Origin: Candidatus Levyibacteriota bacterium
GTDB lineage: Bacteria > Patescibacteriota > Microgenomatia > Levybacterales > UBA12049
Length of the DNA stretch: 64,000 bases
Direction: 5' to 3'
Assembly (NCBI GenBank): GCA_049519175.1
Contig: JBEKQZ010000001.1
Location: forward strand, 107,311-171,310
A program made the translations under genes and the position numbers. The notes beneath the pieces were generated by a model. The model saw only the letters and a list, made by a program, of their open reading frames with translations. It was not told the origin of the DNA and searched no databases. Positions 1 through 64,000 of the stretch are shown here, one piece after another (within the stretch, counting starts at the first letter, position 1; the number at the start of each line of letters is the position of its first letter).

Positions 1-499
1 AAAAGGCATGGGTTATTCTTTATCGGAAGATAGACGCACTTCGGCATTGGGCATAATTCCTACCGATGCTATTTTCACTCCGATTAGAAGAGTTAACTAC
101 CTGGTCTCGGCGACTAGAGTCGGAAGACAAACCAATTTGGACAAACTGACATTACAAATCTGGACCAACGGAGTCGTCAAGCCAAGAGAAGCTTTAGATG
201 AGTCGGCCAGAATTCTTTCCACCTATTTCCAGCAAGTTTACGAACCAAAAGCTTCACTGGCTGCGGAGGCAGTTGTTGCTCACGCCGGAGTTTCGGAAGG
301 CGTTTTAAGAATGACCGTTGATGAATTAGATTTGCCGACCAGAATTTATAACAGTTTAAGAAACGGCGGAGTTGAAACCATCGGACAGCTTTTGGATACC
401 CCGCGAAAAGAATTAATCGGTATGCGTAACATGGGCGGAAAATCAATCGGAGTAATTGAAGAAAAGTTAAAAGAAAAAGGCATTAGCCTACAAGTCTAA
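1..499 (+). CDS. rpoA: DNA-directed RNA polymerase alpha subunit, C-terminal part; the 5' end lies outside the window
   Basis: The frame is open from the window start. It contains the alpha-NTD end and the alpha-CTD helix-hairpin-helix (DELDLPTRIYNSLRNGGVETIGQLL). Standard rpoA-rplQ gene order. Confidence 0.9.
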   Translation, partial: KGMGYSLSEDRRTSALGIIPTDAIFTPIRRVNYLVSATRVGRQTNLDKLTLQIWTNGVVKPREALDESARILSTYFQQVYEPKASLAAEAVVAHAGVSEGVLRMTVDELDLPTRIYNSLRNGGVETIGQLLDTPRKELIGMRNMGGKSIGVIEEKLKEKGISLQV

Positions 500-565
500 A
501 TCTCAAATCTTAGATCTCAAAGTAAGAAGCTAAAAATTTTTGGGATTTAAGATTTTTTTATTTGT

Positions 566-1030
566 ATGAAAAAAAATGTATACGGCCGAAAATTAAGCAG
601 GGACAAAAATGAACGGAAAGCGCTTTTTACAAGTTTAATGTCGGCGTTGGTAATGAAGGAAAGAATTATTACTACCGAAGCTAAAGCCAAAGCGATTCGG
701 GCAGATGTGGAAAAATTGGTGACTAAAGCCAAACAGGGCAGTAACGCCGCCAAATTAGTTTTACAACAGAGCTTATCTAAAGACGCTTTTGAAAAAATGC
801 TCAATAACATCGCGCCACGGTTCACTCAAAAACAAGGTGGATATGTGCGGCTCATCAAAGCGGGGAAAAGATTCGGTGATGACGCGCCGGTTGTCGTAAT
901 GGAGTGGACGGAAGTGGCGTCAGCCATTGTTCCGGTTCAAACAGCCAAGAAAGTCAAAGCCGTAAAACCGGTTAAAAAAGCGCCAGTCAAAAAGACAACA
1001 AAGAAAGTAGTAGTCAAAAAAGCTAAATAA
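566..1030 (+). CDS. rplQ: 50S ribosomal protein L17 with Lys-rich C-terminal tail
   Basis: L17 family sequence (GRKLSRDKNERKALF...YVRLIKAGKRFGD) directly after rpoA, followed by a K/V-rich extension. Confidence 0.9.
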   Translation: MKKNVYGRKLSRDKNERKALFTSLMSALVMKERIITTEAKAKAIRADVEKLVTKAKQGSNAAKLVLQQSLSKDAFEKMLNNIAPRFTQKQGGYVRLIKAGKRFGDDAPVVVMEWTEVASAIVPVQTAKKVKAVKPVKKAPVKKTTKKVVVKKAK

Positions 1031-1031
1031 T

Positions 1032-1490
1032 ATGTTAAAACTAACTAAAGCAACCAAAGTAAGCGAAATTAAAAGAGAGTGGCACTTAATCGACATTAAA
1101 GACGAAACTCTGGGAAGGGTGGCGTCCAGAATCGCCCAGCTTTTAATGGGTAAAAGCAAAGCTAATTTTGTCAGAAACCTGGACTGTGGAGATTACGTCG
1201 TGGTCATCAACGCCAAAGACGTTAAAACCACCGGTAACAAGGAAAAGCAGAAAGAATATTACCGGCATTCCGGTTATCCGGGCGGATTTAGACGAGAAAC
1301 TTTAGAAAAATTAAGAATCAGAAAGCCGACCGAGGTTATCAGACACGCAGTCGCGGGAATGGTGCCACAAAACCGCTTAAAAGCGTCAATGCTAAAAAGG
1401 CTTTACGTTTTCCCGACAGAGACGCATACTTATAGAGATAAATTCAAAACTCAAAATGCAAATGTCAAAAGTGAAGAAGTAGCGAAATAA
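1032..1490 (+). CDS. rplM: 50S ribosomal protein L13
   Basis: L13 signature (EWHLIDIKDETLGRVASRIAQLLMGK, VVVINAKDVKTTGNK). Conserved rplM-rpsI pair. Confidence 0.9.
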   Translation: MLKLTKATKVSEIKREWHLIDIKDETLGRVASRIAQLLMGKSKANFVRNLDCGDYVVVINAKDVKTTGNKEKQKEYYRHSGYPGGFRRETLEKLRIRKPTEVIRHAVAGMVPQNRLKASMLKRLYVFPTETHTYRDKFKTQNANVKSEEVAK

Positions 1491-1491
1491 T

Positions 1492-1923
1492 ATGGCAGAA
1501 AAAACTTATCAATCATTCACCGGAAAAAGAAAAGAAGCAGTCGCCAGACTCAGGCTTTACGCGCATGGTTTGCCAACGGTGGCCGGGATGGAGATTAAAA
1601 AAGGTGACATTATCGTTAACGGCAAAAAAGCGGAAGTTTATTTTGGCGGAATTGTGGCAAAAGCCACTTACGAAGAACCGTTTAAAATCACCAACACTTT
1701 GGGAAAGTATACGCTGTCGGTTAAAATTGTCGGCGGCGGAACAAAGTCACAACTGGAAGCTTTTATTCACGCCGTTTCCAAAGCTCTGTCTTCTTTGGAT
1801 GAAAAAAGCAAACACATTTTAAAGAAAAAAGGTTTCTTAACCAGGGATTCCAGAGTCAGAGAGCGCAGAAAAGTGGGAATGGGCGGAAAAGCCAGACGCA
1901 AGAGACAATCTCCAAAGCGCTAA
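1492..1923 (+). CDS. rpsI: 30S ribosomal protein S9
   Basis: S9 family with the typical basic C-terminus ...RRKRQSPKR. Starts 1 nt after the rplM stop. Confidence 0.9.
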   Translation: MAEKTYQSFTGKRKEAVARLRLYAHGLPTVAGMEIKKGDIIVNGKKAEVYFGGIVAKATYEEPFKITNTLGKYTLSVKIVGGGTKSQLEAFIHAVSKALSSLDEKSKHILKKKGFLTRDSRVRERRKVGMGGKARRKRQSPKR

Positions 1924-2174
1924 ACCTCTATGATAAATCGTGAAGTCGCACATCAAATCACAGTTCCGCTGCCAGGTGTTATCTACAGTTTTCATCCTGA
2001 TGGCAGAGTTTTTGCCGACGGAAAGCGACATCTGTATTTTTCGCGAGAAGAAATTCCTCAATCAAAAGAAATAAGCCACAGAAATCATAAATAATCTCGC
2101 CACCTCCGTCTAATTTAGGTTTCCCCCTTAGCTAATTGTTAATAATTTAATTCTAAGGAGTATAGATTGGAAGA

Positions 2175-2492
2175 TTATCTTCTCCAAAAAGCGACAAAAA
2201 AACTAACTAGAAGATAAATTAAAAGTAATTGCCATAAAACAATGCCAATAAGAGCGGTGCTTAGAGCTAAAGCAATCAGTTCACGGCTTAAGCCATATAC
2301 AGTTATTAAAAGCGCAGCAATTCGGCCTAAAACAAAAAGCGTGAAAAGGCCGATGATCGGCGAAAAGATTACCGGTAATAAGACGGGGCGTCTCGTCACC
2401 TCACGAACCGTAGAAAAAGGATGGAAAGTAAGCCCGAGCAAAGTTTTCGTCCAAACATAAGCCACAAAAATTAGGAAAATGTTTTTCTTCAT
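2175..2492 (-). CDS. small polytopic membrane protein, unknown function (last gene of the sigma/anti-sigma operon)
   Basis: 105-aa ORF with about 3 predicted TM helices. Its start overlaps the stop of the upstream minus-strand ORF (ATGA). Confidence 0.45.
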   Translation of the reverse strand: MKKNIFLIFVAYVWTKTLLGLTFHPFSTVREVTRRPVLLPVIFSPIIGLFTLFVLGRIAALLITVYGLSRELIALALSTALIGIVLWQLLLIYLLVSFFVAFWRR

Positions 2493-2716
2493 AATTTTCC
2501 AAAAACCTTTAAGATAAATTCGTCATAAGGTTTACCAAAAGCTAAATGAAAAACAAGAGTAAGAATAATGGCGAGGGGGACTAGAATTCTCCACGGATGG
2601 TTGCCAAGCCAAATGCTAACCGACGAAAAAACCCGAGGCATTGGCATGCTTTTAATAAGTTTTTCCTGCTCTTTTGCCCGTTCTTGCAGTTTCCGAATAA
2701 ATTCACGCTCGTTCAT
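2489..2716 (-). CDS. putative anti-sigma factor (single-pass membrane protein)
   Basis: 75-aa ORF overlapping the ECF sigma gene stop by 14 nt. Charged N-terminus plus one TM helix (ILVPLAIILTLVFHLAF), the typical position and architecture of a cognate anti-sigma. Confidence 0.4.
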   Translation of the reverse strand: MNEREFIRKLQERAKEQEKLIKSMPMPRVFSSVSIWLGNHPWRILVPLAIILTLVFHLAFGKPYDEFILKVFGKL

Positions 2717-3236
2717 ATGCCAGTTTAAAGCTTTGGCGCGCCCGAAAAAGCAGAGATTCGGTGGCTTTGAAAGAAAGCTTAAACATTAGCGCAATTTCCT
2801 TAATCGGAATCCGGTCTTCATAGTGAAGCTGAAGCACTTTTTTGTATAAATCCGGAAGACTCTTAAAGGCGAATTCAATCTTGTCTCTAATTTTATTTTT
2901 TTCGAATTGGAATTCAGGCTGGTGCATTTCGCTTGCCACAATTTCAAGATAAGGAACTTGCGATAAAAGTAGCGCTTTAATCTTCCTTTTTCGGTAATAA
3001 TCAACTGCTTTATGATGGGCTATTTTAAAAACCCATGCTTGCAGATTTTCACTTTTTTTAAGCATCGATATAGAATCGATGGCATCAAGAAAGACATCAT
3101 TAAGCACTTCCTGAGCGTCTTCTTCTCGTGGTAAACGCTTAACAAGGTAGCCAAAGATCCGAGGAGAGTAGTTTTTGTAAAACTCAGTTACTGCTTGCGA
3201 ATCGCCGGAAATGATACGTTCTACAAGTGGCTTCAT
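2703..3236 (-). CDS. RNA polymerase sigma-70 family ECF sigma factor
   Basis: 177 aa with a region-2-like segment (FYKNYSPRIFGYLVKRLPREEDAQEVLNDVFL...AWVFKIAHHKAVDYYRKRK) and a region-4 HTH (YKKVLQLHYEDRIPIKEIALMFKLSFKATESLLFRARQ). Confidence 0.85.
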   Translation of the reverse strand: MKPLVERIISGDSQAVTEFYKNYSPRIFGYLVKRLPREEDAQEVLNDVFLDAIDSISMLKKSENLQAWVFKIAHHKAVDYYRKRKIKALLLSQVPYLEIVASEMHQPEFQFEKNKIRDKIEFAFKSLPDLYKKVLQLHYEDRIPIKEIALMFKLSFKATESLLFRARQSFKLAYERA

Positions 3237-3312
3237 GGCTAGAGTATAGCATTATCGAATGATTAGAGCAATTTTTGCGACTAATAGATATACCCTTTTT
3301 GGGGTGGTTATT

Positions 3313-3837
3313 ATGTATTTGCACGAAATAAAATTTGATTCAACCAAGCATACCTACATCAAAGATATTACTCAAGTAATAAATGATGTAATTAAGAAAA
3401 CAAAAACCAAGCAGGGTTTTGCGGTTGTGTCAAGCAGGAACACGACTTTGGGTATCATTGTCAATGAAATTGCAGAACCAAACCTAATTAGTGATGTTAT
3501 TAACCACTCTTTAGAAAGTGTCAATGAGGATAAAAGGTCAACGCGAGTGACTAAGCATTATCAATACCCAACGGGTGATTATAAACACCGCTGTCAGGAC
3601 AATCCGTTTTGCAACGAAGTAGACGAAGATTACAATGCCGCTTCACACATCCGCGCTTTATCCTTTTCCCATGCAAGCGTTACTGTGCCGATACGAGACG
3701 GAAAATTAGAATTAGGAAAATATCAGCAAGTGGCGCTGTTTGAATTTGACGGAAGAGACGGTAAAGGCAAAAACCCTATCCGAAAAAGAACTGTTCAAAT
3801 CTGGATTTCCCCATCCGAAAATTTAGAAATTATTTAA
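3313..3837 (+). CDS. YjbQ/UPF0047 family protein (secondary thiamine-phosphate synthase-like fold)
   Basis: Aligns to E. coli YjbQ blocks (SSRNTTLGIIVNEIAEPNL ~ HTSASLTLNENCDP; ASHIRALSFSHASVTVPIRDGKLELGKYQQVALFEFDG ~ [34 protein letters not shown]). The ORF is open from 3259; ATG 3313 is chosen as start. Confidence 0.7.
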   Translation: MYLHEIKFDSTKHTYIKDITQVINDVIKKTKTKQGFAVVSSRNTTLGIIVNEIAEPNLISDVINHSLESVNEDKRSTRVTKHYQYPTGDYKHRCQDNPFCNEVDEDYNAASHIRALSFSHASVTVPIRDGKLELGKYQQVALFEFDGRDGKGKNPIRKRTVQIWISPSENLEII

Positions 3838-3984
3838 TCACAGACCAATCACGCCCGCCACCCCCGCCTGGTTATAAATATGTTTGGAGAGAGACGAAAA
3901 GAGAATATTAAATTTAATTAATTTATTAATTAGAAAATATCAATTAAAATCCTGAGTGGAATGATATATAATAGGTAGATAATT

Positions 3985-4055
3985 CGGGGTGTAGTTTACC
4001 GGTAGAATGCGCGCATGGGGTGCGTGTGGACTGAGTTCAATTCTCAGCACCCCGA
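3985..4055 (+). tRNA. tRNA-Pro (anticodon GGG), about 71 nt without encoded CCA
   Basis: Hand-folded: acceptor CGGGGTG/CACCCCG (7 bp) and T-arm CTGAG-TTCAATT-CTCAG. Anticodon stem CGCGC/GCGTG with loop ATGGGGT (U33, anticodon GGG, G37). D-loop contains GG. The D-stem is weak (GU/AU pairs). Confidence 0.6.
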
Positions 4056-4118
4056 CAAGACAATATTGACCTATATTGATATCTTGAAATCGTTCGAATA
4101 AATTACTAAAATGGCTTT

Positions 4119-5195
4119 ATGGCGAAAGCAGATTCGGATAAACATAAAACTGCAAACGGTCCCTCGGAAGGCACGCAGAAAATGGAAGCAGTCAAGTTGG
4201 CGATGGAGCAAATCGAAAAACAATATGGTCGCGGCAGCATTATGCGCTTTGGCGACACTGGCCAGAAATTTGATATTTCCGTTATCTCCACAGGCTGTCT
4301 TCCCCTCGATTTAGCACTCGGAGTAGGTGGAGTGCCAAGAGGGAGAGTCATCGAAATTTACGGTCCGGAGGCTTCGGGAAAAACCACCGTTTGCCTGTCA
4401 ATTATTGCGCAAGCGCAAAAACATAACGGCATCGCCGCTTTTATTGACGCCGAACACGCGCTTGATCCGCTATGGGCGGAACGCATCGGCGTTAAATTAG
4501 ATGAGCTGTTAATTTCCCAGCCGGATACCGGCGAACAGGCTTTGGAAATTGCCGAAAGTTTAATCCGTTCTGGTGGCATTGACGTTTTGGTCATCGATTC
4601 AGTCGCCGCGTTAGTGCCAAGGGCAGAAATCGAAGGCGAAATGGGAGATTCAATGATGGGCTTACAAGCTAGGCTAATGTCACAAGCGTTAAGAAAGCTA
4701 ACGGCGGTAATCTCCAAATCAAAAACAGTCGTCATCTTCACCAATCAATTACGCCAAAAAATCGGAGTCATGTTTGGCAATCCCGAAACAACGACCGGGG
4801 GACTCGCGCTTAAATTTTATTCGTCGGTTAGGATGGATATCCGCAAAATCGAAAGCCTTAAGGAAGGCGACCGGGTAATTGGTTCAAGGCACAGAGTTAA
4901 AGTCGTCAAAAATAAAGTGTCTTCCCCATTTAGGATTGCCGAGTTTGATGTGATGGGCGACACCGGAATTTCTAGGGAAGGCGGCATTATGGATGTCGGA
5001 GTGGAAATGGGTATTGTGCAAAAGTCCGGAGCGTTTTTCCGCTACGGTGAATTAATGCTTGGGCAAGGCAAACAGGCGTCGATGATTTTCTTAAAAGAAA
5101 AACCGGAGGTGGCCAAAAAAATTGTCGATGATATTAATGCCAAAAGCAAAACCACCAGCGCTCCCGTTGAAGTAGGCATCGAGACCAAAGAATAG
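4119..5195 (+). CDS. recA: recombinase RecA
   Basis: Walker A (GPEASGKTT), RecA L1/L2 regions, and a [17 protein letters not shown]-terminal motif. The start may instead be the internal Met at 4182. Confidence 0.95.
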
Positions 5196-5198
5196 TTA

Positions 5199-5666
5199 AT
5201 GGACGATTTTGCAAAATTCTACAAAGCCACGGTTCGTTTTTTGTCGTTTAGGCCCCGCAGTGAAAAAGAATTAAGAGATTATCTCACCAAGAAAAAGTGC
5301 GACGATTTAACTTCAAAACAGATTCTTGAATCACTCAAAAGAGATAAGTTTCTCAATGACGAAGAATTCATCCGCTGGTGGGTGGAACAGCGGACAATTT
5401 TAAAACCGAAAGCAATGAGAGTAATCAAGTTTGAATTAAAACAAAAAGGTATCAATAAAGAGTTGCTTGACAGTTTTTTCGAAGAGAATGAAGATTCAAA
5501 TTCAGACTTCACGAATGCTTTAAAGTTGGCGGAGAAGAAATTAAGAACGATTCATGATCGGTCGGAAAGACGGAAAGTTCAAGAAAAGCTTGGCCGCTAT
5601 TTAGCCAGCAAAGGTTTTGATTGGGATACTGTAAAAGCAGTCATTGACCAAATTTTGGCAAAATAG
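5199..5666 (+). CDS. recX: recombination regulator RecX
   Basis: 155-aa helical-repeat protein immediately after recA. RecX-like repeats (LRDYLTKKKCDD..., EEFIRWWVEQR, GRYLASKGFDWDTV). Confidence 0.8.
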   Translation: MDDFAKFYKATVRFLSFRPRSEKELRDYLTKKKCDDLTSKQILESLKRDKFLNDEEFIRWWVEQRTILKPKAMRVIKFELKQKGINKELLDSFFEENEDSNSDFTNALKLAEKKLRTIHDRSERRKVQEKLGRYLASKGFDWDTVKAVIDQILAK

Positions 5667-5770
5667 TATAATAGAAAAGACAAAAGGACATTATATGGAG
5701 AAATTTTTGTTCACACCATATTTAACCGCATAACTCACAGAGTTGAGCGTTCCCTTTTGTCCGCAAATTT

Positions 5771-7012
5771 ATGGCAGATCAAGACTTAATACAACTCGAA
5801 AAGAAACTCTTAGAAAGAGAAGAAAAATTAGAGCAGGAAAGACAAAAGCTTGCGGAATTAAAAGATAAATATCAGGAAAAGCTGGAAAAAGTTTCCGCTT
5901 TAACCCCCGAACAGGCCAAAAAAGAAATGTTTGACCAAGTTGAGCTAAACGAAGCTAAAGCTGTGGCCAAAATCATCAAAGAGCGGGAAGACGAAGCCAA
6001 AGCCACCGCCGATAAAAAGGCGCAGGAAATTTTAATGGACAGCATGCGTTTTGGCGCGGTCAATTATATTGCCGAATACACAGTTTCAATTGTCAAAATC
6101 CCCGACGAAGATATTAAAGGCCGAATTATTGGTAAAGAAGGTAGAAATATCCGCGCTTTTGAACAGGCGACCGGTGTGGATGTTGATTTAGACGAAGAAG
6201 GAGTAATTCGACTTTCGTCTTTTGACCAGGTGCGAAGAGAAGTTGCCAGACGTGCTTTGGAAAAATTAATCAAAGACACCAGGGTGCAGCCCTTCCGGAT
6301 TGAAGAATTGGTCGCGGAAACCAAAAAAGAAGTCGAAAAAATCATGTTTGAAGAGGGAGAAAAGTTAACTCACGAAGCCGGAGTTTTTAATCTCTCTAAA
6401 GAAATTATCGAAGTTTTGGGTCGATTTAAATTTAGAACTTCCTACGGACAAAACCTGATTATCCACACTTTGGAAGATGTAAAAATCGGCGTGCACATTG
6501 CCGAAGAAGTCGGAGCCAATGTTAACATCGTTCGGCTTGGTTGTCTGTTCCACGACATCGGAAAAGTGCTGGAAGGCGAAGGCAGCCACGTCACTTTAGG
6601 AGTAGAATTCTTAAAAAAGCACGGTATTCCTGATTTAATTGTTAATTGTGTTGCCGAACATCATGAAGACAAACCGTTCTCGTCAATGGAATCGGTAATT
6701 GTGCATATTGCCGACCAGATTTCGGGAGCCAGACCGGGAGCACGCTATGAAGACGTGGAAAATTATGGCAAGCGGTTGACGGAAATGGAAGAAATTGCCA
6801 AAAAATATGAAGGCGTCGAAGACGCATACGCTTTTGAAGCCGGCAGAGAATTAAGAGTGATTATCAATCCTGGCAAACTGGATGATGCACAAACGACAGT
6901 GGTTGCCAATAAAATCAGAGATGAAGTCAGTAAATCGCAGGCAGTGGCGGGAGAAATAAAAGTTACCGCCATTCGGGAATTCCGCGCCGTTGCTACCGAA
7001 TTCGCTTCCTAA
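5771..7012 (+). CDS. rny: ribonuclease Y (KH + HD domain endoribonuclease); no N-terminal TM helix apparent
   Basis: N-terminal coiled coil, KH domain (IIGKEGRNIRAFEQATGVDVDLDEE), HD domain (HDIGKV...AEHHED). 413 aa. Confidence 0.85.
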   Translation: MADQDLIQLEKKLLEREEKLEQERQKLAELKDKYQEKLEKVSALTPEQAKKEMFDQVELNEAKAVAKIIKEREDEAKATADKKAQEILMDSMRFGAVNYIAEYTVSIVKIPDEDIKGRIIGKEGRNIRAFEQATGVDVDLDEEGVIRLSSFDQVRREVARRALEKLIKDTRVQPFRIEELVAETKKEVEKIMFEEGEKLTHEAGVFNLSKEIIEVLGRFKFRTSYGQNLIIHTLEDVKIGVHIAEEVGANVNIVRLGCLFHDIGKVLEGEGSHVTLGVEFLKKHGIPDLIVNCVAEHHEDKPFSSMESVIVHIADQISGARPGARYEDVENYGKRLTEMEEIAKKYEGVEDAYAFEAGRELRVIINPGKLDDAQTTVVANKIRDEVSKSQAVAGEIKVTAIREFRAVATEFAS

Positions 7013-7030
7013 AATTCTTCAAAAAAGGAC

Positions 7031-7059
7031 TTGACAACGCTTTGTTTAGCTTGTATTGT
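7031..7059 (+). promoter_or_regulatory. sigma70-like promoter for hup (TTGACA-17 nt-TATTGT)
   Basis: -35 TTGACA at 7031-7036, 17-nt spacer, -10 TATTGT at 7054-7059. AAGGAGGTG RBS at 7077-7085, then TTG start at 7093. Confidence 0.4.
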
Positions 7060-7092
7060 TAATGTATTCTAAAATTAAGGAGGTGAATTAAA

Positions 7093-7365
7093 TTGACAAA
7101 AAAAGATCTCGTTGAACTCGTCGCCAAAAAAGGAAATCTCACACGCAAAGCTTCCAAAGAAGCCGTCGCTGCTCTTTTAAACGGCATTCGGGATTCACTC
7201 AAAAGAGGAGAAAAAGTGGTAATTACTGGGTTTGGTACGTTCTCGATTAGAAAAAGAGCTGCCAGACCAGGAAGAAATCCAAAGACCGGAGAAAAAATCA
7301 CCATTTCGGCCAGAAAAGCACCAGGATTTACGCCAGGTAAAACATTAAAGAAATTAGTAAGATAA
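7093..7365 (+). CDS. hup: DNA-binding protein HU
   Basis: HU/IHF family 90 aa (GFGTFSIRKRAARPGRNPKTGEKITI). TTG start with a strong SD. Confidence 0.9.
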   Translation: MTKKDLVELVAKKGNLTRKASKEAVAALLNGIRDSLKRGEKVVITGFGTFSIRKRAARPGRNPKTGEKITISARKAPGFTPGKTLKKLVR

Positions 7366-7399
7366 GTCTGTCCAAGTTTAAATTTGCTATAATGCAGGT

Positions 7400-8428
7400 A
7401 TGACTTTAAGACTAAGATCGGTTTTTCTAATCGTTGTCGGACTAATGCTTGCGTGGTTTCTTTATGTGGAACGCGCGATTTTAACCCCGTTTGTTTTAGC
7501 CGCCATTTTTGCTTATATTTTTAATCCAGTTGTTAATTTCTTTTCCCGTCATTTAAAACTACCTAGAGCTCTTTCCGTTCTCATTATTTATTTAGCCATT
7601 GTCTTTATTGTCGCCATGGCAGGGCTAGCTTTTTCCGGCCGCATTATGGAAGAATCGATGGAGTTAAGACAGGAAGTAACCACGATTACAAAAACCGCTG
7701 AGCACCAAGTGAACACTTTACCGGATTGGCTAAGGCCGACGGTTAACGATACTCTGGTCAGTTTTGAAAAAGGGGCTGTTATTTCTCTTCCTTCGGTGGT
7801 ATCTTTCGTACCAAAAGCCTTTTCGCGAATTTTAAGTTTTATCGTTTTCTTATTTGCCGCTTTTTATTTTCTTAAGGAAGGCCGGAGTATGTTTGATAAG
7901 CTCTTGAATTTTGTTCCTAATGATTACAAAGTGGAAGTGGATATTCTCATCCGGAAAATCAATTCTGTTTTAAGTAGTTATTTAAGAGGCCAAATCTTTT
8001 TAGTCTTTTTTGTCGCGCTGGCTTTATTTATTGTTTTAACCATTTTGGGAGTAAAGTTTGCTTTAATTCTGGCGGTTTTTTCCGGCTTTGCCGAAATTGT
8101 CCCCATCATCGGTCCGATTGTGGCGGCGTCGGTCGCAGCACTGGCGACGTATCTTAGTGGTGGTGCAAGTTTTGGTTTAGCGCCGTTGCAGGGAGCGTTA
8201 GCGGTCGTTGTTGTTTACGCACTCATCCGTCAAATTCAAGACTATCTGGTCAATCCATACGTAATGGGAAAAATTACCAAGCTCCATCCGTTAGTAATTT
8301 TGTTTGCGGTTATTGCCGGAGAACATATCGGTGGAATCGTTGGTTTAATTTTGGCGGTGCCAATTGTAGGCGTGATAAAGATTATTTTTGAATACTCTTT
8401 GGATAAAATTAATCAAGAATCCCGCTAA
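7400..8428 (+). CDS. AI-2E family transporter (PerM/UPF0118 permease)
   Basis: 342 aa, 7-8 TM helices, conserved AI-2E C-terminal block (IPIIGPIVAASVAALATYLSGG...LILAVPIVGVIKIIFEY). Confidence 0.8.
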   Translation: MTLRLRSVFLIVVGLMLAWFLYVERAILTPFVLAAIFAYIFNPVVNFFSRHLKLPRALSVLIIYLAIVFIVAMAGLAFSGRIMEESMELRQEVTTITKTAEHQVNTLPDWLRPTVNDTLVSFEKGAVISLPSVVSFVPKAFSRILSFIVFLFAAFYFLKEGRSMFDKLLNFVPNDYKVEVDILIRKINSVLSSYLRGQIFLVFFVALALFIVLTILGVKFALILAVFSGFAEIVPIIGPIVAASVAALATYLSGGASFGLAPLQGALAVVVVYALIRQIQDYLVNPYVMGKITKLHPLVILFAVIAGEHIGGIVGLILAVPIVGVIKIIFEYSLDKINQESR

Positions 8429-8433
8429 AAAGT

Positions 8434-8780
8434 CCGCGGATGTAGTAAGCCAGATTCTGTTTAGATTGCCATCTATCTCAATACGATATTTGGTCGTTTT
8501 GGTCCGATATGCTCGGACTGCCCTTTTTTCGATGCTCCTTTAAAGCAAAGTTGTAACGCATCAGTCAAAGGTTGCAGCGGGTAGGATTGCCCGTTTCACT
8601 CCCACTCGTCTCTGTTGCTCTCAGATTCTGTTAATTCAGAATCTGTTCGAAGACCTTAACGTGGGTGAGATCTTCGAAACTAGCTATTACTAGTCGGAAC
8701 TTATGTTCCACCCCCGGCTTTATACCTGTCTGGACTTTCCTCTCGCCCCATCGGCGAGTAGCAATTCTGCATCCGCAGAC
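8434..8780 (-). ncRNA. rnpB: RNase P RNA (bacterial type), about 347 nt
   Basis: The minus strand reads CTGCGGATGCAGAATTGCTACTCGCCGATGGGGCGAGAGGAAAGTCCAGACAGG... (CR-I GGAAAGTCC). It has GGGAGTGAAACGGGC (the GTGAAA-GG conserved region) and ends ...AAACAGAATCTGGCTTACTACATCCGCGGAC (P4 3' strand ACAGAAnCCGGCTTA). The P1 helix is formed by GCGGATG / CATCCGC about 340 nt apart. There is an internal perfect hairpin CAGATTCTG-TTAATT-CAGAATCTG. The region is GC-richer than its flanks and has no ORF. Confidence 0.75.
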
Positions 8781-8818
8781 GGTGATATTCTAGCAAAAAA
8801 GGGGTCAAAAGTCACTTT

Positions 8819-11704
8819 TTAGGCGTGGCATAGCATTTTATACTCGCAGTTTTTGCAAAAAAGTGAACCGCTGCAGCTAAAATCACTCTTTTCAATTTCC
8901 TTTACTTTTTCCAAAATCAACTCTTTGGCTTCTTTAAGCTGTTCTTTGCTTCTGGCGGTTGTTAGTTTTAAATCTTTTTCCAGATAATATAAAGACAATA
9001 AAATATCTTCAGGTGCTTTGTCTAAAATCTGATCTTTTACCTCATTGGCAGCTAAAGCATAAAAAGTAAGCTGTAAATTTGTTTCTAATTCTTTTTGCGT
9101 TGGAATATTATCGCCGGTTTTGTAATCGATAATTTCAATTTTATTTTCACCTAGCTTATCAATCCGGTCGATTCTTCCGGCAATTTTAACTTTGTCTAAA
9201 TAAAAATTAAACGGGTATTCCAATGCGACAGGCAAGTTATTTTTATTAAAGTTTTTAGTTAAATAATCGCTGATAATTTTGGTGGCTTTATCTAAAGCTT
9301 TTTTCGCGTGAGTTTTGCTGGAGTAACCGTCGTTTAGCCAAACCTCATTAATGATTTTCGAAACCTCGGCGATTTTTACTTTATTGCCGCTTTGCCAAGC
9401 CTGGTAAAAATTCCTAAGCGCCGCGTGGACGCTGGTGCCGAAACTTTGCGCGGATGTTTGAATAGTGGGGATTTTAAGAATATATTTTAATTTGTAATGC
9501 AGCGGGCAGATCTCAAAAGTTTGTAGTTGTGAGTAAGAAAGATAATTGACTGCGGTGGTAGCGCTTGGCGCTTCTTTGACTTTTTTGCTTCCTTTATTAG
9601 TCCACTCGAGTAGCGATAACTGTACGTCTTCCGGTTCGCTTTTTTGCAAGACTTTTTCAACCTCTTTCTCTTTTAGGGTCTCATAAACAAAGGGCGAAAT
9701 TTTTCTTTCCCTTTTGCCCTCGCCGTAAAAATTCGCGGCCGTTAAGCATAATCTGTCTCTGGCTCGGGTCATTCCGACATAAAAAAGACGGCGTTCTTCT
9801 TCCAGATGAAAATCTCCGCTGGGTAAGATTTCTTTAATTAACTTTTGCGGAATGGGAATTTTTTCATGTCTTTCGCGTGTCGGAAATCTTTGCGCCACCA
9901 GATTAACTAAAAAGACGACCGGGAATTCCAGTCCTTTACTGGAGTGAATAGTTAAGATATTTACGGCATTATTTTCCGACCAGTCGAAATCCGCCGCCAA
10001 AGGGCTTTCTCCCATTTGCATTGAGAGGTCAATCCAATCGACTACGTCAAAAACCGAAGCGGTTTGATGGTCGGTTTCATAAGTTTTTAATTTATCAAAA
10101 AATTTAGCGATATTCTTGGCAATTTTTTCATCCGTTACGGTTTTATAATCAATAATTTTCTGAATCAACCCACAGTCTTGCAGAAAATAATACAGAATTT
10201 GACCGGCAGTTTCCTTATGGATTAATCCCAAATGCCTTTTTAGCATCTTGTAGATATTGGTAATTCTTTCTTTGGCTTTTCCATTAAATAAAATCTCATC
10301 ATTTTTCCCCAAAGTCTCGAAAAGAGAATAATTTTTCCTTTTAGCTAAATTTAATAAGGTGGCAATCTCGATACTATCGAGTCCAAAAATCGACATATTT
10401 AAAACCCTGTACAAACTGGCGGAGTCTTCAAAATTGTAAAGCACTTTTAAGTAAGCGATTAAGTCTTTAATTTCTTCCTGATGAAATAATCTTCCCGGGC
10501 CCAAAAACTGGTAAGGGATTCTGGCTCTTTCGAGTGCTCTACCAAAACTCTCCGCGTGGTCGTTGGCTCTGACTAAAATGGCAAAATCCCGATAGGCATA
10601 TTTCTTACTCCCCTGCAAAAGTTCTATTTGCTCTACGACGGCTTCCGCTTCGTCTTCAACCCGCGGTTTATAAAGGAAAGACAGTTTTTCGCCTTTAATT
10701 TTTCTGACGGAAATAAGTTTCTTATTCAATTTCTCTTTAACCTCCAAGCGGTCCGGATTATTGTGCTGAATTAACTGATACGAGCTATCTAGAATTTCTT
10801 TGGTCGATCGATAATTATTAATTAAGGTCACAATTTTGACTTTTGGAAATCTTTTTCTGAATTGAATAATGTTGGAGATGGAGCTGCCGCGGAATCGGTA
10901 AATTGATTGGTCGTCGTCTCCGACAACAGTAATGTTCTTCTTTTCTCCGGAAAGCAAGATAGCCAATTCGTTTTGGGCAAAGTTGGTGTCTTGGAATTCG
11001 TCGACTAAAATATATTCAAATTGCTGTTGATAATTCTTGAGAACATTTTTTCTGGTTCGGAAAAGTTTAAGCGTATTAGAAATTAAATCGGAGAAGTCCA
11101 TAACATCCTCTTTAGCTTTTAACTGTTCATAAGTTTTATAAGCGTTGGCTAGCTCAAGATATTTTTTATACTCATCCTTATTTTTTTTCAGCTCTTTGTC
11201 ACTTTGGACAAATTGCAAATACTCGCTTGGTGAGACGTCCTCGTCTTTTAACCTGGAAAAATGCTGAATTAACGCCTCTAAAAATTTATTGGGATTGCCA
11301 AGCGGACGGAAATAATTTAAATCTAGTTGGAAAAGATGCTGTCTTAAAAATAAAATACTCTCCGCCTCGGTCATTAATTTATAAGCCGAACTTAGCCCGA
11401 TATGAATACTCTCATTTCTTAAAATGCGGTCGCAAAAAGAATGAAAAGTGGAAATCCACATTTGCGTATAACCGTAAGGCATGGTTTGATCAACTCTTTC
11501 TTCCATCTCCTTGGCGGCTTTTTCGGTAAAAGTCAGCGCTAGGATTTGCGAAGGTTCAACTTTTTTTTGCAAGACCAGATATTTAATTCTTTCGGTGATA
11601 ACAGTGGTTTTGCCGGTTCCGGCGCCGGCGATAATCAAAAGCGGTCCTCTGCCATATCTAACCGCTTGTTTTTGATGTAAATCCAGTTTAATCCCTGCCT
11701 TCAT
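8819..11704 (-). CDS. ATP-dependent SF1 UvrD/PcrA-type DNA helicase fused to a C-terminal PD-(D/E)XK (RecB/Cas4-like, Cys-cluster) nuclease
   Basis: Walker A AGAGTGKTT, UvrD motifs (DEFQDTN, VGDDDQSIYRFRG, YRST, VTLTTIHSSKGLEF, VGMTRAR). C-terminal nuclease motifs ...RIDRIDK...IIDYKTG... and a terminal Cys cluster CSGSLFCKNCEYKMLCHA. 961 aa. Confidence 0.85.
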   Translation of the reverse strand: MKAGIKLDLHQKQAVRYGRGPLLIIAGAGTGKTTVITERIKYLVLQKKVEPSQILALTFTEKAAKEMEERVDQTMPYGYTQMWISTFHSFCDRILRNESIHIGLSSAYKLMTEAESILFLRQHLFQLDLNYFRPLGNPNKFLEALIQHFSRLKDEDVSPSEYLQFVQSDKELKKNKDEYKKYLELANAYKTYEQLKAKEDVMDFSDLISNTLKLFRTRKNVLKNYQQQFEYILVDEFQDTNFAQNELAILLSGEKKNITVVGDDDQSIYRFRGSSISNIIQFRKRFPKVKIVTLINNYRSTKEILDSSYQLIQHNNPDRLEVKEKLNKKLISVRKIKGEKLSFLYKPRVEDEAEAVVEQIELLQGSKKYAYRDFAILVRANDHAESFGRALERARIPYQFLGPGRLFHQEEIKDLIAYLKVLYNFEDSASLYRVLNMSIFGLDSIEIATLLNLAKRKNYSLFETLGKNDEILFNGKAKERITNIYKMLKRHLGLIHKETAGQILYYFLQDCGLIQKIIDYKTVTDEKIAKNIAKFFDKLKTYETDHQTASVFDVVDWIDLSMQMGESPLAADFDWSENNAVNILTIHSSKGLEFPVVFLVNLVAQRFPTRERHEKIPIPQKLIKEILPSGDFHLEEERRLFYVGMTRARDRLCLTAANFYGEGKRERKISPFVYETLKEKEVEKVLQKSEPEDVQLSLLEWTNKGSKKVKEAPSATTAVNYLSYSQLQTFEICPLHYKLKYILKIPTIQTSAQSFGTSVHAALRNFYQAWQSGNKVKIAEVSKIINEVWLNDGYSSKTHAKKALDKATKIISDYLTKNFNKNNLPVALEYPFNFYLDKVKIAGRIDRIDKLGENKIEIIDYKTGDNIPTQKELETNLQLTFYALAANEVKDQILDKAPEDILLSLYYLEKDLKLTTARSKEQLKEAKELILEKVKEIEKSDFSCSGSLFCKNCEYKMLCHA

Positions 11705-11708
11705 GCGG

Positions 11709-12707
11709 CTATTGTATCATTTTTTCTTTTTGCGGTATTGCTTTTTGTTTGTCTTCCAAAGTTTTGGTTGCGTGCAGCTTTTGACCAAGACTGGAAAAGC
11801 CCGATAAGACATTTCCAAACTGCGCATAAGCATTGTTAATATGCTTACCAAGCGTTGACATATTTTCGTCAATTTTTTCGTAATCAATCTGGATACTCCT
11901 TAGGAGTGTAAATAATTCTCTGGATTTGCTTTCAATTTTTTTGCCCTCAAAAGAGAGAAGAATGGTTTGCAAATGGGCATAAAGAGTGGATGGGGAAACC
12001 ATATAAACCCGTGAGCGTCTGGCATAATCCAGAACATCGATTTGGTTAACAATTTCGTAGTAAACCGATTCGCTGGGGATATACATTAAGGCAAAATCCA
12101 TTGTTCCCTCCGAAGGCAGGATATATTTTTTGGAAATCGCATCAATGTGTTTTTTAACATCTTTGACAAATTCTTTTTCAAACATTTCTCTTTCCGACTT
12201 TTCGGTTGCCTTGACCATTTTTTGATAATTTTCCATCGGAAACTTAGAATCGATTGGTAAAATGCCGGCATCGGTTTGAATTGCGGCGTCAACTTTTTCG
12301 CCGGACTTAAATTCATACTGCAAATGGAAACTGCTCTTCGGAAACATCTGGGCAATTAAATCTTTTAAAACCTGCTCGCCAATATTGCCTCTTAATTTCG
12401 GACTTTTTAAGAAATCCTGGAGCTCACGCATATTTCTGCCAATCTCGCTCATTTGTCCGACTTCTTTTTCCACATCCCGAATCACCCGAGCAGCCGTATC
12501 TAATCTTTCATTCAATTGCTTAGTATTCTCTTGTAAAGTTCTAACTGTTTGCGAGGAAGAGTTACTGATAGTAGATTGCATGGTCTTAAGCCATTCCAAT
12601 AATGCTTCATCCGGTTTTCTCTCAGAAAGTTTTTTATTCAGAAAATAGATCAAAACCACGAATCCGAGGATGATGATGCCAAGGACAATAAATAGTTCAT
12701 TTTGCAT
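11709..12707 (-). CDS. rmuC: DNA recombination protein RmuC family
   Basis: N-terminal TM helix, long coiled coil, then an RmuC-like C-terminal domain (VDAAIQTDAGILPIDSKFPMENY...YILPSEGTMDFALMYIPSESVYYEI). Confidence 0.75.
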   Translation of the reverse strand: MQNELFIVLGIIILGFVVLIYFLNKKLSERKPDEALLEWLKTMQSTISNSSSQTVRTLQENTKQLNERLDTAARVIRDVEKEVGQMSEIGRNMRELQDFLKSPKLRGNIGEQVLKDLIAQMFPKSSFHLQYEFKSGEKVDAAIQTDAGILPIDSKFPMENYQKMVKATEKSEREMFEKEFVKDVKKHIDAISKKYILPSEGTMDFALMYIPSESVYYEIVNQIDVLDYARRSRVYMVSPSTLYAHLQTILLSFEGKKIESKSRELFTLLRSIQIDYEKIDENMSTLGKHINNAYAQFGNVLSGFSSLGQKLHATKTLEDKQKAIPQKEKMIQ

Positions 12708-12723
12708 ATTCCTATTTTAGCAC

Positions 12724-13737
12724 TTAATCGAAATAAAGTTCGGGGTTGGCGGAAACCTTTTGCCATTCGGTTGCTTCGTGGTTAAAAAAGGCCGCGGCGG
12801 CAATCATAGCGGCATTATCGGTGCAGAGTTTTTTGTCAGGGACAAAAAATGGAATTTCTAATTTCAAATTTCTAATTTCTAATGCAAACTTATCTCGCAG
12901 GGTTTGGTTTGAAGCGACCCCACCGCCCAACAAAATTGACTTGGCTCCAAATTCATTAACAGCCCGAAAAGTCTTTTTGATCAAGACATCAAATATCGCT
13001 TCCTGCAGGGAATAACAAATATTCGAAATAGTTTTGCTATCTAGCTTTTCATATTTTTGCACTTCCCGAAGAACAGCAGTTTTTAAACCGCTAAAACTAA
13101 AATCATAATCGTCGGAATCAATCAAGGGGCGGGGAAAATGATAGATATCTTTTTTAACACTTGCTGCTAACTTTTCAATTTGCGGTCCGGCCGGGTAAGA
13201 AAGATGCAAAAGACGTCCGGTTTTATCAAACGCTTCGCCGGCGGCATCATCTCGAGTTCCGCCCAGCCACTTAATATCTTGGTGGTTTTTCATTAGTACT
13301 AAATCCGTGTGACCGCCGGAAACAACCAAAGCAATCGCGGGAAATTCAATTTTATTTTCACCGATAAAGTTGGCGTAAATGTGACCGAATAAATGGTTGA
13401 CCGGAATAATCGGTTTATGCCAAACATAAGCAAAAGTTCTGGCGGTTTCAACGCCGACTAAAAGTGAACCAATTAGCCCCGGTCCGACAGTAACGGCAAT
13501 GACGTCAATTTCTGCTTTAGGATTTTGTAAAACTTTAGTCGCTTCCTCAATCACCGGAATGATAAATTTAACTTGTTCTCTGGCTGCAACTTCGGGAATG
13601 ATACCGCCGGTTTTGGCGTGTAAAGATAGGGAAGTAGCAATAATATTAGACAACAGTTCAACTTTATTATTTTTGTCTGTTCTGACAATTGCCGCCGCGG
13701 TTTCATCACAGCTGGTCTCGATGCCTAAAATTATCAT
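12724..13737 (-). CDS. tsaD: tRNA N6-adenosine threonylcarbamoyltransferase TsaD (Kae1/Gcp)
   Basis: MIILGIETSCDETAAAIV..., His-His metal site (VNHLFGHIYANF), GGVASN, C-terminal LCTDNAAMIAAA. Confidence 0.95.
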   Translation of the reverse strand: MIILGIETSCDETAAAIVRTDKNNKVELLSNIIATSLSLHAKTGGIIPEVAAREQVKFIIPVIEEATKVLQNPKAEIDVIAVTVGPGLIGSLLVGVETARTFAYVWHKPIIPVNHLFGHIYANFIGENKIEFPAIALVVSGGHTDLVLMKNHQDIKWLGGTRDDAAGEAFDKTGRLLHLSYPAGPQIEKLAASVKKDIYHFPRPLIDSDDYDFSFSGLKTAVLREVQKYEKLDSKTISNICYSLQEAIFDVLIKKTFRAVNEFGAKSILLGGGVASNQTLRDKFALEIRNLKLEIPFFVPDKKLCTDNAAMIAAAAFFNHEATEWQKVSANPELYFD

Positions 13738-14174
13738 AAACTCAATTTGACTAAATCTCCGATTTCAATATTATCTTTTTTTGCTAAGCCCGCATTTATC
13801 TCTAAAACTTTATTGGCTTTAGTTCTAGTCGTATAAACAGGAAGATCCTCACTTGGCGAAACGGGAACTTTTTGAAAAACATCGACAACTTTATTATTCT
13901 GAATAAAAATAATATCGATAGGAAATTTCATATCTTTCATCCAAAAAGAATAATAGTCAGCTCTGTCAAAAAGAAAAATCATTCCTTGATTTAGTCCGAT
14001 TGATTTATATTTTGCCAGTCCGATTTCCTGCTCTTGGGAAGTTTCTGCCAGGTAAAGATTAAAAGTGTGTCCGTTAATTGCTATCCGGGGAGTTTTGGGT
14101 AGCAAATAGTTTAACGCTAAAAAAGCAATGATCAAAATAAGCAAAATTCCTAAAATTAACGTGAGGAACTTCAT
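13734..14174 (-). CDS. DUF192 family protein (membrane-anchored)
   Basis: Signal/TM anchor followed by DUF192-like motifs (GLAKYKSIGLNQGMIFLFD...FWMKDMKFPIDIIFI). Start overlaps the tsaD stop. Confidence 0.65.
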   Translation of the reverse strand: MKFLTLILGILLILIIAFLALNYLLPKTPRIAINGHTFNLYLAETSQEQEIGLAKYKSIGLNQGMIFLFDRADYYSFWMKDMKFPIDIIFIQNNKVVDVFQKVPVSPSEDLPVYTTRTKANKVLEINAGLAKKDNIEIGDLVKLSL

Positions 14175-14662
14175 AATTTATTTTCCGCCAAAATTATTTG
14201 GGCAATCCGAGTGGTCGATTTTTCCGGGATATATCCGATGACTTCTAAAAGTTGTGCACCAATTTGCTTGGCTTGTCTTTTACTATGCTCTAACGCGTTG
14301 CTGCCTTTAGTAACGGCAATAACGGAAGGGTTCAATTTCATAACAAGCTTATCGTATTCGTCGTTTCGTTGTAAAAACGGAATTTTGATGACGTAATCAA
14401 CAAAGCGGATTCCTACCAAAACTTCGGCTCTTTCGTTCTGATTATGGATTGGTCGTTTGTCACCTTTTATTTTGTGGACACTTTCATCACTTTCTAACAT
14501 TACCAATAAAATATCGCCGGTTTTTTTGGCTGCTTGCAAGAATTTAATATGTCCCAAATGAATAACGTCAAAACAGCCGCCGGCAAGAATTACAATCTTG
14601 CCTTCCTTTTTAAAACGTTGGCTTAATTTAACTGCTTTTTCAATGTCAATTATTCTGTTCAT
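14171..14662 (-). CDS. cytidylyltransferase-like nucleotidyltransferase (TagD / RfaE domain II family)
   Basis: HxGH nucleotidyltransferase motif (GGCFDVIHLGHIKFLQAAK), LLVMLESDESVHKIKGDKRPIHNQNERAEVL. Confidence 0.7.
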   Translation of the reverse strand: MNRIIDIEKAVKLSQRFKKEGKIVILAGGCFDVIHLGHIKFLQAAKKTGDILLVMLESDESVHKIKGDKRPIHNQNERAEVLVGIRFVDYVIKIPFLQRNDEYDKLVMKLNPSVIAVTKGSNALEHSKRQAKQIGAQLLEVIGYIPEKSTTRIAQIILAENKL

Positions 14663-16104
14663 TGTTTAGTTCCTCTTAAATAAACTGCCTGCCACGGTTG
14701 GTAATCGGAAACAAATTTATCAAAAATAATGGTCTTGCCGTTTTTGGTGACAGTTCTGGTGAAATAAACATCGGCGCCCGAAGCGGCAAAATCGGTTTGC
14801 TGGAGTGTGCCAACCGGTAGCGTCGGATCGTCTTGATAAAGAGCGGGCGGCGGCGGAGTTTGGTTACTGACAACCGGTGTAGTTATAGAAACTTCTCGTC
14901 CGTCTTCGGTGCCGTAAAGACTAAAATTCAAAGCATAATTATCTAAATCGACCTGACTTTGAATTAAAATATAATTGCCGGTGTCATTTTTAAATTTTAA
15001 ATCAACAGTGGGAGAATAAACCGTCGCGTCAAAACCGGGAGGAGAATCTTGCTCGTAATAACCGACCCTATATGCGTGAGCATGTCTTTCAACGACCGGT
15101 AGTCCGGCATTAAGAATTGCCCTAAAAAGCGTAGTGGATACTTGGCAAACGCCTCCGCCATCACCTAGAACGGTATGTCCATTTTGGATAATGTAAGCCT
15201 GTTGATAACCGGAAAAGGCGGAGACATCGCCCAGCGCCTGATCGAAAGAAAATGTTTCTCCCGGCGAAACTAAAATGCCGTTTAATCTGCTGGCGGCAAG
15301 ATTAATGTTGAAAACCCGGCCGGGAATAGAATCATAAAATAAAGAATTACCACTGCCGATTAATTCTTTAATTCCCAATTTATTAACTTTGTCGGTGGTA
15401 ATGTTGGGTTCGATAACGGCAATTGGGATTGGGAAAGAAACAGTTTGCGGCAAGCGGGAATTCAAAATACTGACAGAATAGGATAAAATTTTATCGTTCA
15501 AAGTCTGACTGTCTAGCGCTTGCCCATTTTCAGAAAGCTTAAAAGCGGTAACCTTATTATTAACGATTGTAAATATGGCGTTAACCGGTTGCTTGTCTAT
15601 TTTTTGCGCAATCGGTTCAAGCAGATTCAAAAGCTTAACTTGGTCGAAAGAGTAAGATGGAGAAAGGTAAACGCCGCCAAGATATGATTGGATAACCAAA
15701 CTTAAATCGGAAATAAAATTGCCGGAACGGCCAATAAGGTAAGCTTGGTTAGCCAAAAGCGGGCTATTGTAGCCAAAATTTATTTCTCCGGCCGAAACTG
15801 TGGCAATGCCGTAGTCACTGGTTAGAGAAAACTCTGAATCTTTAACCAAAGAATTCCGATAATCAAAGAAATTTTGGGCGTCTTGTTTACTTTTACCGCT
15901 CAGGTCAAAATTACCAACGTAAACGCCGGGATAAACTTTATTCTCATACATTTTTTGATAGAGAAAAAGTCCGAAACTGGAGACAAAAATAAGCGCCAGG
16001 AGTGCGCCGGTCGTAAACCAAAAACCCACCTTTAAAAAGTGTAAGATTCGCTTTTTATATTTTAATTTAAACTGCAGTTTTATTTTGGGAAAATTTATCT
16101 TCAT
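14659..16104 (-). CDS. VanW family protein (membrane-anchored)
   Basis: N-terminal TM; VanW core block ...GETFSFDQALGDVSAFSGYQQAYII...GDGGGVCQVSTTLFRAILNAGLPVVERHAHAY. Confidence 0.8.
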   Translation of the reverse strand: MKINFPKIKLQFKLKYKKRILHFLKVGFWFTTGALLALIFVSSFGLFLYQKMYENKVYPGVYVGNFDLSGKSKQDAQNFFDYRNSLVKDSEFSLTSDYGIATVSAGEINFGYNSPLLANQAYLIGRSGNFISDLSLVIQSYLGGVYLSPSYSFDQVKLLNLLEPIAQKIDKQPVNAIFTIVNNKVTAFKLSENGQALDSQTLNDKILSYSVSILNSRLPQTVSFPIPIAVIEPNITTDKVNKLGIKELIGSGNSLFYDSIPGRVFNINLAASRLNGILVSPGETFSFDQALGDVSAFSGYQQAYIIQNGHTVLGDGGGVCQVSTTLFRAILNAGLPVVERHAHAYRVGYYEQDSPPGFDATVYSPTVDLKFKNDTGNYILIQSQVDLDNYALNFSLYGTEDGREVSITTPVVSNQTPPPPALYQDDPTLPVGTLQQTDFAASGADVYFTRTVTKNGKTIIFDKFVSDYQPWQAVYLRGTKQ

Positions 16105-16144
16105 TGATTATGCTTTCTATTTGGTATTATACTATAAAATAGCC

Positions 16145-17683
16145 ATGGATAACGACCAGACAGTTTTTCAAAGCCCAAGTTCACAGATAAATTCCAGCGT
16201 GCCGGAACCTAATTTAGTGCCGTCACCCGAACCTCCCGCTATGCCTGTTCAACCTACTGCGCCCGCACCGCAAGCAGTACCGTCGGAGTCTTTTGTCCAA
16301 GAACCTCCCGCGGAAGTTGCGGCCCAAGAGCCAGTAGTTGAAGAACCGCCTCCACAAATTCCTTCAAGACCAACTAACGGTAATTCTCTGCCGTTTATCC
16401 AGAAAATTTTTAAAGTTGGTATCGGACTGGTAGTAGTTTTAGTGGTTTTAGTGTTACTTTTTACTGTTGTTCTGCCAAAACTTTCGGGCAGTTCTAGCGG
16501 CAAAGTCACACTGACTTACTGGGGCTTATGGGAAGACAGCAAGACAATGCAAAGTTTAATTGACGGCTTTGAAAGACAAAACCCAAACATTACGATTCAA
16601 TATTCCGAGCAAGATATTCAGCAATACCGGGAAAGACTTTTGACCCGGATTGCCGACGGAAACGGTCCGGATATTTTCCGCTTTCATAACAGTTGGTATC
16701 CGATGTATGCCAGCGTTTTATTGCCTTTACCAACGGATACAATTTCGCCCGCAGATTTTAAAAAAACATTTTATCCCGTCGCGCAAAAAGATTTAGTTAA
16801 AAACGGGGCCATCTACGGTATTCCTCTGGAAATCGATACGCTCTCGTTGTATATGAATACCCAGCTTTTTCAGGCCGCCGGTTTAAAACCACCGACCAAC
16901 TGGAACGATTTCATTAATGATGCCAGGACTTTAACGGTTAAAGACAGCGCTGGAAAAATAAAAACCGCCGGGGCGGCATTAGGCTCTTTTGATAATGTCA
17001 CTCACGCCCCGGATATTCTGTCTTTGCTTTTCCTGCAAAACGGGGTTGATCCGTTAAACATTCAAGCTTCTTCCGACCGGGCGACGAATGCGCTTAGTTT
17101 TTATACCGAATTTGTCACTGACCAAAACAATGTGTGGGACGATACGCTTGACCCTTCGATTCTGGCTTTTTCCAAAGGGAATTTGGCGATGTATTTTGGT
17201 TATTCCTGGGATTACTTTACGATTAAGCAAAATAATCCCAATCTTAATTTTCAGATTGTGCCGGTGCCGCAATTACCAAATCAGAATGTGAATATGGCTA
17301 GCTATTGGGCGGAGGGCGTATCGGTCAAAAGTAAACATCAAAAGGAAGCGCTGTTATTTATGCAATATTTGGCGCAAAAAAACACCGAAGAAAGTTTGTA
17401 TGCCGAACAGGCCAAAACGAGAACTTTTGGTGAGCCTTACGCCAGAGTTGATTTAGGCAGCACTCTAAAAACTAATCCTCTGTTGGCACCGTTTATCGCG
17501 GAAGCTCCTTCGGCCTTTTCCTCGCCGTTTGTCGACAGCACTTATGACAACGGATTAAATCAGGAGCTGGATACTTATCTTGGAAATGCCGTAAATTCAG
17601 TTCTCAATGGTGATTCTCCGCAAACAGCGGTAAATACTCTTTCGCAAGGCGCCACCCAGGTTCTGCAAAAATATGGACAGTAG
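16145..17683 (+). CDS. extracellular solute-binding protein (ABC transporter SBP, family 1-like) with Pro-rich N-terminal region and TM anchor
   Basis: Pro/Glu-rich low-complexity N-terminus, a TM helix, then SBP_bac_1-like sequence (KVTLTYWGLWED...TIQYSEQDIQQYRE...GPDIFRFHNSWYPMYA). ATG 16145 is preferred over 16085, which overlaps the divergent VanW gene. Confidence 0.75.
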   Translation: MDNDQTVFQSPSSQINSSVPEPNLVPSPEPPAMPVQPTAPAPQAVPSESFVQEPPAEVAAQEPVVEEPPPQIPSRPTNGNSLPFIQKIFKVGIGLVVVLVVLVLLFTVVLPKLSGSSSGKVTLTYWGLWEDSKTMQSLIDGFERQNPNITIQYSEQDIQQYRERLLTRIADGNGPDIFRFHNSWYPMYASVLLPLPTDTISPADFKKTFYPVAQKDLVKNGAIYGIPLEIDTLSLYMNTQLFQAAGLKPPTNWNDFINDARTLTVKDSAGKIKTAGAALGSFDNVTHAPDILSLLFLQNGVDPLNIQASSDRATNALSFYTEFVTDQNNVWDDTLDPSILAFSKGNLAMYFGYSWDYFTIKQNNPNLNFQIVPVPQLPNQNVNMASYWAEGVSVKSKHQKEALLFMQYLAQKNTEESLYAEQAKTRTFGEPYARVDLGSTLKTNPLLAPFIAEAPSAFSSPFVDSTYDNGLNQELDTYLGNAVNSVLNGDSPQTAVNTLSQGATQVLQKYGQ

Positions 17684-18548
17684 AGAAGGAGCAATTTTAA
17701 AAACACTGCTCTACTCAAATTTTTTTGATTATCCGCTCAAAAAAGAAGAACTTTACAATTTTCTCATCGGCAAGAAATTAAGCAAAAACGAGTTCACCAA
17801 AGCCTTAGACAACACAAGCCTTCCGATTGATTCAAGTGATGGATTTTATTTTTTGCAAGGCAAGCAAAAATTAGTCAAAAAAAGACAGCAAAGAGAACTG
17901 ATTAGCTTGGAAAAACTCAGAAAAGCAGAACTAATCATTAAAAAGTTAAGTTTAATCCCAACGATAAAATTAATTGGCATTAGCGGAACCTTAGCCGTAA
18001 AAAATTGTGCAGAAAATGATGATATCGATATTTTTGTCGTTGCAGAAAACGGTCTTGCCTGGACAACGCGGTTTCTAGCAGTAATCATGTTAATTATCCT
18101 TGGTGTTTATCGGAATAAAAATAGCAAACGATACAAAGATAAAATTTGTTTGAATTTAATTCTTGATGAAGACAGAATATTTTTTGAGAATCAAGATCTT
18201 TTTACAGCCCATGAAATAGTGCAGCTTTTACCGGTTTTTGGGAAAGATAAAGCCTACCAAAAATTCATCAGCGCCAATAGTTGGATCAAAGAAATTCTAC
18301 CGAATTGGCAAGTAAATCAAAAACCAATTTTCAGCAGACGACAAAGTTATTTAGATAAATTAATGATTGTTATTTTAAAAATTATCTTTCTGGAGAAAAT
18401 ACTAAAAGTGCTACAACTTTTTTATATGCGGAAAGATATTACGAGGGAAAAATTAGAAGACGGCTTTATCGGCTTGCATCCGTTTGATTATAAAGATCGT
18501 ATCCTAAAAGATTACAACCAAACAATCGCTAAGTTTGGGCTTCAGTAA
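17673..18548 (+). CDS. hypothetical protein with Pol-beta-superfamily nucleotidyltransferase motif
   Basis: GISGTLAVKNCAENDDIDIFVV fits the GS-x(9-13)-DhD minimal NTase signature. 291 aa, no other recognisable domain. Confidence 0.5.
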   Translation: MDSREGAILKTLLYSNFFDYPLKKEELYNFLIGKKLSKNEFTKALDNTSLPIDSSDGFYFLQGKQKLVKKRQQRELISLEKLRKAELIIKKLSLIPTIKLIGISGTLAVKNCAENDDIDIFVVAENGLAWTTRFLAVIMLIILGVYRNKNSKRYKDKICLNLILDEDRIFFENQDLFTAHEIVQLLPVFGKDKAYQKFISANSWIKEILPNWQVNQKPIFSRRQSYLDKLMIVILKIIFLEKILKVLQLFYMRKDITREKLEDGFIGLHPFDYKDRILKDYNQTIAKFGLQ

Positions 18549-18578
18549 TTTAGGCCTCTAAGATTCTACTAGAGGTCA

Positions 18579-18607
18579 TTGACAAAAAGTTAGGCATAAG
18601 ATATCAT
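18579..18607 (+). promoter_or_regulatory. sigma70-like promoter for greA (TTGACA-17 nt-TATCAT)
   Basis: -35 TTGACA at 18579-18584, 17-nt spacer, -10 TATCAT at 18602-18607. Preceded by hairpin CCTCTA-N9-TAGAGG at 18555-18575. Confidence 0.4.
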
Positions 18608-18677
18608 TCTTAAGGTTTATTAATTGAACTTATTTAATCATTCCCTCTAGTCAAACTGTGAGGGATTTTATTTTAAA

Positions 18678-19154
18678 ATGGATAAAGATACGAAAAAAAT
18701 ATATCTAACTAAAGACGGCTTGGATGAGCTAAAAAAGGAATACGTGGAGCTGTCTAAAGTGAAAAGACCGGATGTTTTGGCGCGCGTTTCTCAAGCCAGA
18801 AGCATGGGAGACTTATCGGAAAACGCGGAGTATGTCGCGGCCCGCGAAGAACTTTCCTTTATCGATGGCAGAATTGACGAGTTGGAAGAACTAATAAAGC
18901 AAGCGGTTCTAATTCAGGAATCTCACGCCAAAGGAAACCATATCGTAAAGCTTGGTTCAACAGTTACGGTTAATGTGAAAGGGAAAAAAGAAATTTTCAC
19001 CGTTGTCGGCGAGTGGGAAGCCGATCCAAAAGAAAAGAAAATTTCCCATGAATCACCTCTTGGCAAAGCTTTAATCGGTAAAAGGGTAGGCGAAAGAGTT
19101 GAAGTTGAAGCTCCCGCAGGAAAGCTTGGCTACACAATTATTTCCGTAAATTAA
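18678..19154 (+). CDS. greA: transcription elongation factor GreA
   Basis: N-terminal coiled coil carrying the acidic GDLSENAEY motif, plus a C-terminal FKBP-like domain. 158 aa. Confidence 0.9.
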   Translation: MDKDTKKIYLTKDGLDELKKEYVELSKVKRPDVLARVSQARSMGDLSENAEYVAAREELSFIDGRIDELEELIKQAVLIQESHAKGNHIVKLGSTVTVNVKGKKEIFTVVGEWEADPKEKKISHESPLGKALIGKRVGERVEVEAPAGKLGYTIISVN

Positions 19155-19180
19155 CTTAAAGCTTACTCGCCAGTCTTAAT

Positions 19181-20932
19181 ATGGACAGCAAAGCAAACGT
19201 CATCCATAAAGACCTCAAAAGTTTCCGCACAAAACCAAACTTGGTTGATTATGAGAAAGTATTCCGGGATTTTTCCTGGGAAGAAGCAGATAAAGAAATA
19301 GCTTATTTTAGCGACGGGAAAATAAATATTGCCCATAATATTATCGATAGGCACTCAAACGGTGATAAAGCAAGTAAAGTAGCCCTGCTTTATAAAGGTA
19401 AAAACGGCGAGAGGGAACAATATACCTTTCACGAGCTTGCCAAAAAAACAAATCAGTTTGCTAATGTCCTTTTGCAAAATAACGTTAAAAAAGGCGACCG
19501 CGTTTTTATTTTTCTGCCGACAATCCCCGAGCGTTATATTAGTTTTATCGGAATTCTCAAAATGGGAGCAATCGCCAGCCCGATGTTCCCCGCGTTTCAG
19601 GAGTTGGCACTTCTGGACAGACTGTCCGACAGCCGGGCAAAAGTGGTAGTTACCAACAGCGCTTTGTTTCCCAGACTGGAAAAAATCTGGAAAGATTTAC
19701 CCTTTTTGGAAAAAGTTATCATCGTTGAAAGAGAAGAAAAAAAATTCCCCCAAGGGCAAAATATTATTTCCTACGAAAAAGAAATGGTTAAGGCCAGCGA
19801 TGAATTCTCAACAATTCATCTAGATAAATCTGACCCGTCTTATATGCTTTATACTTCCGGCACAACCGGTAAGCCAAAAGGCGTGGTGCACGGGCATGGA
19901 GATACTTTGCAGGCGATGTTAACGACCAAAGACGTTTTAGATGTTCACTCCGACGATGTTTATTGGTGCACTGCGGATTTAGGTTGGGTAACGGGAGTGG
20001 TCTATGGCATTTTGGGAATTTGGGCGTTGGGTGGAACCTCGGTGATTTGTGAAGAACGTTTTTCTCCGACCAATTGGTATCAAACCATCGAAGAATACAA
20101 AATAAGCGTTTGGTATACGGCGCCAACGGCAATCAGAATGTTAATGGGTTCGGAGATTGATCCAAAAGCTTTTAACCTTTCGAGCCTTCGTCACATAGCC
20201 AGTGTTGGTGAGCCGCTTAACCCGGAGGCAATTTGGTGGGCGCTGGAAAAGTTTGGATTGCCCTTCCACGACAGTTGGTGGCAGACGGAACTGGGTGGAA
20301 TTTCCATCACCAACTACCCAAGTATGGATATTAAACCCGGCTCAATGGGAAAACCATTCCTCGGTATCAAGGCCGCAATTATCGATGGATCCGGAAAAGA
20401 ATTACCGGCGGGAAAAGAAGGCGATTTGGCGCTAAAGCCACAAAGCGTTTCGTCTTTAATGACTGGGATTTGGGGAAACAAAGAAAAATATGATTCGTAT
20501 TTTCGTAGTGGTTGGTATATTACCGGCGACCGGGCAATAGTCGATAAAGACGGATATTTTTGGTTTGTCGGTAGAGCCGATGACGTCATTAACACTTCGG
20601 GAGAAAGAGTCGGACCGTTTGAAGTGGAAAGCGCTTTAGTCGAGCACCCCGACGTGATTGAAGCGGGTGTTATTGGAAAACCGGATGCTTTGCGTGGCGA
20701 AATAATTAAAGCTTTTGTGGTTTTAAAACCAGGTATTGCTCAAAGCGATGAGCTTAAAGAAAAACTAATGCGTTTTGTCAAAGAACATTTGGCCGGCAGT
20801 TCATATCCTCGGGAGATAGAGTTTACTCACAATTTGCCCAAAACCCGTTCGGGTAAAATCATGCGAAGACTTTTAAAGGCCAGAGAGCTTGGTCTTCCCG
20901 AAGGTGACACTTCAACGTTGGAAGATTACTAA
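19181..20932 (+). CDS. AMP-forming acetyl-CoA synthetase / acyl-CoA ligase family protein
   Basis: AMP-binding motif YTSGTTGKPKGV, downstream YWCTADLGWVTG, C-terminal ...PKTRSGKIMRRLL. 583 aa. Confidence 0.85.
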   Translation: MDSKANVIHKDLKSFRTKPNLVDYEKVFRDFSWEEADKEIAYFSDGKINIAHNIIDRHSNGDKASKVALLYKGKNGEREQYTFHELAKKTNQFANVLLQNNVKKGDRVFIFLPTIPERYISFIGILKMGAIASPMFPAFQELALLDRLSDSRAKVVVTNSALFPRLEKIWKDLPFLEKVIIVEREEKKFPQGQNIISYEKEMVKASDEFSTIHLDKSDPSYMLYTSGTTGKPKGVVHGHGDTLQAMLTTKDVLDVHSDDVYWCTADLGWVTGVVYGILGIWALGGTSVICEERFSPTNWYQTIEEYKISVWYTAPTAIRMLMGSEIDPKAFNLSSLRHIASVGEPLNPEAIWWALEKFGLPFHDSWWQTELGGISITNYPSMDIKPGSMGKPFLGIKAAIIDGSGKELPAGKEGDLALKPQSVSSLMTGIWGNKEKYDSYFRSGWYITGDRAIVDKDGYFWFVGRADDVINTSGERVGPFEVESALVEHPDVIEAGVIGKPDALRGEIIKAFVVLKPGIAQSDELKEKLMRFVKEHLAGSSYPREIEFTHNLPKTRSGKIMRRLLKARELGLPEGDTSTLEDY

Positions 20933-20935
20933 AAT

Positions 20936-21331
20936 ATGGATAAGAATTTTTTTGCGGGAGTTAAAACCATCGCCATCATCGGCTTATCAAACGATTCAAG
21001 TAAACATAGCTACAAAGTCGCTGCTTATCTTCAGTCAAAAAACTTCCGGATAATTCCGGTCAACCCAAACATTAAAGAAGTGTTGGGCGAAAAAGCCTAT
21101 CCAAATATTCTGGAGGTTCCAACAGAAATTAAAATTGACGTCGTGGATATTTTCCGCCGCCCCGAAGAAGTAATTCCTCACCTGGAAGAAATTCTCAAAA
21201 GAGGAAATATCGAAAAAGTCTGGTTACAAGAAGGAGTTGGCAGTCCTCAAGCGGAAAAGTTTGCCCGCGAACATGGTCTGTTAGTTGTTTCTAATTTTTG
21301 CATGATGGAAGTTTATAAAAACTTTACATAA
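20936..21331 (+). CDS. CoA-binding domain protein (YccU-like)
   Basis: 131 aa, Rossmann-like GVKTIAIIGLSNDSSKHSYKVAAYL...IIPVNPN typical of the CoA_binding_2 family. Confidence 0.7.
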   Translation: MDKNFFAGVKTIAIIGLSNDSSKHSYKVAAYLQSKNFRIIPVNPNIKEVLGEKAYPNILEVPTEIKIDVVDIFRRPEEVIPHLEEILKRGNIEKVWLQEGVGSPQAEKFAREHGLLVVSNFCMMEVYKNFT

Positions 21332-21358
21332 GTCCTGTTATCAACTAAAATAACTTTT

Positions 21359-22378
21359 ATGGCGAAAGATACAATGCTGGCCGTAGTTAAAGAAAGAGCG
21401 GAGTCGGGAGTAGTCATCAAGCAAATTCCCATCCCCAAGCCTCAAGCGGGAGAGTTACTGATTAAAGTCAAATTGGCATCAATCTGCGGAACCGATATCA
21501 ATATTTACGATTGGAACAGTTGGGCCCAAAGTCATATCAAGCCGCCAATTGTGATCGGGCACGAAGTTGTAGGCGAAGTGCTAAAGATTAATGGTGACAA
21601 TCCCAACAAAATTAAGGTTGGAGATTGGGTGTCTTCGGAAACGCATATTTTCTGCGGGAAATGTTATCAATGCAAAATCGGCAACCGGCATATTTGCGAA
21701 AATGTGCAGCTTTTTGGCATCGGCAGAAATGGCGGGTTTGCCCAGTACGCCACTATTCCCAACCGGACTTCCTGGAAAAACGATCGGGCGATTCCTTTAG
21801 AAGCGATGAGTTCGCAGGAGCCGCTTGGCAATGCAGTGCATGCGGTGACGAAAGCCGGCGTTGAAGGGAAAGTGGTGCTGGTGATGGGAATGGGGCCGGT
21901 CGGATTGTGCGCCGTGGCGGTAGCCAAAGCTTACAAAGCGAAAAAAGTAATCGCCATTAACAGAGGTGACTATCGCAGAAAACTGGCTAAGAAAATGGGC
22001 GCTGATGAAGTTTATGATAGTCTGCCGAAGAAATACCTCAACCAAATCGACGTAGTTTTGGAAATGTCGGGAAATGACATCGCCATTCAAACCGCTTTTG
22101 ATGCGGTCCGAATTGCCGGGACGGTAATAATTTTTGGTATTCCTAAAAAAGACATCACTCTAAATTTCGGCAAGTATTTTATTGACAAAGAGGTAACGGT
22201 TAAGGGAGTTTTTGGCAGACAAATTTGGGAGACCTGGCATCAGGTGTCGGAATTATTAGTAAGCGGTAAAGTTGATTTGACAAAAATAATCACACACCGC
22301 TTTCCGCTTGGGGATTTTGAAAAAGCAATGGCAGTGATGAAATCCGGTGAATGTGGAAAAGTGCTTTTGATTCCATGA
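21359..22378 (+). CDS. tdh: L-threonine 3-dehydrogenase (zinc-dependent MDR family)
   Basis: Close match to Tdh N-terminus (LIKVKLASICGTDINIYDWNSWAQSHIKPPIVIGHEVVGEV), structural-Zn Cys cluster (CGKCYQCKIGNRHIC), NAD site GMGPVGL. Confidence 0.85.
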   Translation: MAKDTMLAVVKERAESGVVIKQIPIPKPQAGELLIKVKLASICGTDINIYDWNSWAQSHIKPPIVIGHEVVGEVLKINGDNPNKIKVGDWVSSETHIFCGKCYQCKIGNRHICENVQLFGIGRNGGFAQYATIPNRTSWKNDRAIPLEAMSSQEPLGNAVHAVTKAGVEGKVVLVMGMGPVGLCAVAVAKAYKAKKVIAINRGDYRRKLAKKMGADEVYDSLPKKYLNQIDVVLEMSGNDIAIQTAFDAVRIAGTVIIFGIPKKDITLNFGKYFIDKEVTVKGVFGRQIWETWHQVSELLVSGKVDLTKIITHRFPLGDFEKAMAVMKSGECGKVLLIP

Positions 22379-23571
22379 TAGTTAACGATTTTTATAAACA
22401 GCTTGAAGAAATTACCAAAACGGGCAGTTCTCCGCGGATTATTGAGTCGGGACAGGGTGCATATTTAACCATCGGCGGAGTAAAGAAATTAAATTTTTGT
22501 TCGAGTCATTATTTAGGATTGGCAGAACATCCGCGGCTTAAAAAAGCGGCCCAAAACGCGATCGAAAAATACGGATTAGGAACGGGTTACCGAACGCTAG
22601 CAGGAACGCACACTTTACATTTACAGCTTGAAGAAGCAATAGCAAAGTTTAAAGGAACCGAAAGCGCGGTGGTTTTTTCCAGTGCCTATATGGCAAATGC
22701 AGCAGCGATACAAACGATTATCGGCAAAGAAGATATTGTAATTTCGGATGAATTAAATCATGCATCAATTATTGACGCGGTCAGACTGTCGGGTGTAAAA
22801 AATAAATTCATTTATAAACACGGCGACACCAAAGATTTGGAAGAAAATTTAAAAGAAGCGCAAAAACTTAGCAAAACTCCCAAGTCCGACGGACAATTGC
22901 CAGTGGTCTTAATTGTTACCGACGGAGTTTTTTCGATGGATGGAGATTTGGCGCCGCTTCCCCAAATTGTCAAATTGGCAAAAAAATACGGCGCCTTAAC
23001 GATGGTTGATGACGCGCACGGCGAAGGCGTGATGGGAAAGGGTGGAAGAGGTATAGTTGACCATTTTGGTTTGGTTGGGCAAATCGATATAGAAATTGGC
23101 AGTCTTTCCAAAGCGTTTTCGGTGATTGGCGGATTTATTGCCGGTAAAAAAACTTTAATTGATTACTATAATTTAAAGGCCAGGCAAAGACTTTTCTCAA
23201 TCGCTTTAACTATTCCGGATACTGCGGCATCTTTGGAAGCAGTCAATATTTTACTGGAGTCCGATGCGCTGGTAAAAAAACTTTGGGATAATACCAATTA
23301 TCTTAGGTCAAAGTTTAAAAAATTAGGTTTTGACACCGGCCATCCGGAAAGTCCGATTACGCCGGTAATGCTCGGTGATGAAAATTTGGCGAAACAGTTT
23401 AGCGCTAAATTATTTGATGAGAATGTTTTTGCCAGTCCAATCGTTTTTCCGATGGTACCTAAAGGGACAGCCAGAGTGCGTGTTATTCCTTCGGCAGCTC
23501 ACTCAAAAGCGGACTTGGATTTAGGTATCCGCGCCTTTGCAAAAGTAGCAAAAGAGTTAAAAGTGCTATAA
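22351..23571 (+). CDS. kbl: 2-amino-3-ketobutyrate CoA ligase (glycine C-acetyltransferase), PLP-dependent
   Basis: Alpha-oxoamine synthase family with a PLP lysine region (GSLSKAFSVIGGF). Immediately follows and overlaps tdh, the canonical tdh-kbl pair. Confidence 0.85.
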   Translation: MWKSAFDSMIVNDFYKQLEEITKTGSSPRIIESGQGAYLTIGGVKKLNFCSSHYLGLAEHPRLKKAAQNAIEKYGLGTGYRTLAGTHTLHLQLEEAIAKFKGTESAVVFSSAYMANAAAIQTIIGKEDIVISDELNHASIIDAVRLSGVKNKFIYKHGDTKDLEENLKEAQKLSKTPKSDGQLPVVLIVTDGVFSMDGDLAPLPQIVKLAKKYGALTMVDDAHGEGVMGKGGRGIVDHFGLVGQIDIEIGSLSKAFSVIGGFIAGKKTLIDYYNLKARQRLFSIALTIPDTAASLEAVNILLESDALVKKLWDNTNYLRSKFKKLGFDTGHPESPITPVMLGDENLAKQFSAKLFDENVFASPIVFPMVPKGTARVRVIPSAAHSKADLDLGIRAFAKVAKELKVL

Positions 23572-23580
23572 AATCCTCTT

Positions 23581-24564
23581 ATGGGTAAATTTAATCTGGT
23601 AGTTTGCGGTGGGACGTTTGATTTGTTTCACGCCGGCCACAAAGCTTTTATTAACGATGTGCTTAATCAGGCGGAGAAAGTTCTGGTAGGCATTACAAGT
23701 AATGTGTATGTTCAAAGCCTCAAAAATAATTTAGGCATTGAGGATTTTCAAATTCGAAAACAAGCGGTTCAACAATATCTAAAATCAATTGACGCTAGCG
23801 ACAGAGTTCAAATTGTCGAAATCAATAGCGCTTACGAACCATATTTGGAAACCGCAACGGATTATCGGGCGATTGTGGTAACCGAGCAAACAGAAAAAGT
23901 AGCGATTGCAATAAATGCAAAACGTCAGCAAAATGGTGTTTCTCTACTCGAAATAGTTATCTCACCAATGAAAAAAGCCGAGGGTGGAGGACTGATTTCT
24001 TCAACCAGAATCAGAAATGGCGAAATAAACCGTGACGGCAGATTGTATTTAAATCCCAAGTGGCAAAATAAAAATCTAATTCTCCCCGAAAGTTTGCGTC
24101 CGATTCTACAAAAACCCTGGGGAGAAGTCCTCAATGAAATACCTCAAGGCATTGACGGCTCTAAAACAATTGTGGTTGGAGACGCCACGGCACAAAAATT
24201 CAACGGAAAAAAGGTCGGACAGTTTTTATCAATTGTTGATTTTTTAATCAAAAGAGAAATTAAATTTCACCAACTGTCAGAATTAGGTTTTGATGGGGAA
24301 AATATTCAACATATAACCAATCACCATGGAGCAATAACGCCGGAACTTTTCCAAGCAGTGCAGTCGGCTTTTAAAACTAAAACGCAAACGGTAATTCTAA
24401 TTGACGGAGAAGATGATTTGGCGGTTTTGCCGGCTTTATTAGTCGCGCCGCTCGGATTTAGCATTTTCTATGGCCAGCCAAATGAAGGATTGGTTCAAAT
24501 TCTGGTTACAGAAGAAAATAAAGAAAAAGCCTACCAGCTCATTCAGAGCTTTGACAAAAGCTAA
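23581..24564 (+). CDS. putative bifunctional archaeal-type phosphopantetheine adenylyltransferase / GTP-dependent dephospho-CoA kinase (DUF359-like) fusion
   Basis: N-terminal cytidylyltransferase-like domain (VVCGGTFDLFHAGHKAFI, ~160 aa). C-terminal domain with VVGDATAQ and IDGEDDLAVLPALL motifs, resembling the DUF359/archaeal DPCK signatures. Confidence 0.55.
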   Translation: MGKFNLVVCGGTFDLFHAGHKAFINDVLNQAEKVLVGITSNVYVQSLKNNLGIEDFQIRKQAVQQYLKSIDASDRVQIVEINSAYEPYLETATDYRAIVVTEQTEKVAIAINAKRQQNGVSLLEIVISPMKKAEGGGLISSTRIRNGEINRDGRLYLNPKWQNKNLILPESLRPILQKPWGEVLNEIPQGIDGSKTIVVGDATAQKFNGKKVGQFLSIVDFLIKREIKFHQLSELGFDGENIQHITNHHGAITPELFQAVQSAFKTKTQTVILIDGEDDLAVLPALLVAPLGFSIFYGQPNEGLVQILVTEENKEKAYQLIQSFDKS

Positions 24565-24635
24565 AGCATATGAGAAAATGCTTTTTAAGATGACAAGAGC
24601 TCAATTTGTGAAAAAGTCCAAGAAGAACTCCTCGT

Positions 24636-24685
24636 AGGGGTTGTTTTTGGCGTATTTTAGACAACCCCTAATAAAGGGGTTTTTT
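24636..24685 (+). terminator. rho-independent terminator with competing upstream hairpin
   Basis: AGGGGTTGT(24636-44)...ACAACCCCT(24661-69) form a 9-bp stem. The same CCCCT also pairs with the downstream AGGGG(24675-79), which is followed by TTTTTT (24680-85). Confidence 0.5.
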
Positions 24686-24707
24686 AGTGGGATGGAGGTG
24701 AAATATT

Positions 24708-24938
24708 ATGGCAACACAGGAAGATGGTCAATCATTCGCAATATCAACAAGTAAAGGACAAGCTATTCTTTCTCGGGTTGGAGGAAGGTGGTTTGTAGAG
24801 GGCGATAGTTTTGGAGCAGATATCCCCTGCGACGGAACACCAATAGAAGCACTCAAAGCGGCTTTTGGACCACTGGAGGGAAATGTTATCTTGAGAACCC
24901 AAGTTCCAACAGAGAAAAATTCTGGAGGTCAAGCTTAA
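24708..24938 (+). CDS. hypothetical small protein (76 aa)
   Basis: Strong SD GGAGGTG 8 nt upstream of ATG. Composition is typical of coding sequence. No recognisable domain. Confidence 0.45.
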   Translation: MATQEDGQSFAISTSKGQAILSRVGGRWFVEGDSFGADIPCDGTPIEALKAAFGPLEGNVILRTQVPTEKNSGGQA

Positions 24939-24975
24939 GCTTTCATAATTTGATTTTATCTTGTAGAATAGTGTT

Positions 24976-26487
24976 ATGTTTTGGGCCGATAAAGTCGCAG
25001 AAGACATCATAGCTTCGGGCAAACACAAACCTTACTGGGTTGACGATATGAAAACCCCTTCGGGTTTTTCTCATGTCGGTTCTTTGATGGGTCCGGTAAT
25101 CCATAGCATGATTTTCCGGGCCTTAAAAGACGCCGGTCAAAAAGCGACGTTCACTTTTGTAATTAATGATTTTGATCCCGCGGATGATTTATTGCCGGAA
25201 ATTCGAGGTGAATATGAAAAATATCTTGGCATGCCTCTAAAACTGGCACCTTCTCCCAGCCCTAAATTTAAAAGTATGGCTGATTTGTTTAGCAGTGATT
25301 TTGTCGAGTCAATAAAAAGTTTAGGGGTAGAGGCGGAAATTCTTTCTTCGTGGGAGCTTTACCATCAAGGAAAATTTGATGGCGTCATTAAAGACGCTTT
25401 AGATAATGCCGAGAAGATTCAAGATATTTACCAAAAGGTTAGCGGCAGTCAGAAAAAAGAAGCCGGTTGGCTTCCCTTCCAGGTTATTTGTGAGCGGTGT
25501 GGAAAACTCGGAACGACCAAGGTTTTCGCTTGGGACGGCGAAAAAGTTTCTTACAAATGCGAACCCAATCTTGTCAAATGGGCGGTGGGCTGCGACTATG
25601 AGGGAAAAATTTCTCCGTTTGGCGGAACGGGAAAGCTCCCCTGGAAAGTGGATTGGGCGGCACACTGGAAAGTAATTGGTATCACAATCGAAGGCGCAGG
25701 CAAAGATCACGCTTCCAAAGGCGGTTCGTATGATATTGCCATGACGCTTTGCGAGGAGATATTTAAATACGATCAGCCATTTAGATTTCCTTATGAATTT
25801 ATTTTAATCGGCGGTAAAAAAATGTCTTCCTCTAAAGGGATAGGTTTAAAAGCGCATGATTTGGTTAAGATATTGCCGCCTGAAGTGGGCCGTTTTTTGT
25901 TTGCCAGGTCAGGGATAAAAGCGCAAAGTAATTTTGATCCGGTCGAAACAAATGCCATTCCTATGCTGTTTGACGATTACCAAAAAGCCGCTGATGCCTA
26001 TTTCAACAAAGGCGCTAGCGATTTAGCCAGAGCTTTTGAATTGTCGCAAATTGGTGAAGCGCAAAAACCGCCTTCTATCCGTTTTTCGGTGTTGGCTCAG
26101 TGGGTACAAATGCCCAACATGGAAGAAGAAATTAAAAAAGAAGGTTTGGAGAATTGGGCAAAATACGCCAGGGTTTGGGTAGAAAAATTCGCTCCGGAAA
26201 AAGATAAGTTCACAGTGCAAAAAACCGTTCCGTCAGCTATCAAAAATCTCACCAATGAGCAAAAGGTATTCCTAAAAAAAGTGGCGGAAGAGCTGAATAA
26301 AGCAGGAAGCGGCGAAGAATTTCAGACTAGAATTTATGCCATTGGCAAAGAAATAGGATTAAACGGAAAAGAGGCGTTTGCGGCAATCTATATTTCGTTA
26401 ATCGGAAAAGATCATGGACCAAAAGCGGCTTGGCTAATTTTGTCTTTGGATAAAGAGTTTGTAAAGAATAGATTTAGCGAGGTTTAA
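24976..26487 (+). CDS. lysK: lysine--tRNA ligase, class I (archaeal-type LysRS)
   Basis: Class I signature: HIGH-like PSGFSHVGSL and KMSKS-like KMSSSKG. Central Cys cluster (CERCGK...C). 503 aa, the typical class I LysRS length. Confidence 0.85.
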   Translation: MFWADKVAEDIIASGKHKPYWVDDMKTPSGFSHVGSLMGPVIHSMIFRALKDAGQKATFTFVINDFDPADDLLPEIRGEYEKYLGMPLKLAPSPSPKFKSMADLFSSDFVESIKSLGVEAEILSSWELYHQGKFDGVIKDALDNAEKIQDIYQKVSGSQKKEAGWLPFQVICERCGKLGTTKVFAWDGEKVSYKCEPNLVKWAVGCDYEGKISPFGGTGKLPWKVDWAAHWKVIGITIEGAGKDHASKGGSYDIAMTLCEEIFKYDQPFRFPYEFILIGGKKMSSSKGIGLKAHDLVKILPPEVGRFLFARSGIKAQSNFDPVETNAIPMLFDDYQKAADAYFNKGASDLARAFELSQIGEAQKPPSIRFSVLAQWVQMPNMEEEIKKEGLENWAKYARVWVEKFAPEKDKFTVQKTVPSAIKNLTNEQKVFLKKVAEELNKAGSGEEFQTRIYAIGKEIGLNGKEAFAAIYISLIGKDHGPKAAWLILSLDKEFVKNRFSEV

Positions 26488-26731
26488 CTTCGGTTTGAAG
26501 ATTAGCCATTATATCTAAAACTTCTGCCCTTCTTGTTTCTATTGGTGCACGATATTCTTGTAACTCTCTTGCCAAGAGCTCTCCGGTAGCCTTATCATTC
26601 CCGTCGTCTTCCGGTTTAGTAATTGGATTTCTGCCACCAATTGGAAGTTGCGTTCGTCTTGCCTTATCGGCAACAGCAGTTTTTGCAGCCTCACATTTAA
26701 AATCTAATACTTCGCTAGCATTTGGTCTCAT
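26474..26731 (-). CDS. hypothetical protein (85 aa)
   Basis: Its own promoter-like TTGCAA-16-TACAAT lies 7 nt upstream of the ATG on the minus strand. Overlaps lysK's 3' end by 14 nt. No domain recognised. Confidence 0.4.
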   Translation of the reverse strand: MRPNASEVLDFKCEAAKTAVADKARRTQLPIGGRNPITKPEDDGNDKATGELLARELQEYRAPIETRRAEVLDIMANLQTEVKPR

Positions 26732-26773
26732 AGTATGTATTGTAGCATATTATTCTGTTTTTGCAAGTTTTTG

Positions 26774-27397
26774 ATGTGCTATACTCTTTTTGTGAAAAAG
26801 CTGTTAATTGCCACTAAAAACCAAGGGAAAGTTGGAGAGTTTAAAGAATTCTTAAAAGACTTACCTTTTGCAGTAGTTTCTCTCAAAGATTTAAATATCA
26901 CCGAAGATATTGAGGAGGACGGAAAAACTTACAGGGAAAACTCGCAGAAAAAAGCGCTGTTTTTTGCCAAACTTTCCAATCTTCCAACCATTGCCGATGA
27001 CGGTGGAATAGAAATAGTGGCATTGAATAACCAACCGGGAATAAAATCCAGAAGATGGTTAGGCTACGAAGCAACCGATGAAGAAATCGTTAAGCATATG
27101 CTTAAGATTTCTAAATCTTTGCCAAAAGCTAATCGAGGCGCCTTTTTTAAAACTGTCGTCACCTTTGCGCTTCCCAACGGAAAAATTTGGAGTGTTAATG
27201 GGCAAGTAGAAGGAATAATCTCCGACAAGCCTTATTTAAAACTTTTAGAAGGATATCCTTACCGCTCTTTTTTCTTTTTGCCCAAGATAAATAAATTTTA
27301 TCACGAGGGCGAGCTTTCAAAAGCGGACGAAAGATTATATAATCATAGATATAAAGCCGTGCGGAAATTACTGCCGATAATTAAAAAATATGCTTGA
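26774..27397 (+). CDS. rdgB: non-canonical purine NTP pyrophosphatase (RdgB/HAM1 family)
   Basis: KKLLIATKNQGKVGEFKEFL and a downstream Ham1 core. The ORF is open from 26735. ATG 26774 or GTG 26792 is the likely start. Confidence 0.8.
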   Translation: MCYTLFVKKLLIATKNQGKVGEFKEFLKDLPFAVVSLKDLNITEDIEEDGKTYRENSQKKALFFAKLSNLPTIADDGGIEIVALNNQPGIKSRRWLGYEATDEEIVKHMLKISKSLPKANRGAFFKTVVTFALPNGKIWSVNGQVEGIISDKPYLKLLEGYPYRSFFFLPKINKFYHEGELSKADERLYNHRYKAVRKLLPIIKKYA

Positions 27398-28637
27398 CAT
27401 AAAATTCATTCGCGAAAATCCGGAGCTGGTTCAAAAGAAAGCAAAAGAAAAGGGAATAAGTGTTAACATCGAACATATCCTTGAGTTGGATAATCGTTAT
27501 AGAGCCTTGGATTTAATGGTTCAAAAACTGCGGGAAGACAGAAACAGAATTGCCAAAGAAGCATCAAATGCTGCTAACAAAGCAGACGCGATTACAAAAG
27601 GTAAAGCAATTAAAGAAAGATTAGAAAAAGAAGAGCACGCTTTAGCGGCAATTACGGAAGAATATCAAAAAGCATTATTGACAATTCCAAACTTAGCGAA
27701 AGACGATGTTAAGTTTGGAGAAAATGATACTCAGAATGAAGTAATTAAGAAAGTTGGCGAGCCGACAAAATTCAGTTTTAAACCAAAAGATCATTTGGAA
27801 TTGGGAGAAAAATTAGACATTATTGATGTTGTCAGGGCTTCTAAAATCTCCGGGGCCAGATTTTATTTCTTAAAAAATGACGGGGCGTTATTGGAATTTG
27901 CGTTAAGAGAATTAGCATTCGAATTATTACTTAAGGAAGGATTTATTCCGGTTCTTCCGCCAGTAATGATTAAAACCGAAGTGATGAAGGGTTTGGGCTA
28001 CATGGAAAATGGTGGGGACGAAGATATGTATATTTTTGAAAAGGACGGGCTGGTTTTGGTTGGCACTTCGGAGCAATCGATTGTGGCAATGCATCAGGAT
28101 GACGTTTTTGATGCTAAAGATTTGCCGAAAAGATATGTTGGCTTTTCAACTTGTTTTCGAAGAGAAGCGGGCAGTTACGGAAAAGATACCAGGGGAATTT
28201 TAAGGGCACACCAGTTTGATAAAGTGGAAATGGTTTCGTTTGTCAAACAGGGAGAAGATAATAAAGAGCATGAGTATCTATTATCATTGGAAGAAAAATT
28301 GTTAGGGCTTTTAAAAATTCCTTATCAAGTCGTAAAAATGTGCACCGGCGATTTAGGTTTTCCGGCCGCCCGAAAATATGACATTGAAGCGTGGATTCCT
28401 TCGGAAAATAAATACCGGGAAATGACTTCGGTATCAACCACCACCGATTTTCAGGCCAGAAGATTAAATATCAAGTATAAAGAACAAAACGGAACAAAGT
28501 ATGTAAACATTTTAAACGGCACTGCTTTTTCCACCAGACCAATCATCGCGATTTTGGAAAATTATCAGCAAGTTGATGGTAGTGTTTTAGTTCCGGAAGT
28601 TTTGCAAAAATATTTAAATAAAAAAGTAATAAAATAG
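27390..28637 (+). CDS. serS: serine--tRNA ligase
   Basis: N-terminal coiled-coil arm, class II motifs (FRREAGSYGKDTRGILRAHQF, GDLGFPAARKYDIEAW). Confidence 0.95.
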   Translation: MLDIKFIRENPELVQKKAKEKGISVNIEHILELDNRYRALDLMVQKLREDRNRIAKEASNAANKADAITKGKAIKERLEKEEHALAAITEEYQKALLTIPNLAKDDVKFGENDTQNEVIKKVGEPTKFSFKPKDHLELGEKLDIIDVVRASKISGARFYFLKNDGALLEFALRELAFELLLKEGFIPVLPPVMIKTEVMKGLGYMENGGDEDMYIFEKDGLVLVGTSEQSIVAMHQDDVFDAKDLPKRYVGFSTCFRREAGSYGKDTRGILRAHQFDKVEMVSFVKQGEDNKEHEYLLSLEEKLLGLLKIPYQVVKMCTGDLGFPAARKYDIEAWIPSENKYREMTSVSTTTDFQARRLNIKYKEQNGTKYVNILNGTAFSTRPIIAILENYQQVDGSVLVPEVLQKYLNKKVIK

Positions 28638-28805
28638 TAAAAAATAGCCTCTGTGATTTTTGCCGCCATTACGACCTAAACGATAACTTTTGAAGCAAAG
28701 AAAAATGCTTGACAATAATAAAAAAATATCTCAAGATAATAGTAATTGCCGTTCACCTTGATTTTTTTAAAGTGAGCGAAATTATTTAAGGAGGTGATAC
28801 TGTCC

Positions 28806-28838
28806 ATGGCAAAGAAAAAGAAGAGAAAGAAGAAGTAG
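28806..28838 (+). CDS. candidate Lys-rich leader peptide MAKKKKRKKK (10 aa) upstream of secA
   Basis: AAGGAGGTG SD 8 nt upstream. ATG-GCA then 8 consecutive AAG/AAA/AGA codons, then TAG. Followed by alternative hairpins and a terminator. Confidence 0.35.
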   Translation: MAKKKKRKKK

Positions 28839-28882
28839 TTGGTAAGCTATTTGGAGCATTACCAATTGATCAATTGGTAAAA

Positions 28883-28904
28883 CCCCGCCTTCTGGCGGGG
28901 TTTT
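28883..28904 (+). terminator. rho-independent terminator-like hairpin in the secA leader
   Basis: CCCCGCC-TTCT-GGCGGGG followed by TTTT. Preceded by the 10-bp-arm palindrome TTACCAATTG-AT-CAATTGGTAA at 28859-28880. Confidence 0.5.
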
Positions 28905-28932
28905 CGTGTCCGAATTGTGCTAAAATTAACCT

Positions 28933-31605
28933 ATGTTAAGTATCATCACAAAATTTTTCGATTCAAACGAAAAAGAAATCAATAAACTCGCTCCGCTTGT
29001 CGCTCAAATAAATTCTTGGGAAGAAAAAACCAAGAAATTAAAGGACGATGCCTTCCCCAAAAAAACCAAAGAGTTCAAAGAAAGAATTGAAGATGGAGAA
29101 CCGCTGGAAAATATTTTACCGGAAGCCTTTGCGCTGGTCCGCGAAGCGGCCCAGCGGACAATCGGGCAACGACATTTCGACGCACAGCTAATGGCAGCAA
29201 TTGTTCTATCGGAGGGAAAAATTGCCGAACAAAAAACCGGAGAAGGAAAAACTTTATCGGCCACCCCGGCACTTTATTTACATGCTCTAACCGGTAAAGG
29301 TGTCCACTTGGTTACCGTTAACGATTATTTGGCTAGACGTGACGCCGGTTGGATGGGTCCGATTTTCCATTTCCTTGGACTTTCAACCGCTTCAATCATT
29401 AGTGAAGAATCATTTATTTATGACCCAAAATTTAGCAATAAAGAAGTGCACGATGAAAGACTCTCTCATTTAAAACCAGTTTCCCGCAAAGAAGCTTACG
29501 AAGCGGACGTTGTTTACGGCATCAATTCCGAGTTTGGTTTTGATTATTTGCGGGACAATATGGCGCAAGACGCTGCATCATTGGTTCAACGTGGATTCTA
29601 TTACGCGGTGGTTGATGAAGTCGATTCGGTTTTAATCGATGAAGCGAGAACTCCGCATATTATTTCTGCTCCCGATGAAGCGCCGGCGCAAAAATACTAT
29701 GAATACGCTAAATTAATTGACAAATTAAATCCGGACATCGATTACAAAATTGACGAAAAATTAAGAACAGCCCATCTAACCGATCATGGTATCGGAAAAA
29801 TAGAAAAAATTTATGGCATTGCCAACATTTACGAAAAAGATTTTGACACCGTTTATCACTTGGAAGCCGCGCTAAAAGCCCGCACGCTTTTCCATAAAGA
29901 GAAAGATTATATCGTCAAAGATAACGAAGTAATTTTGGTCGACGAGTTCACGGGACGGTTAATGGTTGGTAGAAGATTGTCGGAAGGTTTACACCAGGCA
30001 ATTGAGGCCAAAGAAAATGTGCCGATTCAACGGGAATCAAAAACTTTGGCAACCGTGTCACTGCAAAATTATTTTAGAATGTATGAGCATTTGGCGGGAA
30101 TGACGGGAACCGCGGTTACCGAAGCCGAAGAATTCCACAAAATTTACAAACTGGACGTCGTCGTTATTCCAACTCACCGACCGATGATTAGAAAAGATTT
30201 GCCGGACGCGATTTATAAAACCGCGCCGGCAAAATATACGGCGGTGGCTTTGGAAATTGAAAAAGCACACGCCAAAGGACAGCCGGTCTTAGTCGGTACG
30301 ACTTCAATTGAAAAAAATGAAATTGTTTCGGAGCTTTTAAAACGAAAAGGGATTAAACACGAAGTCTTAAACGCTAAAAACCACGAAAGAGAAGCAGAAA
30401 TTATCGCCAAGGCCGGTGAAAAAGGCGCGGTTACGGTTGCCACCAATATGGCAGGCCGAGGTGTTGATATTATTCTGGGCGGCGAACCGCCAACAAGTGC
30501 ACAAGAATTAAAAGACTGGGATAAAAAACACCAGGAAGTGCTGGATGCCGGCGGATTGTACGTTATCGGCACCGAACGGCACGAATCGCGAAGAATTGAT
30601 AACCAGTTAAGGGGACGTTCCGGACGACAGGGCGATCCGGGCTTATCACAATTTTTTGTCGGGTTGGATGATGATATTATGCGGCTTTTCGGCGGTGATA
30701 CCATTTCCGGTTTAATGACCCGTTTTAATATGCCGGAAAATGTACCGCTGCAACATCCGTTGGTTTCCCGCGCCATCGAGCAAGCACAGATAAAAGTTGA
30801 AGGTTACAATTTTGACATCCGAAAACATTTGGTGGAATACGATGATGTTTTAAATAAACAAAGAGAAATAATTTATAGTCGTAGAAGAAAAGCCTTGGAA
30901 ACAGACAATCAGTCAGATGAACTCAAAAAAGAAATTTTAGAAAAAATTCATTCCTCAATAGCCGCCATTGTCACGATGTATTCGTCTAACCCCGCAGAAA
31001 GTTCACCGATTGAGCAAATCGTGGGAAAATTTGCAACCATTATTCCTTTTGATGAACTTTCACTCAAGCAAATTTCGACTCAACTTGAACAAATTAGTTC
31101 GATGGAAGAAAAAATTAGCTTTCTCAATAAACTGGCCGATGATATTTATCAAACAAAAGAAAAACAAATGGGCGAAGAACTAATGCGACAGGTAGAAAAA
31201 TTTGTGTTGCTTTCTGTTATCGATAATTTCTGGATGGATCATTTGGATGCGATTGAAAACTTAAGACAGGGGATAGGACTTAGAGGTTATGGACAGAAAG
31301 ATCCGCTGGTTGAGTATAAAAATGAAGCGTATAAGATGTTTGAACAATTAATTAACGCCATTGATGACGAAGTGGTCCATAGAATCTTCAAGATTCAAGT
31401 TCAAGCTCCTCCGGACATGCCGCAGGAGCATCAGCATATCACCGCCCAACCCGCCGGCGGAAATTCCGGTGCGGAAGTTTCATCAAATCTTCAGAGACCG
31501 AATAGTTCTGGCTCACAGACAGATATCAAGAAAAAGTTAGGGCGAAATGATCCCTGCTGGTGCGGCAGCGGAAAAAAATATAAAAAATGTCACTACCCAA
31601 ATTAA
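28933..31605 (+). CDS. secA: preprotein translocase ATPase SecA
   Basis: DEAD-motor motifs (GEGKT, VDEVDSVLIDEARTP), preprotein cross-linking domain, C-terminal zinc finger CWCGSGKKYKKCH. 890 aa. Confidence 0.95.
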   Translation: MLSIITKFFDSNEKEINKLAPLVAQINSWEEKTKKLKDDAFPKKTKEFKERIEDGEPLENILPEAFALVREAAQRTIGQRHFDAQLMAAIVLSEGKIAEQKTGEGKTLSATPALYLHALTGKGVHLVTVNDYLARRDAGWMGPIFHFLGLSTASIISEESFIYDPKFSNKEVHDERLSHLKPVSRKEAYEADVVYGINSEFGFDYLRDNMAQDAASLVQRGFYYAVVDEVDSVLIDEARTPHIISAPDEAPAQKYYEYAKLIDKLNPDIDYKIDEKLRTAHLTDHGIGKIEKIYGIANIYEKDFDTVYHLEAALKARTLFHKEKDYIVKDNEVILVDEFTGRLMVGRRLSEGLHQAIEAKENVPIQRESKTLATVSLQNYFRMYEHLAGMTGTAVTEAEEFHKIYKLDVVVIPTHRPMIRKDLPDAIYKTAPAKYTAVALEIEKAHAKGQPVLVGTTSIEKNEIVSELLKRKGIKHEVLNAKNHEREAEIIAKAGEKGAVTVATNMAGRGVDIILGGEPPTSAQELKDWDKKHQEVLDAGGLYVIGTERHESRRIDNQLRGRSGRQGDPGLSQFFVGLDDDIMRLFGGDTISGLMTRFNMPENVPLQHPLVSRAIEQAQIKVEGYNFDIRKHLVEYDDVLNKQREIIYSRRRKALETDNQSDELKKEILEKIHSSIAAIVTMYSSNPAESSPIEQIVGKFATIIPFDELSLKQISTQLEQISSMEEKISFLNKLADDIYQTKEKQMGEELMRQVEKFVLLSVIDNFWMDHLDAIENLRQGIGLRGYGQKDPLVEYKNEAYKMFEQLINAIDDEVVHRIFKIQVQAPPDMPQEHQHITAQPAGGNSGAEVSSNLQRPNSSGSQTDIKKKLGRNDPCWCGSGKKYKKCHYPN

Positions 31606-31606
31606 G

Positions 31607-32410
31607 ATGAAAATTTCAGCCTGGGTTTTTGCAACTGATCTTTTACCTAATAAAAAAACTTTTACGGAGAGATTGACTAATAAAGGTAATCTTTTTGATA
31701 AGACAAGCACTAAAGAGGTTTTTGCCAAATTAAAGGCTTCAGACGTTGACGGAATTGAGCTTCTTATTCCCGCAAATTTTTCCGATGAGGATTTCCAACG
31801 CATCAAAAAGATTCTCGATGAGAATAACGTTATCGTAAATAGTATCCACCAGCCCTTGCGGTTGATAACAAAAACAGATGTTAAGGAAATTGAAATGTTA
31901 TTTTCGGTTGCCAAAAAATTCAAGGCTAAACTAATTGTTCTCCATTTATATAATGCCAAAGGTCAAATATCTAGTAAGAGTTATTTAGACGCTTTGCATA
32001 AATTACAAGCAGATTATGGAATTAAAATAAGTTTTGAAAATACCCAAAAATTTGCGCAGGTATTTAATCAGAAAAGATATTGGGACAGTAAAACATTTTC
32101 AGATGTCGTTAAAAGTGCCGGATTTACAATTACATTAGATACAACTCATCTTGCCGATGCCGGTGGAGATATGATTGAATTTTATAATCAAAATAAAAAC
32201 AACATTGTAAATATTCAGCTTAGCGATTATAAAACTAAATGGCCGAAGCCTTGTTTACATTTACAACCGGGAAAAGGAACTTTGCCAATGGACGAGTTCT
32301 TAAGAGTTCTGAAAGACAATAAATATGACGGGTTTATTACAATGGAAATCAAAACAGACCTCGAAGGATTATGCGAAAGCGCTAAATTTATCAGGCAAGG
32401 CTTGAGTTAG
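31607..32410 (+). CDS. xylose isomerase-like TIM-barrel protein (sugar phosphate isomerase/epimerase / AP-endonuclease-2 family)
   Basis: Pattern of metal-binding residues (…IHQPL…KLIVLHL…ISFEN…ITLDTTHL…ITMEIK). ATG 31607 is preferred; the listed ORF start at 31547 lies inside secA. Confidence 0.65.
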   Translation: MKISAWVFATDLLPNKKTFTERLTNKGNLFDKTSTKEVFAKLKASDVDGIELLIPANFSDEDFQRIKKILDENNVIVNSIHQPLRLITKTDVKEIEMLFSVAKKFKAKLIVLHLYNAKGQISSKSYLDALHKLQADYGIKISFENTQKFAQVFNQKRYWDSKTFSDVVKSAGFTITLDTTHLADAGGDMIEFYNQNKNNIVNIQLSDYKTKWPKPCLHLQPGKGTLPMDEFLRVLKDNKYDGFITMEIKTDLEGLCESAKFIRQGLS

Positions 32411-32419
32411 TTTTGTTTA

Positions 32420-33325
32420 TTGACCTCGATTTGCTATGATTTAGCTATGCCCGACAAAATAGGAAATCCGCAATATAAACTTCTGGCCGAAAAATGGTCC
32501 AGCCGCCATCAAAATCTTCAATCTGAAATTTTTGAAAAACACAAAGATGCGTTTAAATGGTTGGTGGATAATTCAAAACAATTAGCTGTTGGTTCGCTTG
32601 CCAGCGTATTTTTGCTGGCATCGCCGGCCGCGGCAAAAATTCCCAACCTTTTATCAACTACCAGTGCGCAAGTTAGTCAAACAATCGACCGCAAAGTTTT
32701 TCTGGTTTACGATTTAAGAAATGTTTTGCCAAACGACGTTAGGCCGTTAACCCCCGACGAAGAAAAAAACGTCAGTGAAGTTTTAACCCGCGATTTTGGC
32801 ATTCCTGTTTCGGCGGAGTTAGACGGGAAAAGACTCAATACAACCTATGGAATAATTGGTCAGGAGCAGCATCTACCGCGTTATCCCGGCGATAATATTT
32901 TCAATCACTTTGAGACTCAAGATGATGCCGGAAAATATTGGTCTTACGGGATGACGCCGGGGCTTGGCGCCTGGGGCTATTTTACCGATTCGGCGGCAAC
33001 TTTAACGCAAACAGATATCGACCGGGAAAAATATTACATTGCCGTGCAAACTTTTCTAGCGCCGGGTTTCGATACAAATCCCAAAGAATATACCGATTTT
33101 TTCAAATACCGAAAAATGTTGGTGGTTAATCCGCAAAACGGCAAAGCGGTGGTCGCCGATATTGCCGACGCCGGACCGTCTCCGTGGACCGGAAAGCAAT
33201 TAGGCGGTTCGCCGGAAGTGATGAGTTATCTGGAGAGATTTGACGGAGAGCAAAGAGGTCCGGTCTTATATTTTTTTATCGATGATCCAAATGATACAAT
33301 TCCTTTGGGCCCGGTTTCTTACTAA
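32420..33325 (+). CDS. hypothetical secreted/membrane-anchored protein; possible RlpA-like double-psi beta-barrel at the C-terminus
   Basis: Hydrophobic anchor (LAVGSLASVFLLASPAAA). C-terminal MLVVNPQNGKAVVADIADAGPSPWTGKQLGGSPEVMSYL resembles RlpA/3D-type DPBB blocks, but the match is weak. Confidence 0.45.
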   Translation: MTSICYDLAMPDKIGNPQYKLLAEKWSSRHQNLQSEIFEKHKDAFKWLVDNSKQLAVGSLASVFLLASPAAAKIPNLLSTTSAQVSQTIDRKVFLVYDLRNVLPNDVRPLTPDEEKNVSEVLTRDFGIPVSAELDGKRLNTTYGIIGQEQHLPRYPGDNIFNHFETQDDAGKYWSYGMTPGLGAWGYFTDSAATLTQTDIDREKYYIAVQTFLAPGFDTNPKEYTDFFKYRKMLVVNPQNGKAVVADIADAGPSPWTGKQLGGSPEVMSYLERFDGEQRGPVLYFFIDDPNDTIPLGPVSY

Positions 33326-33328
33326 ATT

Positions 33329-33658
33329 ATGAAAGGCAAACATTTTTACAGTCACTTAATCGAAATTCACGAAATCTATTTAAGTATTAGCGAGATGAAC
33401 TTATCCGATGACGAACGTAATCATTTGTTGTCTTTAGCCGAAGCAAATATTCACGCTACGGTGATCAATACGGTTTTACCGGAGCTGTCCGAAGCAGAAA
33501 AAAAAATATTCCTCAAAAATTTAGTGGCCAATAATCATGAAGAGACTTGGAAACATCTACTCGCAAAAGCGCAAGACATCGAAGCAAAGATAAGTCAGTC
33601 TCTAAAAGAATTAAAAACGGAATTACTTAAAGATATTGAAGAAGCAAATAAAAGCTAG
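33329..33658 (+). CDS. hypothetical protein (109 aa, helical)
   Basis: Coding-like ORF starting 4 nt after the previous gene. No domain recognised. Confidence 0.4.
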   Translation: MKGKHFYSHLIEIHEIYLSISEMNLSDDERNHLLSLAEANIHATVINTVLPELSEAEKKIFLKNLVANNHEETWKHLLAKAQDIEAKISQSLKELKTELLKDIEEANKS

Positions 33659-34432
33659 CTATCTGATCACAATCAAAAAGAAGAGAATTGCCGCAATCAC
33701 CCGATAAACTCCAAAAATTATAAAATTGTTGTGTTGGACATAGCGCAAGAAGAGTTTAACGGAAACTAATGCCACTACAAACGCGCCGAAAAAGCCAACT
33801 GCAAGTATCATCCACTCGCTGGGCGAATAAGAAAAATTGGTTCTAATTAAATCCAGAGAGGTTGCCGCCAGCATCGTCGGAACGGCTAAGATGAAGGAAA
33901 ATTCGGCGGCCGCTTTACGCTTGGTCCCCAAAAATAGAGCACCGATAATGGTTGCGGCCGAGCGGGAAACTCCGGGAATTACCGCAATCGATTGGAAAAG
34001 TCCGATGACAAAAGCCTTGGGCAAACTCATCTTCGCGATATTATCGATATGGTATTCCTTTTCTTTATAAATCAGCTCAAGCGCTATCAAAGCAACACCG
34101 CCGACCAAAAGTGAAATTAAAGTAATGTATAAATTGCCGAGTAAATAAGTTTTAATAAATTTAAAAAGTATCAATCCGATAATTCCGGTCGGAATAAAGG
34201 CGACGATAATTCTTTTCCAGACCGCAACGCTTTTAAACAGAGTATTCCAATATAAAACCACGATGGCCAGTATCGCACCAAGCTGAATAATAATTTCAAA
34301 ATCTTTGACAAAACTAGTTTGGGCGACTTTTAAAATGTCGGCGGCCAAAATCAGGTGCCCGGTGGAGGAAATTGGTAGAAATTCCGAAATGCCTTCAACA
34401 ATAGAAAGAATTAATGCCTGCAGAATGTTCAT
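33659..34432 (-). CDS. uppP: undecaprenyl-diphosphatase
   Basis: BacA/UppP signature (VEGISEFLPISSTGHLIL, PGVSRSAATI). 257 aa, about 8 TM helices. Confidence 0.9.
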   Translation of the reverse strand: MNILQALILSIVEGISEFLPISSTGHLILAADILKVAQTSFVKDFEIIIQLGAILAIVVLYWNTLFKSVAVWKRIIVAFIPTGIIGLILFKFIKTYLLGNLYITLISLLVGGVALIALELIYKEKEYHIDNIAKMSLPKAFVIGLFQSIAVIPGVSRSAATIIGALFLGTKRKAAAEFSFILAVPTMLAATSLDLIRTNFSYSPSEWMILAVGFFGAFVVALVSVKLFLRYVQHNNFIIFGVYRVIAAILFFLIVIR

Positions 34433-34499
34433 AAACTTAAATTATTATAACACAGAGAAGAGATTGCAAAATACCGGTCAAGTAATCTACAATTATTGC

Positions 34500-34871
34500 A
34501 TGAAAGAACCACCAAAGGAAGAATTGCAATGGGACAAGAAAAAAATTCTCCTCTTTTTAATCGCCGCGGTGCTTTTAATTGGAATCGGCTTTGAAGCCAA
34601 AGATGTAATTTTAGGAACAAATATCAGTCCTTCAGTCTCTATACCAAAACCCGATGTCAAGGGAGCCGCAACTCAAGTGAGTTCAAATATCAAAAATAGT
34701 GTCCAAGATCAATTGGATAATTTAAAAACAGAAGCGCAAAATGTGGATTTGGTGCAAATTGCCTCTTCTTCGCCGCAAGTCCAGAAAGTCATTAACGATT
34801 TAAAAGCGGTACAGGACTATCCCAAAAACCAACTTAAGGCGACCTGCGAACAGATTTGTAACGGTTTGTAA
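34500..34871 (+). CDS. hypothetical membrane-anchored protein (123 aa)
   Basis: ATG 34500 is chosen because the longer ORF from 34305 overlaps the divergent uppP. Single TM helix (ILLFLIAAVLLIGIGF), then a polar extracellular domain. Confidence 0.4.
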   Translation: MKEPPKEELQWDKKKILLFLIAAVLLIGIGFEAKDVILGTNISPSVSIPKPDVKGAATQVSSNIKNSVQDQLDNLKTEAQNVDLVQIASSSPQVQKVINDLKAVQDYPKNQLKATCEQICNGL

Positions 34872-34885
34872 AAGAGGTTCACATT

Positions 34886-35395
34886 CTAGCTTACCTTTGC
34901 TTCTTTTTTAACAACAATATTGTGAATATCTTCAGTTAGTTCATTATTAATCTTAATCAGCTTGTGGACTTCATCCTGAAGCTTCAGAAGTGTTTCAGCG
35001 TCTTTAAATGTCTGCTCTGCTTGTTTATCCGAAGCCCGACTTAAAACCTGTTGGCCCACCGCTAATATCGGCAGAGCAAATAACTGAACCAAATTACTTA
35101 AAAATAGTAAGAAGGTAAACGGATAAGGGTCTTTCTTAAATATGCTAAACCCTACGGTGGCAAGAACCATCCAACCAAACATCCATATAACCAGAAGGTA
35201 GAATGCTTCCATGGAGCCAAACTTACTGGTTACAAATACAGCCAGGCGGCCATTAAACCCGAGGTGCTCATGTTTTGTCAGGTGAGGGCCTTGTTTTTTT
35301 CTTTCTTCAATCCAAGGGTCTGGAATATGCTCACTAACCATTGCATACTTATTATGCGCTCCAAATACTGAAAAATCCATAGCTATTTTTAGCAA
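34886..35395 (-). CDS. DUF1003-like membrane protein
   Basis: 169 aa with two TM helices, a conserved-looking cytoplasmic N-terminal segment (LTKHEHLGFNGRLAVFVTSKFGSMEAFYL) and a C-terminal coiled coil. Confidence 0.5.
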   Translation of the reverse strand: MLKIAMDFSVFGAHNKYAMVSEHIPDPWIEERKKQGPHLTKHEHLGFNGRLAVFVTSKFGSMEAFYLLVIWMFGWMVLATVGFSIFKKDPYPFTFLLFLSNLVQLFALPILAVGQQVLSRASDKQAEQTFKDAETLLKLQDEVHKLIKINNELTEDIHNIVVKKEAKVS

Positions 35396-35481
35396 AATTA
35401 TGTTAATATCTAAATTAAGAGAAAATATCTATGGGTGCTGGAGCAACATTGATTGTGATAAGAGAATATTAAGTAATTAAT

Positions 35482-36486
35482 ATGGAAGACGTTAGACAAA
35501 GAATTGCCAAAGTTCTAGAAAAATTCAATCTTGACGAAAAAAGAAAGCAAATCCGGGAAATTGAAGCACAGAGTTTGCATCCGGATTTTTGGAAAGACCA
35601 CCAAAACGCGACTTTAAAAATGAAAGAGTTGTCGATGCTTCAGAATCAAGTCGCAAAAATAGAAAAACTGTCTGAGCTTTCGGCAGCGGGTCAGTTTGAC
35701 GAAGCGGAAAAGTTGTTAGATGAATTGGAAGTTCTACTGTATTTTACCGGCGCTTATGACAGTGGGTCGGCAATTATGGAATTACACGCCGGACAAGGTG
35801 GAGTGGAAGCGATGGATTGGACCAACATGCTTTACCGTATGTATACCAGGTTTTTTGACAAAAAAGGTTGGGCGCACGAAGTGATTGACGAAACTCCGGG
35901 CGAAGAAGCGGGTCTAAAAAGTGTAACCATCCAAGTCAGCGGTGAATATGCGTATGGATTTTTAAAAGGCGAAGCGGGTGTGCACCGGTTGGTCCGTCAG
36001 TCACCGTTTAATGCCGATAATTTAAGACAAACTTCATTTGCCCTGGTCGAAGTGCTGCCCGAAATTGAGGAAAGCGCGGAAATTGAGATTAAAGATGAAG
36101 ATTTGGATTGGGATTTTTACCGAAGCGGCGGACACGGCGGGCAAAATGTCAACAAAGTTTCAACGGCAGTTCGTTTAAAGCATATTCCCACCGGAATTGT
36201 GGTTACGGCGCAAAGTCAGCGTTATCAAAACCAAAACCGCGAATACGCGCTTAAAATTTTACGTGCCAAGTTGTGGTTTTTGCAAGAAGAAGAGCGAAAA
36301 AAGGATGAAGCAAAATTAAAAGGCGGATATAAAACTCCGGGTTGGGGCAACCAAATCCGTTCTTACGTTTTGCATCCTTACAAAATGGTCAAGGACCTTC
36401 GCACAAACTTCGAAACTGCCAACGCCGAAGCAGTTCTTAATGGCGATTTAGATGAATTTATCGACGAAGAGTTAAGAAAATTATAG
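35482..36486 (+). CDS. prfB: peptide chain release factor 2 (no programmed frameshift)
   Basis: SPF tripeptide (RQSPFNADN) and GGQ motif (SGGHGGQNVNKVSTAVRL). Continuous ORF; CTT-GAC at the position where frameshifting prfB genes carry CTT-TGA-C. Confidence 0.9.
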   Translation: MEDVRQRIAKVLEKFNLDEKRKQIREIEAQSLHPDFWKDHQNATLKMKELSMLQNQVAKIEKLSELSAAGQFDEAEKLLDELEVLLYFTGAYDSGSAIMELHAGQGGVEAMDWTNMLYRMYTRFFDKKGWAHEVIDETPGEEAGLKSVTIQVSGEYAYGFLKGEAGVHRLVRQSPFNADNLRQTSFALVEVLPEIEESAEIEIKDEDLDWDFYRSGGHGGQNVNKVSTAVRLKHIPTGIVVTAQSQRYQNQNREYALKILRAKLWFLQEEERKKDEAKLKGGYKTPGWGNQIRSYVLHPYKMVKDLRTNFETANAEAVLNGDLDEFIDEELRKL

Positions 36487-36548
36487 CTCCGAGGGTTGCC
36501 AAAAGGTGTAAAATATGGTTTACTTAATAGAGGAGGTGAATGTAAATA

Positions 36549-37046
36549 ATGGATAAAAACATCGACCAGGTTCAAAAACCAAAACCAAATCCAGTTCAAG
36601 CACAACCATTAATCCGCAATTTTAACGCAGACAGTCTTAAAAGCGCCTTCACGCCTAAAGTTCTCGCTATTTTGCTTGGCGTCGTAGTAGTGGGAGTTAT
36701 CAGCGGTTTTCTACTTTCTCAAGTCGGCACGCTTTCAACCAAAAATATCAAAAACGGCACAGTTACCAGTGGCTCATCGGTTGCCGTAGGAACAATTATC
36801 GGTTCAAACGATACTACAACTTTTAAAGATACGGCTCAAGGCACGCTTAAGGAAGGAGGCATTGACGGCGAGGGAGCTTACCATCTGGTGCGACCGGGCG
36901 GAGACAGTCAAAACGTTTATCTTACATCCTCATCGGTGGACTTATCGCAATTTGTGGGTAGAAATATTAAAGTTTGGGGTCAAACTCAAGCAGCCCAGCA
37001 TGCGGGTTGGCTAATGGATGTGGGAAGAATTCAGATTCTGCAATGA
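36549..37046 (+). CDS. hypothetical membrane-anchored extracellular protein
   Basis: One TM helix (VLAILLGVVVVGVISGFLL) followed by a Ser/Thr/Gly-rich domain. Immediately upstream of ftsE. Confidence 0.45.
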   Translation: MDKNIDQVQKPKPNPVQAQPLIRNFNADSLKSAFTPKVLAILLGVVVVGVISGFLLSQVGTLSTKNIKNGTVTSGSSVAVGTIIGSNDTTTFKDTAQGTLKEGGIDGEGAYHLVRPGGDSQNVYLTSSSVDLSQFVGRNIKVWGQTQAAQHAGWLMDVGRIQILQ

Positions 37047-37798
37047 TAAAGCTTGACAAAGTCTCTAAAAAATTTGGCACCGGAGTTTTTGGATTGTCGG
37101 ATGTGTCTTTGAACATTGAAAAAGGGGAATTTGTTTTTTTGGTTGGCTCGACGGGCGCCGGAAAAACGACCATCTTCAGATTGTTAATCCGTGACACTTT
37201 GCCAACGGAAGGAAGCATTTTAGTTAACGGATGGGATGTTGTCCACCTGCCAAAAAATAAACTTCCAACACTTCGAAAAAATGTTGGTGTCGTTTTCCAA
37301 GATTTAAAATTACTTTTGGATAGAACAACTTTTGAGAATATTATGTTGCCATTGGAAGTGGCCGGAGCCAGTGACGAGGAAGCGACAAAAATAGTTGAAT
37401 CGGTTTTGGGACTAGTCGGACTGACCGAACATAAAGATAAATTTCCGATTCAACTTTCGGGCGGAGAATTGCAAAAGGTAGCGCTTGCCAGGGCGTTGGT
37501 TTTATCGCCGGAAATATTGTTGGCGGATGAGCCAACCGGTAATTTGGACGCCGCAACGTCTTGGGAAATCGTCAAACTGTTGTCGGACATTAACAAAAGA
37601 GGGACAACGGTGGTAATGGCAACGCACAATTTAGATGTAATTAAAAGCTTAGGAAAAAGAGTGATTCGTATCGAAAAAGGAAAAATAGTTGAAGAGGGGA
37701 AAAGTTCAGGTAAGCATAAAGATAAGAAAGATCATCAAGAAGTGGAGAAGGAGGAACCCTCCTCCGTCAAGACTTCGGAAGGGCAAGAAAAAGAATGA
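37043..37798 (+). CDS. ftsE: cell division ATP-binding protein FtsE (with K/E-rich C-terminal tail)
   Basis: Walker A GSTGAGKTT, ABC signature LSGGELQKV, Walker B LLADEPT. ATG 37043 is chosen; the ORF is open from 36974. Confidence 0.9.
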   Translation: MIKLDKVSKKFGTGVFGLSDVSLNIEKGEFVFLVGSTGAGKTTIFRLLIRDTLPTEGSILVNGWDVVHLPKNKLPTLRKNVGVVFQDLKLLLDRTTFENIMLPLEVAGASDEEATKIVESVLGLVGLTEHKDKFPIQLSGGELQKVALARALVLSPEILLADEPTGNLDAATSWEIVKLLSDINKRGTTVVMATHNLDVIKSLGKRVIRIEKGKIVEEGKSSGKHKDKKDHQEVEKEEPSSVKTSEGQEKE

Positions 37799-38661
37799 GT
37801 TTTACAAAAACTACTTGGAAAAATATCAGAAGGTCACCTTATCAAGCTTTGGCGGCAATTCTAATCATGACTTTAACCTTTCTGGCGATTTCGTTTTTTA
37901 CTTTTCTTTTAGTTGGTTCCTCAAAAGTCATTAACTATTTTGAATCAAAACCGCAAGTCACCGCTTTTTTCCGAAATGACGCCAGCCAAAGCGATATCAA
38001 TAAATTGGAAAACCAACTGCGGGCAACGGGCAAAATTGCTTCGATAAAATTTGTTTCCCAAAACGAAGCACTCAAGATATACAGACAACAAAATGCAAAC
38101 GACCCCCTACTGTTGGATTTGGTCACTGCCGATGTTCTACCTTCTTCATTTGAAATCTCCACCGTGCAAATCGAAGATATGGGAACAATTTCCAATATGC
38201 TTGATAAATCCCCAATTGTTTCGGATGTCATTTACCAAAAAGATGTTGTTTCGACTTTAACCACCTGGACGAGCGCGATCAAAAAAATAGGCATCGTGCT
38301 GGTGGTGCTATTGTCTTTGGTTTCAATTTTTATTATGGCGACAATTGTGGGTATTAAAATTTCCCAGAAAAAAGAAGATATCGAAATAATGAAGCTAATT
38401 GGTGCGACCAATTGGTATATTCGCTGGCCGTTTTTAACCGAAGGAATTGTGTATGGAATTATCGGCGCGGTGGTCGGATGGGCTATCGCTACGGCGGGAC
38501 TTTTATACACGACTCCGTTTTTAGAGTCATTTCTAAAAGGGATTCCGGTTTTGCCGGCATCATACAGCGATTTATTAATTCTCTTGGGATTGGAAATAGG
38601 ATTTGCCGTTTTCCTGGGGGCAGTGTCAAGTTTCTTGGCGGTTTTGCGATATTCAAACTAG
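37795..38661 (+). CDS. ftsX: cell division permease-like protein FtsX
   Basis: Overlaps ftsE (ATGA). Four TM helices with a large first extracellular loop. Conserved MKLIGATNWYIRWPFLTEG. Confidence 0.85.
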   Translation: MSFTKTTWKNIRRSPYQALAAILIMTLTFLAISFFTFLLVGSSKVINYFESKPQVTAFFRNDASQSDINKLENQLRATGKIASIKFVSQNEALKIYRQQNANDPLLLDLVTADVLPSSFEISTVQIEDMGTISNMLDKSPIVSDVIYQKDVVSTLTTWTSAIKKIGIVLVVLLSLVSIFIMATIVGIKISQKKEDIEIMKLIGATNWYIRWPFLTEGIVYGIIGAVVGWAIATAGLLYTTPFLESFLKGIPVLPASYSDLLILLGLEIGFAVFLGAVSSFLAVLRYSN

Positions 38662-38691
38662 CTTTTATCAATTTTTAGAAATGTATGATTT

Positions 38692-39891
38692 ATGAAGTTT
38701 GGAATAAAGAAAATAGTCCTTTTGCTTTTCGTAACGGTTCTTCTATGGTTTAGCGCCGGAATTGTTCGTTCTCGGGCTGATACATCAGGTTGCGATACCC
38801 CGCAAGAACAAGATTTGTGTAATAAAATAAACGCCGCAAGAGCTGAGACACAAACATATTCCTCGCAAATTGCATTAATCGGCAATCAGATACAATTAAC
38901 AGAATATCAAATTGAGGCGACGCAAGCACAAATAACCAGTGTCACTTTGGATATCGATACTGCCACTAAAAAAATATCCAGTTTGCAAGGAACATTAGAT
39001 ACAACAATAACAGTGCTTTTAAATAGAATTGTGGCAACTTATGAAGTTGGAACAATTCAGCCAATCCAAATCTTGTTAACATCCAATACCGCTTCGGATT
39101 TTTTTACCAGACTTAACTATTTAAAGCTGGCACAAGCGCACGATAAACAATTGGTTTACGATACCCAACAAGCGAAAACCGATTATGCAAATCAAAAAAA
39201 TATTTTTGAAGACAAAAAAAAACAATTAGCAGATTTACAACAACAGTTGCAAACGCAAACCGACCAACTGAATCAGGAAAAACAAGTTCAACAACAACTT
39301 TTAGAAACCACAGAAGCGCAACTTGCTCAGTATCAAACGGAATTATCAGCTTTGCAAAACTTTGCCCGTTCTCGAGTTGGTCCTGGTGGGCAAAGCATTC
39401 CGCATCAGGATTTGTCTGATAGCTGGGGCAAATATTATAACCAGCGTGATGCAAACTGGGGTAATAATTATATTGGTTTATCGAATATGCAGATATGGGA
39501 TGTCGGTTGTTTATTAACCTCTTACGCGATGGTGGTAACGCATTATGGTGGATCTGTAACACCTGCGGATGTGGCGGCAAATGTAGGAAATTTTGCAGGG
39601 GGAAGTGCATATTTTAATTTACCTGGTCCTTCTGCTAATGGGCATTCGGCTACTGACGTTTCTATGCCGTCACTTGACGATCTAAAAAATGATCTCAACG
39701 CCGGGGATTCGGTCATTGCAGGATTATCTTATGACGGTGGTCCAATCGCCGACCATTGGGTAGTGCTTAGATCTGTCAATGCCGATGGCACTTTTATGAT
39801 TAATGATCCTTTATATCAAGGAGCAATGAATGTGCCGCTCAACGATAATTATGCTGGGCTGGCAATTGTCGAAGCCAGGATTTATAATTAA
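38692..39891 (+). CDS. PcsB/EnvC-like secreted protein: N-terminal coiled coil plus C-terminal papain-like (C39-like/CHAP-like) cysteine peptidase
   Basis: Signal peptide. About 200-aa Q-rich coiled coil (QQQLQTQTDQLNQEKQVQQQLLETTEAQLAQYQTELSALQ). C-terminal domain with Cys motif WDVGCLLTSYAMVVTHYGG and His motif DHWVVLRSVNADGTFMINDP. Directly downstream of ftsEX. Confidence 0.6.
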   Translation: MKFGIKKIVLLLFVTVLLWFSAGIVRSRADTSGCDTPQEQDLCNKINAARAETQTYSSQIALIGNQIQLTEYQIEATQAQITSVTLDIDTATKKISSLQGTLDTTITVLLNRIVATYEVGTIQPIQILLTSNTASDFFTRLNYLKLAQAHDKQLVYDTQQAKTDYANQKNIFEDKKKQLADLQQQLQTQTDQLNQEKQVQQQLLETTEAQLAQYQTELSALQNFARSRVGPGGQSIPHQDLSDSWGKYYNQRDANWGNNYIGLSNMQIWDVGCLLTSYAMVVTHYGGSVTPADVAANVGNFAGGSAYFNLPGPSANGHSATDVSMPSLDDLKNDLNAGDSVIAGLSYDGGPIADHWVVLRSVNADGTFMINDPLYQGAMNVPLNDNYAGLAIVEARIYN

Positions 39892-40032
39892 AATAAGATA
39901 AAAAGAATTGCCCTTACTGTTTGTCTTTTTTGGTTTTTAAGCCTGCTTTGCCCGGGAAAGACCTCTGCGGCCGGTTTCACTTTAGCGTCAGACCAAACAT
40001 CCATCAATTCCAATGAGGAATTCGATATAAAT

Positions 40033-40710
40033 GTGCAATTCTCAATCAGCGCTGCAAATGGCACCGTTTATTACTTGCGCGGAGTTTTCTATCAAACTGC
40101 CGGTAGCTATTGTGGCTACACTTGGAATGGAAATAATTGGTATAATGGTCCTTATTCCGTAAATAACGGGTGGCAGCAATTGCTTGCGGTCACAGTCAAT
40201 CAAAGTAGCTGGTCAGGGCAGTTAAAAGCAAAAATTGATCCATCTGATGGTAATTGTCAAAATAGCGGTAATTATTATTTTAAAGTTCAAAGATATACTG
40301 TAGGAGGAAGTAGCAATTTTGATGATCAAAATAGTTTAAGCGTAAATATTTCTATTCCAACCCCAACCCCCACGCCTGCTCCGACAGATACTCCAACGCC
40401 AATGCCCACTCAAACTCCAACGCCTAAGCCTATTGCGGCGCCCACTTCCAAACCAACCCAAAAACCTTCACCCACAATTACGGAAGATCTTATTGCGACA
40501 GATGCGGGTGTTTTGGGGGACAGCAGCGGAAGCACAGAAGTTCAAACGCCAACTCCAAAACCAAAAGAAATAAAAATAGCTTCGGATACCGGCAGTAATT
40601 TATTACCAGAAATTCTAATCCTTATCGGCATTGTTTTTCTGATAGCTTGTGCTATAGTAGTTTCTTACCCATACCTTAAAAATTTTAGAAAGAAAAATAA
40701 TGATGAATAA
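40033..40710 (+). CDS. cell-surface protein with Pro/Thr-rich linker and C-terminal membrane anchor; the ORF probably extends upstream to about 39898
   Basis: GTG start at 40033 per the ORF track. The same frame is open back to the preceding stop and encodes a signal-peptide-like KIKRIALTVCLFWFLSLLCPGKTSAAGF. PTPTPTPAPTDTPTPMPTQTPTPKP linker; C-terminal LPEILILIGIVFLIACAIVV + RKKNN. Confidence 0.5.
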   Translation: MQFSISAANGTVYYLRGVFYQTAGSYCGYTWNGNNWYNGPYSVNNGWQQLLAVTVNQSSWSGQLKAKIDPSDGNCQNSGNYYFKVQRYTVGGSSNFDDQNSLSVNISIPTPTPTPAPTDTPTPMPTQTPTPKPIAAPTSKPTQKPSPTITEDLIATDAGVLGDSSGSTEVQTPTPKPKEIKIASDTGSNLLPEILILIGIVFLIACAIVVSYPYLKNFRKKNNDE

Positions 40711-41137
40711 TCAGGATTTTTTTATCACTAACAGCAAAGAAGAAACACAAACTTTTGCCCAAGACTTTGCCAAAACGCTCAAAGGCGGCGCTTTTTTGGC
40801 ATTTTATGGAGATTTAGGCAGCGGCAAAACCACTTTTATTCAAGGTTTGGCAAAAGGTTTAGGAATACAAAGAAGAATTATTTCGCCAACCTTCATAATT
40901 CTGCGGCATTACAAAATGGATAAAGGAGATTTTTATCACGTTGACCTTTACAGAACCGAAAGTAAACACGATCTCTTAGGGATAGGACTTGAGCAAATCA
41001 TTCAAGACGCAAATAGTATTGTCGCTTTGGAGTGGGCAGAAAAGTTGGGGGAGCTATTGCCAAAACAAAGAATTGATATTCACATGGAGTATCTGGAAGA
41101 TAATAAACGCAAAATTATCATTAAAAAATATGAATAG
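40700..41137 (+). CDS. tsaE: tRNA threonylcarbamoyladenosine biosynthesis ATPase TsaE (YjeE)
   Basis: P-loop GDLGSGKTTF and SPTFII motif. 145 aa. Confidence 0.85.
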   Translation: MMNNQDFFITNSKEETQTFAQDFAKTLKGGAFLAFYGDLGSGKTTFIQGLAKGLGIQRRIISPTFIILRHYKMDKGDFYHVDLYRTESKHDLLGIGLEQIIQDANSIVALEWAEKLGELLPKQRIDIHMEYLEDNKRKIIIKKYE

Positions 41138-41711
41138 ACAGATTGACGAAGCGGTTAAAGTTCTAGACCAAGGTGGCATAGTGATTTTCCCAACCGATAC
41201 AGCTTTTGGAATTGGCTGCCGGGTGGATAATGAAAAAGTGGTTCAAAAGTTATTCAAAATCAGGAACAGACCAGCTTCTCAAGCTGCCCCAATTCTAGTT
41301 AACAGTTTAGAAATGGCTAAAGAGTATGCAGCCGAAGTTCCCGAAGCAGTTATTCAGAATTTAATCAAACCATTTTGGCCGGGCGCTTTGACAATAGTTT
41401 TAAAAGCAAATAAGCAGAAAGTCCCTTTATTAGTCAGAGGCGGTGGCGAGACAGTTGGAATAAGAATGCCAAATCATCCGTTCATTCTTAATGTCATCAA
41501 TAAAGTTGGAGTGCCTGTTTTGGGACCATCGGCCAATTTTCATGGAGAAAAGACGCCTTTTAAATTCAAAGATTTAGATATGAAATTAGTTTCGCTGGTT
41601 GACTATGTTTTAGAGGGAGAATGTTCAATTCAAGAGGCTTCAACGGTGATCGACTGCACAAAACGTAGGTGGGAAATTTTGCGTCAGGGCGCGATACAAG
41701 TTAAGATATAG
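41130..41711 (+). CDS. tsaC: L-threonylcarbamoyladenylate synthase (YrdC/Sua5 family)
   Basis: YrdC fold motifs (GIVIFPTDTAFGIGC, NRPASQAAPILVNS, ETVGIRMPNHP). ATG 41130 is chosen; the longer TTG ORF from 40989 overlaps tsaE. Confidence 0.85.
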   Translation: MNRQIDEAVKVLDQGGIVIFPTDTAFGIGCRVDNEKVVQKLFKIRNRPASQAAPILVNSLEMAKEYAAEVPEAVIQNLIKPFWPGALTIVLKANKQKVPLLVRGGGETVGIRMPNHPFILNVINKVGVPVLGPSANFHGEKTPFKFKDLDMKLVSLVDYVLEGECSIQEASTVIDCTKRRWEILRQGAIQVKI

Positions 41712-41713
41712 GT

Positions 41714-42034
41714 ATGGGCAAAGTTTTAAAGATTGACACCTCCGATAATCAGAAAATAACGATTGAACTTGAATTTAACGGAAAAAAAGAAAAATTGGTT
41801 GAAGACTCAACATTTCTAAGATCCGAAGCGACTTTGCCGGCGATTGATAAGCTACTCAAGCAAAATAATCTAGCTATTAAAGAAGTTGATCAGATTAAAG
41901 TGAGCAAAGGGCCAGGCTCATTTACGGGGTTAAGAGTTGGAGTGGCGATTGCTAATGCGTTAGCGTTTTTATTAAAAATCCCCGTTAATCATAAAAAAGT
42001 TGGCGAATTGGAAGAACCAGTATATAATAAATAG
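41714..42034 (+). CDS. tsaB: truncated TsaB (YeaZ) N-terminal-domain-only protein
   Basis: 106 aa carrying the YeaZ/TsaB signature KGPGSFTGLRVGVAIANALAF. Lacks the C-terminal half of canonical TsaB. Confidence 0.65.
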   Translation: MGKVLKIDTSDNQKITIELEFNGKKEKLVEDSTFLRSEATLPAIDKLLKQNNLAIKEVDQIKVSKGPGSFTGLRVGVAIANALAFLLKIPVNHKKVGELEEPVYNK

Positions 42035-42039
42035 TAGGT

Positions 42040-42963
42040 ATGATTAATTTTCTGCGCCATCTTTTTCTACCGAGGGAAACAAACAATTACAGGCCGGGAC
42101 TTCTGCACCACAAAATCTTATTCAGCCTAATCTTATTCTTCGTTTCTGCGGGAATTTTGACATCTGTTGTCAGAACCAATTTCCCTGCGGTTTTAGGCCT
42201 ATCGGCGAATATTCCAACACAGCAACTTTTAATTTTAACCAATCAACAAAGACAAGATAATAATCTGCCCGCTCTGACCGATAATTCCGAGCTCGACCAG
42301 GCGGCTGCCAATAAAGCGGCGGATATGCTTAGTAAAAATTATTGGGCACATGATGCGCCGGACGGCACCACTCCGTGGACGTTTATCAAAGCGGCGGGAT
42401 ACAATTATGTTTATGCCGGCGAAAATCTGGCGCGGGGATTTAATAGCGCTTCGGACGTAGTAAACGCCTGGATGAATAGTCCTGAACACAGACAAAATAT
42501 TTTGTCATCCAACTATCAAAATGTTGGCTTTGCGGTAGCCACGGGAAACTTAAGCGGTGAGGATACAATTCTAGTGGTAGAAATGCTTGGCAGTACCAGT
42601 TTGGGTGCTCCCGTTGCTTCGGGCAACAATAATCCTCCGGTCGTTGCTGTTGCCCCAGGGTCTCCGGCGGTCAATAATACTAAAGCGCCTGCTGCTCCGG
42701 CGCAAACACCCATTGCTCAAATTAATAGTTCCAACTTATTGGGAGTTTCTTCAGTTATAAAGCCTCTGATCAATAGTCACACATTTGTCTCTTTGTCGGC
42801 CGGAGTAATTCTCTCTTTATTCATTTTTGTTCTAATTCTAGACATGGTAATAATTGAACGGAAAAAGATTGTCCGCTTTGTTGGTCACAATTTGGACCAT
42901 GTATTGTTCTTGGGAGCGATGTTTGCAATTGTAATAATTCTTTTGAAAGGAGCAATTATTTAA
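42040..42963 (+). CDS. CAP (SCP/PR-1-like) domain protein with N- and C-terminal TM helices
   Basis: CAP motifs (LTNQQRQDNNLPAL, NYWAHDAPDG, GENLARGF, NAWMNSPEHRQNIL). Confidence 0.75.
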   Translation: MINFLRHLFLPRETNNYRPGLLHHKILFSLILFFVSAGILTSVVRTNFPAVLGLSANIPTQQLLILTNQQRQDNNLPALTDNSELDQAAANKAADMLSKNYWAHDAPDGTTPWTFIKAAGYNYVYAGENLARGFNSASDVVNAWMNSPEHRQNILSSNYQNVGFAVATGNLSGEDTILVVEMLGSTSLGAPVASGNNNPPVVAVAPGSPAVNNTKAPAAPAQTPIAQINSSNLLGVSSVIKPLINSHTFVSLSAGVILSLFIFVLILDMVIIERKKIVRFVGHNLDHVLFLGAMFAIVIILLKGAII

Positions 42964-43233
42964 ATGTTCAAAAAGCTGCAGAAACACTTGGGATATTATC
43001 TTTCTCTTTTGGCAATTCTATTGTTGGGACTAGCGCTAATTTTATTAACCAGTCCAAACCTTAAATCGCAAAGTTTAATTATTTCCGCAACCGTATTTTT
43101 CTATATTCTTTGGGGAGTTTTGCACCATCTTATAAATCATGAACTAAGCCTAAGGATTGTGATAGAATATGTTCTCATCGGAGCGTTGGGGCTTTCGATT
43201 CTATTCTTTATGACAGTGGGAGGATTAATATGA
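42964..43233 (+). CDS. small hypothetical membrane protein (89 aa)
   Basis: Three hydrophobic helices. Starts 1 nt after the preceding stop. Confidence 0.4.
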   Translation: MFKKLQKHLGYYLSLLAILLLGLALILLTSPNLKSQSLIISATVFFYILWGVLHHLINHELSLRIVIEYVLIGALGLSILFFMTVGGLI

Positions 43234-43955
43234 AAGGCATAATTTTAGCAGGCGGTAGAGCCACTAGGCTTCGCCCGTTAACAAAGATTACTTCAAAACA
43301 GTTATTACCTATTTATAACAAGCCAATGATTTATTATCCCATTCAGACTCTTGTAAAAGCTGGGATTTCAGACATTTTAATAATTGTTGCACCTGAATAT
43401 TCTGGTCAATTTCTGAATCTGCTTGGTTCAGGCAATGAGTTGGGGGCAAATCTGTCTTACGAAGTTCAAGAGGAGCCTCGAGGGCTTCCCGATGCTTTCA
43501 TTGTCGGCGAAAACTTTATTGAAAAAGATAACGTGGCGATGATTTTAGGAGATAATATTTTTGACCATAATTTTGCGGAAAGCGTTACTTCCTTTAAATC
43601 GGGGGCAAGGATATTTGCTAAACAAGTTCCTGACCCTGAAAGGTCCGGAGTGGTAGAATTTGACCAAGACCATAAAGTTATCTCAATTGTAGAAAAACCG
43701 GAACATCCAAAAAGTAATTATGCGGTTGTCGGATTTTATATTTATGATAACAGGGTAATCGAATATGCCAAAAGTTTAAGACCATCCGCAAGAAATGAAT
43801 TGGAAATTGTTGACCTACACAATAAATATCTTAAAAACGGAGAATTGAAAGTCGATATTATTGAGGGAATGTGGGAAGACGCCGGCACTTTCGACAGCCT
43901 TCTTCGCGTTAACAATCTGATTGCGGAAAGAGTAAAGCAAGGGGGCGTAATATAA
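43230..43955 (+). CDS. rmlA: glucose-1-phosphate thymidylyltransferase-like sugar nucleotidyltransferase
   Basis: MKGIILAGGRATRLRPLTKITSKQLLPIYNKPMIYYPI. 241 aa, shorter than canonical RmlA. Confidence 0.8.
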   Translation: MKGIILAGGRATRLRPLTKITSKQLLPIYNKPMIYYPIQTLVKAGISDILIIVAPEYSGQFLNLLGSGNELGANLSYEVQEEPRGLPDAFIVGENFIEKDNVAMILGDNIFDHNFAESVTSFKSGARIFAKQVPDPERSGVVEFDQDHKVISIVEKPEHPKSNYAVVGFYIYDNRVIEYAKSLRPSARNELEIVDLHNKYLKNGELKVDIIEGMWEDAGTFDSLLRVNNLIAERVKQGGVI

Positions 43956-44966
43956 ATGAAGATTTTAGTTACCGGCGGAGCGGGGTTTATCGGTTCAAAT
44001 TTTATTCTTTATTGGTTGAAAAATCATCCACAGGATTCAATTGTCAATTTAGATAAACTGACTTATGCTGGAAATTTAGAAAATCTAACCAGCGTTCAGG
44101 ATAACCCCAATTATCAATTCATCCAGGGCGATATCTGTGATGCAAAAATTGTCGAAAGCGCAATATCGGGAGTTGATGCCGTTGTGCATTTTGCGGCGGA
44201 AAGCCATGTCGACAGAAGCATTGCGGAGCCAGCTAATTTTGTCAAGACCAATGTTTTGGGAACGCAAGTGCTTTTGGAAGCGTCCCTAAAAAATAAAGTC
44301 AAAAAATTCCACCATATCTCAACGGATGAAGTATATGGAAGCCTTAATCTAGAAGATAAGAGCATATTTAATGAACGAACAGCTTATAATCCCAGAAGTC
44401 CATATTCAGCCAGCAAAGCCGGTTCGGACCATTTGGTTAAAGCCTATTATTATACATATAATTTACCCATTACGATTTCCAACTGTTCCAATAATTTTGG
44501 TCCTTATCAGTTTCCGGAAAAATTAATTGCTCTGGCAATTACTAACCTTTTGGAAGGCAAAAAAGTTCCGGTTTACGGAGATGGACTTTATGTTAGGGAT
44601 TGGTTGTATGTGGAAGATCATTGCCGGGCAATCGATTTAATTTTGGAAAAAGGTAAAGTTGGAGAAACATATTGTGTCGGTGGATTAACGGATGACTTAA
44701 GCAATCTCTCAATTTTGCGGAAGATAATCAGACTGCTTGGAAAAACCGAAGATTCTTTGGAGTATGTCAAAGACAGGCCGGGACACGATAGACGTTATGC
44801 CTTGGATTGGTCGAAAATAAAAAATGAATTAGGTTGGCAGCCTCTGCATGGTTTTGATGAATGGCTTGAAAAAACTGTCCAGTGGTATCAAGAAAACAGA
44901 GAGTGGTGGAAAAATGTTAAAAATGGCGAATACAAGCAATACTACAAGAAACAATACGGCAAATGA
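43956..44966 (+). CDS. rmlB: dTDP-glucose 4,6-dehydratase
   Basis: MKILVTGGAGFIGSNF, ...HISTDEVYG, YSASKAGSDHLV (YxxxK). Confidence 0.9.
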   Translation: MKILVTGGAGFIGSNFILYWLKNHPQDSIVNLDKLTYAGNLENLTSVQDNPNYQFIQGDICDAKIVESAISGVDAVVHFAAESHVDRSIAEPANFVKTNVLGTQVLLEASLKNKVKKFHHISTDEVYGSLNLEDKSIFNERTAYNPRSPYSASKAGSDHLVKAYYYTYNLPITISNCSNNFGPYQFPEKLIALAITNLLEGKKVPVYGDGLYVRDWLYVEDHCRAIDLILEKGKVGETYCVGGLTDDLSNLSILRKIIRLLGKTEDSLEYVKDRPGHDRRYALDWSKIKNELGWQPLHGFDEWLEKTVQWYQENREWWKNVKNGEYKQYYKKQYGK

Positions 44967-45448
44967 TTAAATGCATCTTGGAGAACGGACACGAAACATC
45001 CTTTAGACACGTTACAGTCGGAGCAATAGTTGTCAACGAAAAACAGGAGGTGCTTCTGGTTAAACGGGCGGAAAATATTCATAACGGAGGTAAATATACT
45101 ATTCCCGGAGGATTTCTAGATAGAGATGAAAACTTGGAGCAAGGAGTCTTAAGGGAATTAAAAGAAGAAACAGGCTACAAGGGGAAAATAGAGACGCTTT
45201 TTTGGATTAATGATAGTCCAAATAGACCAAAAGAGGACCGCCAGAATGTAGACTTTATTTTCATTGCTAAAATAATCAGTGGAGGGATGACGTTAAATAA
45301 TGAAGTTTCCGATATTCATTGGTTTACAATGAATAGTTTGCCTAAAGAAGAAGATTTCGCTTTTGACCACCGGGCGATAATTTTACACTATTTTGAATAT
45401 TTAAAGAAACCATTTCCCTTGCCATTAGTAAGTGGGGTAGATTTATGA
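44963..45448 (+). CDS. NUDIX hydrolase
   Basis: Nudix box GGFLDRDENLEQGVLRELKEETG. Confidence 0.8.
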   Translation: MIKCILENGHETSFRHVTVGAIVVNEKQEVLLVKRAENIHNGGKYTIPGGFLDRDENLEQGVLRELKEETGYKGKIETLFWINDSPNRPKEDRQNVDFIFIAKIISGGMTLNNEVSDIHWFTMNSLPKEEDFAFDHRAIILHYFEYLKKPFPLPLVSGVDL

Positions 45449-46365
45449 AAACAAAAATTTTAGTCACAGGGCTAACGGGTTTGGTCGGTTCGAGATTTCC
45501 GGAGCTTTTAAATGATGCTTATGAATTTCAGCCGCTTGGAGTAGATATTCTTGCTAAGAATGCTGTTCTAAATATAATTTCATCCTCAGATGCCCAAATA
45601 GTTCTACATATGGCTGCCAAAACGCACGTTGACGGGTGTGAGCTAGATAAAAATAGGGATAAAGAAATTCTTAAGTTCAGTAATCTTCAAGACCGAGAAA
45701 AAATTTGGATGGAAGAGAAAACCGCTTGGGCAGTAAACGTTTTTGGCACGCAAAATATCGTAGAAGCTTGTCAAAAAACCAATAAGAAAATAATTTATCT
45801 GTCTACCGACTCTGTTTTTGACGGGAAGAAAAGAACTTATTCGGAAGAAGATGAGCCTGCTCCCGTCAATTGGTATGCAAAAACCAAATATGAAGGAGAA
45901 AAACTCATCCAAGCCTCAGGTTTAGATTATATAATCGCCAGAATTGCTTATCCTTATCGGGCGTATTTCGCCAGAAACGATTTCGTGAGAGCCTTAATAG
46001 AAAAATTACAAAAAAGCGAAAAACTAAGTATGGTGACCGATCATATTATGACTCCAACTTTTATTGACGATATCGCTAATGCCTTGGATATTCTCATCAG
46101 ACTTGAGCAAAAAGGCATCTTTCATGTGGTGGGCAGTCAAGCAATCACTCCTTATGAAGCGGCAATAGAAATCGCTCAAACGTTTGATTTCGATGAGTCT
46201 TTAATCTCTAAAACAACCAGAAGAGAATACTTTGCCGGTAAAGCAGCACGGCCCTTTTGTCTTCATCTGAAAAATGCTAAAATTGGTAAATTAGGGATAG
46301 AAATGTCGACTTTTGACAAAGGGATTATTGAAGTTAAAAATCAAAGAGAAAGAATTCAGATATGA
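45445..46365 (+). CDS. rmlD: dTDP-4-dehydrorhamnose reductase-like SDR
   Basis: LVTGLTGLVGS, ...STDSVFDG..., YAKTKYEGE (RmlD-type YxxxK context). Confidence 0.7.
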   Translation: MKTKILVTGLTGLVGSRFPELLNDAYEFQPLGVDILAKNAVLNIISSSDAQIVLHMAAKTHVDGCELDKNRDKEILKFSNLQDREKIWMEEKTAWAVNVFGTQNIVEACQKTNKKIIYLSTDSVFDGKKRTYSEEDEPAPVNWYAKTKYEGEKLIQASGLDYIIARIAYPYRAYFARNDFVRALIEKLQKSEKLSMVTDHIMTPTFIDDIANALDILIRLEQKGIFHVVGSQAITPYEAAIEIAQTFDFDESLISKTTRREYFAGKAARPFCLHLKNAKIGKLGIEMSTFDKGIIEVKNQRERIQI

Positions 46366-47654
46366 CAATTACTTTTGTAGGACACGGATACGTGGGTTTG
46401 GTTTCGGCAGCGGTTTTTGCCGATCTTGGCAATACTGTTTGGGTGATTGGACATACCGAAGAAAAAATAAATAATCTCCAGAAAGGCATAATTCCAATTT
46501 ACGAACCGGGGCTCTCCGAAATCGTGCAAAGAAACGTTAAAGCGAAAAGATTATTGTTCACTTTAGATTACGATGAAGCAATTCAATCTTCAAGTGTGGT
46601 TTTTATTGCCGTTGGGACTCCTTCAAAAGCTAATGGTGATGCCGATTTGTCGGTCATTTACGAAGTGGCGGAAAAAATAGGCAAACATCTCGATGGATAT
46701 ACGGCTGTAGCGACAAAAAGCACTGTCCCGGTTGGCACAAACAAAAAAGTAAGAGAGCTAATTGAAAAAGTAAAACCGGAAAAAGCCACTTTTGATTTGG
46801 CTTCCGTTCCCGAATTTTTAAGAGAAGGGCAGGCGATTTCCGATACCCTGCATCCGGACAGAATAGTTATCGGCACAGATTCGAAGAAAGCCGAAGACAT
46901 TCTTGTTGAGCTGCATGAGTCAATTGACGGCAACTACGTTTTAACTAATATCGAAACTGCGGAAATGATAAAATATGCCGCCAACGCTTTCCTGTCTGTA
47001 AAAATTTCCTTTGCCAACGCGATTGCTTTTTTAAGCGAAGCGACCGGCGCAAACGGGTTGAAAGTTTTGGAAGGAATCGGTTATGACAAAAGAATCGGTA
47101 ATCAATTCCTTTCTCCGGGAGCAGGTTATGGAGGCAGTTGTTTCCCCAAAGACGTCAGAGCTTTAATCCACATTTCCAAACAAAACGGCTATCAATTTAC
47201 GATCTTGGAAGCGGTAGAAGAAGTTAATCGGCAAGCCATGCAGGCAATAGTTACCAAAGCCAAGAAGCTGCTTGACGGAAAAATTGACGGTAAAACAATT
47301 TGCGTTTTAGGTCTTTCGTTTAAGCCGGATACCGATGATATGCGAGATGCGCCTTCGATAACGATTATCAATGCGCTTAAAGAAGCGGGAGCTAAAATAA
47401 AAGCGTTTGACCCAATTGCCATTGAAAAAGCCAAGCAAAAAATTACGGGAATTGAATTTTGCGAAGACGCTTACGAAGCAGCCAAAGATACAGAACTTTT
47501 AATTATTCTAACCGAATGGAATGAGTTCAAGCAGCTTAATTTAAGCAAGATTAAAACCTTAATGAGAACTCCGGTTATTCTGGACGGAAGAAATATTTAT
47601 AACCCGCCGGAAGTTAAAAGATTAGGTTTTGTTTATCAGGGTGTTGGTAGATAA
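46362..47654 (+). CDS. ugd: UDP-glucose 6-dehydrogenase
   Basis: NAD-binding ITFVGHGYVGLVSAAVFADLG and catalytic Cys region (GYGGSCFPKDV). Confidence 0.9.
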   Translation: MTITFVGHGYVGLVSAAVFADLGNTVWVIGHTEEKINNLQKGIIPIYEPGLSEIVQRNVKAKRLLFTLDYDEAIQSSSVVFIAVGTPSKANGDADLSVIYEVAEKIGKHLDGYTAVATKSTVPVGTNKKVRELIEKVKPEKATFDLASVPEFLREGQAISDTLHPDRIVIGTDSKKAEDILVELHESIDGNYVLTNIETAEMIKYAANAFLSVKISFANAIAFLSEATGANGLKVLEGIGYDKRIGNQFLSPGAGYGGSCFPKDVRALIHISKQNGYQFTILEAVEEVNRQAMQAIVTKAKKLLDGKIDGKTICVLGLSFKPDTDDMRDAPSITIINALKEAGAKIKAFDPIAIEKAKQKITGIEFCEDAYEAAKDTELLIILTEWNEFKQLNLSKIKTLMRTPVILDGRNIYNPPEVKRLGFVYQGVGR

Positions 47655-47656
47655 TT

Positions 47657-48619
47657 ATGGCAAAGAAAATATTAATTACAGGCGCTTCCGGTTTTGTCGG
47701 CAGTCACCTCGCCGATTATCTCTCTTTAGAGCCAAATAACCATCTTTTTGGAACAACTTTTTCCAAAGGCGACTCCAGAAATTTAGACAAGAGCAAAGAC
47801 AAACTAGAGCTGTTAGAAGTTGATTTAAGCAAAGACGAAGCAGTTTTTTCACTCATTGAAGAAATAAAACCGAATGTTATTTATCATTTGGCGGCGTTTA
47901 CCTCGGCAGCCGATAGCTTTTCTTCTCCAAAAGAAACTATTCTAAATAACATTGCTTGTCAGATAAACATTCTCGAAGCCATGCGAAAAAGTAATCTCAC
48001 TGAAACGGAAACACTAGTTGTTTCTTCAGGTGAAGTTTACGGGAGCGTTATGAAAGAAGATCTTCCGATTGATGAAGCAACTTCTTTAAATCCGACTAAT
48101 CCTTATGCGGTTTCAAAACTTGCGCAAGATTTTTTAGGCAGGCAGTATTTTTTGTCTTATGGCTTAAAAACTATTCGTGTAAGACCCTTTAATCACGTTG
48201 GCCCACGTCAGTCACCGAATTTTGTTGTTTCGGCTTTTGCCAAAAAAATTGCGGAAATAGAAAAAGGGAAAAGGGAACCAATTTTGTCGGTTGGTAATTT
48301 AGAAGCAAAACGGGATTTTACCGACGTCAGAGATGTAATTAGAGCTTATGGCCTATTGATGGAAAAGGGTGAAATTGGAGAGGTTTACAATATTGGTTCG
48401 GGCGTTTCGCACAAAATAGCGGAAATTCTGGATCAATTACTTTCCTTAACCAAAGTTAAAATTACGGTAGAGGTTGATAAGTCATTGTTTAGGCCAATCG
48501 ATGACCCAGATTTAGTTTGTGACCCGACGAAATTGAAAAAGCTGACGGGTTGGGAACCGGAAATTCCGCTGGCGAAGACTTTAGAAGACACACTGGACTA
48601 TTGGCGAAATATTCTTTAA
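47657..48619 (+). CDS. rmd: GDP-4-keto-6-deoxy-D-mannose reductase-like NAD-dependent epimerase/dehydratase
   Basis: ILITGASGFVGSHL, ...YAVSKLAQDFL...RPFNHVGPRQSPNFV. Immediately upstream of gmd. Confidence 0.65.
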   Translation: MAKKILITGASGFVGSHLADYLSLEPNNHLFGTTFSKGDSRNLDKSKDKLELLEVDLSKDEAVFSLIEEIKPNVIYHLAAFTSAADSFSSPKETILNNIACQINILEAMRKSNLTETETLVVSSGEVYGSVMKEDLPIDEATSLNPTNPYAVSKLAQDFLGRQYFLSYGLKTIRVRPFNHVGPRQSPNFVVSAFAKKIAEIEKGKREPILSVGNLEAKRDFTDVRDVIRAYGLLMEKGEIGEVYNIGSGVSHKIAEILDQLLSLTKVKITVEVDKSLFRPIDDPDLVCDPTKLKKLTGWEPEIPLAKTLEDTLDYWRNIL

Positions 48620-48632
48620 AATGAGTTAGTAA

Positions 48633-49598
48633 ATGAAAACAGCTTTAATCACCGGCATTACCGGACAAGACGGACCATATTTGGCAGAATTTCTGCTTTC
48701 CAAAGGTTATAAAGTGGCCGGAACCGTGCGTCGGCTTTCCACTCCAAACATGGAAAATATTAAAGATATTGCCGATAAGCTTGAGCTTTTCTCAGCGGAT
48801 TTGCTTGACCAAAGTTCCTTAACTGATGCTATCAGGAAATCAGAGCCTGACGAAATCTACAATCTGGCTGCGCAATCCTTTGTAAAAGCTTCTTGGGATC
48901 AGCCGGTGCTAACCGGAGAGTTTACGGCGCTCGGCGTAACCAGAGTTTTGGAAGCAATCCGCACGGTTAATTCTAAAATTAAATTTTATCAAGCTTCCAG
49001 TTCGGAAATGTTTGGCAAAGTGACCGAAACTCCGCAAAAAGAAACTACCAGGTTTCATCCACGTAGCCCCTATGGCGTTGCTAAAGTTTACGGTCATTAC
49101 ATCACGGTTAATTACAGAGAAAGTTACGATATGTTTGCCTGCTCGGGAATTCTTTTTAACCACGAGTCTCCAAGGAGAGGCATAGAATTTGTAACCAGAA
49201 AAATTACTAATGGGGTTGCCAGAATAAAATTAGGCAAGCAAGCTAAATTGGAGCTTGGTAGTCTTGAGCCGAAAAGAGACTGGGGATACTCGGGCGATTA
49301 TGTCGAGGCGATGTGGCTGATGCTACAACAAGAAAAACCCGATGATTATGTTATCGCCACCGGAGAAAACCACAGTGTCAAAGAGTTTGTTGAAGAAGCG
49401 TTTAAAGTAGCAGACATTCCGGATTGGCAAAAATATGTCGTTGCCAACGAGTTTGAATATATGCGTCCGGCAGAAGTTGATTACCTCATTGGCGATGCAA
49501 GCAAAGCGCAAAAGGTGCTTGGTTGGAAACCGAAAACGAGTTTTAAAGAATTGGTTAAGCTAATGGTTGAAGCCGACCTCGAGAGAGAAAAAAAATAA
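48633..49598 (+). CDS. gmd: GDP-mannose 4,6-dehydratase
   Basis: [49 protein letters not shown]. Confidence 0.9.
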
Positions 49599-49599
49599 T

Positions 49600-50550
49600 A
49601 TGCAGACCGTATTAGTCGCCGGCGGAGCAGGTTTTATAGGCTCGCATTTATGCAAAAGTCTACTTGCCAAAAACTACAAAGTTATTTGTATTGATAATTT
49701 GGTCACCGGGGATAAAAGTAACATTGCGCCACTTTTAAATAACGAAAACTTCAGTTTTTTAGAAAAAGACATCACCAAACCTTTAGAAAATGTTCAAGCG
49801 GATTTTATTTTCCACTTAGCCAGTCCGGCCTCACCGAATAAAAAATCTCCCAAAAGTTACATTAATCTACCACTGGAAACTTTACTGGCAAATTCTTTGG
49901 GAACATATTATCTTTTAGAGTTGGCAAAAAAAGTAGGGGCAAAATTTCTGTATGCGTCAACCTCCGAAGTTTACGGTGATCCAAAAGTTTCTCCCCAGAC
50001 AGAAGATTATTTCGGCAATGTCAACCCAAACGGAGTGCGTTCAGTTTATGATGAATCCAAACGGTTTGGTGAAGCAATCACCATGAGTTATGTCAGAAGC
50101 GCCAATCTTGATGCCAGGATTATCCGAATTTTTAACACTTATGGTCCCTCGATGCAAAAAGATGACGGAAGAGTAATCTCAAATTTTGCGGTTCAGGCGC
50201 TAGCAAATCAGCCTCTAACCGTTTACGGAGACGGAAAACAAACCAGAAGTATTTGTTTTGTTGATGATATGGTTTTGGGTATTGAACAAGCGCTGTTTAC
50301 ACAAAATACCAAGGGAGAAGTAATTAATCTAGGCAATCCTAACGAAAAAACAATTTTAGAGTTGGCAGAAATTATTAAAAGGATTGCGAAGTCATCCTCG
50401 CAAGTTTCTTTCGAGCCGTTGCCGGAAGATGACCCAAAAATAAGAAAACCGGATATTTCCAAGGCAAAAAAACTTTTAGACTGGGAACCAAAAGTGAATA
50501 TTGAAGAAGGGCTGACTAAAACGATACAATATTTTAAAGAGATAGTATGA
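49600..50550 (+). CDS. uxs: UDP-glucuronate decarboxylase (UDP-xylose synthase)
   Basis: VLVAGGAGFIGSHLCKSLL, NLVTGDKSNI, YDESKRFGE. ATG 49600 is chosen; the ORF is open from 49567 inside gmd. Confidence 0.8.
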   Translation: MQTVLVAGGAGFIGSHLCKSLLAKNYKVICIDNLVTGDKSNIAPLLNNENFSFLEKDITKPLENVQADFIFHLASPASPNKKSPKSYINLPLETLLANSLGTYYLLELAKKVGAKFLYASTSEVYGDPKVSPQTEDYFGNVNPNGVRSVYDESKRFGEAITMSYVRSANLDARIIRIFNTYGPSMQKDDGRVISNFAVQALANQPLTVYGDGKQTRSICFVDDMVLGIEQALFTQNTKGEVINLGNPNEKTILELAEIIKRIAKSSSQVSFEPLPEDDPKIRKPDISKAKKLLDWEPKVNIEEGLTKTIQYFKEIV

Positions 50551-51677
50551 AAGCAATAGTTATAATTCCAACCTATAACGAAAAAGGGAATATCGAACGT
50601 ATTATTCCGGCGGTTGAAGAGGTCTTTAAAGAAGTCAAGAACTACGAAACCGGAATTTTAATTGTCGATGATGGTTCTCCTGATGGCACTGGCGAGATAG
50701 TCAAAGGTTTGATGAAGCAATATGATAATTTACACCTGTTGGAAGGTCAAAAAAACGGTTTGGGAGCAGCATATCTGCGTGGTATGACTTACGCAGTTAA
50801 TGAGTTGCACGCAGATGTGATGTTTGAAATGGACGCGGACTTTTTCCACGACCCAAAAAAGATTCCGGATTTTTTGCAGAAAATTGATGAGGGGAACGAT
50901 TTTGTTATCGGGACAAGATATAGCGCGGGCGGTTCAATTCCTGCAAATTGGGGATTACATCGGAAAATAATGTCGGTCTGGGGAAATTTGTTAATCAGGA
51001 CGATATTAATGCGGTTTGATATTCACGATTGGACCGGCGGATATAGAGCCATTAAAAAAGAAGTTTTTCTTAAAGAAAAAGAAAAGTTAACAGCTTTTTC
51101 CGGTTACACATTTCAAGTTGGTTCTTTGCTAAATGCCGTGCATGACGGATTTAAAGTGGCCGAAGTGCCTTTTCATGCGACAGACAGAACAATGGGAAAG
51201 TCCAAAATTCCCGGAATAAAAACGATTATTCAGACTTTATATTTTGTTATCACAGCCAGAATCAAAGAATTAGTCTTTGGTCCATTTGGAAAATTCTTGG
51301 TCGTTGGAGGAACAGGTTTTGTAATACAAGCGATAATCCTAAGGATTATGGTTGGAATTTTTAATATTGATCCTACAATTTCTAATCTTACAGGAGCAGT
51401 AGTTGCGATATTCTCAAATTATAATCTAAATAACCATTGGACATTTAAAACCGAAAAAATTAGCGGTTTTGGTCAGTATTTATGGAAGCTGCTAAACTTT
51501 TATGCCACTTCCGCAATTGGCGTAATTATTATTCAGACAGGAATAATTTTTTTAGGAGATACATTGTTCGGGAAAAAGTTTTACTTCCTTTATTTTATAA
51601 TCGGGACAGGATTTTTGCTGATTTATAATTTTACAGTTTATAGATTAATAATTTGGCGCAAGAAACCCTCTCAATGA
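50547..51677 (+). CDS. GT2 polyprenyl-phosphate glycosyltransferase (Dpm1/ArnC/GtrB-like) fused to a C-terminal GtrA-like membrane domain
   Basis: IVIIPTYNEKGNIERII, ILIVDDGSPDGT, DADFFHDP. C-terminal 4-TM region (FLVVGGTGFVIQAIILRIMV...). Confidence 0.8.
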   Translation: MKAIVIIPTYNEKGNIERIIPAVEEVFKEVKNYETGILIVDDGSPDGTGEIVKGLMKQYDNLHLLEGQKNGLGAAYLRGMTYAVNELHADVMFEMDADFFHDPKKIPDFLQKIDEGNDFVIGTRYSAGGSIPANWGLHRKIMSVWGNLLIRTILMRFDIHDWTGGYRAIKKEVFLKEKEKLTAFSGYTFQVGSLLNAVHDGFKVAEVPFHATDRTMGKSKIPGIKTIIQTLYFVITARIKELVFGPFGKFLVVGGTGFVIQAIILRIMVGIFNIDPTISNLTGAVVAIFSNYNLNNHWTFKTEKISGFGQYLWKLLNFYATSAIGVIIIQTGIIFLGDTLFGKKFYFLYFIIGTGFLLIYNFTVYRLIIWRKKPSQ

Positions 51678-53251
51678 AGAAAAAATTTCTATTCTCATTT
51701 TTTAATTTTCAATTTTTTGCCATGGTCATTATTTTGGCGATCGCTGCATTCATGAGGCTTTATAAAATTCAAGATTATATGACTTTCTTGGGCGATGAAG
51801 GCCGAGACGTTTTGGTTGTCTATAATATTTTACACGGACACTTGACGCTTCTAGGTCCAACCTCTTCGGTTGGGGGATTTTTCTTAGGTCCAATTTATTA
51901 TTATTTTATGGCGCCATTTTTGTGGCTGTTCAATTACAGTCCGGTTGGGCCGGCGGTAATGGTGGCGCTTTTTGGCATCGCCACCGTTTGGCTTGTTTAC
52001 ATCGTCGGTAAAGATTTTTTCAATGTCAAAGTTGGATTAATGGCTGCTCTTATTTATGCTATTTCTCCATTGGTAATTGTCTATTCAAGGTCTTCCTGGA
52101 ATCCAAATCCGATGCCGTTTTTTTCTCTTTTAACTCTATATTGTATCTATCAAGCTCTAAAAAAGAATAGTTTGAAGCTGTTTTTTGTTGCCGGTATTTT
52201 GTTTGGGATTGCCATGCAATTACATTACCTCTCAATTTTTTTAGGGATGGTAATAATCATCTACACTTTTCTGGCATTTCTTTATAAAGAGAAAAACTTC
52301 AAGGTCTGGACAAAATTACTGAAAGAATACCTCTCAATTTTCTTAGGATTTGTCATTGGCTGGTCACCGTTTTTGGCTTTTGAAGTCCGGCACGGGTTTT
52401 TAGATTTCAAAAACATTTTTAATTTTGTGCTATTTTCTGGCAAGACCGGAGCAAACTCCAATTACTTTGCAATTGTTTACGATGTGTTTTTCCGTGTTTT
52501 TGGCAGGTTAGTCTTTTATTTCCCAACGCCTGACCTGCAATATCTTTACAAGCCCTGGCTTTTGCCCTGGGAAGTTTTTGTTCTGCTATTTGCAATTTTT
52601 GCCTGTGGTACTATCTTCTTCAAACTTATTAAAGCGTATAAAGAGAAAAGCCAAGACTTCAGTAAATATTTATTGCTGATAGTTTGGTTAGTCGTTGGCA
52701 TCCTGCTTTTCGGATTTTATAAAAAGGACATTTATGATTATTATTTTGCTTTCATGTTTCCCTTGCCATTTTTACTGGTCGCGCAAAGTTTGGATTTTCT
52801 AAAAAAAATAAAATTTCTGAAAGTGGGAATTGTTCTTTCGCTAATTTTATTGGTTATAATAGTTGCTTTAAACCTTGATGGAATTCCATTCCAATATCCG
52901 CCCAACCGACAATTAAATCAGATGCGCTCCATTGCGGCATTTGTGATGACGCAAACTAACGCAAAGCCATTTAACTTTGCTTTAGTGGCAGCCGGAAATT
53001 CAGATTACGCTTACAGATATTTCTTTACGCTTTGGAATCATCCGCCGGTAACAATTGAAGATCCGGCGCATGACCCGCTGCGAAAAACCGTCACGAACCA
53101 ACTTTTCGTCGTTTGCGAAAGCCCGCTGCCTTGCGAGCCCTTAGGCAATTCATTATGGGAGATAGCGGGGTTTGGTCGGGCAGATATTGCCAACCATTGG
53201 AACGTCTCCGTCGTCGAAGTCTACAAGCTTATTCACTACAAAGGAAAATAG
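51674..53251 (+). CDS. ArnT/PMT-family (GT39/GT83-like) polyprenyl-phosphate-sugar-dependent membrane glycosyltransferase
   Basis: Polytopic, about 12 TM helices. The first loop has the family's DE-type motif (FLGDEGRDVLVVYNIL). ATG at 51674 (MKKKFLF); the ORF is open from 51653. Confidence 0.7.
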   Translation: MKKKFLFSFFNFQFFAMVIILAIAAFMRLYKIQDYMTFLGDEGRDVLVVYNILHGHLTLLGPTSSVGGFFLGPIYYYFMAPFLWLFNYSPVGPAVMVALFGIATVWLVYIVGKDFFNVKVGLMAALIYAISPLVIVYSRSSWNPNPMPFFSLLTLYCIYQALKKNSLKLFFVAGILFGIAMQLHYLSIFLGMVIIIYTFLAFLYKEKNFKVWTKLLKEYLSIFLGFVIGWSPFLAFEVRHGFLDFKNIFNFVLFSGKTGANSNYFAIVYDVFFRVFGRLVFYFPTPDLQYLYKPWLLPWEVFVLLFAIFACGTIFFKLIKAYKEKSQDFSKYLLLIVWLVVGILLFGFYKKDIYDYYFAFMFPLPFLLVAQSLDFLKKIKFLKVGIVLSLILLVIIVALNLDGIPFQYPPNRQLNQMRSIAAFVMTQTNAKPFNFALVAAGNSDYAYRYFFTLWNHPPVTIEDPAHDPLRKTVTNQLFVVCESPLPCEPLGNSLWEIAGFGRADIANHWNVSVVEVYKLIHYKGK

Positions 53252-53281
53252 AAATTCTTCAGATAGCATTCATGTTCCAAT

Positions 53282-53316
53282 AAAAAACCCCTTCCAAAAA
53301 GGTGGGGGTTTTTTAT
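53282..53316. terminator. bidirectional rho-independent terminator between convergent genes
   Basis: AAAAAACCCCTTCC-AAAAA-GGTGGGGGTTTTTT: an A-tract, stem and T-tract. Confidence 0.5.
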
Positions 53317-53357
53317 TATCTCTTGAAGGATAATTGTTCCTTCGAAGGATCTTCAAG

Positions 53358-53501
53358 ACTAGGCAGCTCCGATCTTGTACATTCCTGTACCACAGACTGG
53401 ACATTTGCCCTTGAGAGCTGGTTTACCATTTTTCATGGTAACCTTTTCCGCGTTTGCGTCTTCTCTCTTTTGTCGACATTTAACACAATACATTGTTGCC
53501 A
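53358..53501 (-). CDS. small zinc-ribbon protein (47 aa; two CxxC pairs), missing from the ORF track
   Basis: Minus-strand ORF MATMYCVKCRQKREDANAEKVTMKNGKPALKGKCPVCGTGMYKIGAA*. Perfect SD AGAGGAGGTG 8 nt upstream of the ATG. Confidence 0.5.
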
Positions 53502-53542
53502 TTTTATAATTCACCTCCTCTCAAGCCGCTTCTGCGACTAAA

Positions 53543-53833
53543 TTAGTAACTAATTCCGGGTATTATTAAAACGTGATTTCTAAGTAGGGTAAAAAGAATT
53601 ATTTGAAAAATAAAAATGCCTAAAGTTAAAAGCGCGGTTTTACGAAGGTCTTTGACAAGATATGGATATTGATTTAAAGCCACTATTTTTGGTGCATTTT
53701 GTGTCAACATTGGGGAAATAATCAGTGGCTGAGTTTTGACCGTAAGAGGTGTTTGACCAGTAAAAGTGTGGCTAAAATTGTGGCGTGCATCGGCTAAAAT
53801 TTTCTGTTCCCGGGTTTTTCTCTTCTTAGCCAT
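53543..53833 (-). CDS. hypothetical protein (96 aa; basic N-terminus and one C-terminal TM helix)
   Basis: ORF upstream of and co-directional with the zinc-ribbon gene. Promoter-like TTGACA-18-TAATCT on the minus strand 10 nt upstream. Confidence 0.4.
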   Translation of the reverse strand: MAKKRKTREQKILADARHNFSHTFTGQTPLTVKTQPLIISPMLTQNAPKIVALNQYPYLVKDLRKTALLTLGIFIFQIILFTLLRNHVLIIPGISY

Positions 53834-53854
53834 AAGTGAGCCTAGATTACACTA

Positions 53855-53873
53855 TTGACAGGGAGCCTGTCAA
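53855..53873. promoter_or_regulatory. palindromic element TTGACAG-GGAGC-CTGTCAA supplying -35 hexamers for divergent promoters
   Basis: Each arm reads TTGACA on its own strand. Plus strand: TTGACA-18-TAATAT then the ATG at 53896. Minus strand: TTGACA-18-TAATCT then the ATG at 53833. Confidence 0.3.
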
Positions 53874-53895
53874 GAGGCTAATATAAAAAGATATT

Positions 53896-54360
53896 ATGCC
53901 AACCAATCTCCTGTTTCTAATTCTTGCAATAATTCTTGTTTGGCTAGCTTCCCTTTCTGTTTTCTTCTGGAGAATTTTACAGCATTACAATAAGTTGACC
54001 AAGGGAGTCAGCGAAAAAAGTTTGCGAACGGTTTTGGAAGATCTGCTTAAAGATATGGATGTTAATAAAAAGGATATTGACTATCTAAAGGAGTATTCTG
54101 CTAGAATAGAAAAGGACGGACTTTTACATATCCAAAAGGTAGGCTTAATCAGATTCAATCCTTTTAAAGATACTGGTGGAGACCAAAGTTTTATTTTATC
54201 CCTAGTTGACGGAAAAGACACAGGCGTAGTTATTTCCGGTCTCTATTCAAGGTCCGGAACCAGATGGTATGCCAAAAGAGTCGTAAGCGGGAAAGGTGTC
54301 GATTACGAGTTATCCGAAGAAGAAAAGAAATCACTAAAAGAAACAAGCGCTAATTTATGA
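53896..54360 (+). CDS. DUF4446-like protein (N-terminal TM anchor)
   Basis: 154 aa; TM helix, then conserved-looking IRFNPFKDTGGDQSF...GVVISGLYSRSGTRWYAKRV and an acidic tail. Confidence 0.55.
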   Translation: MPTNLLFLILAIILVWLASLSVFFWRILQHYNKLTKGVSEKSLRTVLEDLLKDMDVNKKDIDYLKEYSARIEKDGLLHIQKVGLIRFNPFKDTGGDQSFILSLVDGKDTGVVISGLYSRSGTRWYAKRVVSGKGVDYELSEEEKKSLKETSANL

Positions 54361-55526
54361 AAAAAAATACAATCGTAATAATCATAACCGCAGTCGTTCT
54401 GTATTTATTGGCCACTTCGGTGTCTTATTTCCTTTTTATAAAAGTGTCGCCGCAAATCGTCAGTTCTCCTTTGCCTGCTCCAACCGCCGGCGTAAATGGA
54501 GCCTTGGTTTTTAATAATAATCTTCCTAAAACCGAAGCCTGCCCAATTAATGGAGTTTTATATTCCAAACAGCAAGAACAATGGTGGCAACAACATCGAC
54601 CCTTGGGAGTAATGATTGAAAATAGCGTTGATGCCAGACCGCAATCGGGGCTTTCTGGAGCAGACACTATTTATGAAGCGGTCGCTGAAGGTGGCATCAC
54701 CCGGTTCTTAGCTATCTATTATTGTCAGGATGCGGGCGAGCTTGGTCCGGTTAGGTCGGCCAGAACCTATTACGTTGATTTCATGTCGGAGTATGGGGAT
54801 TCACCTCTCTATGCTCATGTCGGCGGTGCAAATCAACCGGGGCCCGCAGATGCCCTTACGCAGCTCACAGATTACGGCTGGACTGCTTATAATGACTTAA
54901 ACCAGTTCTCTATCGGTTTTCCGACATTTTGGAGAGATTACGGCCGTTTGCCAAACGTTGCCACCGAGCATACTATGTATTCTTCGGTCGATAAATTGTT
55001 GGATTATGCAAAAACCAGCCGGGGACTGACAAACGTTGATAAACAGGGAGTTTCATGGGACAAAGATTTTGTTCCTTACACCTTTACCGACGATGCTCCG
55101 GCTTCGCAAAGACCGACCAGCCAGTCGATCCATTTGGAATTTTGGCAATCGGCCGGGAGCGATTACTTTGTTGACTGGACATATAATCCAAAGACGAATC
55201 TCTATGCAAGAGCCAACGGCGGAAAACCGCATATCGATAAAAATACCGGTAAACAATTAGCTGCCAAAAACGTAGTTGTTCTGGAGATGGTAGAAGATAA
55301 TGCCAATGACGGATACGTTGATAACGATCATCTTTTATTCGAAGATAAGGGAACCGGCACAGCAGTTGTCTTTAAAGATGGCAAACGAATCAACGGCACT
55401 TGGGAAAAAGATACCAGGACTTCCCGAACGATTATCACCGACGCAAGCGGAAAACAAATTCAATTTGACAGGGGACTGATTTGGTTCGAAATTCTGCCCA
55501 CGGATGGTGTATTAACTGTAAAGTAA
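54357..55526 (+). CDS. DUF3048 (YerB-like) domain protein, membrane-anchored
   Basis: N-terminal TM; RPLGVMIENSVDARPQSGLSGADTIYEAVAEGGITRFLAIY... core and the C-terminal DUF3048-C-like region. Overlaps the upstream gene (ATGA). Confidence 0.6.
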   Translation: MKKNTIVIIITAVVLYLLATSVSYFLFIKVSPQIVSSPLPAPTAGVNGALVFNNNLPKTEACPINGVLYSKQQEQWWQQHRPLGVMIENSVDARPQSGLSGADTIYEAVAEGGITRFLAIYYCQDAGELGPVRSARTYYVDFMSEYGDSPLYAHVGGANQPGPADALTQLTDYGWTAYNDLNQFSIGFPTFWRDYGRLPNVATEHTMYSSVDKLLDYAKTSRGLTNVDKQGVSWDKDFVPYTFTDDAPASQRPTSQSIHLEFWQSAGSDYFVDWTYNPKTNLYARANGGKPHIDKNTGKQLAAKNVVVLEMVEDNANDGYVDNDHLLFEDKGTGTAVVFKDGKRINGTWEKDTRTSRTIITDASGKQIQFDRGLIWFEILPTDGVLTVK

Positions 55527-55596
55527 TAGTTTGTGCCACTTGTAAATTAGATAATTGTTGATGTATATTAATCATCAAGAGTAAATAGAACAATTT

Positions 55597-56172
55597 ATGT
55601 TTGCAGATTTAATAACATCAAAATCAAGAATAAAATTGTTGAACGTTTTTTTAAGTTCTCCTAACGACATGATTCACGTCCGGGAACTTGTCAGAAGGAC
55701 TAATGATGAAATTAATGCGGTCAGAAGAGAGCTGGCATTCCTGGAGAAAAAAGGCATTCTAACCCGCGAACCGCGCGCCAACCGAGTTTATTATTTCCTC
55801 AACAAAAACTATCCATTCTATTATGATTTACTGCGAATTGGTTCAAAAAGCGTTGGTTTGGGTGCGGAAATTCTTAAAAATAAAGTTAAGCTCGGAAGAA
55901 TAAAATACGCGATGTTCTCGGGAAGGTTTTTAAGAAAAATGAAAGAACAGCAGGACGAAGTAGACCTTCTAATTGTCGGTAACGTCGTTTTACCCGAGCT
56001 GGCGCTTTTGGTTAGGGAAGAAGAAAAAAGACTAAACACGGAAATAAATTACACGGTGATGACCGAGGAAGAATTTAGTTTTAGAAGAAAGAAAAGAGAT
56101 CCATTTATAATTTCTATTCTGGCCGGTTCCAGAGTGGTGCTAATTGGCGACGAAGAATCCATGCTCTCATGA
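55597..56172 (+). CDS. putative winged-helix transcriptional regulator with uncharacterised C-terminal domain
   Basis: N-terminal wHTH-like segment (SRIKLLNVFLSSPNDMIHVRELVRRTNDEINAVRRELAFLEKKGILT). The C-terminus is unassigned. Overlaps the secD start by 4 nt. Confidence 0.45.
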   Translation: MFADLITSKSRIKLLNVFLSSPNDMIHVRELVRRTNDEINAVRRELAFLEKKGILTREPRANRVYYFLNKNYPFYYDLLRIGSKSVGLGAEILKNKVKLGRIKYAMFSGRFLRKMKEQQDEVDLLIVGNVVLPELALLVREEEKRLNTEINYTVMTEEEFSFRRKKRDPFIISILAGSRVVLIGDEESMLS

Positions 56173-57515
56173 GAAAAAATCCACGTTACCTTTTGTGGTT
56201 AATCATCGGTTTGACTATTGCGGCTGTTTTTATTAACTTACCGAAATTTTCCAATGTGCATATTGCCGGCAAAACTTTTAATTTTGACCCCAACTCAATC
56301 TTCACCACTTTAAAAATTAATCAAACACTTAATTTTAGGGAAGGCTTGGATTTAAAAGGCGGAACCAGTTTGGTGCTGAGGGCAAATATGAAAAATATCG
56401 CTTCCGACGAAAGAAGCGCCGCTTTAGATTCTGCTAAAACCGTCATCGAGAATAGGGTAAATTTATTTGGAGTTTCAGAACCATTAGTGCAAACAGAAAT
56501 TACCAATAATAATGATTACCGGATCAATGTGGAAATCCCGGGAGTGACAGATGTCAATCAAGTCAGAACCTTAATTGGTACTACAGCACAGCTGACTTTC
56601 TGGGAACAAATTGCCAGTTCCGCGGCCAAACTTGGGTCCCCAGACTATGTTATCCTGAATACTCCCCAGGGACAGTTATATCTTAAAAAAACTAACCTAA
56701 CCGGATCCGATTTAAAACAGACAAGCGTCGGATTTGATCAGAAAGGACTTCCTGAAGTACAACTTGTTTTCACTGCGGCAGGAACAAAAAAATTTGCCGA
56801 TTTAACCCAAAGACTAGTTGGGAAAACATTGGCAATCGCTTTAGACAATCAATTTATCGAAACACCAACAGTACAGTCTGTGATACCGGACGGTAACGGA
56901 GTAATTAACGGTAATTTTACCACCGACTCGGCGAATCAATTAAGCACAGAGCTAAATGCTGGAGCCTTACCGGTTTCCTTGAGTATTCTATCTAGCAGTA
57001 TTGTTGAGCCGACACTTGGTAGCGTGTCTTTAGCTAAAAGTCTTTTTGCCGGAGTACTAGGCTTTATTATCATCGTTGTCTTTATGACGACCTTATATAA
57101 AAAATTGGGGTTAATCGCCAGTTTGGCTTTAACTTTGTATACACTGTTTGTTCTAGCCATTTTTAAATTAAGTTCAATCACTCCATACGGAATAACTTTA
57201 ACTCTTTCCGGAATTGCCGGCTTTATTCTTTCTATCGGCATGGCCGTTGACGCCAACATTTTAATTTTCGAAAGAATGAAAGAGGAACTGCGGCAGGGGA
57301 AATCGCACGAAACGGCGATTGAATTAGGCTTTTCCAGGGCTTGGACATCAATTCGGGATTCAAATATCTCGACTTTAATCACCAGTTTTGTTTTATACGA
57401 ATTCGGCACGGGAATGGTTAAAGGCTTTGCGCTGGTGCTGGCAATCGGAGTTCTAGTCTCGATGTTTTCGGCCATTGTGGTTACCAGAACATTTTTAAGG
57501 TTAATTTATAAATAA
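56169..57515 (+). CDS. secD: protein translocase subunit SecD
   Basis: N-terminal TM, large periplasmic domain (GLDLKGGTSLVL), C-terminal 5-TM bundle with conserved ...VDANILIFERMKEE... Confidence 0.9.
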   Translation: MRKNPRYLLWLIIGLTIAAVFINLPKFSNVHIAGKTFNFDPNSIFTTLKINQTLNFREGLDLKGGTSLVLRANMKNIASDERSAALDSAKTVIENRVNLFGVSEPLVQTEITNNNDYRINVEIPGVTDVNQVRTLIGTTAQLTFWEQIASSAAKLGSPDYVILNTPQGQLYLKKTNLTGSDLKQTSVGFDQKGLPEVQLVFTAAGTKKFADLTQRLVGKTLAIALDNQFIETPTVQSVIPDGNGVINGNFTTDSANQLSTELNAGALPVSLSILSSSIVEPTLGSVSLAKSLFAGVLGFIIIVVFMTTLYKKLGLIASLALTLYTLFVLAIFKLSSITPYGITLTLSGIAGFILSIGMAVDANILIFERMKEELRQGKSHETAIELGFSRAWTSIRDSNISTLITSFVLYEFGTGMVKGFALVLAIGVLVSMFSAIVVTRTFLRLIYK

Positions 57516-57516
57516 G

Positions 57517-58422
57517 ATGAAAATAAATATTATCGGTAAAAAATATTGGTACTTTTTACTATCACTAATTGTGATTGTGCCGGGGGTTATTTCCTTAATC
57601 CTTTTCGGACTTAATCTTTCGGTTGAATTTACGGGCGGTTCTAATTTAACGCTCGCTTTCCCCAGTAAAGTTTCCAGTAGGGAGTTGACGCAAATTTCTA
57701 ATATCTTTACGCAAAATAAAATTAAAATCCAAAATATAACTACTTCCGGCAATCAAGTTCTTATTAAATCGCAACCGGTCGATCAAAATCAGGATATATT
57801 AATTACACAGGAGATAAAAACCAGTTTAGGAAATTTTGACCAACAATCATACGAAACAATTGGTCCGACCATCGGCGCGGAGACTTTGCAAAACGCCATT
57901 TACGCTTTAATCGTGGCTTCAATCTTAATTGTCATTTATATTACATGGTCATTTCGCAGTGTGCCAAAACCGACTAGCAGTTTCCGGTTTGGAGTATGCG
58001 CAATTATTGCTTTAATTCATGATGTTTTAGTTTTAATCGGACTATTTTCAATTTTTGGCCATTTCTTTGGCGTTGAAGTGGATAGTTTATTTGTGACAGC
58101 GGTACTAACGGTAATCGGGTTTTCGGTTCATGACACGATTGTTGTTTTTGACAGAATCAGGGAGAACTTAAGAAGAGTCGGTGGGGAAAATTTTGCCGAA
58201 GTGGTTAATGACTCAATTCTGCAAACACTTGACCGCTCACTCAACACTTCATTAACGGTTATTCTAGTTCTAATCGCGCTTTTGATTTTTGGCGGAGAGA
58301 CAATCAGGTGGTTTGTGGTGGCGCTTCTAATCGGAATAACGTCGGGAACTTATTCTTCAATTTTCAATGCCTCACCGCTGTTGGTAGTCTGGCAGGACTT
58401 AATTCAAAGAAGAAGAAAATAG
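57517..58422 (+). CDS. secF: protein translocase subunit SecF
   Basis: Starts 1 nt after secD. SecF TM core (FGVEVDSLFVTAVLTVIGFSVHDTIVVFDRIREN). Confidence 0.9.
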   Translation: MKINIIGKKYWYFLLSLIVIVPGVISLILFGLNLSVEFTGGSNLTLAFPSKVSSRELTQISNIFTQNKIKIQNITTSGNQVLIKSQPVDQNQDILITQEIKTSLGNFDQQSYETIGPTIGAETLQNAIYALIVASILIVIYITWSFRSVPKPTSSFRFGVCAIIALIHDVLVLIGLFSIFGHFFGVEVDSLFVTAVLTVIGFSVHDTIVVFDRIRENLRRVGGENFAEVVNDSILQTLDRSLNTSLTVILVLIALLIFGGETIRWFVVALLIGITSGTYSSIFNASPLLVVWQDLIQRRRK

Positions 58423-58426
58423 CAAA

Positions 58427-58675
58427 TTAAAAGTCGTAATGACCTTCCATTTTTGCTTCAACGCAGCCTAAAGCGAATCTTCTTCTATCTTGTTTTGCTC
58501 TTGAGCAACCACCTTCAGCTAGTCTAGCAAAAAGATTTCTCCTATTAACGTCCAGTCTTTCGTAATACCCCATATCAGTAGTTTCGCGATAGCTTCTGCG
58601 TCCGTCTTTAACAGTAATAACGGAGCCGTCAACAGCTCCTTCAGAAGCAGAATGTGAAGGTCTTTCTAAATCCAT
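58427..58675 (-). CDS. hypothetical protein (82 aa)
   Basis: Last ORF of the cca-yqeY minus-strand cluster. No recognisable domain. Confidence 0.35.
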   Translation of the reverse strand: MDLERPSHSASEGAVDGSVITVKDGRRSYRETTDMGYYERLDVNRRNLFARLAEGGCSRAKQDRRRFALGCVEAKMEGHYDF

Positions 58676-58707
58676 GAAGGGAAGTTTATCTTATAATATT
58701 GAAATTG

Positions 58708-59157
58708 TCAAGAGAGGTTTTGTTTAACGATTGAGCTGACTAAATTGCCGTCGGCTTTTCCTTTTACTTTTGGCATTAAAGCCCCCATTAATTTCCCCAT
58801 ATCGGCCATTGAGGTCGCACCGGTTTGCGTAATTGCCTCTTTAACCAATTTTGTAATTTCTTCTTCCGACATTTGCTGAGGTAAGTAAACACTCAAGAAT
58901 TCTAATTCTTTAGTTTCTTTATCAACCAATTCTTGTCTGCCCGCGGTTTTAAATTGTTCAATTGAATCTCTTCTTTGCTTGGCTTGGTTTTGCGTGACGG
59001 TTAAAATATCTTCTTCAGTGGCTTGATATCCAGCGCCGCCTTTTTCAATTTCGTAATAATTAATAGCCGACAACAGCATTCTTAAAACCGAAGTTTTCAA
59101 TTCGTTTCTGGCAAGCATTGATTGTTTTAGTTCCTCTTGTAGCTGTTGCTTAGTCAT
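58708..59157 (-). CDS. yqeY: GatB/YqeY domain protein
   Basis: 149 aa all-helical protein with YqeY-type sequence (LKQSMLARNELKTSVLRMLLSAI...AKQRRDSIEQF...). Confidence 0.8.
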   Translation of the reverse strand: MTKQQLQEELKQSMLARNELKTSVLRMLLSAINYYEIEKGGAGYQATEEDILTVTQNQAKQRRDSIEQFKTAGRQELVDKETKELEFLSVYLPQQMSEEEITKLVKEAITQTGATSMADMGKLMGALMPKVKGKADGNLVSSIVKQNLS

Positions 59158-59169
59158 GAACTTATTCTA

Positions 59170-60540
59170 TCAGATTTTCTTTCCCAGTTCTTGAATTCTT
59201 TTTTCCAGATAATCTTTATTGTTCTTCGATAAATCTTCGTCGACCTCCGCAAACAGTTCGTTCAAAATTTTTCCAATAACAGGTCCCGGTTTAATGTTTA
59301 ATATCCGCATCACGTCATTGCCATCTACCGCCATATCGTTGATGGAAAACGGCGCCGGTTTCAATTGCTCTTCGATTTTTTCTTTGAATAATTTTAACCG
59401 CCAGCTCTCGGCTGTTTGTGTGCCGCCGCCCAGCCGGTCGGCAACTCTTAAATCCATCATATCTTTAACATTATCAACGCCGATTTTCCGAATAAATCTT
59501 CTGATGGCCGCGTCGGTCTGATTTTCATTAACCGAAAACATATGTTGTCTAATTAGCATTACAACTTTCTCCTTTTCTTTTTTGGAAAATCTTAAACGGT
59601 CGCAGATTTCTGCCACAATTTTTGCTCCGGCAACTTCATGATTATGGAAAATAACATATCCTTCCTTGTCTTCTCCGGCAACCTTAGGTTTTCCGGCGTC
59701 ATGCAAAAGTGTGGCAAAGCGAACAAGAGGATCTTTTGATGGACAAAATTTCAGTGACAAAAGATTATGCGTAAAAACATCGGTGGTATGATGGCGTCCC
59801 GGTCTAACTTGTGAAACGCCGATGCCTTCCAAAAGTTCGGGCAAAATAAAGCCTAACAGTCCGGAATCCTTTAAAAGCATTACGCCCTCATATGGATGTT
59901 CGCTTCCCAAAATCCGCAACAGCTCAATTTTGATTCTTTCGGCTGATATATTTTTAATTAAAGCGCAATCTTCGACAATCTTTTCCCAAGTTTTTTTCTC
60001 GATTGTAAATGTAAGTTCGGTGGCAATTCGGACAGCCCGTAAAAGTCTTAAGGCGTCTTCTTTAAAGCGTAGATTCGGGTCGCCAACTGCCCTGATAATT
60101 TTTTTCTTTAAATCCTTCTCACCATCGTAAGGATCAACTATTTCAAAAACATTCTTGTCATTAATGCGAAGCGCGATAGCGTTAACGGTAAAATCTCTTC
60201 TTCCTAAATCTTCTCCCAGCGTTTTCCCCCAAGAGACTTTTTCGGGATGCCGGTTGTCTTTATAAGCGGTTTCGGTCCGGTAGGTGGTGACTTCGGCGAC
60301 GTGGCCTTCTTTACCAATTTTCACCGGTATACCAACCGTGCCAAACTCATTATTGTAAAAACCGTTAGGAAATATTTTGAGGATTTGTTCTGGGATAGCG
60401 TTGGTGGTTAAGTCCCAATCCTTAATTCTCCGTTTTAAGAGTAAATCCCGAACACTTCCGCCGACAAAATAGGCTTCGAAATTGTTTTCTTCCAGAGTTT
60501 TATAGACTTTTAAAACTTGGTCTGGAATAACGTTTGCCAT
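59170..60540 (-). CDS. cca: CCA-adding enzyme / tRNA nucleotidyltransferase with HD domain
   Basis: Pol-beta NTase head (FVGGSVRDLLLKRRIKDWDLTT) and HD domain (HTTDVFTHNL...LLHDAGK). Confidence 0.85.
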   Translation of the reverse strand: MANVIPDQVLKVYKTLEENNFEAYFVGGSVRDLLLKRRIKDWDLTTNAIPEQILKIFPNGFYNNEFGTVGIPVKIGKEGHVAEVTTYRTETAYKDNRHPEKVSWGKTLGEDLGRRDFTVNAIALRINDKNVFEIVDPYDGEKDLKKKIIRAVGDPNLRFKEDALRLLRAVRIATELTFTIEKKTWEKIVEDCALIKNISAERIKIELLRILGSEHPYEGVMLLKDSGLLGFILPELLEGIGVSQVRPGRHHTTDVFTHNLLSLKFCPSKDPLVRFATLLHDAGKPKVAGEDKEGYVIFHNHEVAGAKIVAEICDRLRFSKKEKEKVVMLIRQHMFSVNENQTDAAIRRFIRKIGVDNVKDMMDLRVADRLGGGTQTAESWRLKLFKEKIEEQLKPAPFSINDMAVDGNDVMRILNIKPGPVIGKILNELFAEVDEDLSKNNKDYLEKRIQELGKKI

Positions 60541-60571
60541 ATTTGTTATAGTATAGCAGAATATAATCTTT

Positions 60572-62281
60572 ATGAAAAAATGGCAGGTTCAAAATAAGTC
60601 CAAAACTAAGGATCTCATTTCACTTCTTCTGCAAAACCGGAATATCAAAACAAAAGTAGAAAGAGAAAGGTTTTTGCATCCCAAACTTGCGGAAGTCACC
60701 ACTCAAGTGGTCAAAATAAGTGAGAAAGAATTAAAAAAAGCCTTACGAAGAATTCAGAAAGCCATCAAGAATAAAGAGAGAATAATTATTTTTGGTGATT
60801 ATGACGTTGACGGAATTTGCGGAACGGCCATTCTATGGGAGACGCTAAATGCCTTGGGTGCCAATGTTCTTCCCTATATTCCCAGCCGTTTTGAAGAAGG
60901 ATATGGACTGTCGGAAATTGGAATCAATAACTTAAAAGAAAAATATAGTGATTGTTCATTAATAATCACCGTTGATAACGGAATCGTGGCCAACGAGGCA
61001 GTGGATTTTGCCAACAAAAATGGCATGGATGTTATCATAACTGACCATCACGTTCCAACTAAAAAATTACCTAAGTCTTTGGCAATTGTCCACACGACTC
61101 TTCTATGTGGAACCGGCGTCGCATGGTTGTTAGCTCAAAAACTATGGGGTCCTGTCGCCGATTTCCCTCCCGCCAGTGCTCACTCACGACTCACTGGTCT
61201 GCGCGCTGTCGGGGACCCTTCCATCGGCACCACCTCTACGAGGAACCATCTCGAATTAGTTGTCTTGGCGACGATTGCGGATTTAGTGCCTTTAACCGGA
61301 GCAAATAGAATTTTAGTTTATTATGGTTTGCAAAAATTACGGGCAACAAAAAGAGTAGGTTTATTAGCATTAATCAATAAAGCGGGAATTAAAAAAGATG
61401 AAATCGGCACTTACGAAATTGGACACCTGCTCGCACCAAGATTAAATGCGATGGGAAGACTGGCCAGTGCTATGGACTCATTAAGATTAATTTGTACTGC
61501 GGATAAAAAGAAAGCGGAAAAATTTTCGGAACTTCTTAATCAAACTAATTTGGAAAGACAGCAAATAACCCAAGAAGCTCTAGTACATGCCAAAAACAAA
61601 GTTACCAAAGAAGGTCTCAAAAATCTAATTTTTATCGCCGATGAAAGTTATCAACAGGGAATTGTCGGATTAGTGGCCGGAAGAATGGTGGAGGAATATT
61701 ACCGTCCTTCAATCATAATTTCCAAAGGAGAAAAATACAGCCGCGCGTCAGCAAGATCAGTTAAAGGTTTTAACATTATCGAATTTCTAAGAAGTGCTTC
61801 GGATTTACTGGTGGACATTGGTGGACATCCAATGGCAGCCGGTTTTACCGTTGAGAATTCAAAGTTAGAAGTTCTAGAGAAAAGACTTTACAAAAGTGCA
61901 CAAAAATTATTAACCAAAGAACATCTGGAAAGAATTTTACGGATTGATTGTAAACTAGATTCAACCCTTATCAATTACGAAACCTACGCCTTAATTCAAC
62001 AACTGGCGCCGTTTGGCATGGCAAATCCCGAACCGACCTTTTTAACCAAAAATTTAATAGTTCAAGATATCAGAATTGTCGGCAAAGACGGAAAACATCT
62101 CAAGTTAAGATTTAGAAATCAAAATTCGGGAGTGATGCTTAACGGAATTGCTTTTGGAATGGGCGAGGATTCAAAATTAACAATCGGTGATAAAGTGGAT
62201 GTTGTTTACACGCTTTCGGATAACAGTTGGGGGAACCAGCAAAACATCGAACTAAAAATTAAGGACGTTTCGGTTTCTTAA
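60572..62281 (+). CDS. recJ: single-stranded-DNA-specific exonuclease RecJ
   Basis: DHH motifs (IIIFGDYDVDGICGTAIL, VIITDHH), DHHA1 (GGHPMAAGF), C-terminal OB fold. Contains an atypical GC-rich insertion at 61141-61260. Confidence 0.9.
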   Translation: MKKWQVQNKSKTKDLISLLLQNRNIKTKVERERFLHPKLAEVTTQVVKISEKELKKALRRIQKAIKNKERIIIFGDYDVDGICGTAILWETLNALGANVLPYIPSRFEEGYGLSEIGINNLKEKYSDCSLIITVDNGIVANEAVDFANKNGMDVIITDHHVPTKKLPKSLAIVHTTLLCGTGVAWLLAQKLWGPVADFPPASAHSRLTGLRAVGDPSIGTTSTRNHLELVVLATIADLVPLTGANRILVYYGLQKLRATKRVGLLALINKAGIKKDEIGTYEIGHLLAPRLNAMGRLASAMDSLRLICTADKKKAEKFSELLNQTNLERQQITQEALVHAKNKVTKEGLKNLIFIADESYQQGIVGLVAGRMVEEYYRPSIIISKGEKYSRASARSVKGFNIIEFLRSASDLLVDIGGHPMAAGFTVENSKLEVLEKRLYKSAQKLLTKEHLERILRIDCKLDSTLINYETYALIQQLAPFGMANPEPTFLTKNLIVQDIRIVGKDGKHLKLRFRNQNSGVMLNGIAFGMGEDSKLTIGDKVDVVYTLSDNSWGNQQNIELKIKDVSVS

Positions 62282-63149
62282 CATTAGCAATAAGTCTATT
62301 GCACGCTTCTGCTATTAAACTAATGACATAGTTTCTTCCCTCAAGAGTACTGGATTGATACAGTGCTTTTAAACTTGATGGATCCGGAAATCTTTCGGAA
62401 TCTACCGTAATTCCCTCTACGGCCCTCAGTCTTTTAAGAGTATCTATTCCATGATGAAAACTTACGCTTGAAGCTTCCAACATTTTTTCTCTTAAGGTTT
62501 TTGAAATGCCTATTTTCCCCAAACCTGAAGCATTAGAGAAACTTTCCTCAAGTTTTATCCTTTGTGCCTCCGCTTCTTCACTGGAAAATCCCATTCTTTC
62601 CCTTAGTATCCTTTCCCATTCTTGGGCATAGACGGGAAATTGACCTAAGAGTATTTCGCCATTAATCTCTTTTAGGCGTGCACCGATGTCGACACGTTCT
62701 CTTCTCGTTGCGTTTTTAAACTTTCTATTCCAGAGCTCCATTTTTCTCTGAAGCAGATCAGGAGCTGTTCCTGCTTCTAGGGACAGTTCTTTATGTAGTG
62801 TCAGATTTGACTCAAAAAGTTTTGACAACTGCACATCAATACTACTAATTACATCATGATGCAATTGTCGTTGAAGAGCGCTACCGGAAATTAGAAACAT
62901 GTTAATTGCTGTTTTGGTATCTTCGCCAACTAATTCAGGATTTCCTCCTAATGTAATTACAGTTGCGGCAAAAGTTCCCATTTCCCTAATATACCTCTCG
63001 ATATTTTTTTGTTGTTTGTTTTCAATGGAGGATATCCCGTGGTCTACCACTCCTTGTGCTAATCCACGCCGAACTACTTTATCCAGCGCTTTTGGGTTGG
63101 GTTGCGGTAAGGGTTTGATATCAGCTAATGTGCGACGAATAGTTTCCAT
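62259..63149 (-). CDS. hypothetical protein (296 aa), function unknown
   Basis: Long ORF with coding-like composition. Its 3' end overlaps recJ's 3' end by 23 nt, convergently. No motif recognised. Confidence 0.5.
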   Translation of the reverse strand: METIRRTLADIKPLPQPNPKALDKVVRRGLAQGVVDHGISSIENKQQKNIERYIREMGTFAATVITLGGNPELVGEDTKTAINMFLISGSALQRQLHHDVISSIDVQLSKLFESNLTLHKELSLEAGTAPDLLQRKMELWNRKFKNATRRERVDIGARLKEINGEILLGQFPVYAQEWERILRERMGFSSEEAEAQRIKLEESFSNASGLGKIGISKTLREKMLEASSVSFHHGIDTLKRLRAVEGITVDSERFPDPSSLKALYQSSTLEGRNYVISLIAEACNRLIANVKKPKRP

Positions 63150-63207
63150 ATGATTTCGTAGGACAAGTTATACTATAAGATGATTATTTTAACATTGGTG
63201 AGGCTTC

Positions 63208-63236
63208 TTGTCAAGCAAGCGAATCTAATGTATTAT
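63208..63236 (+). promoter_or_regulatory. sigma70-like promoter (TTGTCA-17-TATTAT) upstream of the AspRS-like gene; very short 5' UTR
   Basis: -35 at 63208-13, -10 at 63231-36. ATG at 63246, only 9 nt downstream, with no SD. Confidence 0.35.
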
Positions 63237-63245
63237 GTAAAAGCG

Positions 63246-64000
63246 ATGGGTAAATCAAAAAGAGTTTTATCTTCCAAGGCAGCAGAATTTGCCGGAGAAG
63301 CAGTAACGATTAAAGGTTGGGTGAGAATCCGAAGGGATCACGGCAAATTAATTTTCCTCGATATTAGAGATAAAAACGGAATTATTCAGGTCGTTGTCAA
63401 TCCCAGAGTTTCGGAGGAAGCATATAAAGTGGCACAGGAACTCCGGCCGGAGTTTGCGGTAGAAATTACCGGTAACGTCAATAAACGTCCGGAAAATGCG
63501 ATCAATAAGGATATCGCTAGTGGAACAATTGAAATCGAAGCTACCGAAATCAAAATTCTAGCCAGAGCCGAAACCTTACCGTTCGATACGGGAGAAGCCA
63601 AGTTGAATTTGGAATTACCCACGCTTTTAGACCACCGCTCATTAACCTTAAGACATCCGAGTATCGCCGAGATTTTTAAAGTGCAGGAAGCAGTCGCTGG
63701 GTCTTTTCGCAGCGCTGCGGAAAAATTAGGTTGTGTGGAAATTTTTGTGCCGACCATTTCGGCGTCGGCGACCGAAGGCGGCGCAGAAGTTTTCAAACTG
63801 GATTATTATGGCCACAATGCCTATCTGACACAAAGTCCGCAGTTGTATAAACAAATTATGGTTGGGGTATTTGAAAGAGTTTACACTTTTTCGCACGCTT
63901 ACCGCGCCGAACCGTCGGTAACTGCCAGACACCTAGCAGAGGTAGTTCAACTGGATGTTGAAATCGGTTTTATCGATTCTTTTACAGAATTATTAGACGT
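63246..64000 (+). CDS. aspS: aspartate--tRNA ligase, archaeal/eukaryal type (AspRS/AsnRS family); the 3' end lies outside the window
   Basis: The frame is open from ATG 63246 to the window end. N-terminal OB anticodon-binding domain (GWVRIRRDHGKLIFLDIRD) and class II motif 2 (SHAYRAEPSVTARHLAEVVQLDVE). Confidence 0.8.
   Translation, partial: MGKSKRVLSSKAAEFAGEAVTIKGWVRIRRDHGKLIFLDIRDKNGIIQVVVNPRVSEEAYKVAQELRPEFAVEITGNVNKRPENAINKDIASGTIEIEATEIKILARAETLPFDTGEAKLNLELPTLLDHRSLTLRHPSIAEIFKVQEAVAGSFRSAAEKLGCVEIFVPTISASATEGGAEVFKLDYYGHNAYLTQSPQLYKQIMVGVFERVYTFSHAYRAEPSVTARHLAEVVQLDVEIGFIDSFTELLD

Follow-up and report, generated by a model that had tools for sequence, protein, structure and literature searches.

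Comparative evidence for a pseudoknot at the P12 site of a divergent RNase P RNA from Candidatus Levybacteria

RNase P RNA is the ribozyme that trims tRNA precursors, and its gene, rnpB, is essential. The helices P6, P16 and P17 are hallmarks of the type A RNA, and type C RNA keeps P12. To our knowledge, the P12 hairpin is near-universal: in all three domains of life, nearly every RNase P RNA retains it. We know of no reported pairing of the leftover linker with another loop in the RNAs of Mycoplasma fermentans or of the archaeal type T, from which the P12 hairpin has also been lost. Both are cited as P12-less RNase P RNAs in PMC8172020 (type T from Thermoproteaceae), but they belong to lineages unrelated to the one studied here and have other backbones, namely type B in M. 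fermentans and a near-complete loss of the S-domain in type T. The same source reports RNase P RNAs under the Rfam thresholds in 10 of 35 complete CPR genomes (Lui, Nielsen and Arkin 2021, PMC8172020). According to its description, many CPR RNase P RNAs are without P13, P14, P16 and P17, and two Microgenomatia genomes are without P12, P13, P14, P18 and the UGG motif; the loss of P12 was termed highly unusual. Other papers on CPR or Microgenomatia RNase P RNA were not found in the full-text literature search. Type C RNA (Thermomicrobium roseum, Sphaerobacter) is described as combining P6, P16 and P17 with one P10.1 and with P15.2 (PMC7191817), and type B RNA has an L12-P10.1 tetraloop-receptor contact, which is named in PMC11571812.

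The DNA analysed here, referred to as the window, is a stretch of 64 kb from a genome of Candidatus Levybacteria (CPR/Patescibacteria, Microgenomatia). An intergenic gap of 390 bp lies between an AI-2E transporter gene (7400-8428, plus strand) and a UvrD/PD-(D/E)XK helicase-nuclease gene (8819-11704, minus strand), and the only open reading frames overlapping it were two mechanical ones of 51 and 42 aa. The first-pass annotation had described this gap as GC-richer than its surroundings and had placed an RNase P RNA on its minus strand, and both statements held. The G+C content of the RNA was 0.473, whereas the whole window had 0.401, the transporter gene 0.404 and the helicase gene 0.378. RF00010, the Rfam family of bacterial RNase P class A, aligned from end to end with 8431-8777 of the minus strand, in agreement with the proposed identity, strand, ends and context, and the three conserved blocks that had been read from the minus strand were all found (GAGGAAAGTCCAGAC at 8742-8728, GGGAGTGAAACGGGC at 8603-8589 and ACAGAATCTGGCTTA at 8460-8446). 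The genes around rnpB are recA, recX, the RNase Y gene, the AI-2E transporter gene, the helicase-nuclease gene, rmuC and tsaD. The gap is predicted with high confidence to encode the functional rnpB of this genome, with the structure described below. The gene and its putative promoter are located as follows.

8432-8780, minus strand: gene of the RNase P RNA (rnpB), about 349 nt when measured between the outermost bases of P1, based on the RF00010 match and covariation.
8787-8815, minus strand: promoter-like site, GTGACT, a 17-nt spacer and TAGAAT with an upstream TG (extended -10), ending 7 nt before P1.

The match covered positions 1-367 of the RF00010 model with a score of 50.6 bits and an E-value of 1.1e-14 (local search) or 1.3e-12 (whole window). 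RF00010 scored higher than the remaining RNase P clan families, and with Rfam and reporting by E-value 8431-8777 (minus strand) was the sole RNase P-like match in the window. The gathering score of RF00010 is 100 bits, and the window RNA reached half of this value. With the Rfam gathering thresholds only a tRNA-Pro at 3985-4056 was reported for the whole window and no RNase P RNA; 50.6 bits is below the gathering score, and therefore a default Rfam scan shows nothing for rnpB. The minus-strand hit that the first-pass annotation had expected from the Rfam models was thus obtained by E-value, while at the default threshold the result was empty (50.6 versus 100 bits). A composite pattern of CR-I, CR-II and CR-III gave one match in the window and none in 100 shuffles, and CR-I to CR-V were all present, in order, and invariant across 23 homologues. 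By sequence statistics the gene is real, yet it is missed by default annotation. Where default Rfam annotation shows no rnpB in this CPR lineage, the essential gene may wrongly be taken as lost or the genome as incomplete; a model specific to the clade, derived from the alignment of 23 sequences, would cure the missed annotation.

The adjoining helicase was 100% identical to a protein recorded as Candidatus Levyibacteriota, and many of its homologues carry the names Levybacteria or Patescibacteria. The order helicase, RNA, AI-2E transporter was kept where the helicases of the loci were 66-85% identical; these loci had a gap of about 400 nt adjoining the AI-2E gene, with one small gene inserted in some. 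An RNase P RNA adjoining the helicase was present in none of the loci L004-L083, which were obtained by a generic UvrD motif search and contain mostly unrelated helicases; this marks the gene order as specific to Levybacteria. The TGnTAnAAT box occurred at an equal distance from P1 in the six loci with the shared gene order, and most of the 23 homologues in the alignment have it there as well. The 3' strand of P1 was directly followed by a U run (8431-8427, minus strand), and such a run recurs there throughout the family. The gene would be driven by its own extended -10 promoter just past the stop codon of the helicase gene, and the RNA would end at P1 and the U run. A BLAST search of GenBank phages with the RNA gave no match.

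The 23 homologues of the alignment came from the Candidatus Levybacteria gene-order loci and from metagenome contigs. The contigs were scanned with a pattern of CR-I, 100-130 nt, CR-II, 5-35 nt and CR-III, which yielded 17 further members with an equal spacing of 9 nt between CR-II and CR-III. Because the search pattern fixed CR-I, CR-II and CR-III, the metagenome homologues are a biased sample of the family. The structure of the window RNA was built by hand and projected onto the alignment, whereupon 89.1% of the cells were paired, compared with 76.1% in column shuffles, and none of 500 shuffles reached the observed value. Compensatory double changes were present in 80 of the 108 pairs. In slid controls, in which the partners were moved by 1-3 columns, only 36-46% were paired. 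RNAalifold without a supplied structure recovered P1, P2, P3, P8, P9, the two added hairpins X and Y, P15 and P16. At the level of comparative sequence analysis, covariation established the identity of the RNA, its secondary structure and its pseudoknots.

The low Rfam score would also be expected of a decaying, non-functional rnpB copy in a genome with a working RNase P, RNA-based or protein-only, encoded elsewhere, and the view is limited to 64 kb of the genome. Both the protein subunit gene and a second rnpB copy were judged within this 64-kb window only; a search of it with the RNR motif matched only stop-interrupted frames, and no rnpA was found in it. Decay is nevertheless extremely unlikely. 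The architecture, the compensatory changes and the promoter box are kept in 23 divergent genomes, the core from CR-I to CR-V is invariant, and complete CPR genomes, as described in PMC8172020, carry only such diverged copies.

The following elements were assigned in the RNA, all read on the minus strand.

8770-8780, minus strand: 5' strand of P1, GUCUGCGGAUG, 11 pairs with 8432-8442; RNAalifold also predicts this helix.
8432-8442, minus strand: 3' strand of P1, CAUCCGCGGAC, followed by the U run 8431-8427.
8761-8767, minus strand: 5' strand of P2, pairing with 8463-8469; inner 5 pairs 93.6% paired, double changes in 5 of 5.
8742-8758, minus strand: P3 hairpin, CUCGCC-GAUGG-GGCGAG; double changes in 6 of 6 pairs, 93.8% of cells paired.
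8729-8742, minus strand: CR-I, GAGGAAAGUCCAGA, family-invariant, holding the 5' strand of P4 (8737-8729) with U8734 bulged.
8717-8722, minus strand: 5' strand of P6, UAAAGC in J5/7, whose pseudoknot partner is GCUUUA (8541-8546) of the P17 loop.
8695-8710, minus strand: P8 hairpin, UGGAAC-AUAA-GUUCCG; 100% of cells paired, double changes in 5 of 6 pairs.
8682-8694, minus strand: P9 hairpin, ACUA-GUAA-UAG(C)U, with a GNRA loop; double changes in 4 of 4 pairs, 98.8% of cells paired.
8522-8571, minus strand: P15 (CCUU/AAGG), P16 (GAUGC/GCAUC) and P17 (CUU/AAG).
8483-8518, minus strand: two hairpins at the P18 position, GUCCGA-GCAUA-UCGGAC (8518-8502) and ACGA-CCAAAUA-UCGU (8497-8483).
8470-8482, minus strand: CR-IV / J18-2, UUGAGAUAGAUG, with AGAnAGAU family-invariant; aligns with the RF00010 consensus AGAugAAUG.
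8445-8460, minus strand: CR-V, ACAGAAUCUGGCUUAC, holding the 3' strand of P4 (8454-8447).

The closure of P1 by GCGGATG (8776-8770) and CATCCGC (8442-8436) had been noticed before and is present, but the helix is longer than had been stated, with 11 pairs. Compensatory versions of P1 occur in other members, for example GUUCUUUGGAAG/CUUCCAAAGAAC. P4 consists of 8 pairs and a bulged U and is invariant within the family. Covariation of the P4 strands among related genomes had been named as a test that could refute the assignment; the 3 distal pairs were found to covary without exception across 72 RNase P RNAs, the window RNA having the AGA/UCU variant. P6 had double changes in 5 of 6 pairs with 84.5% of cells paired, and J5/7 is 9 nt long. 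The P8 loop is GNRA-like and is GUAA or GCAA in relatives. Double changes occurred in all pairs of P15 (96.7% paired) and of P16 (100% paired), and P17 was weak (59.5%). Both stems at the P18 position covary and neither loop is GNRA; both hairpins are missing from L097, L106, L107, L184 and L193, and their homology to P18 is unproven. The covariation of P4 and P6, together with the findings on the fold, assigns the catalytic domain (P4, P6, P15-P17) to type A.

The specificity domain, as judged from the same alignment, diverges from type A in that P12-P14 are lost, two hairpins are gained and a pseudoknot is in use. The proposal of a reduced type A architecture therefore holds for the catalytic domain and not for the specificity domain. 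The gene itself is ordinary as a housekeeping RNA, and its interest lies in this divergent domain, which contains the following elements.

8646-8678, minus strand: extra hairpin X, located after the 5' strand of P10 and before that of P11; its stem of 10 bp (UUCGAAGAUC/GGUCUUCGAA) carries a loop of 13 nt.
8622-8645, minus strand: extra hairpin Y, CAGAUUCUG-AAUUAA-CAGAAUCUG; double changes in 8 of 9 pairs, 99.5% of cells paired, in agreement with RNAalifold.
8585-8620, minus strand: P11 region, GAGC (8620-8617) with GC (8590-8589) and UC (8586-8585).
8661-8665, minus strand: 5' strand of the pseudoknot, CCCAC in the loop of hairpin X, pairing with 8601-8605.
8601-8605, minus strand: 3' strand of the pseudoknot, GUGGG, the sole nucleotides remaining at the P12 site between CR-II and CR-III.

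In the RF00010 alignment there was an insertion of 77 nt after P7, and the segments of P12, P13 and P14 were cut from 28, 19 and 23 positions to 5, 4 and 4. The P12 hairpin, P13 and P14 are absent from the window RNA, in which CR-III leads straight into the 3' strand of P11. The distance from ACAGAGA to GUGAAA was only 9 nt (CGAGUGGGA) in the window RNA and in 22 homologues. P11 was 100% paired with double changes at two inner pairs, and it encloses only CR-II (AACAGAGACGA, 8616-8606), GUGGG and CR-III (AGUGAAACGG, 8600-8591, minus strand). P10 is formed by AG (8681-8680) and CU (8584-8583) on the minus strand and was 95.7% paired. Because P10 has only 2 bp (2 of 23 cells mismatched), the placement of hairpins X and Y between P10 and P11 is weakly based. 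The register of GAGC/GC-AA-UC for P11 with AG/CU for P10 fits the variants and was preferred to one in which P10 is GA/UC and P11 contains tandem G-A/A-A mismatches.

Hairpin X had double changes in 9 of 10 pairs and 89% of cells paired, and RNAalifold agreed. Hairpin Y, the second added hairpin, has a 9-bp stem and a nearly invariant loop, UGAAUURACA. It is the 'internal perfect hairpin' of the first-pass annotation, CAGATTCTG/CAGAATCTG at 8645-8622; the hairpin is present as claimed, but the loop given as TTAATT is the plus-strand reading and is AATTAA on the RNA strand. No partner for the loop of hairpin Y was found: GUUAA in the X loop fits only in the window RNA and L001 by eye, and J16/17 was inconsistent. 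Hairpins X and Y are placed as is P10.1 of type B and type C (PMC7191817), which refers to an equivalent position only and does not imply homology.

That X and Y are displaced homologues of P12-P14 or an alignment artefact, instead of insertions at the P10.1 position, could be suspected from the 2 bp of P10 and from the poor covariance-model alignment in this region. This explanation can hardly be credited. Hairpins X and Y lie 5' of the 5' strand of P11 and of CR-II, while P12-P14 lie 3' of CR-II; the covarying P11 (GAGC/GC..UC) encloses only CR-II, GUGGG and CR-III; and relatives carry X and Y together with a normal P12 hairpin. Insertion of both hairpins at the P10.1 position is the preferred reading.

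The pairing of CCCAC with GUGGG was analysed in 23 sequences. A total of 99.1% of the cells were paired, with double changes in 5 of 5 pairs, and no match to this was obtained in 500 shuffles; the slid controls gave 21-64%. There were 13 compensated cells and one mismatch in 115. Seven compensated states were present, CUCAC/GUGAG, CCUAC/GUAGG, CCUAU/AUAGG, UCUAC/GUAGA, CCCAU/AUGGG, CCCGC/GCGGG and UCCAC/GUGGG. A rival local hairpin of GUGGG with CCUAC (8586-8582) showed no compensatory change, and every variant breaks it. A sixth pair of the pseudoknot (A with A, U or G) was unsupported, with 16 of 23 cells unpaired. The pseudoknot CCCAC/GUGGG is established on this comparative evidence, and no description of it was found in the full-text literature searched.

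An ordinary, shortened type A RNase P RNA, in which the complementarity of CCCAC and GUGGG is structurally meaningless, would explain that RF00010 was the top-scoring family and that P6, P15, P16 and P17 are present. It is, however, very unlikely. P12, P13 and P14 are absent rather than shortened, two covarying hairpins are inserted at a position not used by type A, and the alternative local pairing of GUGGG is unsupported. The covariation of the pseudoknot at all five pairs, with 13 compensated cells against one mismatch in 115, largely refutes this explanation and argues for a structural role of the pairing.

The window RNA shares with type A (RF00010; E. coli M1 RNA, Thermotoga maritima) CR-I to CR-V, P1-P5, P7-P11 and P15, and also P6, P16, P17, the GNRA-like loops L8 and L9 and the overall length. 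In contrast to type A, it is without the P12 hairpin, P13, P14 and the GGU of L15, and it has gained X and Y between P10 and P11, together with a pseudoknot where P12 would be. The P12-less RNAs of Microgenomatia in PMC8172020, compared by description, match it in the class of the organism, in sub-threshold Rfam scores and in the absence of P12, P13, P14 and UGG/GGU. On this comparison by description the window RNA and those RNAs are very probably one family, and as P12-less Microgenomatia RNAs were reported in 2021, the window gene belongs to a reported phenomenon. P18 is missing in the description of PMC8172020, whereas the window RNA has two hairpins at this position and five relatives have none. 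The added hairpins or the pseudoknot are not mentioned in the accessible text of PMC8172020. The structural account, which covers the P10.1-position hairpins, the P12-site pseudoknot and the relatives with kissing loops, appears to be new within the literature searched.

Likened by description, the window RNA resembles type C in that both are mosaics, in which P6, P16 and P17 of type A occur with a helix placed like P10.1. These type C elements are present, but the hairpins at 8518-8483 are not assignable to P15.2, type C being known here by description. Unlike type C, the window RNA has two hairpins at that position and a loop-to-strand pseudoknot, and its P12 hairpin is missing. With type B (RF00011; Bacillus subtilis) it shares the absence of P13 and P14 and a helix at the P10.1 position that contacts the P12 element. 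The type B contact on the one hand, and the pseudoknot of the window RNA or the loop-loop pairing of its relatives on the other, join two equivalent parts. In contrast to type B, the window RNA is without P5.1 and P15.1, has P6, P16 and P17, and uses Watson-Crick pairing and not tetraloop docking.

The RNA would cut the 5' leaders of pre-tRNAs in the ordinary bacterial manner, with an active site formed by the P4 pseudoknot, CR-I and CR-V and with the tRNA elbow read by the strands of CR-II and CR-III. Besides this catalysis, we infer a bracing role for the pseudoknot, which presumably holds the tRNA-elbow-binding module in place of P12-P14. It thereby offers testable mutants on how the tRNA-recognition module of CR-II and CR-III is held. 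The GGU motif of L15 pairs with the 3'-CCA end of tRNA. The 3' side of L15 in the window RNA is GAAAA; there is no GGU in this RNA and none is conserved in the family, and CCA is not encoded by the only tRNA gene of the window. Because L15 is without GGU, pairing of the RNA with the 3'-CCA end is not expected and probably does not occur here. An L15 without GGU and a tRNA without CCA agree with two thirds of the CPR RNase P RNAs as described in PMC8172020.

Further loci were reached through a Na/Ca-exchanger gene that adjoins the RNA and whose protein has homologues named Candidatus Woykebacteria. The relatives, from metagenome matches and from these loci, have hairpins X and Y and in addition a P12 hairpin of 22-33 nt. 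In the Woykebacteria-type RNAs there is complementarity over 5 bp between RCCGA of the X loop and UCGGY of the P12 loop. Six loci had the state ACCGA/UCGGU; GCCGA/UCGGC was present in L189 and in the three identical copies L226-L228; and GUCGA/UCGAU was seen once. These data, from 9 distinct sequences in which just 2 positions show compensatory change, point to a loop-loop contact between X and P12 in the Woykebacteria-type relatives. Because the X loop appears to pair with the P12 loop in relatives that keep P12, the pseudoknot of Levybacteria is most likely a remnant of this contact after loss of the P12 stem, a direction of evolutionary change that we infer. The RNA would then be a natural example of a ribozyme that keeps a tertiary brace and loses the helix bearing it, with the loop-loop contact of the relatives as the presumed intermediate. 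With moderate confidence, the Levybacteria-type RNAs are considered a distinct, undescribed class in which P12 has collapsed into a 5-bp pseudoknot with a P10.1-like loop, derived from a kissing contact. If this is true, it provides a stepwise view of the re-bracing of the tRNA-elbow-binding module, and a CPR branch joins the lineages of type B (Bacillota) and type C (Chloroflexota) in the use of a P10.1-P12 contact.

Two of the relatives, L092 and L110, are outside the simple series from kissing contact to pseudoknot. Both have the P4 variant CCAGAC, as in the window RNA, and a P12 hairpin, but no clear loop-loop complementarity. L092 carries GNRA loops on both X and P12.

Hairpin Y, the second of the two extra hairpins between P10 and P11 of the RNase P RNA (window 8622-8645, minus strand), carries the loop UGAAUURACA, which was nearly invariant across the Levybacteria-type RNAs (P12-less, with a pseudoknot) and the Woykebacteria-type relatives, which keep the P12 hairpin. 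In contrast to the loop, the stem covaried freely. A search for a pairing partner of the hairpin Y loop found none, and the loop may make a tertiary contact or bind a protein. The 9-mer CAGAAUCUG was present twice in the window RNA, once on the 3' side of the hairpin Y stem (8622-8630, minus strand) and once in the P4 3' strand (8451-8459, minus strand). The repeat looks coincidental rather than like an alternative pairing, because at the loci L003 and L206 the Y copy varied in step with its own partner and the P4 copy remained constant.

The RNase P RNAs of the Woykebacteria-type loci L087, L089, L189 and L222-L230 contained both extra hairpins plus the P12 hairpin. The complementarity of the first-hairpin loop, RCCGA, to the P12 loop, UCGGY, suggests a kissing-loop contact between the two. 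At these loci the RNase P RNA was followed downstream by a Na/Ca-exchanger gene and then by an AI-2E transporter gene; both lineages therefore keep rnpB close to the AI-2E gene.

Lineage-specific inserted hairpins were present in the family members L202, L110, L001, L097, L141, L174 and L201. Two of these RNAs have the insertion after CR-III, at the would-be P13 position:

L202:12376-12786, minus strand, RNase P RNA with inserted hairpin
L110:2365-2763, minus strand, RNase P RNA with inserted hairpin

Other insertions are found within P16/P17 or ahead of the 3' strand of P4. Several inserted hairpins contained a CCCCGAUUNAAUCGGGG-like sequence, and a small inserted hairpin is recurrent among family members.

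A pattern scan designed to find CPR relatives also matched 15 IMG/VR contigs of 13-332 kb that are catalogued as viral (L207-L221). In the seven of these that were scanned, RF00010 scores of 136-191 bits exceeded the Rfam threshold, and the RNase P RNA lay among tRNA genes, whose number per locus ranged from a few to over 30. Examples are:

L209:2201-2509, minus strand, RNase P RNA
L211:1102-1400, minus strand, RNase P RNA
L221:10778-11091, minus strand, RNase P RNA (contig also with tmRNA)

Many of these RNAs combined a 16-nt mini-P12 with an altered CR-I, GAGGAAGUUCGG or GAGGAAAGUCGG, whose 3' strand was changed to match. The RNAs may be phage-encoded, or the contigs may be host DNA binned as viral. 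BLAST gave no match to them in GenBank phages, and none of the papers listed by the literature search connected RNase P RNA with large phages.

On the plus strand, window 8500-8520 and the T-run after it scored as a terminator-like site. Here the first P18-region hairpin, read as its complement, is followed by CCCTTTTTTC, and the site begins roughly 70 nt past the AI-2E gene stop (8428). The convergent AI-2E transcript might end at this site, inside rnpB, or the site may have arisen by chance.

Two other window genes were considered:

3985-4056, plus strand, tRNA-Pro (GGG), the sole tRNA gene in 64 kb
5771-7012, plus strand, short RNase Y homologue of 413 aa

The tRNA-Pro 3' end reads ...CACCCCGA-CAAG; CCA is therefore not encoded. 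The usual N-terminal part of the RNase Y homologue seems to be missing, because its RNase_Y_N profile match begins at profile position 105 of 201.

Follow-up and report, generated by a model that had tools for sequence, protein, structure and literature searches.

A conserved Levybacteria operon closes with a DPMS-like GT2::GtrA fusion and a GT-C-fold transferase, a probable lipid-phosphate-sugar relay

An operon of sugar-nucleotide genes in the tiny genome of a Candidatus Levybacteria bacterium (Patescibacteria/CPR) ends in two genes for membrane proteins, which raises the question of what these two proteins do together and with which sugar. The first-pass annotation of the 64 kb window, the whole stretch of DNA that was analysed, had read positions 46362-53251 as a module that loads a UDP-pentose on a lipid carrier, flips it and attaches it to an extracytoplasmic acceptor. 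Strong profile and PDB matches confirm the gene identities and positions given there. The operon (43230-53251, + strand) and the site behind it comprise, in order:

43230..43955, +, rmlA-like sugar-1-phosphate nucleotidylyltransferase, short form, 241 aa (PF00483, 211 bits)
43956..44966, +, rmlB, dTDP-glucose 4,6-dehydratase (TIGR01181, 488.7 bits, over the 365 cutoff)
44963..45448, +, NUDIX hydrolase, at a position that could have been expected to hold rmlC (PF00293, 84 bits)
45445..46365, +, rmlD-like SDR reductase with a ~20 aa insertion (PF04321, 185 bits in two stretches)
46362..47654, +, ugd, UDP-glucose 6-dehydrogenase (three UDPG_MGDP_dh domains; TIGR03026, 463 bits)
47657..48619, +, rmd-like GDP-4-keto-6-deoxy-mannose reductase (PDB 2pk3, 7.6e-78, full length)
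48633..49598, +, gmd, GDP-mannose 4,6-dehydratase (TIGR01472, 432.4 bits, over the 415 cutoff)
49600..50550, +, uxs, UDP-glucuronate decarboxylase (UDP-xylose synthase) (human UXS1 2b69, 1e-97)
50547..51677, +, predicted polyprenyl-phosphate glycosyltransferase (GT2, DPMS-like) fused to a GtrA-like 4-TM domain, 376 aa (PF00535 and PF04138)
51674..53251, +, GT-C-fold membrane glycosyltransferase with ~12 TM helices and a C-terminal extracytoplasmic domain (PF13231 PMT_2)
53291..53316, +, terminator-like hairpin and T-run (consensus scan), 40 nt past the GT-C stop codon

All ORFs are packed closely or overlap. The hairpin is the probable operon end, on weak evidence, since the consensus scan counts no more terminator-like sites in the region than in shuffles. 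The same gene order is found again in ~80 species-level genomes, with the operon at the equivalent chromosomal position in related genomes, and the GC content of the 43.2-53.3 kb stretch (0.38-0.41) matches the remainder of the window. What had been called an envelope-glycan island is hence core chromosome, a syntenic envelope-sugar operon conserved in Levybacteria. Elsewhere in the window, an undecaprenyl-pyrophosphate phosphatase (BacA) gene is located at 33659-34432, and a PT-rich protein of the kind already noticed nearby, which is membrane-anchored, is encoded at 40033-40710, ~3 kb upstream of the operon.

Envelope glycans would draw on a dTDP-6-deoxyhexose, UDP-GlcA, UDP-Xyl and GDP-D-rhamnose made by the eight genes upstream of the closing pair, and the transferases that consume most of these sugars would have to be encoded outside the operon. 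The start of the rmlA-like gene overlaps an 89-aa membrane ORF by 4 nt. Its product (TIGR01207 rmlA, 300 bits) and that of the rmlD-like gene (TIGR01214, 172.7 bits; PDB 3sc6, 2.9e-29) stay under the model cutoffs of 360 and 224, respectively. The NUDIX gene is present in only some of the syntenic loci, and no rmlC-like sequence was found in the whole 64 kb window, in line with the earlier reading. The ugd product reaches 541 bits against the TuaD model, and the structure matched by the rmd product is Aneurinibacillus Rmd, a GDP-6-deoxy-D-lyxo-4-hexulose reductase. As gmd is kept in every syntenic locus, GDP-mannose must be available; rmd is kept in all except one. For uxs, the mechanical ORF starts at TTG 49567 (49567-50550), while homologs of 316-318 aa point to ATG 49600 as the probable true start. 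The product shares 57% identity with human UXS1 and keeps the TSE and YxxxK motifs, while its match to ArnA is only ~1e-22.

The first of the two closing genes had been described as a Dpm1/ArnC-type GT2 fused to a GtrA-like 4-TM domain, and this description holds. The protein scores 101 bits against PF00535 and 56 bits against PF04138 (GtrA_DPMS_TM). Its nearest solved structure is the dolichyl-phosphate-mannose synthase of Pyrococcus furiosus (PfDPMS, 5mlz; 3.5e-35, residues 1-364); the two are 33% identical along their whole length, and this includes the four GtrA-like membrane helices. The AF2 model (pLDDT 86.8) has four C-terminal TM helices, and Foldseek places it with PfDPMS (E 2e-22, TM-score 0.63/0.67). 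Among the solved relatives, ArnC and GtrB rank behind PfDPMS. The metal-, donor- and Dol-P-binding residues of PfDPMS have been assigned; among them, the Gly-Leu pair stacks on guanine, His94 binds mannose O3 and Lys178 contacts mannose O4/O6 (PMC5526996). The equivalents of PfDPMS Glu12, Asp39, Gly68-Leu69, the DAD motif, His94, Arg117, Arg131, Ser135, Arg202 and Lys208 are invariant in 76-110 family members, as E12, D41/D42, G71-L72, D96-A-D98, H101, R124, R139, S143, R214 and K220. The Arg202...Lys208 acceptor loop, on whose presence the earlier assignment had been made to depend, is thus intact, and the alignment supports a predicted Dpm1/ArnC-type polyprenyl-phosphate glycosyltransferase. 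The histidine of the DADxxH motif corresponds to Asn in ArnC (DADLQN) and Asp in GtrB (DADLQD; PMC12690121). Gln93 corresponds to Phe/Gln/Ser and Lys178 to Thr/Ile, and conservation is ambiguous for the polar-pocket and gate residues to which flipping has been ascribed in PfDPMS, with the HMMER and MAFFT alignments two positions apart. The family has two subtypes, distinguished at positions 186-190 of the window's protein: the Q-type, with GY[T/I]FQ, to which that protein belongs, and the K-type, with [R]FAYK and DADFQHP.

The second protein had been assigned to the ArnT/PMT-family transferases, an assignment supported only at the level of the GT-C fold and the PMT_2 model (63 bits, cutoff 26). 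No sequence match to solved ArnT or PMT structures was obtained, profile search included, a MIR domain is absent, and the fold fits oligosaccharyltransferases about equally well as PMT and ArnT. The AF2 model has a pLDDT of 81.5 and a pTM of 0.83. Just past TM1 lies an acidic loop (DYMTFLGDEGRD), in which D34, D41 and D45 are invariant and E42 is found in at least 90% of the sequences; residues 40-71 are the most conserved stretch yet have the lowest model confidence (pLDDT <50). In the C-terminal domain C481 and C487 are invariant. The mechanical ORF starts at TTG 51653, but given homolog lengths of 519-530 aa the start is most likely ATG 51674. With the start moved to this position, the overlap already noted between the last two genes is an ATGA shared with the GT2::GtrA stop codon.

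Together, the two proteins probably form a lipid-phosphate-sugar relay, a judgement that leaves the identity of the sugar aside and is well supported because the GT2::GtrA protein is DPMS-like over its full length and keeps every catalytic and acceptor-loop residue. The BacA gene in the window also speaks for it. It is improbable that the two are neighbours rather than partners, with the GT-C protein acting like an oligosaccharyltransferase or polymer ligase on an Und-PP-linked glycan and GT2::GtrA serving other enzymes. CPR genomes do pack unrelated genes closely, the K-type GT2::GtrA never adjoins the GT-C gene in distant relatives, and in most of the distant relatives the partner of GT-C is another GT2, a short one of its own, so that the Levybacteria pairing could be secondary. 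Against this, the genes are coupled through the ATGA overlap and adjacent in all ~80 Levybacteria loci in which both are visible, and GT-C directly follows a Q-type GT2 in every Levybacteria locus as well as in 8 distant loci. The sole significant family match of GT-C is PMT_2, whose model was built on users of lipid-monophosphate-sugars, and distant GT-C homologs carry a Pren-P-type GT2 domain fused at the N-terminus, which argues for a donor made by a Pren-P GT2.

As to the sugar, mannose or another GDP-hexose comes close to an even prospect, and GDP-mannose itself, giving Und-P-Man, is a tentative choice. By bit score, the synthase lies far nearer to DPMS (125) than to ArnC (55) or GtrB (30), although three solved relatives are a poor guide to specificity, and it carries the DADxxH motif. 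The originally proposed UDP-pentose is unproven as a donor and somewhat doubtful: here UDP-xylose (or a UDP-4-keto-pentose) from Ugd and UXS would be loaded and flipped by GT2::GtrA, and GT-C would attach xylose, a plausible but unproven cargo, to either a wall polymer or a protein at the surface, along the lines of Ugd, ArnA, ArnC, ArnE/F and ArnT. The genuine UXS homolog is encoded by a gene whose stop codon overlaps the GT2::GtrA start. In 76 of 86 informative loci, uxs directly precedes the Q-type GT2 and is translationally coupled to it, which favours xylose; 7 of these are distant metagenomic loci where ugd-rmd-uxs-GT2-GT-C persists while other operon parts are rearranged. For the K-type, which has no GT-C neighbour, just 2 of 18 non-edge loci show uxs upstream. 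ArnC, moreover, is proof that the enzyme family can use a UDP-pentose. Besides the bit scores, however, the kept guanine-stacking Gly-Leu and mannose-O3-binding His speak against xylose (PMC5526996), as does the clean absence of uxs from 8 of 78 Levybacteria loci (~10%), where ugd, gmd, GT2 and GT-C are retained with the GT2 active-site residues unaltered. With the genes of two unrelated pathways intermixed in ugd-rmd-gmd-uxs, a gene's neighbours reveal little about its pathway, and no description of a lipid-phosphate-xylose donor was found in the literature searched.

In the 8 loci without uxs, gmd lies directly upstream of GT2. This, and the near-universal retention of gmd and rmd, would fit a pair that installs D-rhamnose outside the membrane from Und-P-D-Rha, made from the GDP-D-rhamnose of these two enzymes. 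The DPMS residues that read the base and O2/O3 are retained while Lys178, which reads mannose O4/O6, is Thr/Ile (PMC5526996). Several distant Type A loci (those with the arrangement uxs, GT2::GtrA, GT-C) have gmd in a non-adjacent position. To our knowledge eukaryotic DPM1 enzymes also have no equivalent of this Lys, hence the substitution does not discriminate donors; nor are we aware of any lipid-phosphate-D-rhamnose donor described before, which counts against this distinctly unlikely reading. A sugar other than those of GDP-mannose, UDP-xylose and GDP-D-rhamnose is rather unlikely.

The closest known counterpart of the synthase is the type-III DPMS of Pyrococcus furiosus (5mlz, 5mm0, 5mm1, 9ep0), likewise a single chain of GT2 GT-A domain, two interface helices and GtrA-like 4-TM domain. 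Strict type-III DPMS have been found only in hyperthermophilic archaea (PMC12992685), whereas the Levybacteria host is a mesophilic CPR bacterium and its carrier presumably undecaprenyl rather than dolichyl phosphate. In the Arn pathway (Ugd, ArnA, ArnB, ArnC, ArnD, ArnE/F, ArnT) the decarboxylase is ArnA and not a UXS; the Levybacteria operon has no aminotransferase, formyltransferase or deformylase, its GT2 is nearer to DPMS than to ArnC and its GT-C has no sequence match to ArnT. CPR bacteria, as far as we know, have no lipid A. The actinobacterial Ppm1/Pmt (GT39) and Caldicellulosiruptor bescii GT39 systems (PMC6151902) also combine a polyprenyl-phosphate-sugar synthase with a PMT-type GT-C, and Pro/Thr-rich secreted or anchored acceptors are typical of them, as the PT-rich anchored protein upstream of the operon recalls. 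The Levybacteria GT-C, however, matches PF13231 only and not PF02366, has no match to yeast Pmt structures, and its C-terminal domain is family-specific. In the pentofuranose three-component systems (GT136), a GT-C also adds a pentose outside from an Und-P-linked donor, but these start from PRPP with a UbiA-type phosphoribosyltransferase, a phosphatase and a MATE flippase, and involve no nucleotide pentose and no GT2 (PMC11127046).

In the proposed relay, the membrane-seated GT2::GtrA protein would load polyprenyl, presumably undecaprenyl, phosphate with a single monosaccharide taken from a nucleotide sugar, through its cytoplasmic catalytic domain, with a DAD-metal site, an Arg/Arg/Ser phosphate site and a gating loop as in dolichyl-phosphate-mannose synthase. 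The product would then reach the outer membrane face, plausibly via the protein's own GtrA-like four-helix domain; in an archaeal homolog, Dol-P-Man sits head-down in the TM domain and flipping has been proposed in a 2026 crystallographic paper (PMC12992685). GT-C would use it as the donor to glycosylate an extracytoplasmic acceptor, possibly by protein O-glycosylation, with the acidic loop-1 motif GDEGRD serving in catalysis and the predicted disulfide-bearing C-terminal domain in acceptor binding. The same division of labour characterizes the classical three-component systems GtrB-GtrA-GtrC, CsbB-GtcA-YfhO and GtlA-GtcA-GtlB (reviewed in PMC8035078), in which a GT-A makes a C55-P-monosaccharide for a GtrA-type element to flip and for a GT-C to transfer outside, the GT-A and GT-C genes being adjacent. 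In Levybacteria, unlike in these systems, synthase and GtrA element are a single protein, the GT-C falls into PMT_2 instead of the YfhO or GtrC families, and the host is a CPR bacterium. The enzyme pair that closes this operon would thus be a two-protein form of three-component extracytoplasmic glycosylation, a further example of an already known type of system.

On the plus strand between 43230 and 53251, ten ORFs overlap or are tightly packed. Profile and structure-sequence searches bore out the genes and coordinates listed in the first-pass annotation:

43230-43955, plus strand: rmlA-like nucleotidylyltransferase, first gene of the operon
plus strand: rmlB (TIGR01181, 489 bits, over its cutoff)
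44963-45448, plus strand: NUDIX hydrolase
plus strand: rmlD-like reductase with a ~20-aa insertion, under the TIGR01214 cutoff
46362-47654, plus strand: ugd
plus strand: Rmd-type reductase (PDB 2pk3, 7.6e-78)
plus strand: gmd (TIGR01472, 432 bits; cutoff 415)
plus strand: uxs, UXS-type UDP-glucuronate decarboxylase (human UXS1, 1e-97; ArnA, ~1e-22)
50547-51677, plus strand: GT2 with a C-terminal GtrA/DPMS TM domain (GT2::GtrA)
to 53251, plus strand: PMT_2 membrane protein (GT-C)

The stronger match to human UXS1 than to ArnA points to a decarboxylase of the UXS rather than the ArnA type, in agreement with the original reading, and the catalytic T-S-E and YxxxK motifs are conserved as ASTSEVYGDP and YDESK. 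The most likely starts of uxs and of the GT-C gene are ATG 49600 and ATG 51674, the latter because the GT-C homologs are 519-530 aa long. ATG 51674 forms an ATGA overlap with the stop codon of the GT2 gene, and an exact-sequence lookup of the GT-C protein with a TTG start returned no record, consistent with the shorter ATG start.

The closest solved relative of GT2::GtrA is the dolichyl-phosphate-mannose synthase of Pyrococcus furiosus (PfDPMS, PDB 5mlz), with an alignment that spans residues 1-364 and takes in the TM region (3.5e-35, 125 bits, vs. 55 bits for ArnC and 30 bits for GtrB). The AF2 model (pLDDT 86.8) shows a GT-A domain and two amphipathic interface helices (137-154 and 224-244), the latter followed by four TM helices. 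Foldseek placed PfDPMS at the top (E 2e-22, TM 0.63/0.67, 378 columns), followed by ArnC and GtrB, all of which share the GT-A fold of the GT2 domain. The fusion of this catalytic domain to a GtrA-like 4-TM domain is apparent from PF04138 (56 bits) and from the full-length alignment to 5mlz.

The metal/diphosphate site D96-A-D98 is found in 101 of 110 sequences, the other nine varying only in the middle Ala. Residues R124, R139, S143, R214, G217, S219 and K220 do not vary among Levybacteria and hardly vary in distant loci. Residue roles were taken from PMC5526996, according to which Arg117, Arg131 and Ser135 of PfDPMS bind the lipid phosphate, Arg202...Lys208 form the gating acceptor loop, Gly68-Leu69 provide guanine contact and stacking, and His94 contacts mannose O3. 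The equivalents of Glu12, Asp38/39, Gly68-Leu69 and His94 are invariant in the window GT2 family. Its sixth DADxxH residue is His, as in DPMS, a position taken by Asn in ArnC and Asp in GtrB (PMC12690121). With catalytic and acceptor-loop residues kept, the protein does not resemble a cytoplasmic polysaccharide synthase devoid of a Dpm1-type acceptor loop. Its assignment as a polyprenyl-phosphate glycosyltransferase, predicted to form a polyprenyl-phosphate-monosaccharide, is well supported by these comparisons.

Like type-III DPMS, the window protein joins a catalytic domain to a GtrA-like 4-TM domain. Unlike strict type-III DPMS, which use GDP-mannose as donor and dolichyl phosphate as acceptor and occur only in hyperthermophilic archaea (PMC12992685), it comes from a Candidatus Levybacteria bacterium, and it thus reads as a bacterial variation on the type-III theme. 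A deposited protein with 100% identity to the GT2 is listed under Candidatus Levyibacteriota, on a contig of 580 kb. In PfDPMS, Dol-P-Man is bound head-down in the GtrA-like TM domain, and self-flipping of the product has been proposed; the polar pocket of type-III TM domains is formed by Asn248, Asn277 and Arg341 (or Asn), with Phe338 as the gate (PMC12992685). Asn277 corresponds to the invariant N291 of the window family, and Asn248 to Q261, a position held by Gln or Asn across the family. For Phe338 and Arg341 the alignments disagree, HMMER pairing them with L359 and N361 and MAFFT with F362 and Y365.

The GT-C protein matches PF13231 (PMT_2) over residues 80-235 with 63.4 bits against a cutoff of 26.1. 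Searches of all PDB chains with the single sequence and with a 111-sequence profile gave nothing relevant, and hence its family placement rests on Pfam and fold. The AF2 model (pLDDT 81.5, pTM 0.83) has the GT-C_A membrane fold, in which ~12 TM helices precede a small alpha/beta domain at the C-terminus. The conserved acidic residues of the first extracytoplasmic loop lie in DYMTFLGDEGRD, right after TM1, where D34, D41 and D45 are invariant and E42 nearly so, as expected for the putative catalytic acidic motif of loop 1. The C-terminal domain has two invariant cysteines, which suggest that it is extracytoplasmic. Membership in the ArnT/PMT families, as first proposed, was not supported beyond the PF13231 match and the fold. 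The window protein matches neither PF02366 nor MIR and lacks the sequence similarity to ArnT that marks GT83, and Pmt chains were not matched by phmmer or the 111-sequence profile at E up to 10; a weak PF02366 match occurs in a few homologs. Lacking PF02366 and MIR, it is neither a canonical GT39 PMT nor a GT83 ArnT. The GT-C belongs to a large family, with 9712 representatives at E < 1e-3 and 545 at < 1e-30.

Several distant members of the GT-C family are GT2::GT-C fusions of ~710-740 aa. Their GT2 part keeps the Pren-P-type loop PRTAGKS but shares no more than 28% identity with the window GT2. The fusions support a functional coupling of GT2 and GT-C and are Rosetta-stone evidence that this GT-C family would take its donor from a polyprenyl-phosphate GT2. 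They were found in other Patescibacteria (L085 7257-12327, and also P0266, P0267, P0276, P0282, P0308, P0320 and P0346). At least two PMT_2 paralogs and more short GT2 genes come after each fusion, making up large multi-GT-C glycosylation clusters, of which no description was seen in the papers searched.

The wider context was surveyed in 80 more distant metagenomic loci, which show two arrangements. Type A has the order ugd - rmd - [gmd] - uxs - GT2::GtrA - GT-C; in type B, GT2::GtrA lies 1-3 kb ahead of a GT-C and its GT2, which is either short or fused, with more GT-C paralogs and GT2s behind. The GT2::GtrA proteins fall into a Q-type with GY[T/I]FQ at window positions 186-190, which includes all Levybacteria proteins, and a K-type with [R]FAYK and DADFQHP. 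Of 86 informative Q-type cases, 76 have uxs as the next gene upstream, and the GT-C comes next downstream in all but two; the K-type has uxs upstream in 2 of 18 non-edge loci (21 in all) and never adjoins a GT-C. We considered the split as a sign of neofunctionalisation and rejected this, as the two types never occur together in one locus; they may instead be orthologs that have diverged rather than paralogs with distinct functions.

A Pren-P GT-A enzyme, a GtrA-type element and a GT-C are co-encoded in the window, and the system belongs to the known three-component class of extracytoplasmic glycosylation. The mechanistic frame of the first-pass annotation is a synthase of lipid-phosphate-monosaccharide that contains its own GtrA-like domain and works ahead of a GT-C transferase. 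As a prediction, it is well supported by homology and fold, by conserved catalytic residues, by synteny and domain fusions, and by the translational coupling of the two genes.

In a genome scan, 276 species-level genomes proved to carry the GT-C. The best 80 of these, almost all labelled Levybacteria or Patescibacteria, were used to map the window proteins onto their loci. Throughout these loci, CAP - 89-aa TM protein - rmlA - rmlB - [NUDIX] - rmlD is followed by ugd - rmd - gmd - uxs - GT2 - GT-C - DUF4446 - DUF3048. Within this set, uxs is cleanly missing in eight loci, where gmd directly precedes the GT2; four loci lack rmlD and one lacks rmd, and only some of the Levybacteria loci have the NUDIX gene. 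The GT-C proteins are 60-95% identical among Levybacteria, and the genomes of the lineage are very small (longest contigs ~0.58-0.94 Mb; one complete chromosome of 762 kb). The locus had been described as an envelope-glycan island. A genomic island is at odds with a GC content like that of the rest of the window and with the strict synteny of the flanking tsaB/CAP and DUF4446/DUF3048/secDF genes, and was rejected; the operon is core and syntenic.

Identity to the window is mosaic along the operon. In loci L001-L084, rmlA falls into two classes (~50% vs. 69-84%), and the identity of GT-C is not tracked by that of ugd or GT2: locus L001 has 81% for GT-C, 63% for ugd and 72% for GT2, and locus L006 has 82%, 90% and 92%, respectively. 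These patterns suggest recombination or allele replacement inside the operon among Levybacteria.

The earlier assignment of a pentose (xylose or a 4-keto-pentose) as the transferred sugar is unproven, given a DPMS-like synthase, a uxs gene that is dispensable at the locus and a gene order that mixes pathways. UDP-xylose is favoured by the coupling of uxs to the GT2, which persists in distant lineages, and by analogy to the Arn pathway, where ArnC shows that the family can use a UDP-pentose. However, the synthase resembles DPMS in every residue that reads base and sugar, and natural loss of uxs from the locus, in ~10% of genomes, leaves the active-site columns of the GT2 unchanged. The operon order alternates between the UDP-GlcA/Xyl and GDP-Rha pathways, so that gene neighbourhood does not track pathway here, and GDP-mannose is certainly at hand, since gmd requires it. 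GDP-mannose is, by a narrow margin, our tentative first choice, followed in falling order by UDP-xylose, which we regard as doubtful, by some other sugar, which is unlikely, and by GDP-D-rhamnose, which is quite improbable.

For the Q-type of Levybacteria and related Microgenomates, a more far-reaching proposal is conceivable, if rather unlikely: an enzyme descended from DPM1 but now using UDP-xylose would make and flip undecaprenyl-phosphate-xylose, from which the PMT_2-type GT-C would add xylose to a wall polymer or to PT-rich proteins of the surface. If true, a single protein would both make and flip a lipid-linked xylopyranose donor of which we found no description, and xylosylation would be conserved, possibly essential, in CPR envelopes (genomes ~0.6-0.8 Mb). 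The literature searched contained nothing relevant on lipid-phosphate-xylose or on glycosylation in Levybacteria or CPR.

On the minus strand, 33659-34432 encodes a BacA/UppP undecaprenyl-pyrophosphate phosphatase (PF02673, 240 bits). BacA/UppP regenerates the Und-P carrier, as GT2::GtrA would need, and its presence in the window is consistent with Und-P as the carrier. As for the acceptor, a 225-aa protein (40033-40710) with no Pfam match carries a PTPTPTPAPTDTPTPMPTQTPTPKP linker, where P/T/S make up 73% of 30 aa, and is anchored in the membrane at its C-terminus; it is a plausible candidate substrate for O-glycosylation. The N-terminal region of a solute-binding protein (16085-17683) is also Pro-rich. 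Protein O-glycosylation is plausible because of this nearby anchored PT-rich protein and the precedent of GT39 enzymes, which glycosylate Pro/Thr linkers in Actinobacteria and Caldicellulosiruptor (PMC6151902). By analogy with Gram-positive multi-component systems, a wall polymer would be equally possible (PMC8035078). The sequence identifies no acceptor; the protein target, one of the two kinds of acceptor suggested at first, is unproven. A Pfam scan of 50 window ORFs (covering ~8.8-62.3 kb of the 64 kb, minus a few short ORFs) found no other glycosyltransferase, and most nucleotide sugars of the operon must therefore serve transferases outside the scanned region.

The window contains rmlA, rmlB and an rmlD-like gene (43230-46365) yet no rmlC, none being detected in its 64 kb by tblastn with a CPR RmlC-like protein. 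With no 3,5-epimerase, the rmlD-like reductase may make a dTDP-6-deoxy-D-hexose and not L-rhamnose. In some relatives, a small RmlC-like cupin gene separates rmlA from rmlB (L075 3290-3514, L034 1753-2052, L067 1983-2285), and L085 encodes a 170-aa dTDP_sugar_isom protein (2947-3459). The NUDIX gene, which may encode a nucleotide-sugar hydrolase regulating sugar pools, lies between rmlB and rmlD in the window (44963-45448) and between rmlA and rmlB elsewhere (comparison loci L003 2208-2750 and L081 2954-3424); in distant loci a NUDIX gene comes after a gmd-GT2 pair.

Directly before rmlA, 42040-43233 encodes a membrane protein with a CAP domain (cysteine-rich secretory protein family) and an 89-aa two-TM protein (weak DUF5656), whose ORF shares 4 nt with the start of rmlA. 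Both genes keep their place beside the operon across Levybacteria and may thus be part of its transcript. Further upstream, a fragment-like TsaD-family gene of 106 aa (41714-42034) adjoins a Sua5/YrdC gene (40989-41711), while the window has its full-length TsaD gene at another site (12724-13737). The short gene is kept at 106 aa in relatives and is probably a TsaB-like partner, not a pseudogene. The DUF4446 and DUF3048 genes (53896-55526) are found 3' of the operon in nearly all relatives; the gap of ~0.6 kb between operon and DUF4446 holds a small antisense ORF (53543-53833).

The result so far amounts to a sound annotation of function rather than a discovery, and the system is noteworthy mainly as a bacterial relative of archaeal type-III DPMS and for its strong conservation in reduced CPR genomes. 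With its two genes, it is a compact system in which lipid-linked monosaccharide transfer can be tested, and its synthase is a bacterial relative of the archaeal enzymes on which to test the proposed synthase-plus-flippase idea. Should the donor prove to be xylose, it would be a new lipid-linked sugar for bacterial glycobiology. CPR/Patescibacteria are uncultured, ultra-small and mostly epibiotic, and to our knowledge their surface chemistry is essentially unknown. The retention of a ten-gene sugar operon in very small genomes suggests that the envelope glycan made from it matters for the lifestyle of Levybacteria.
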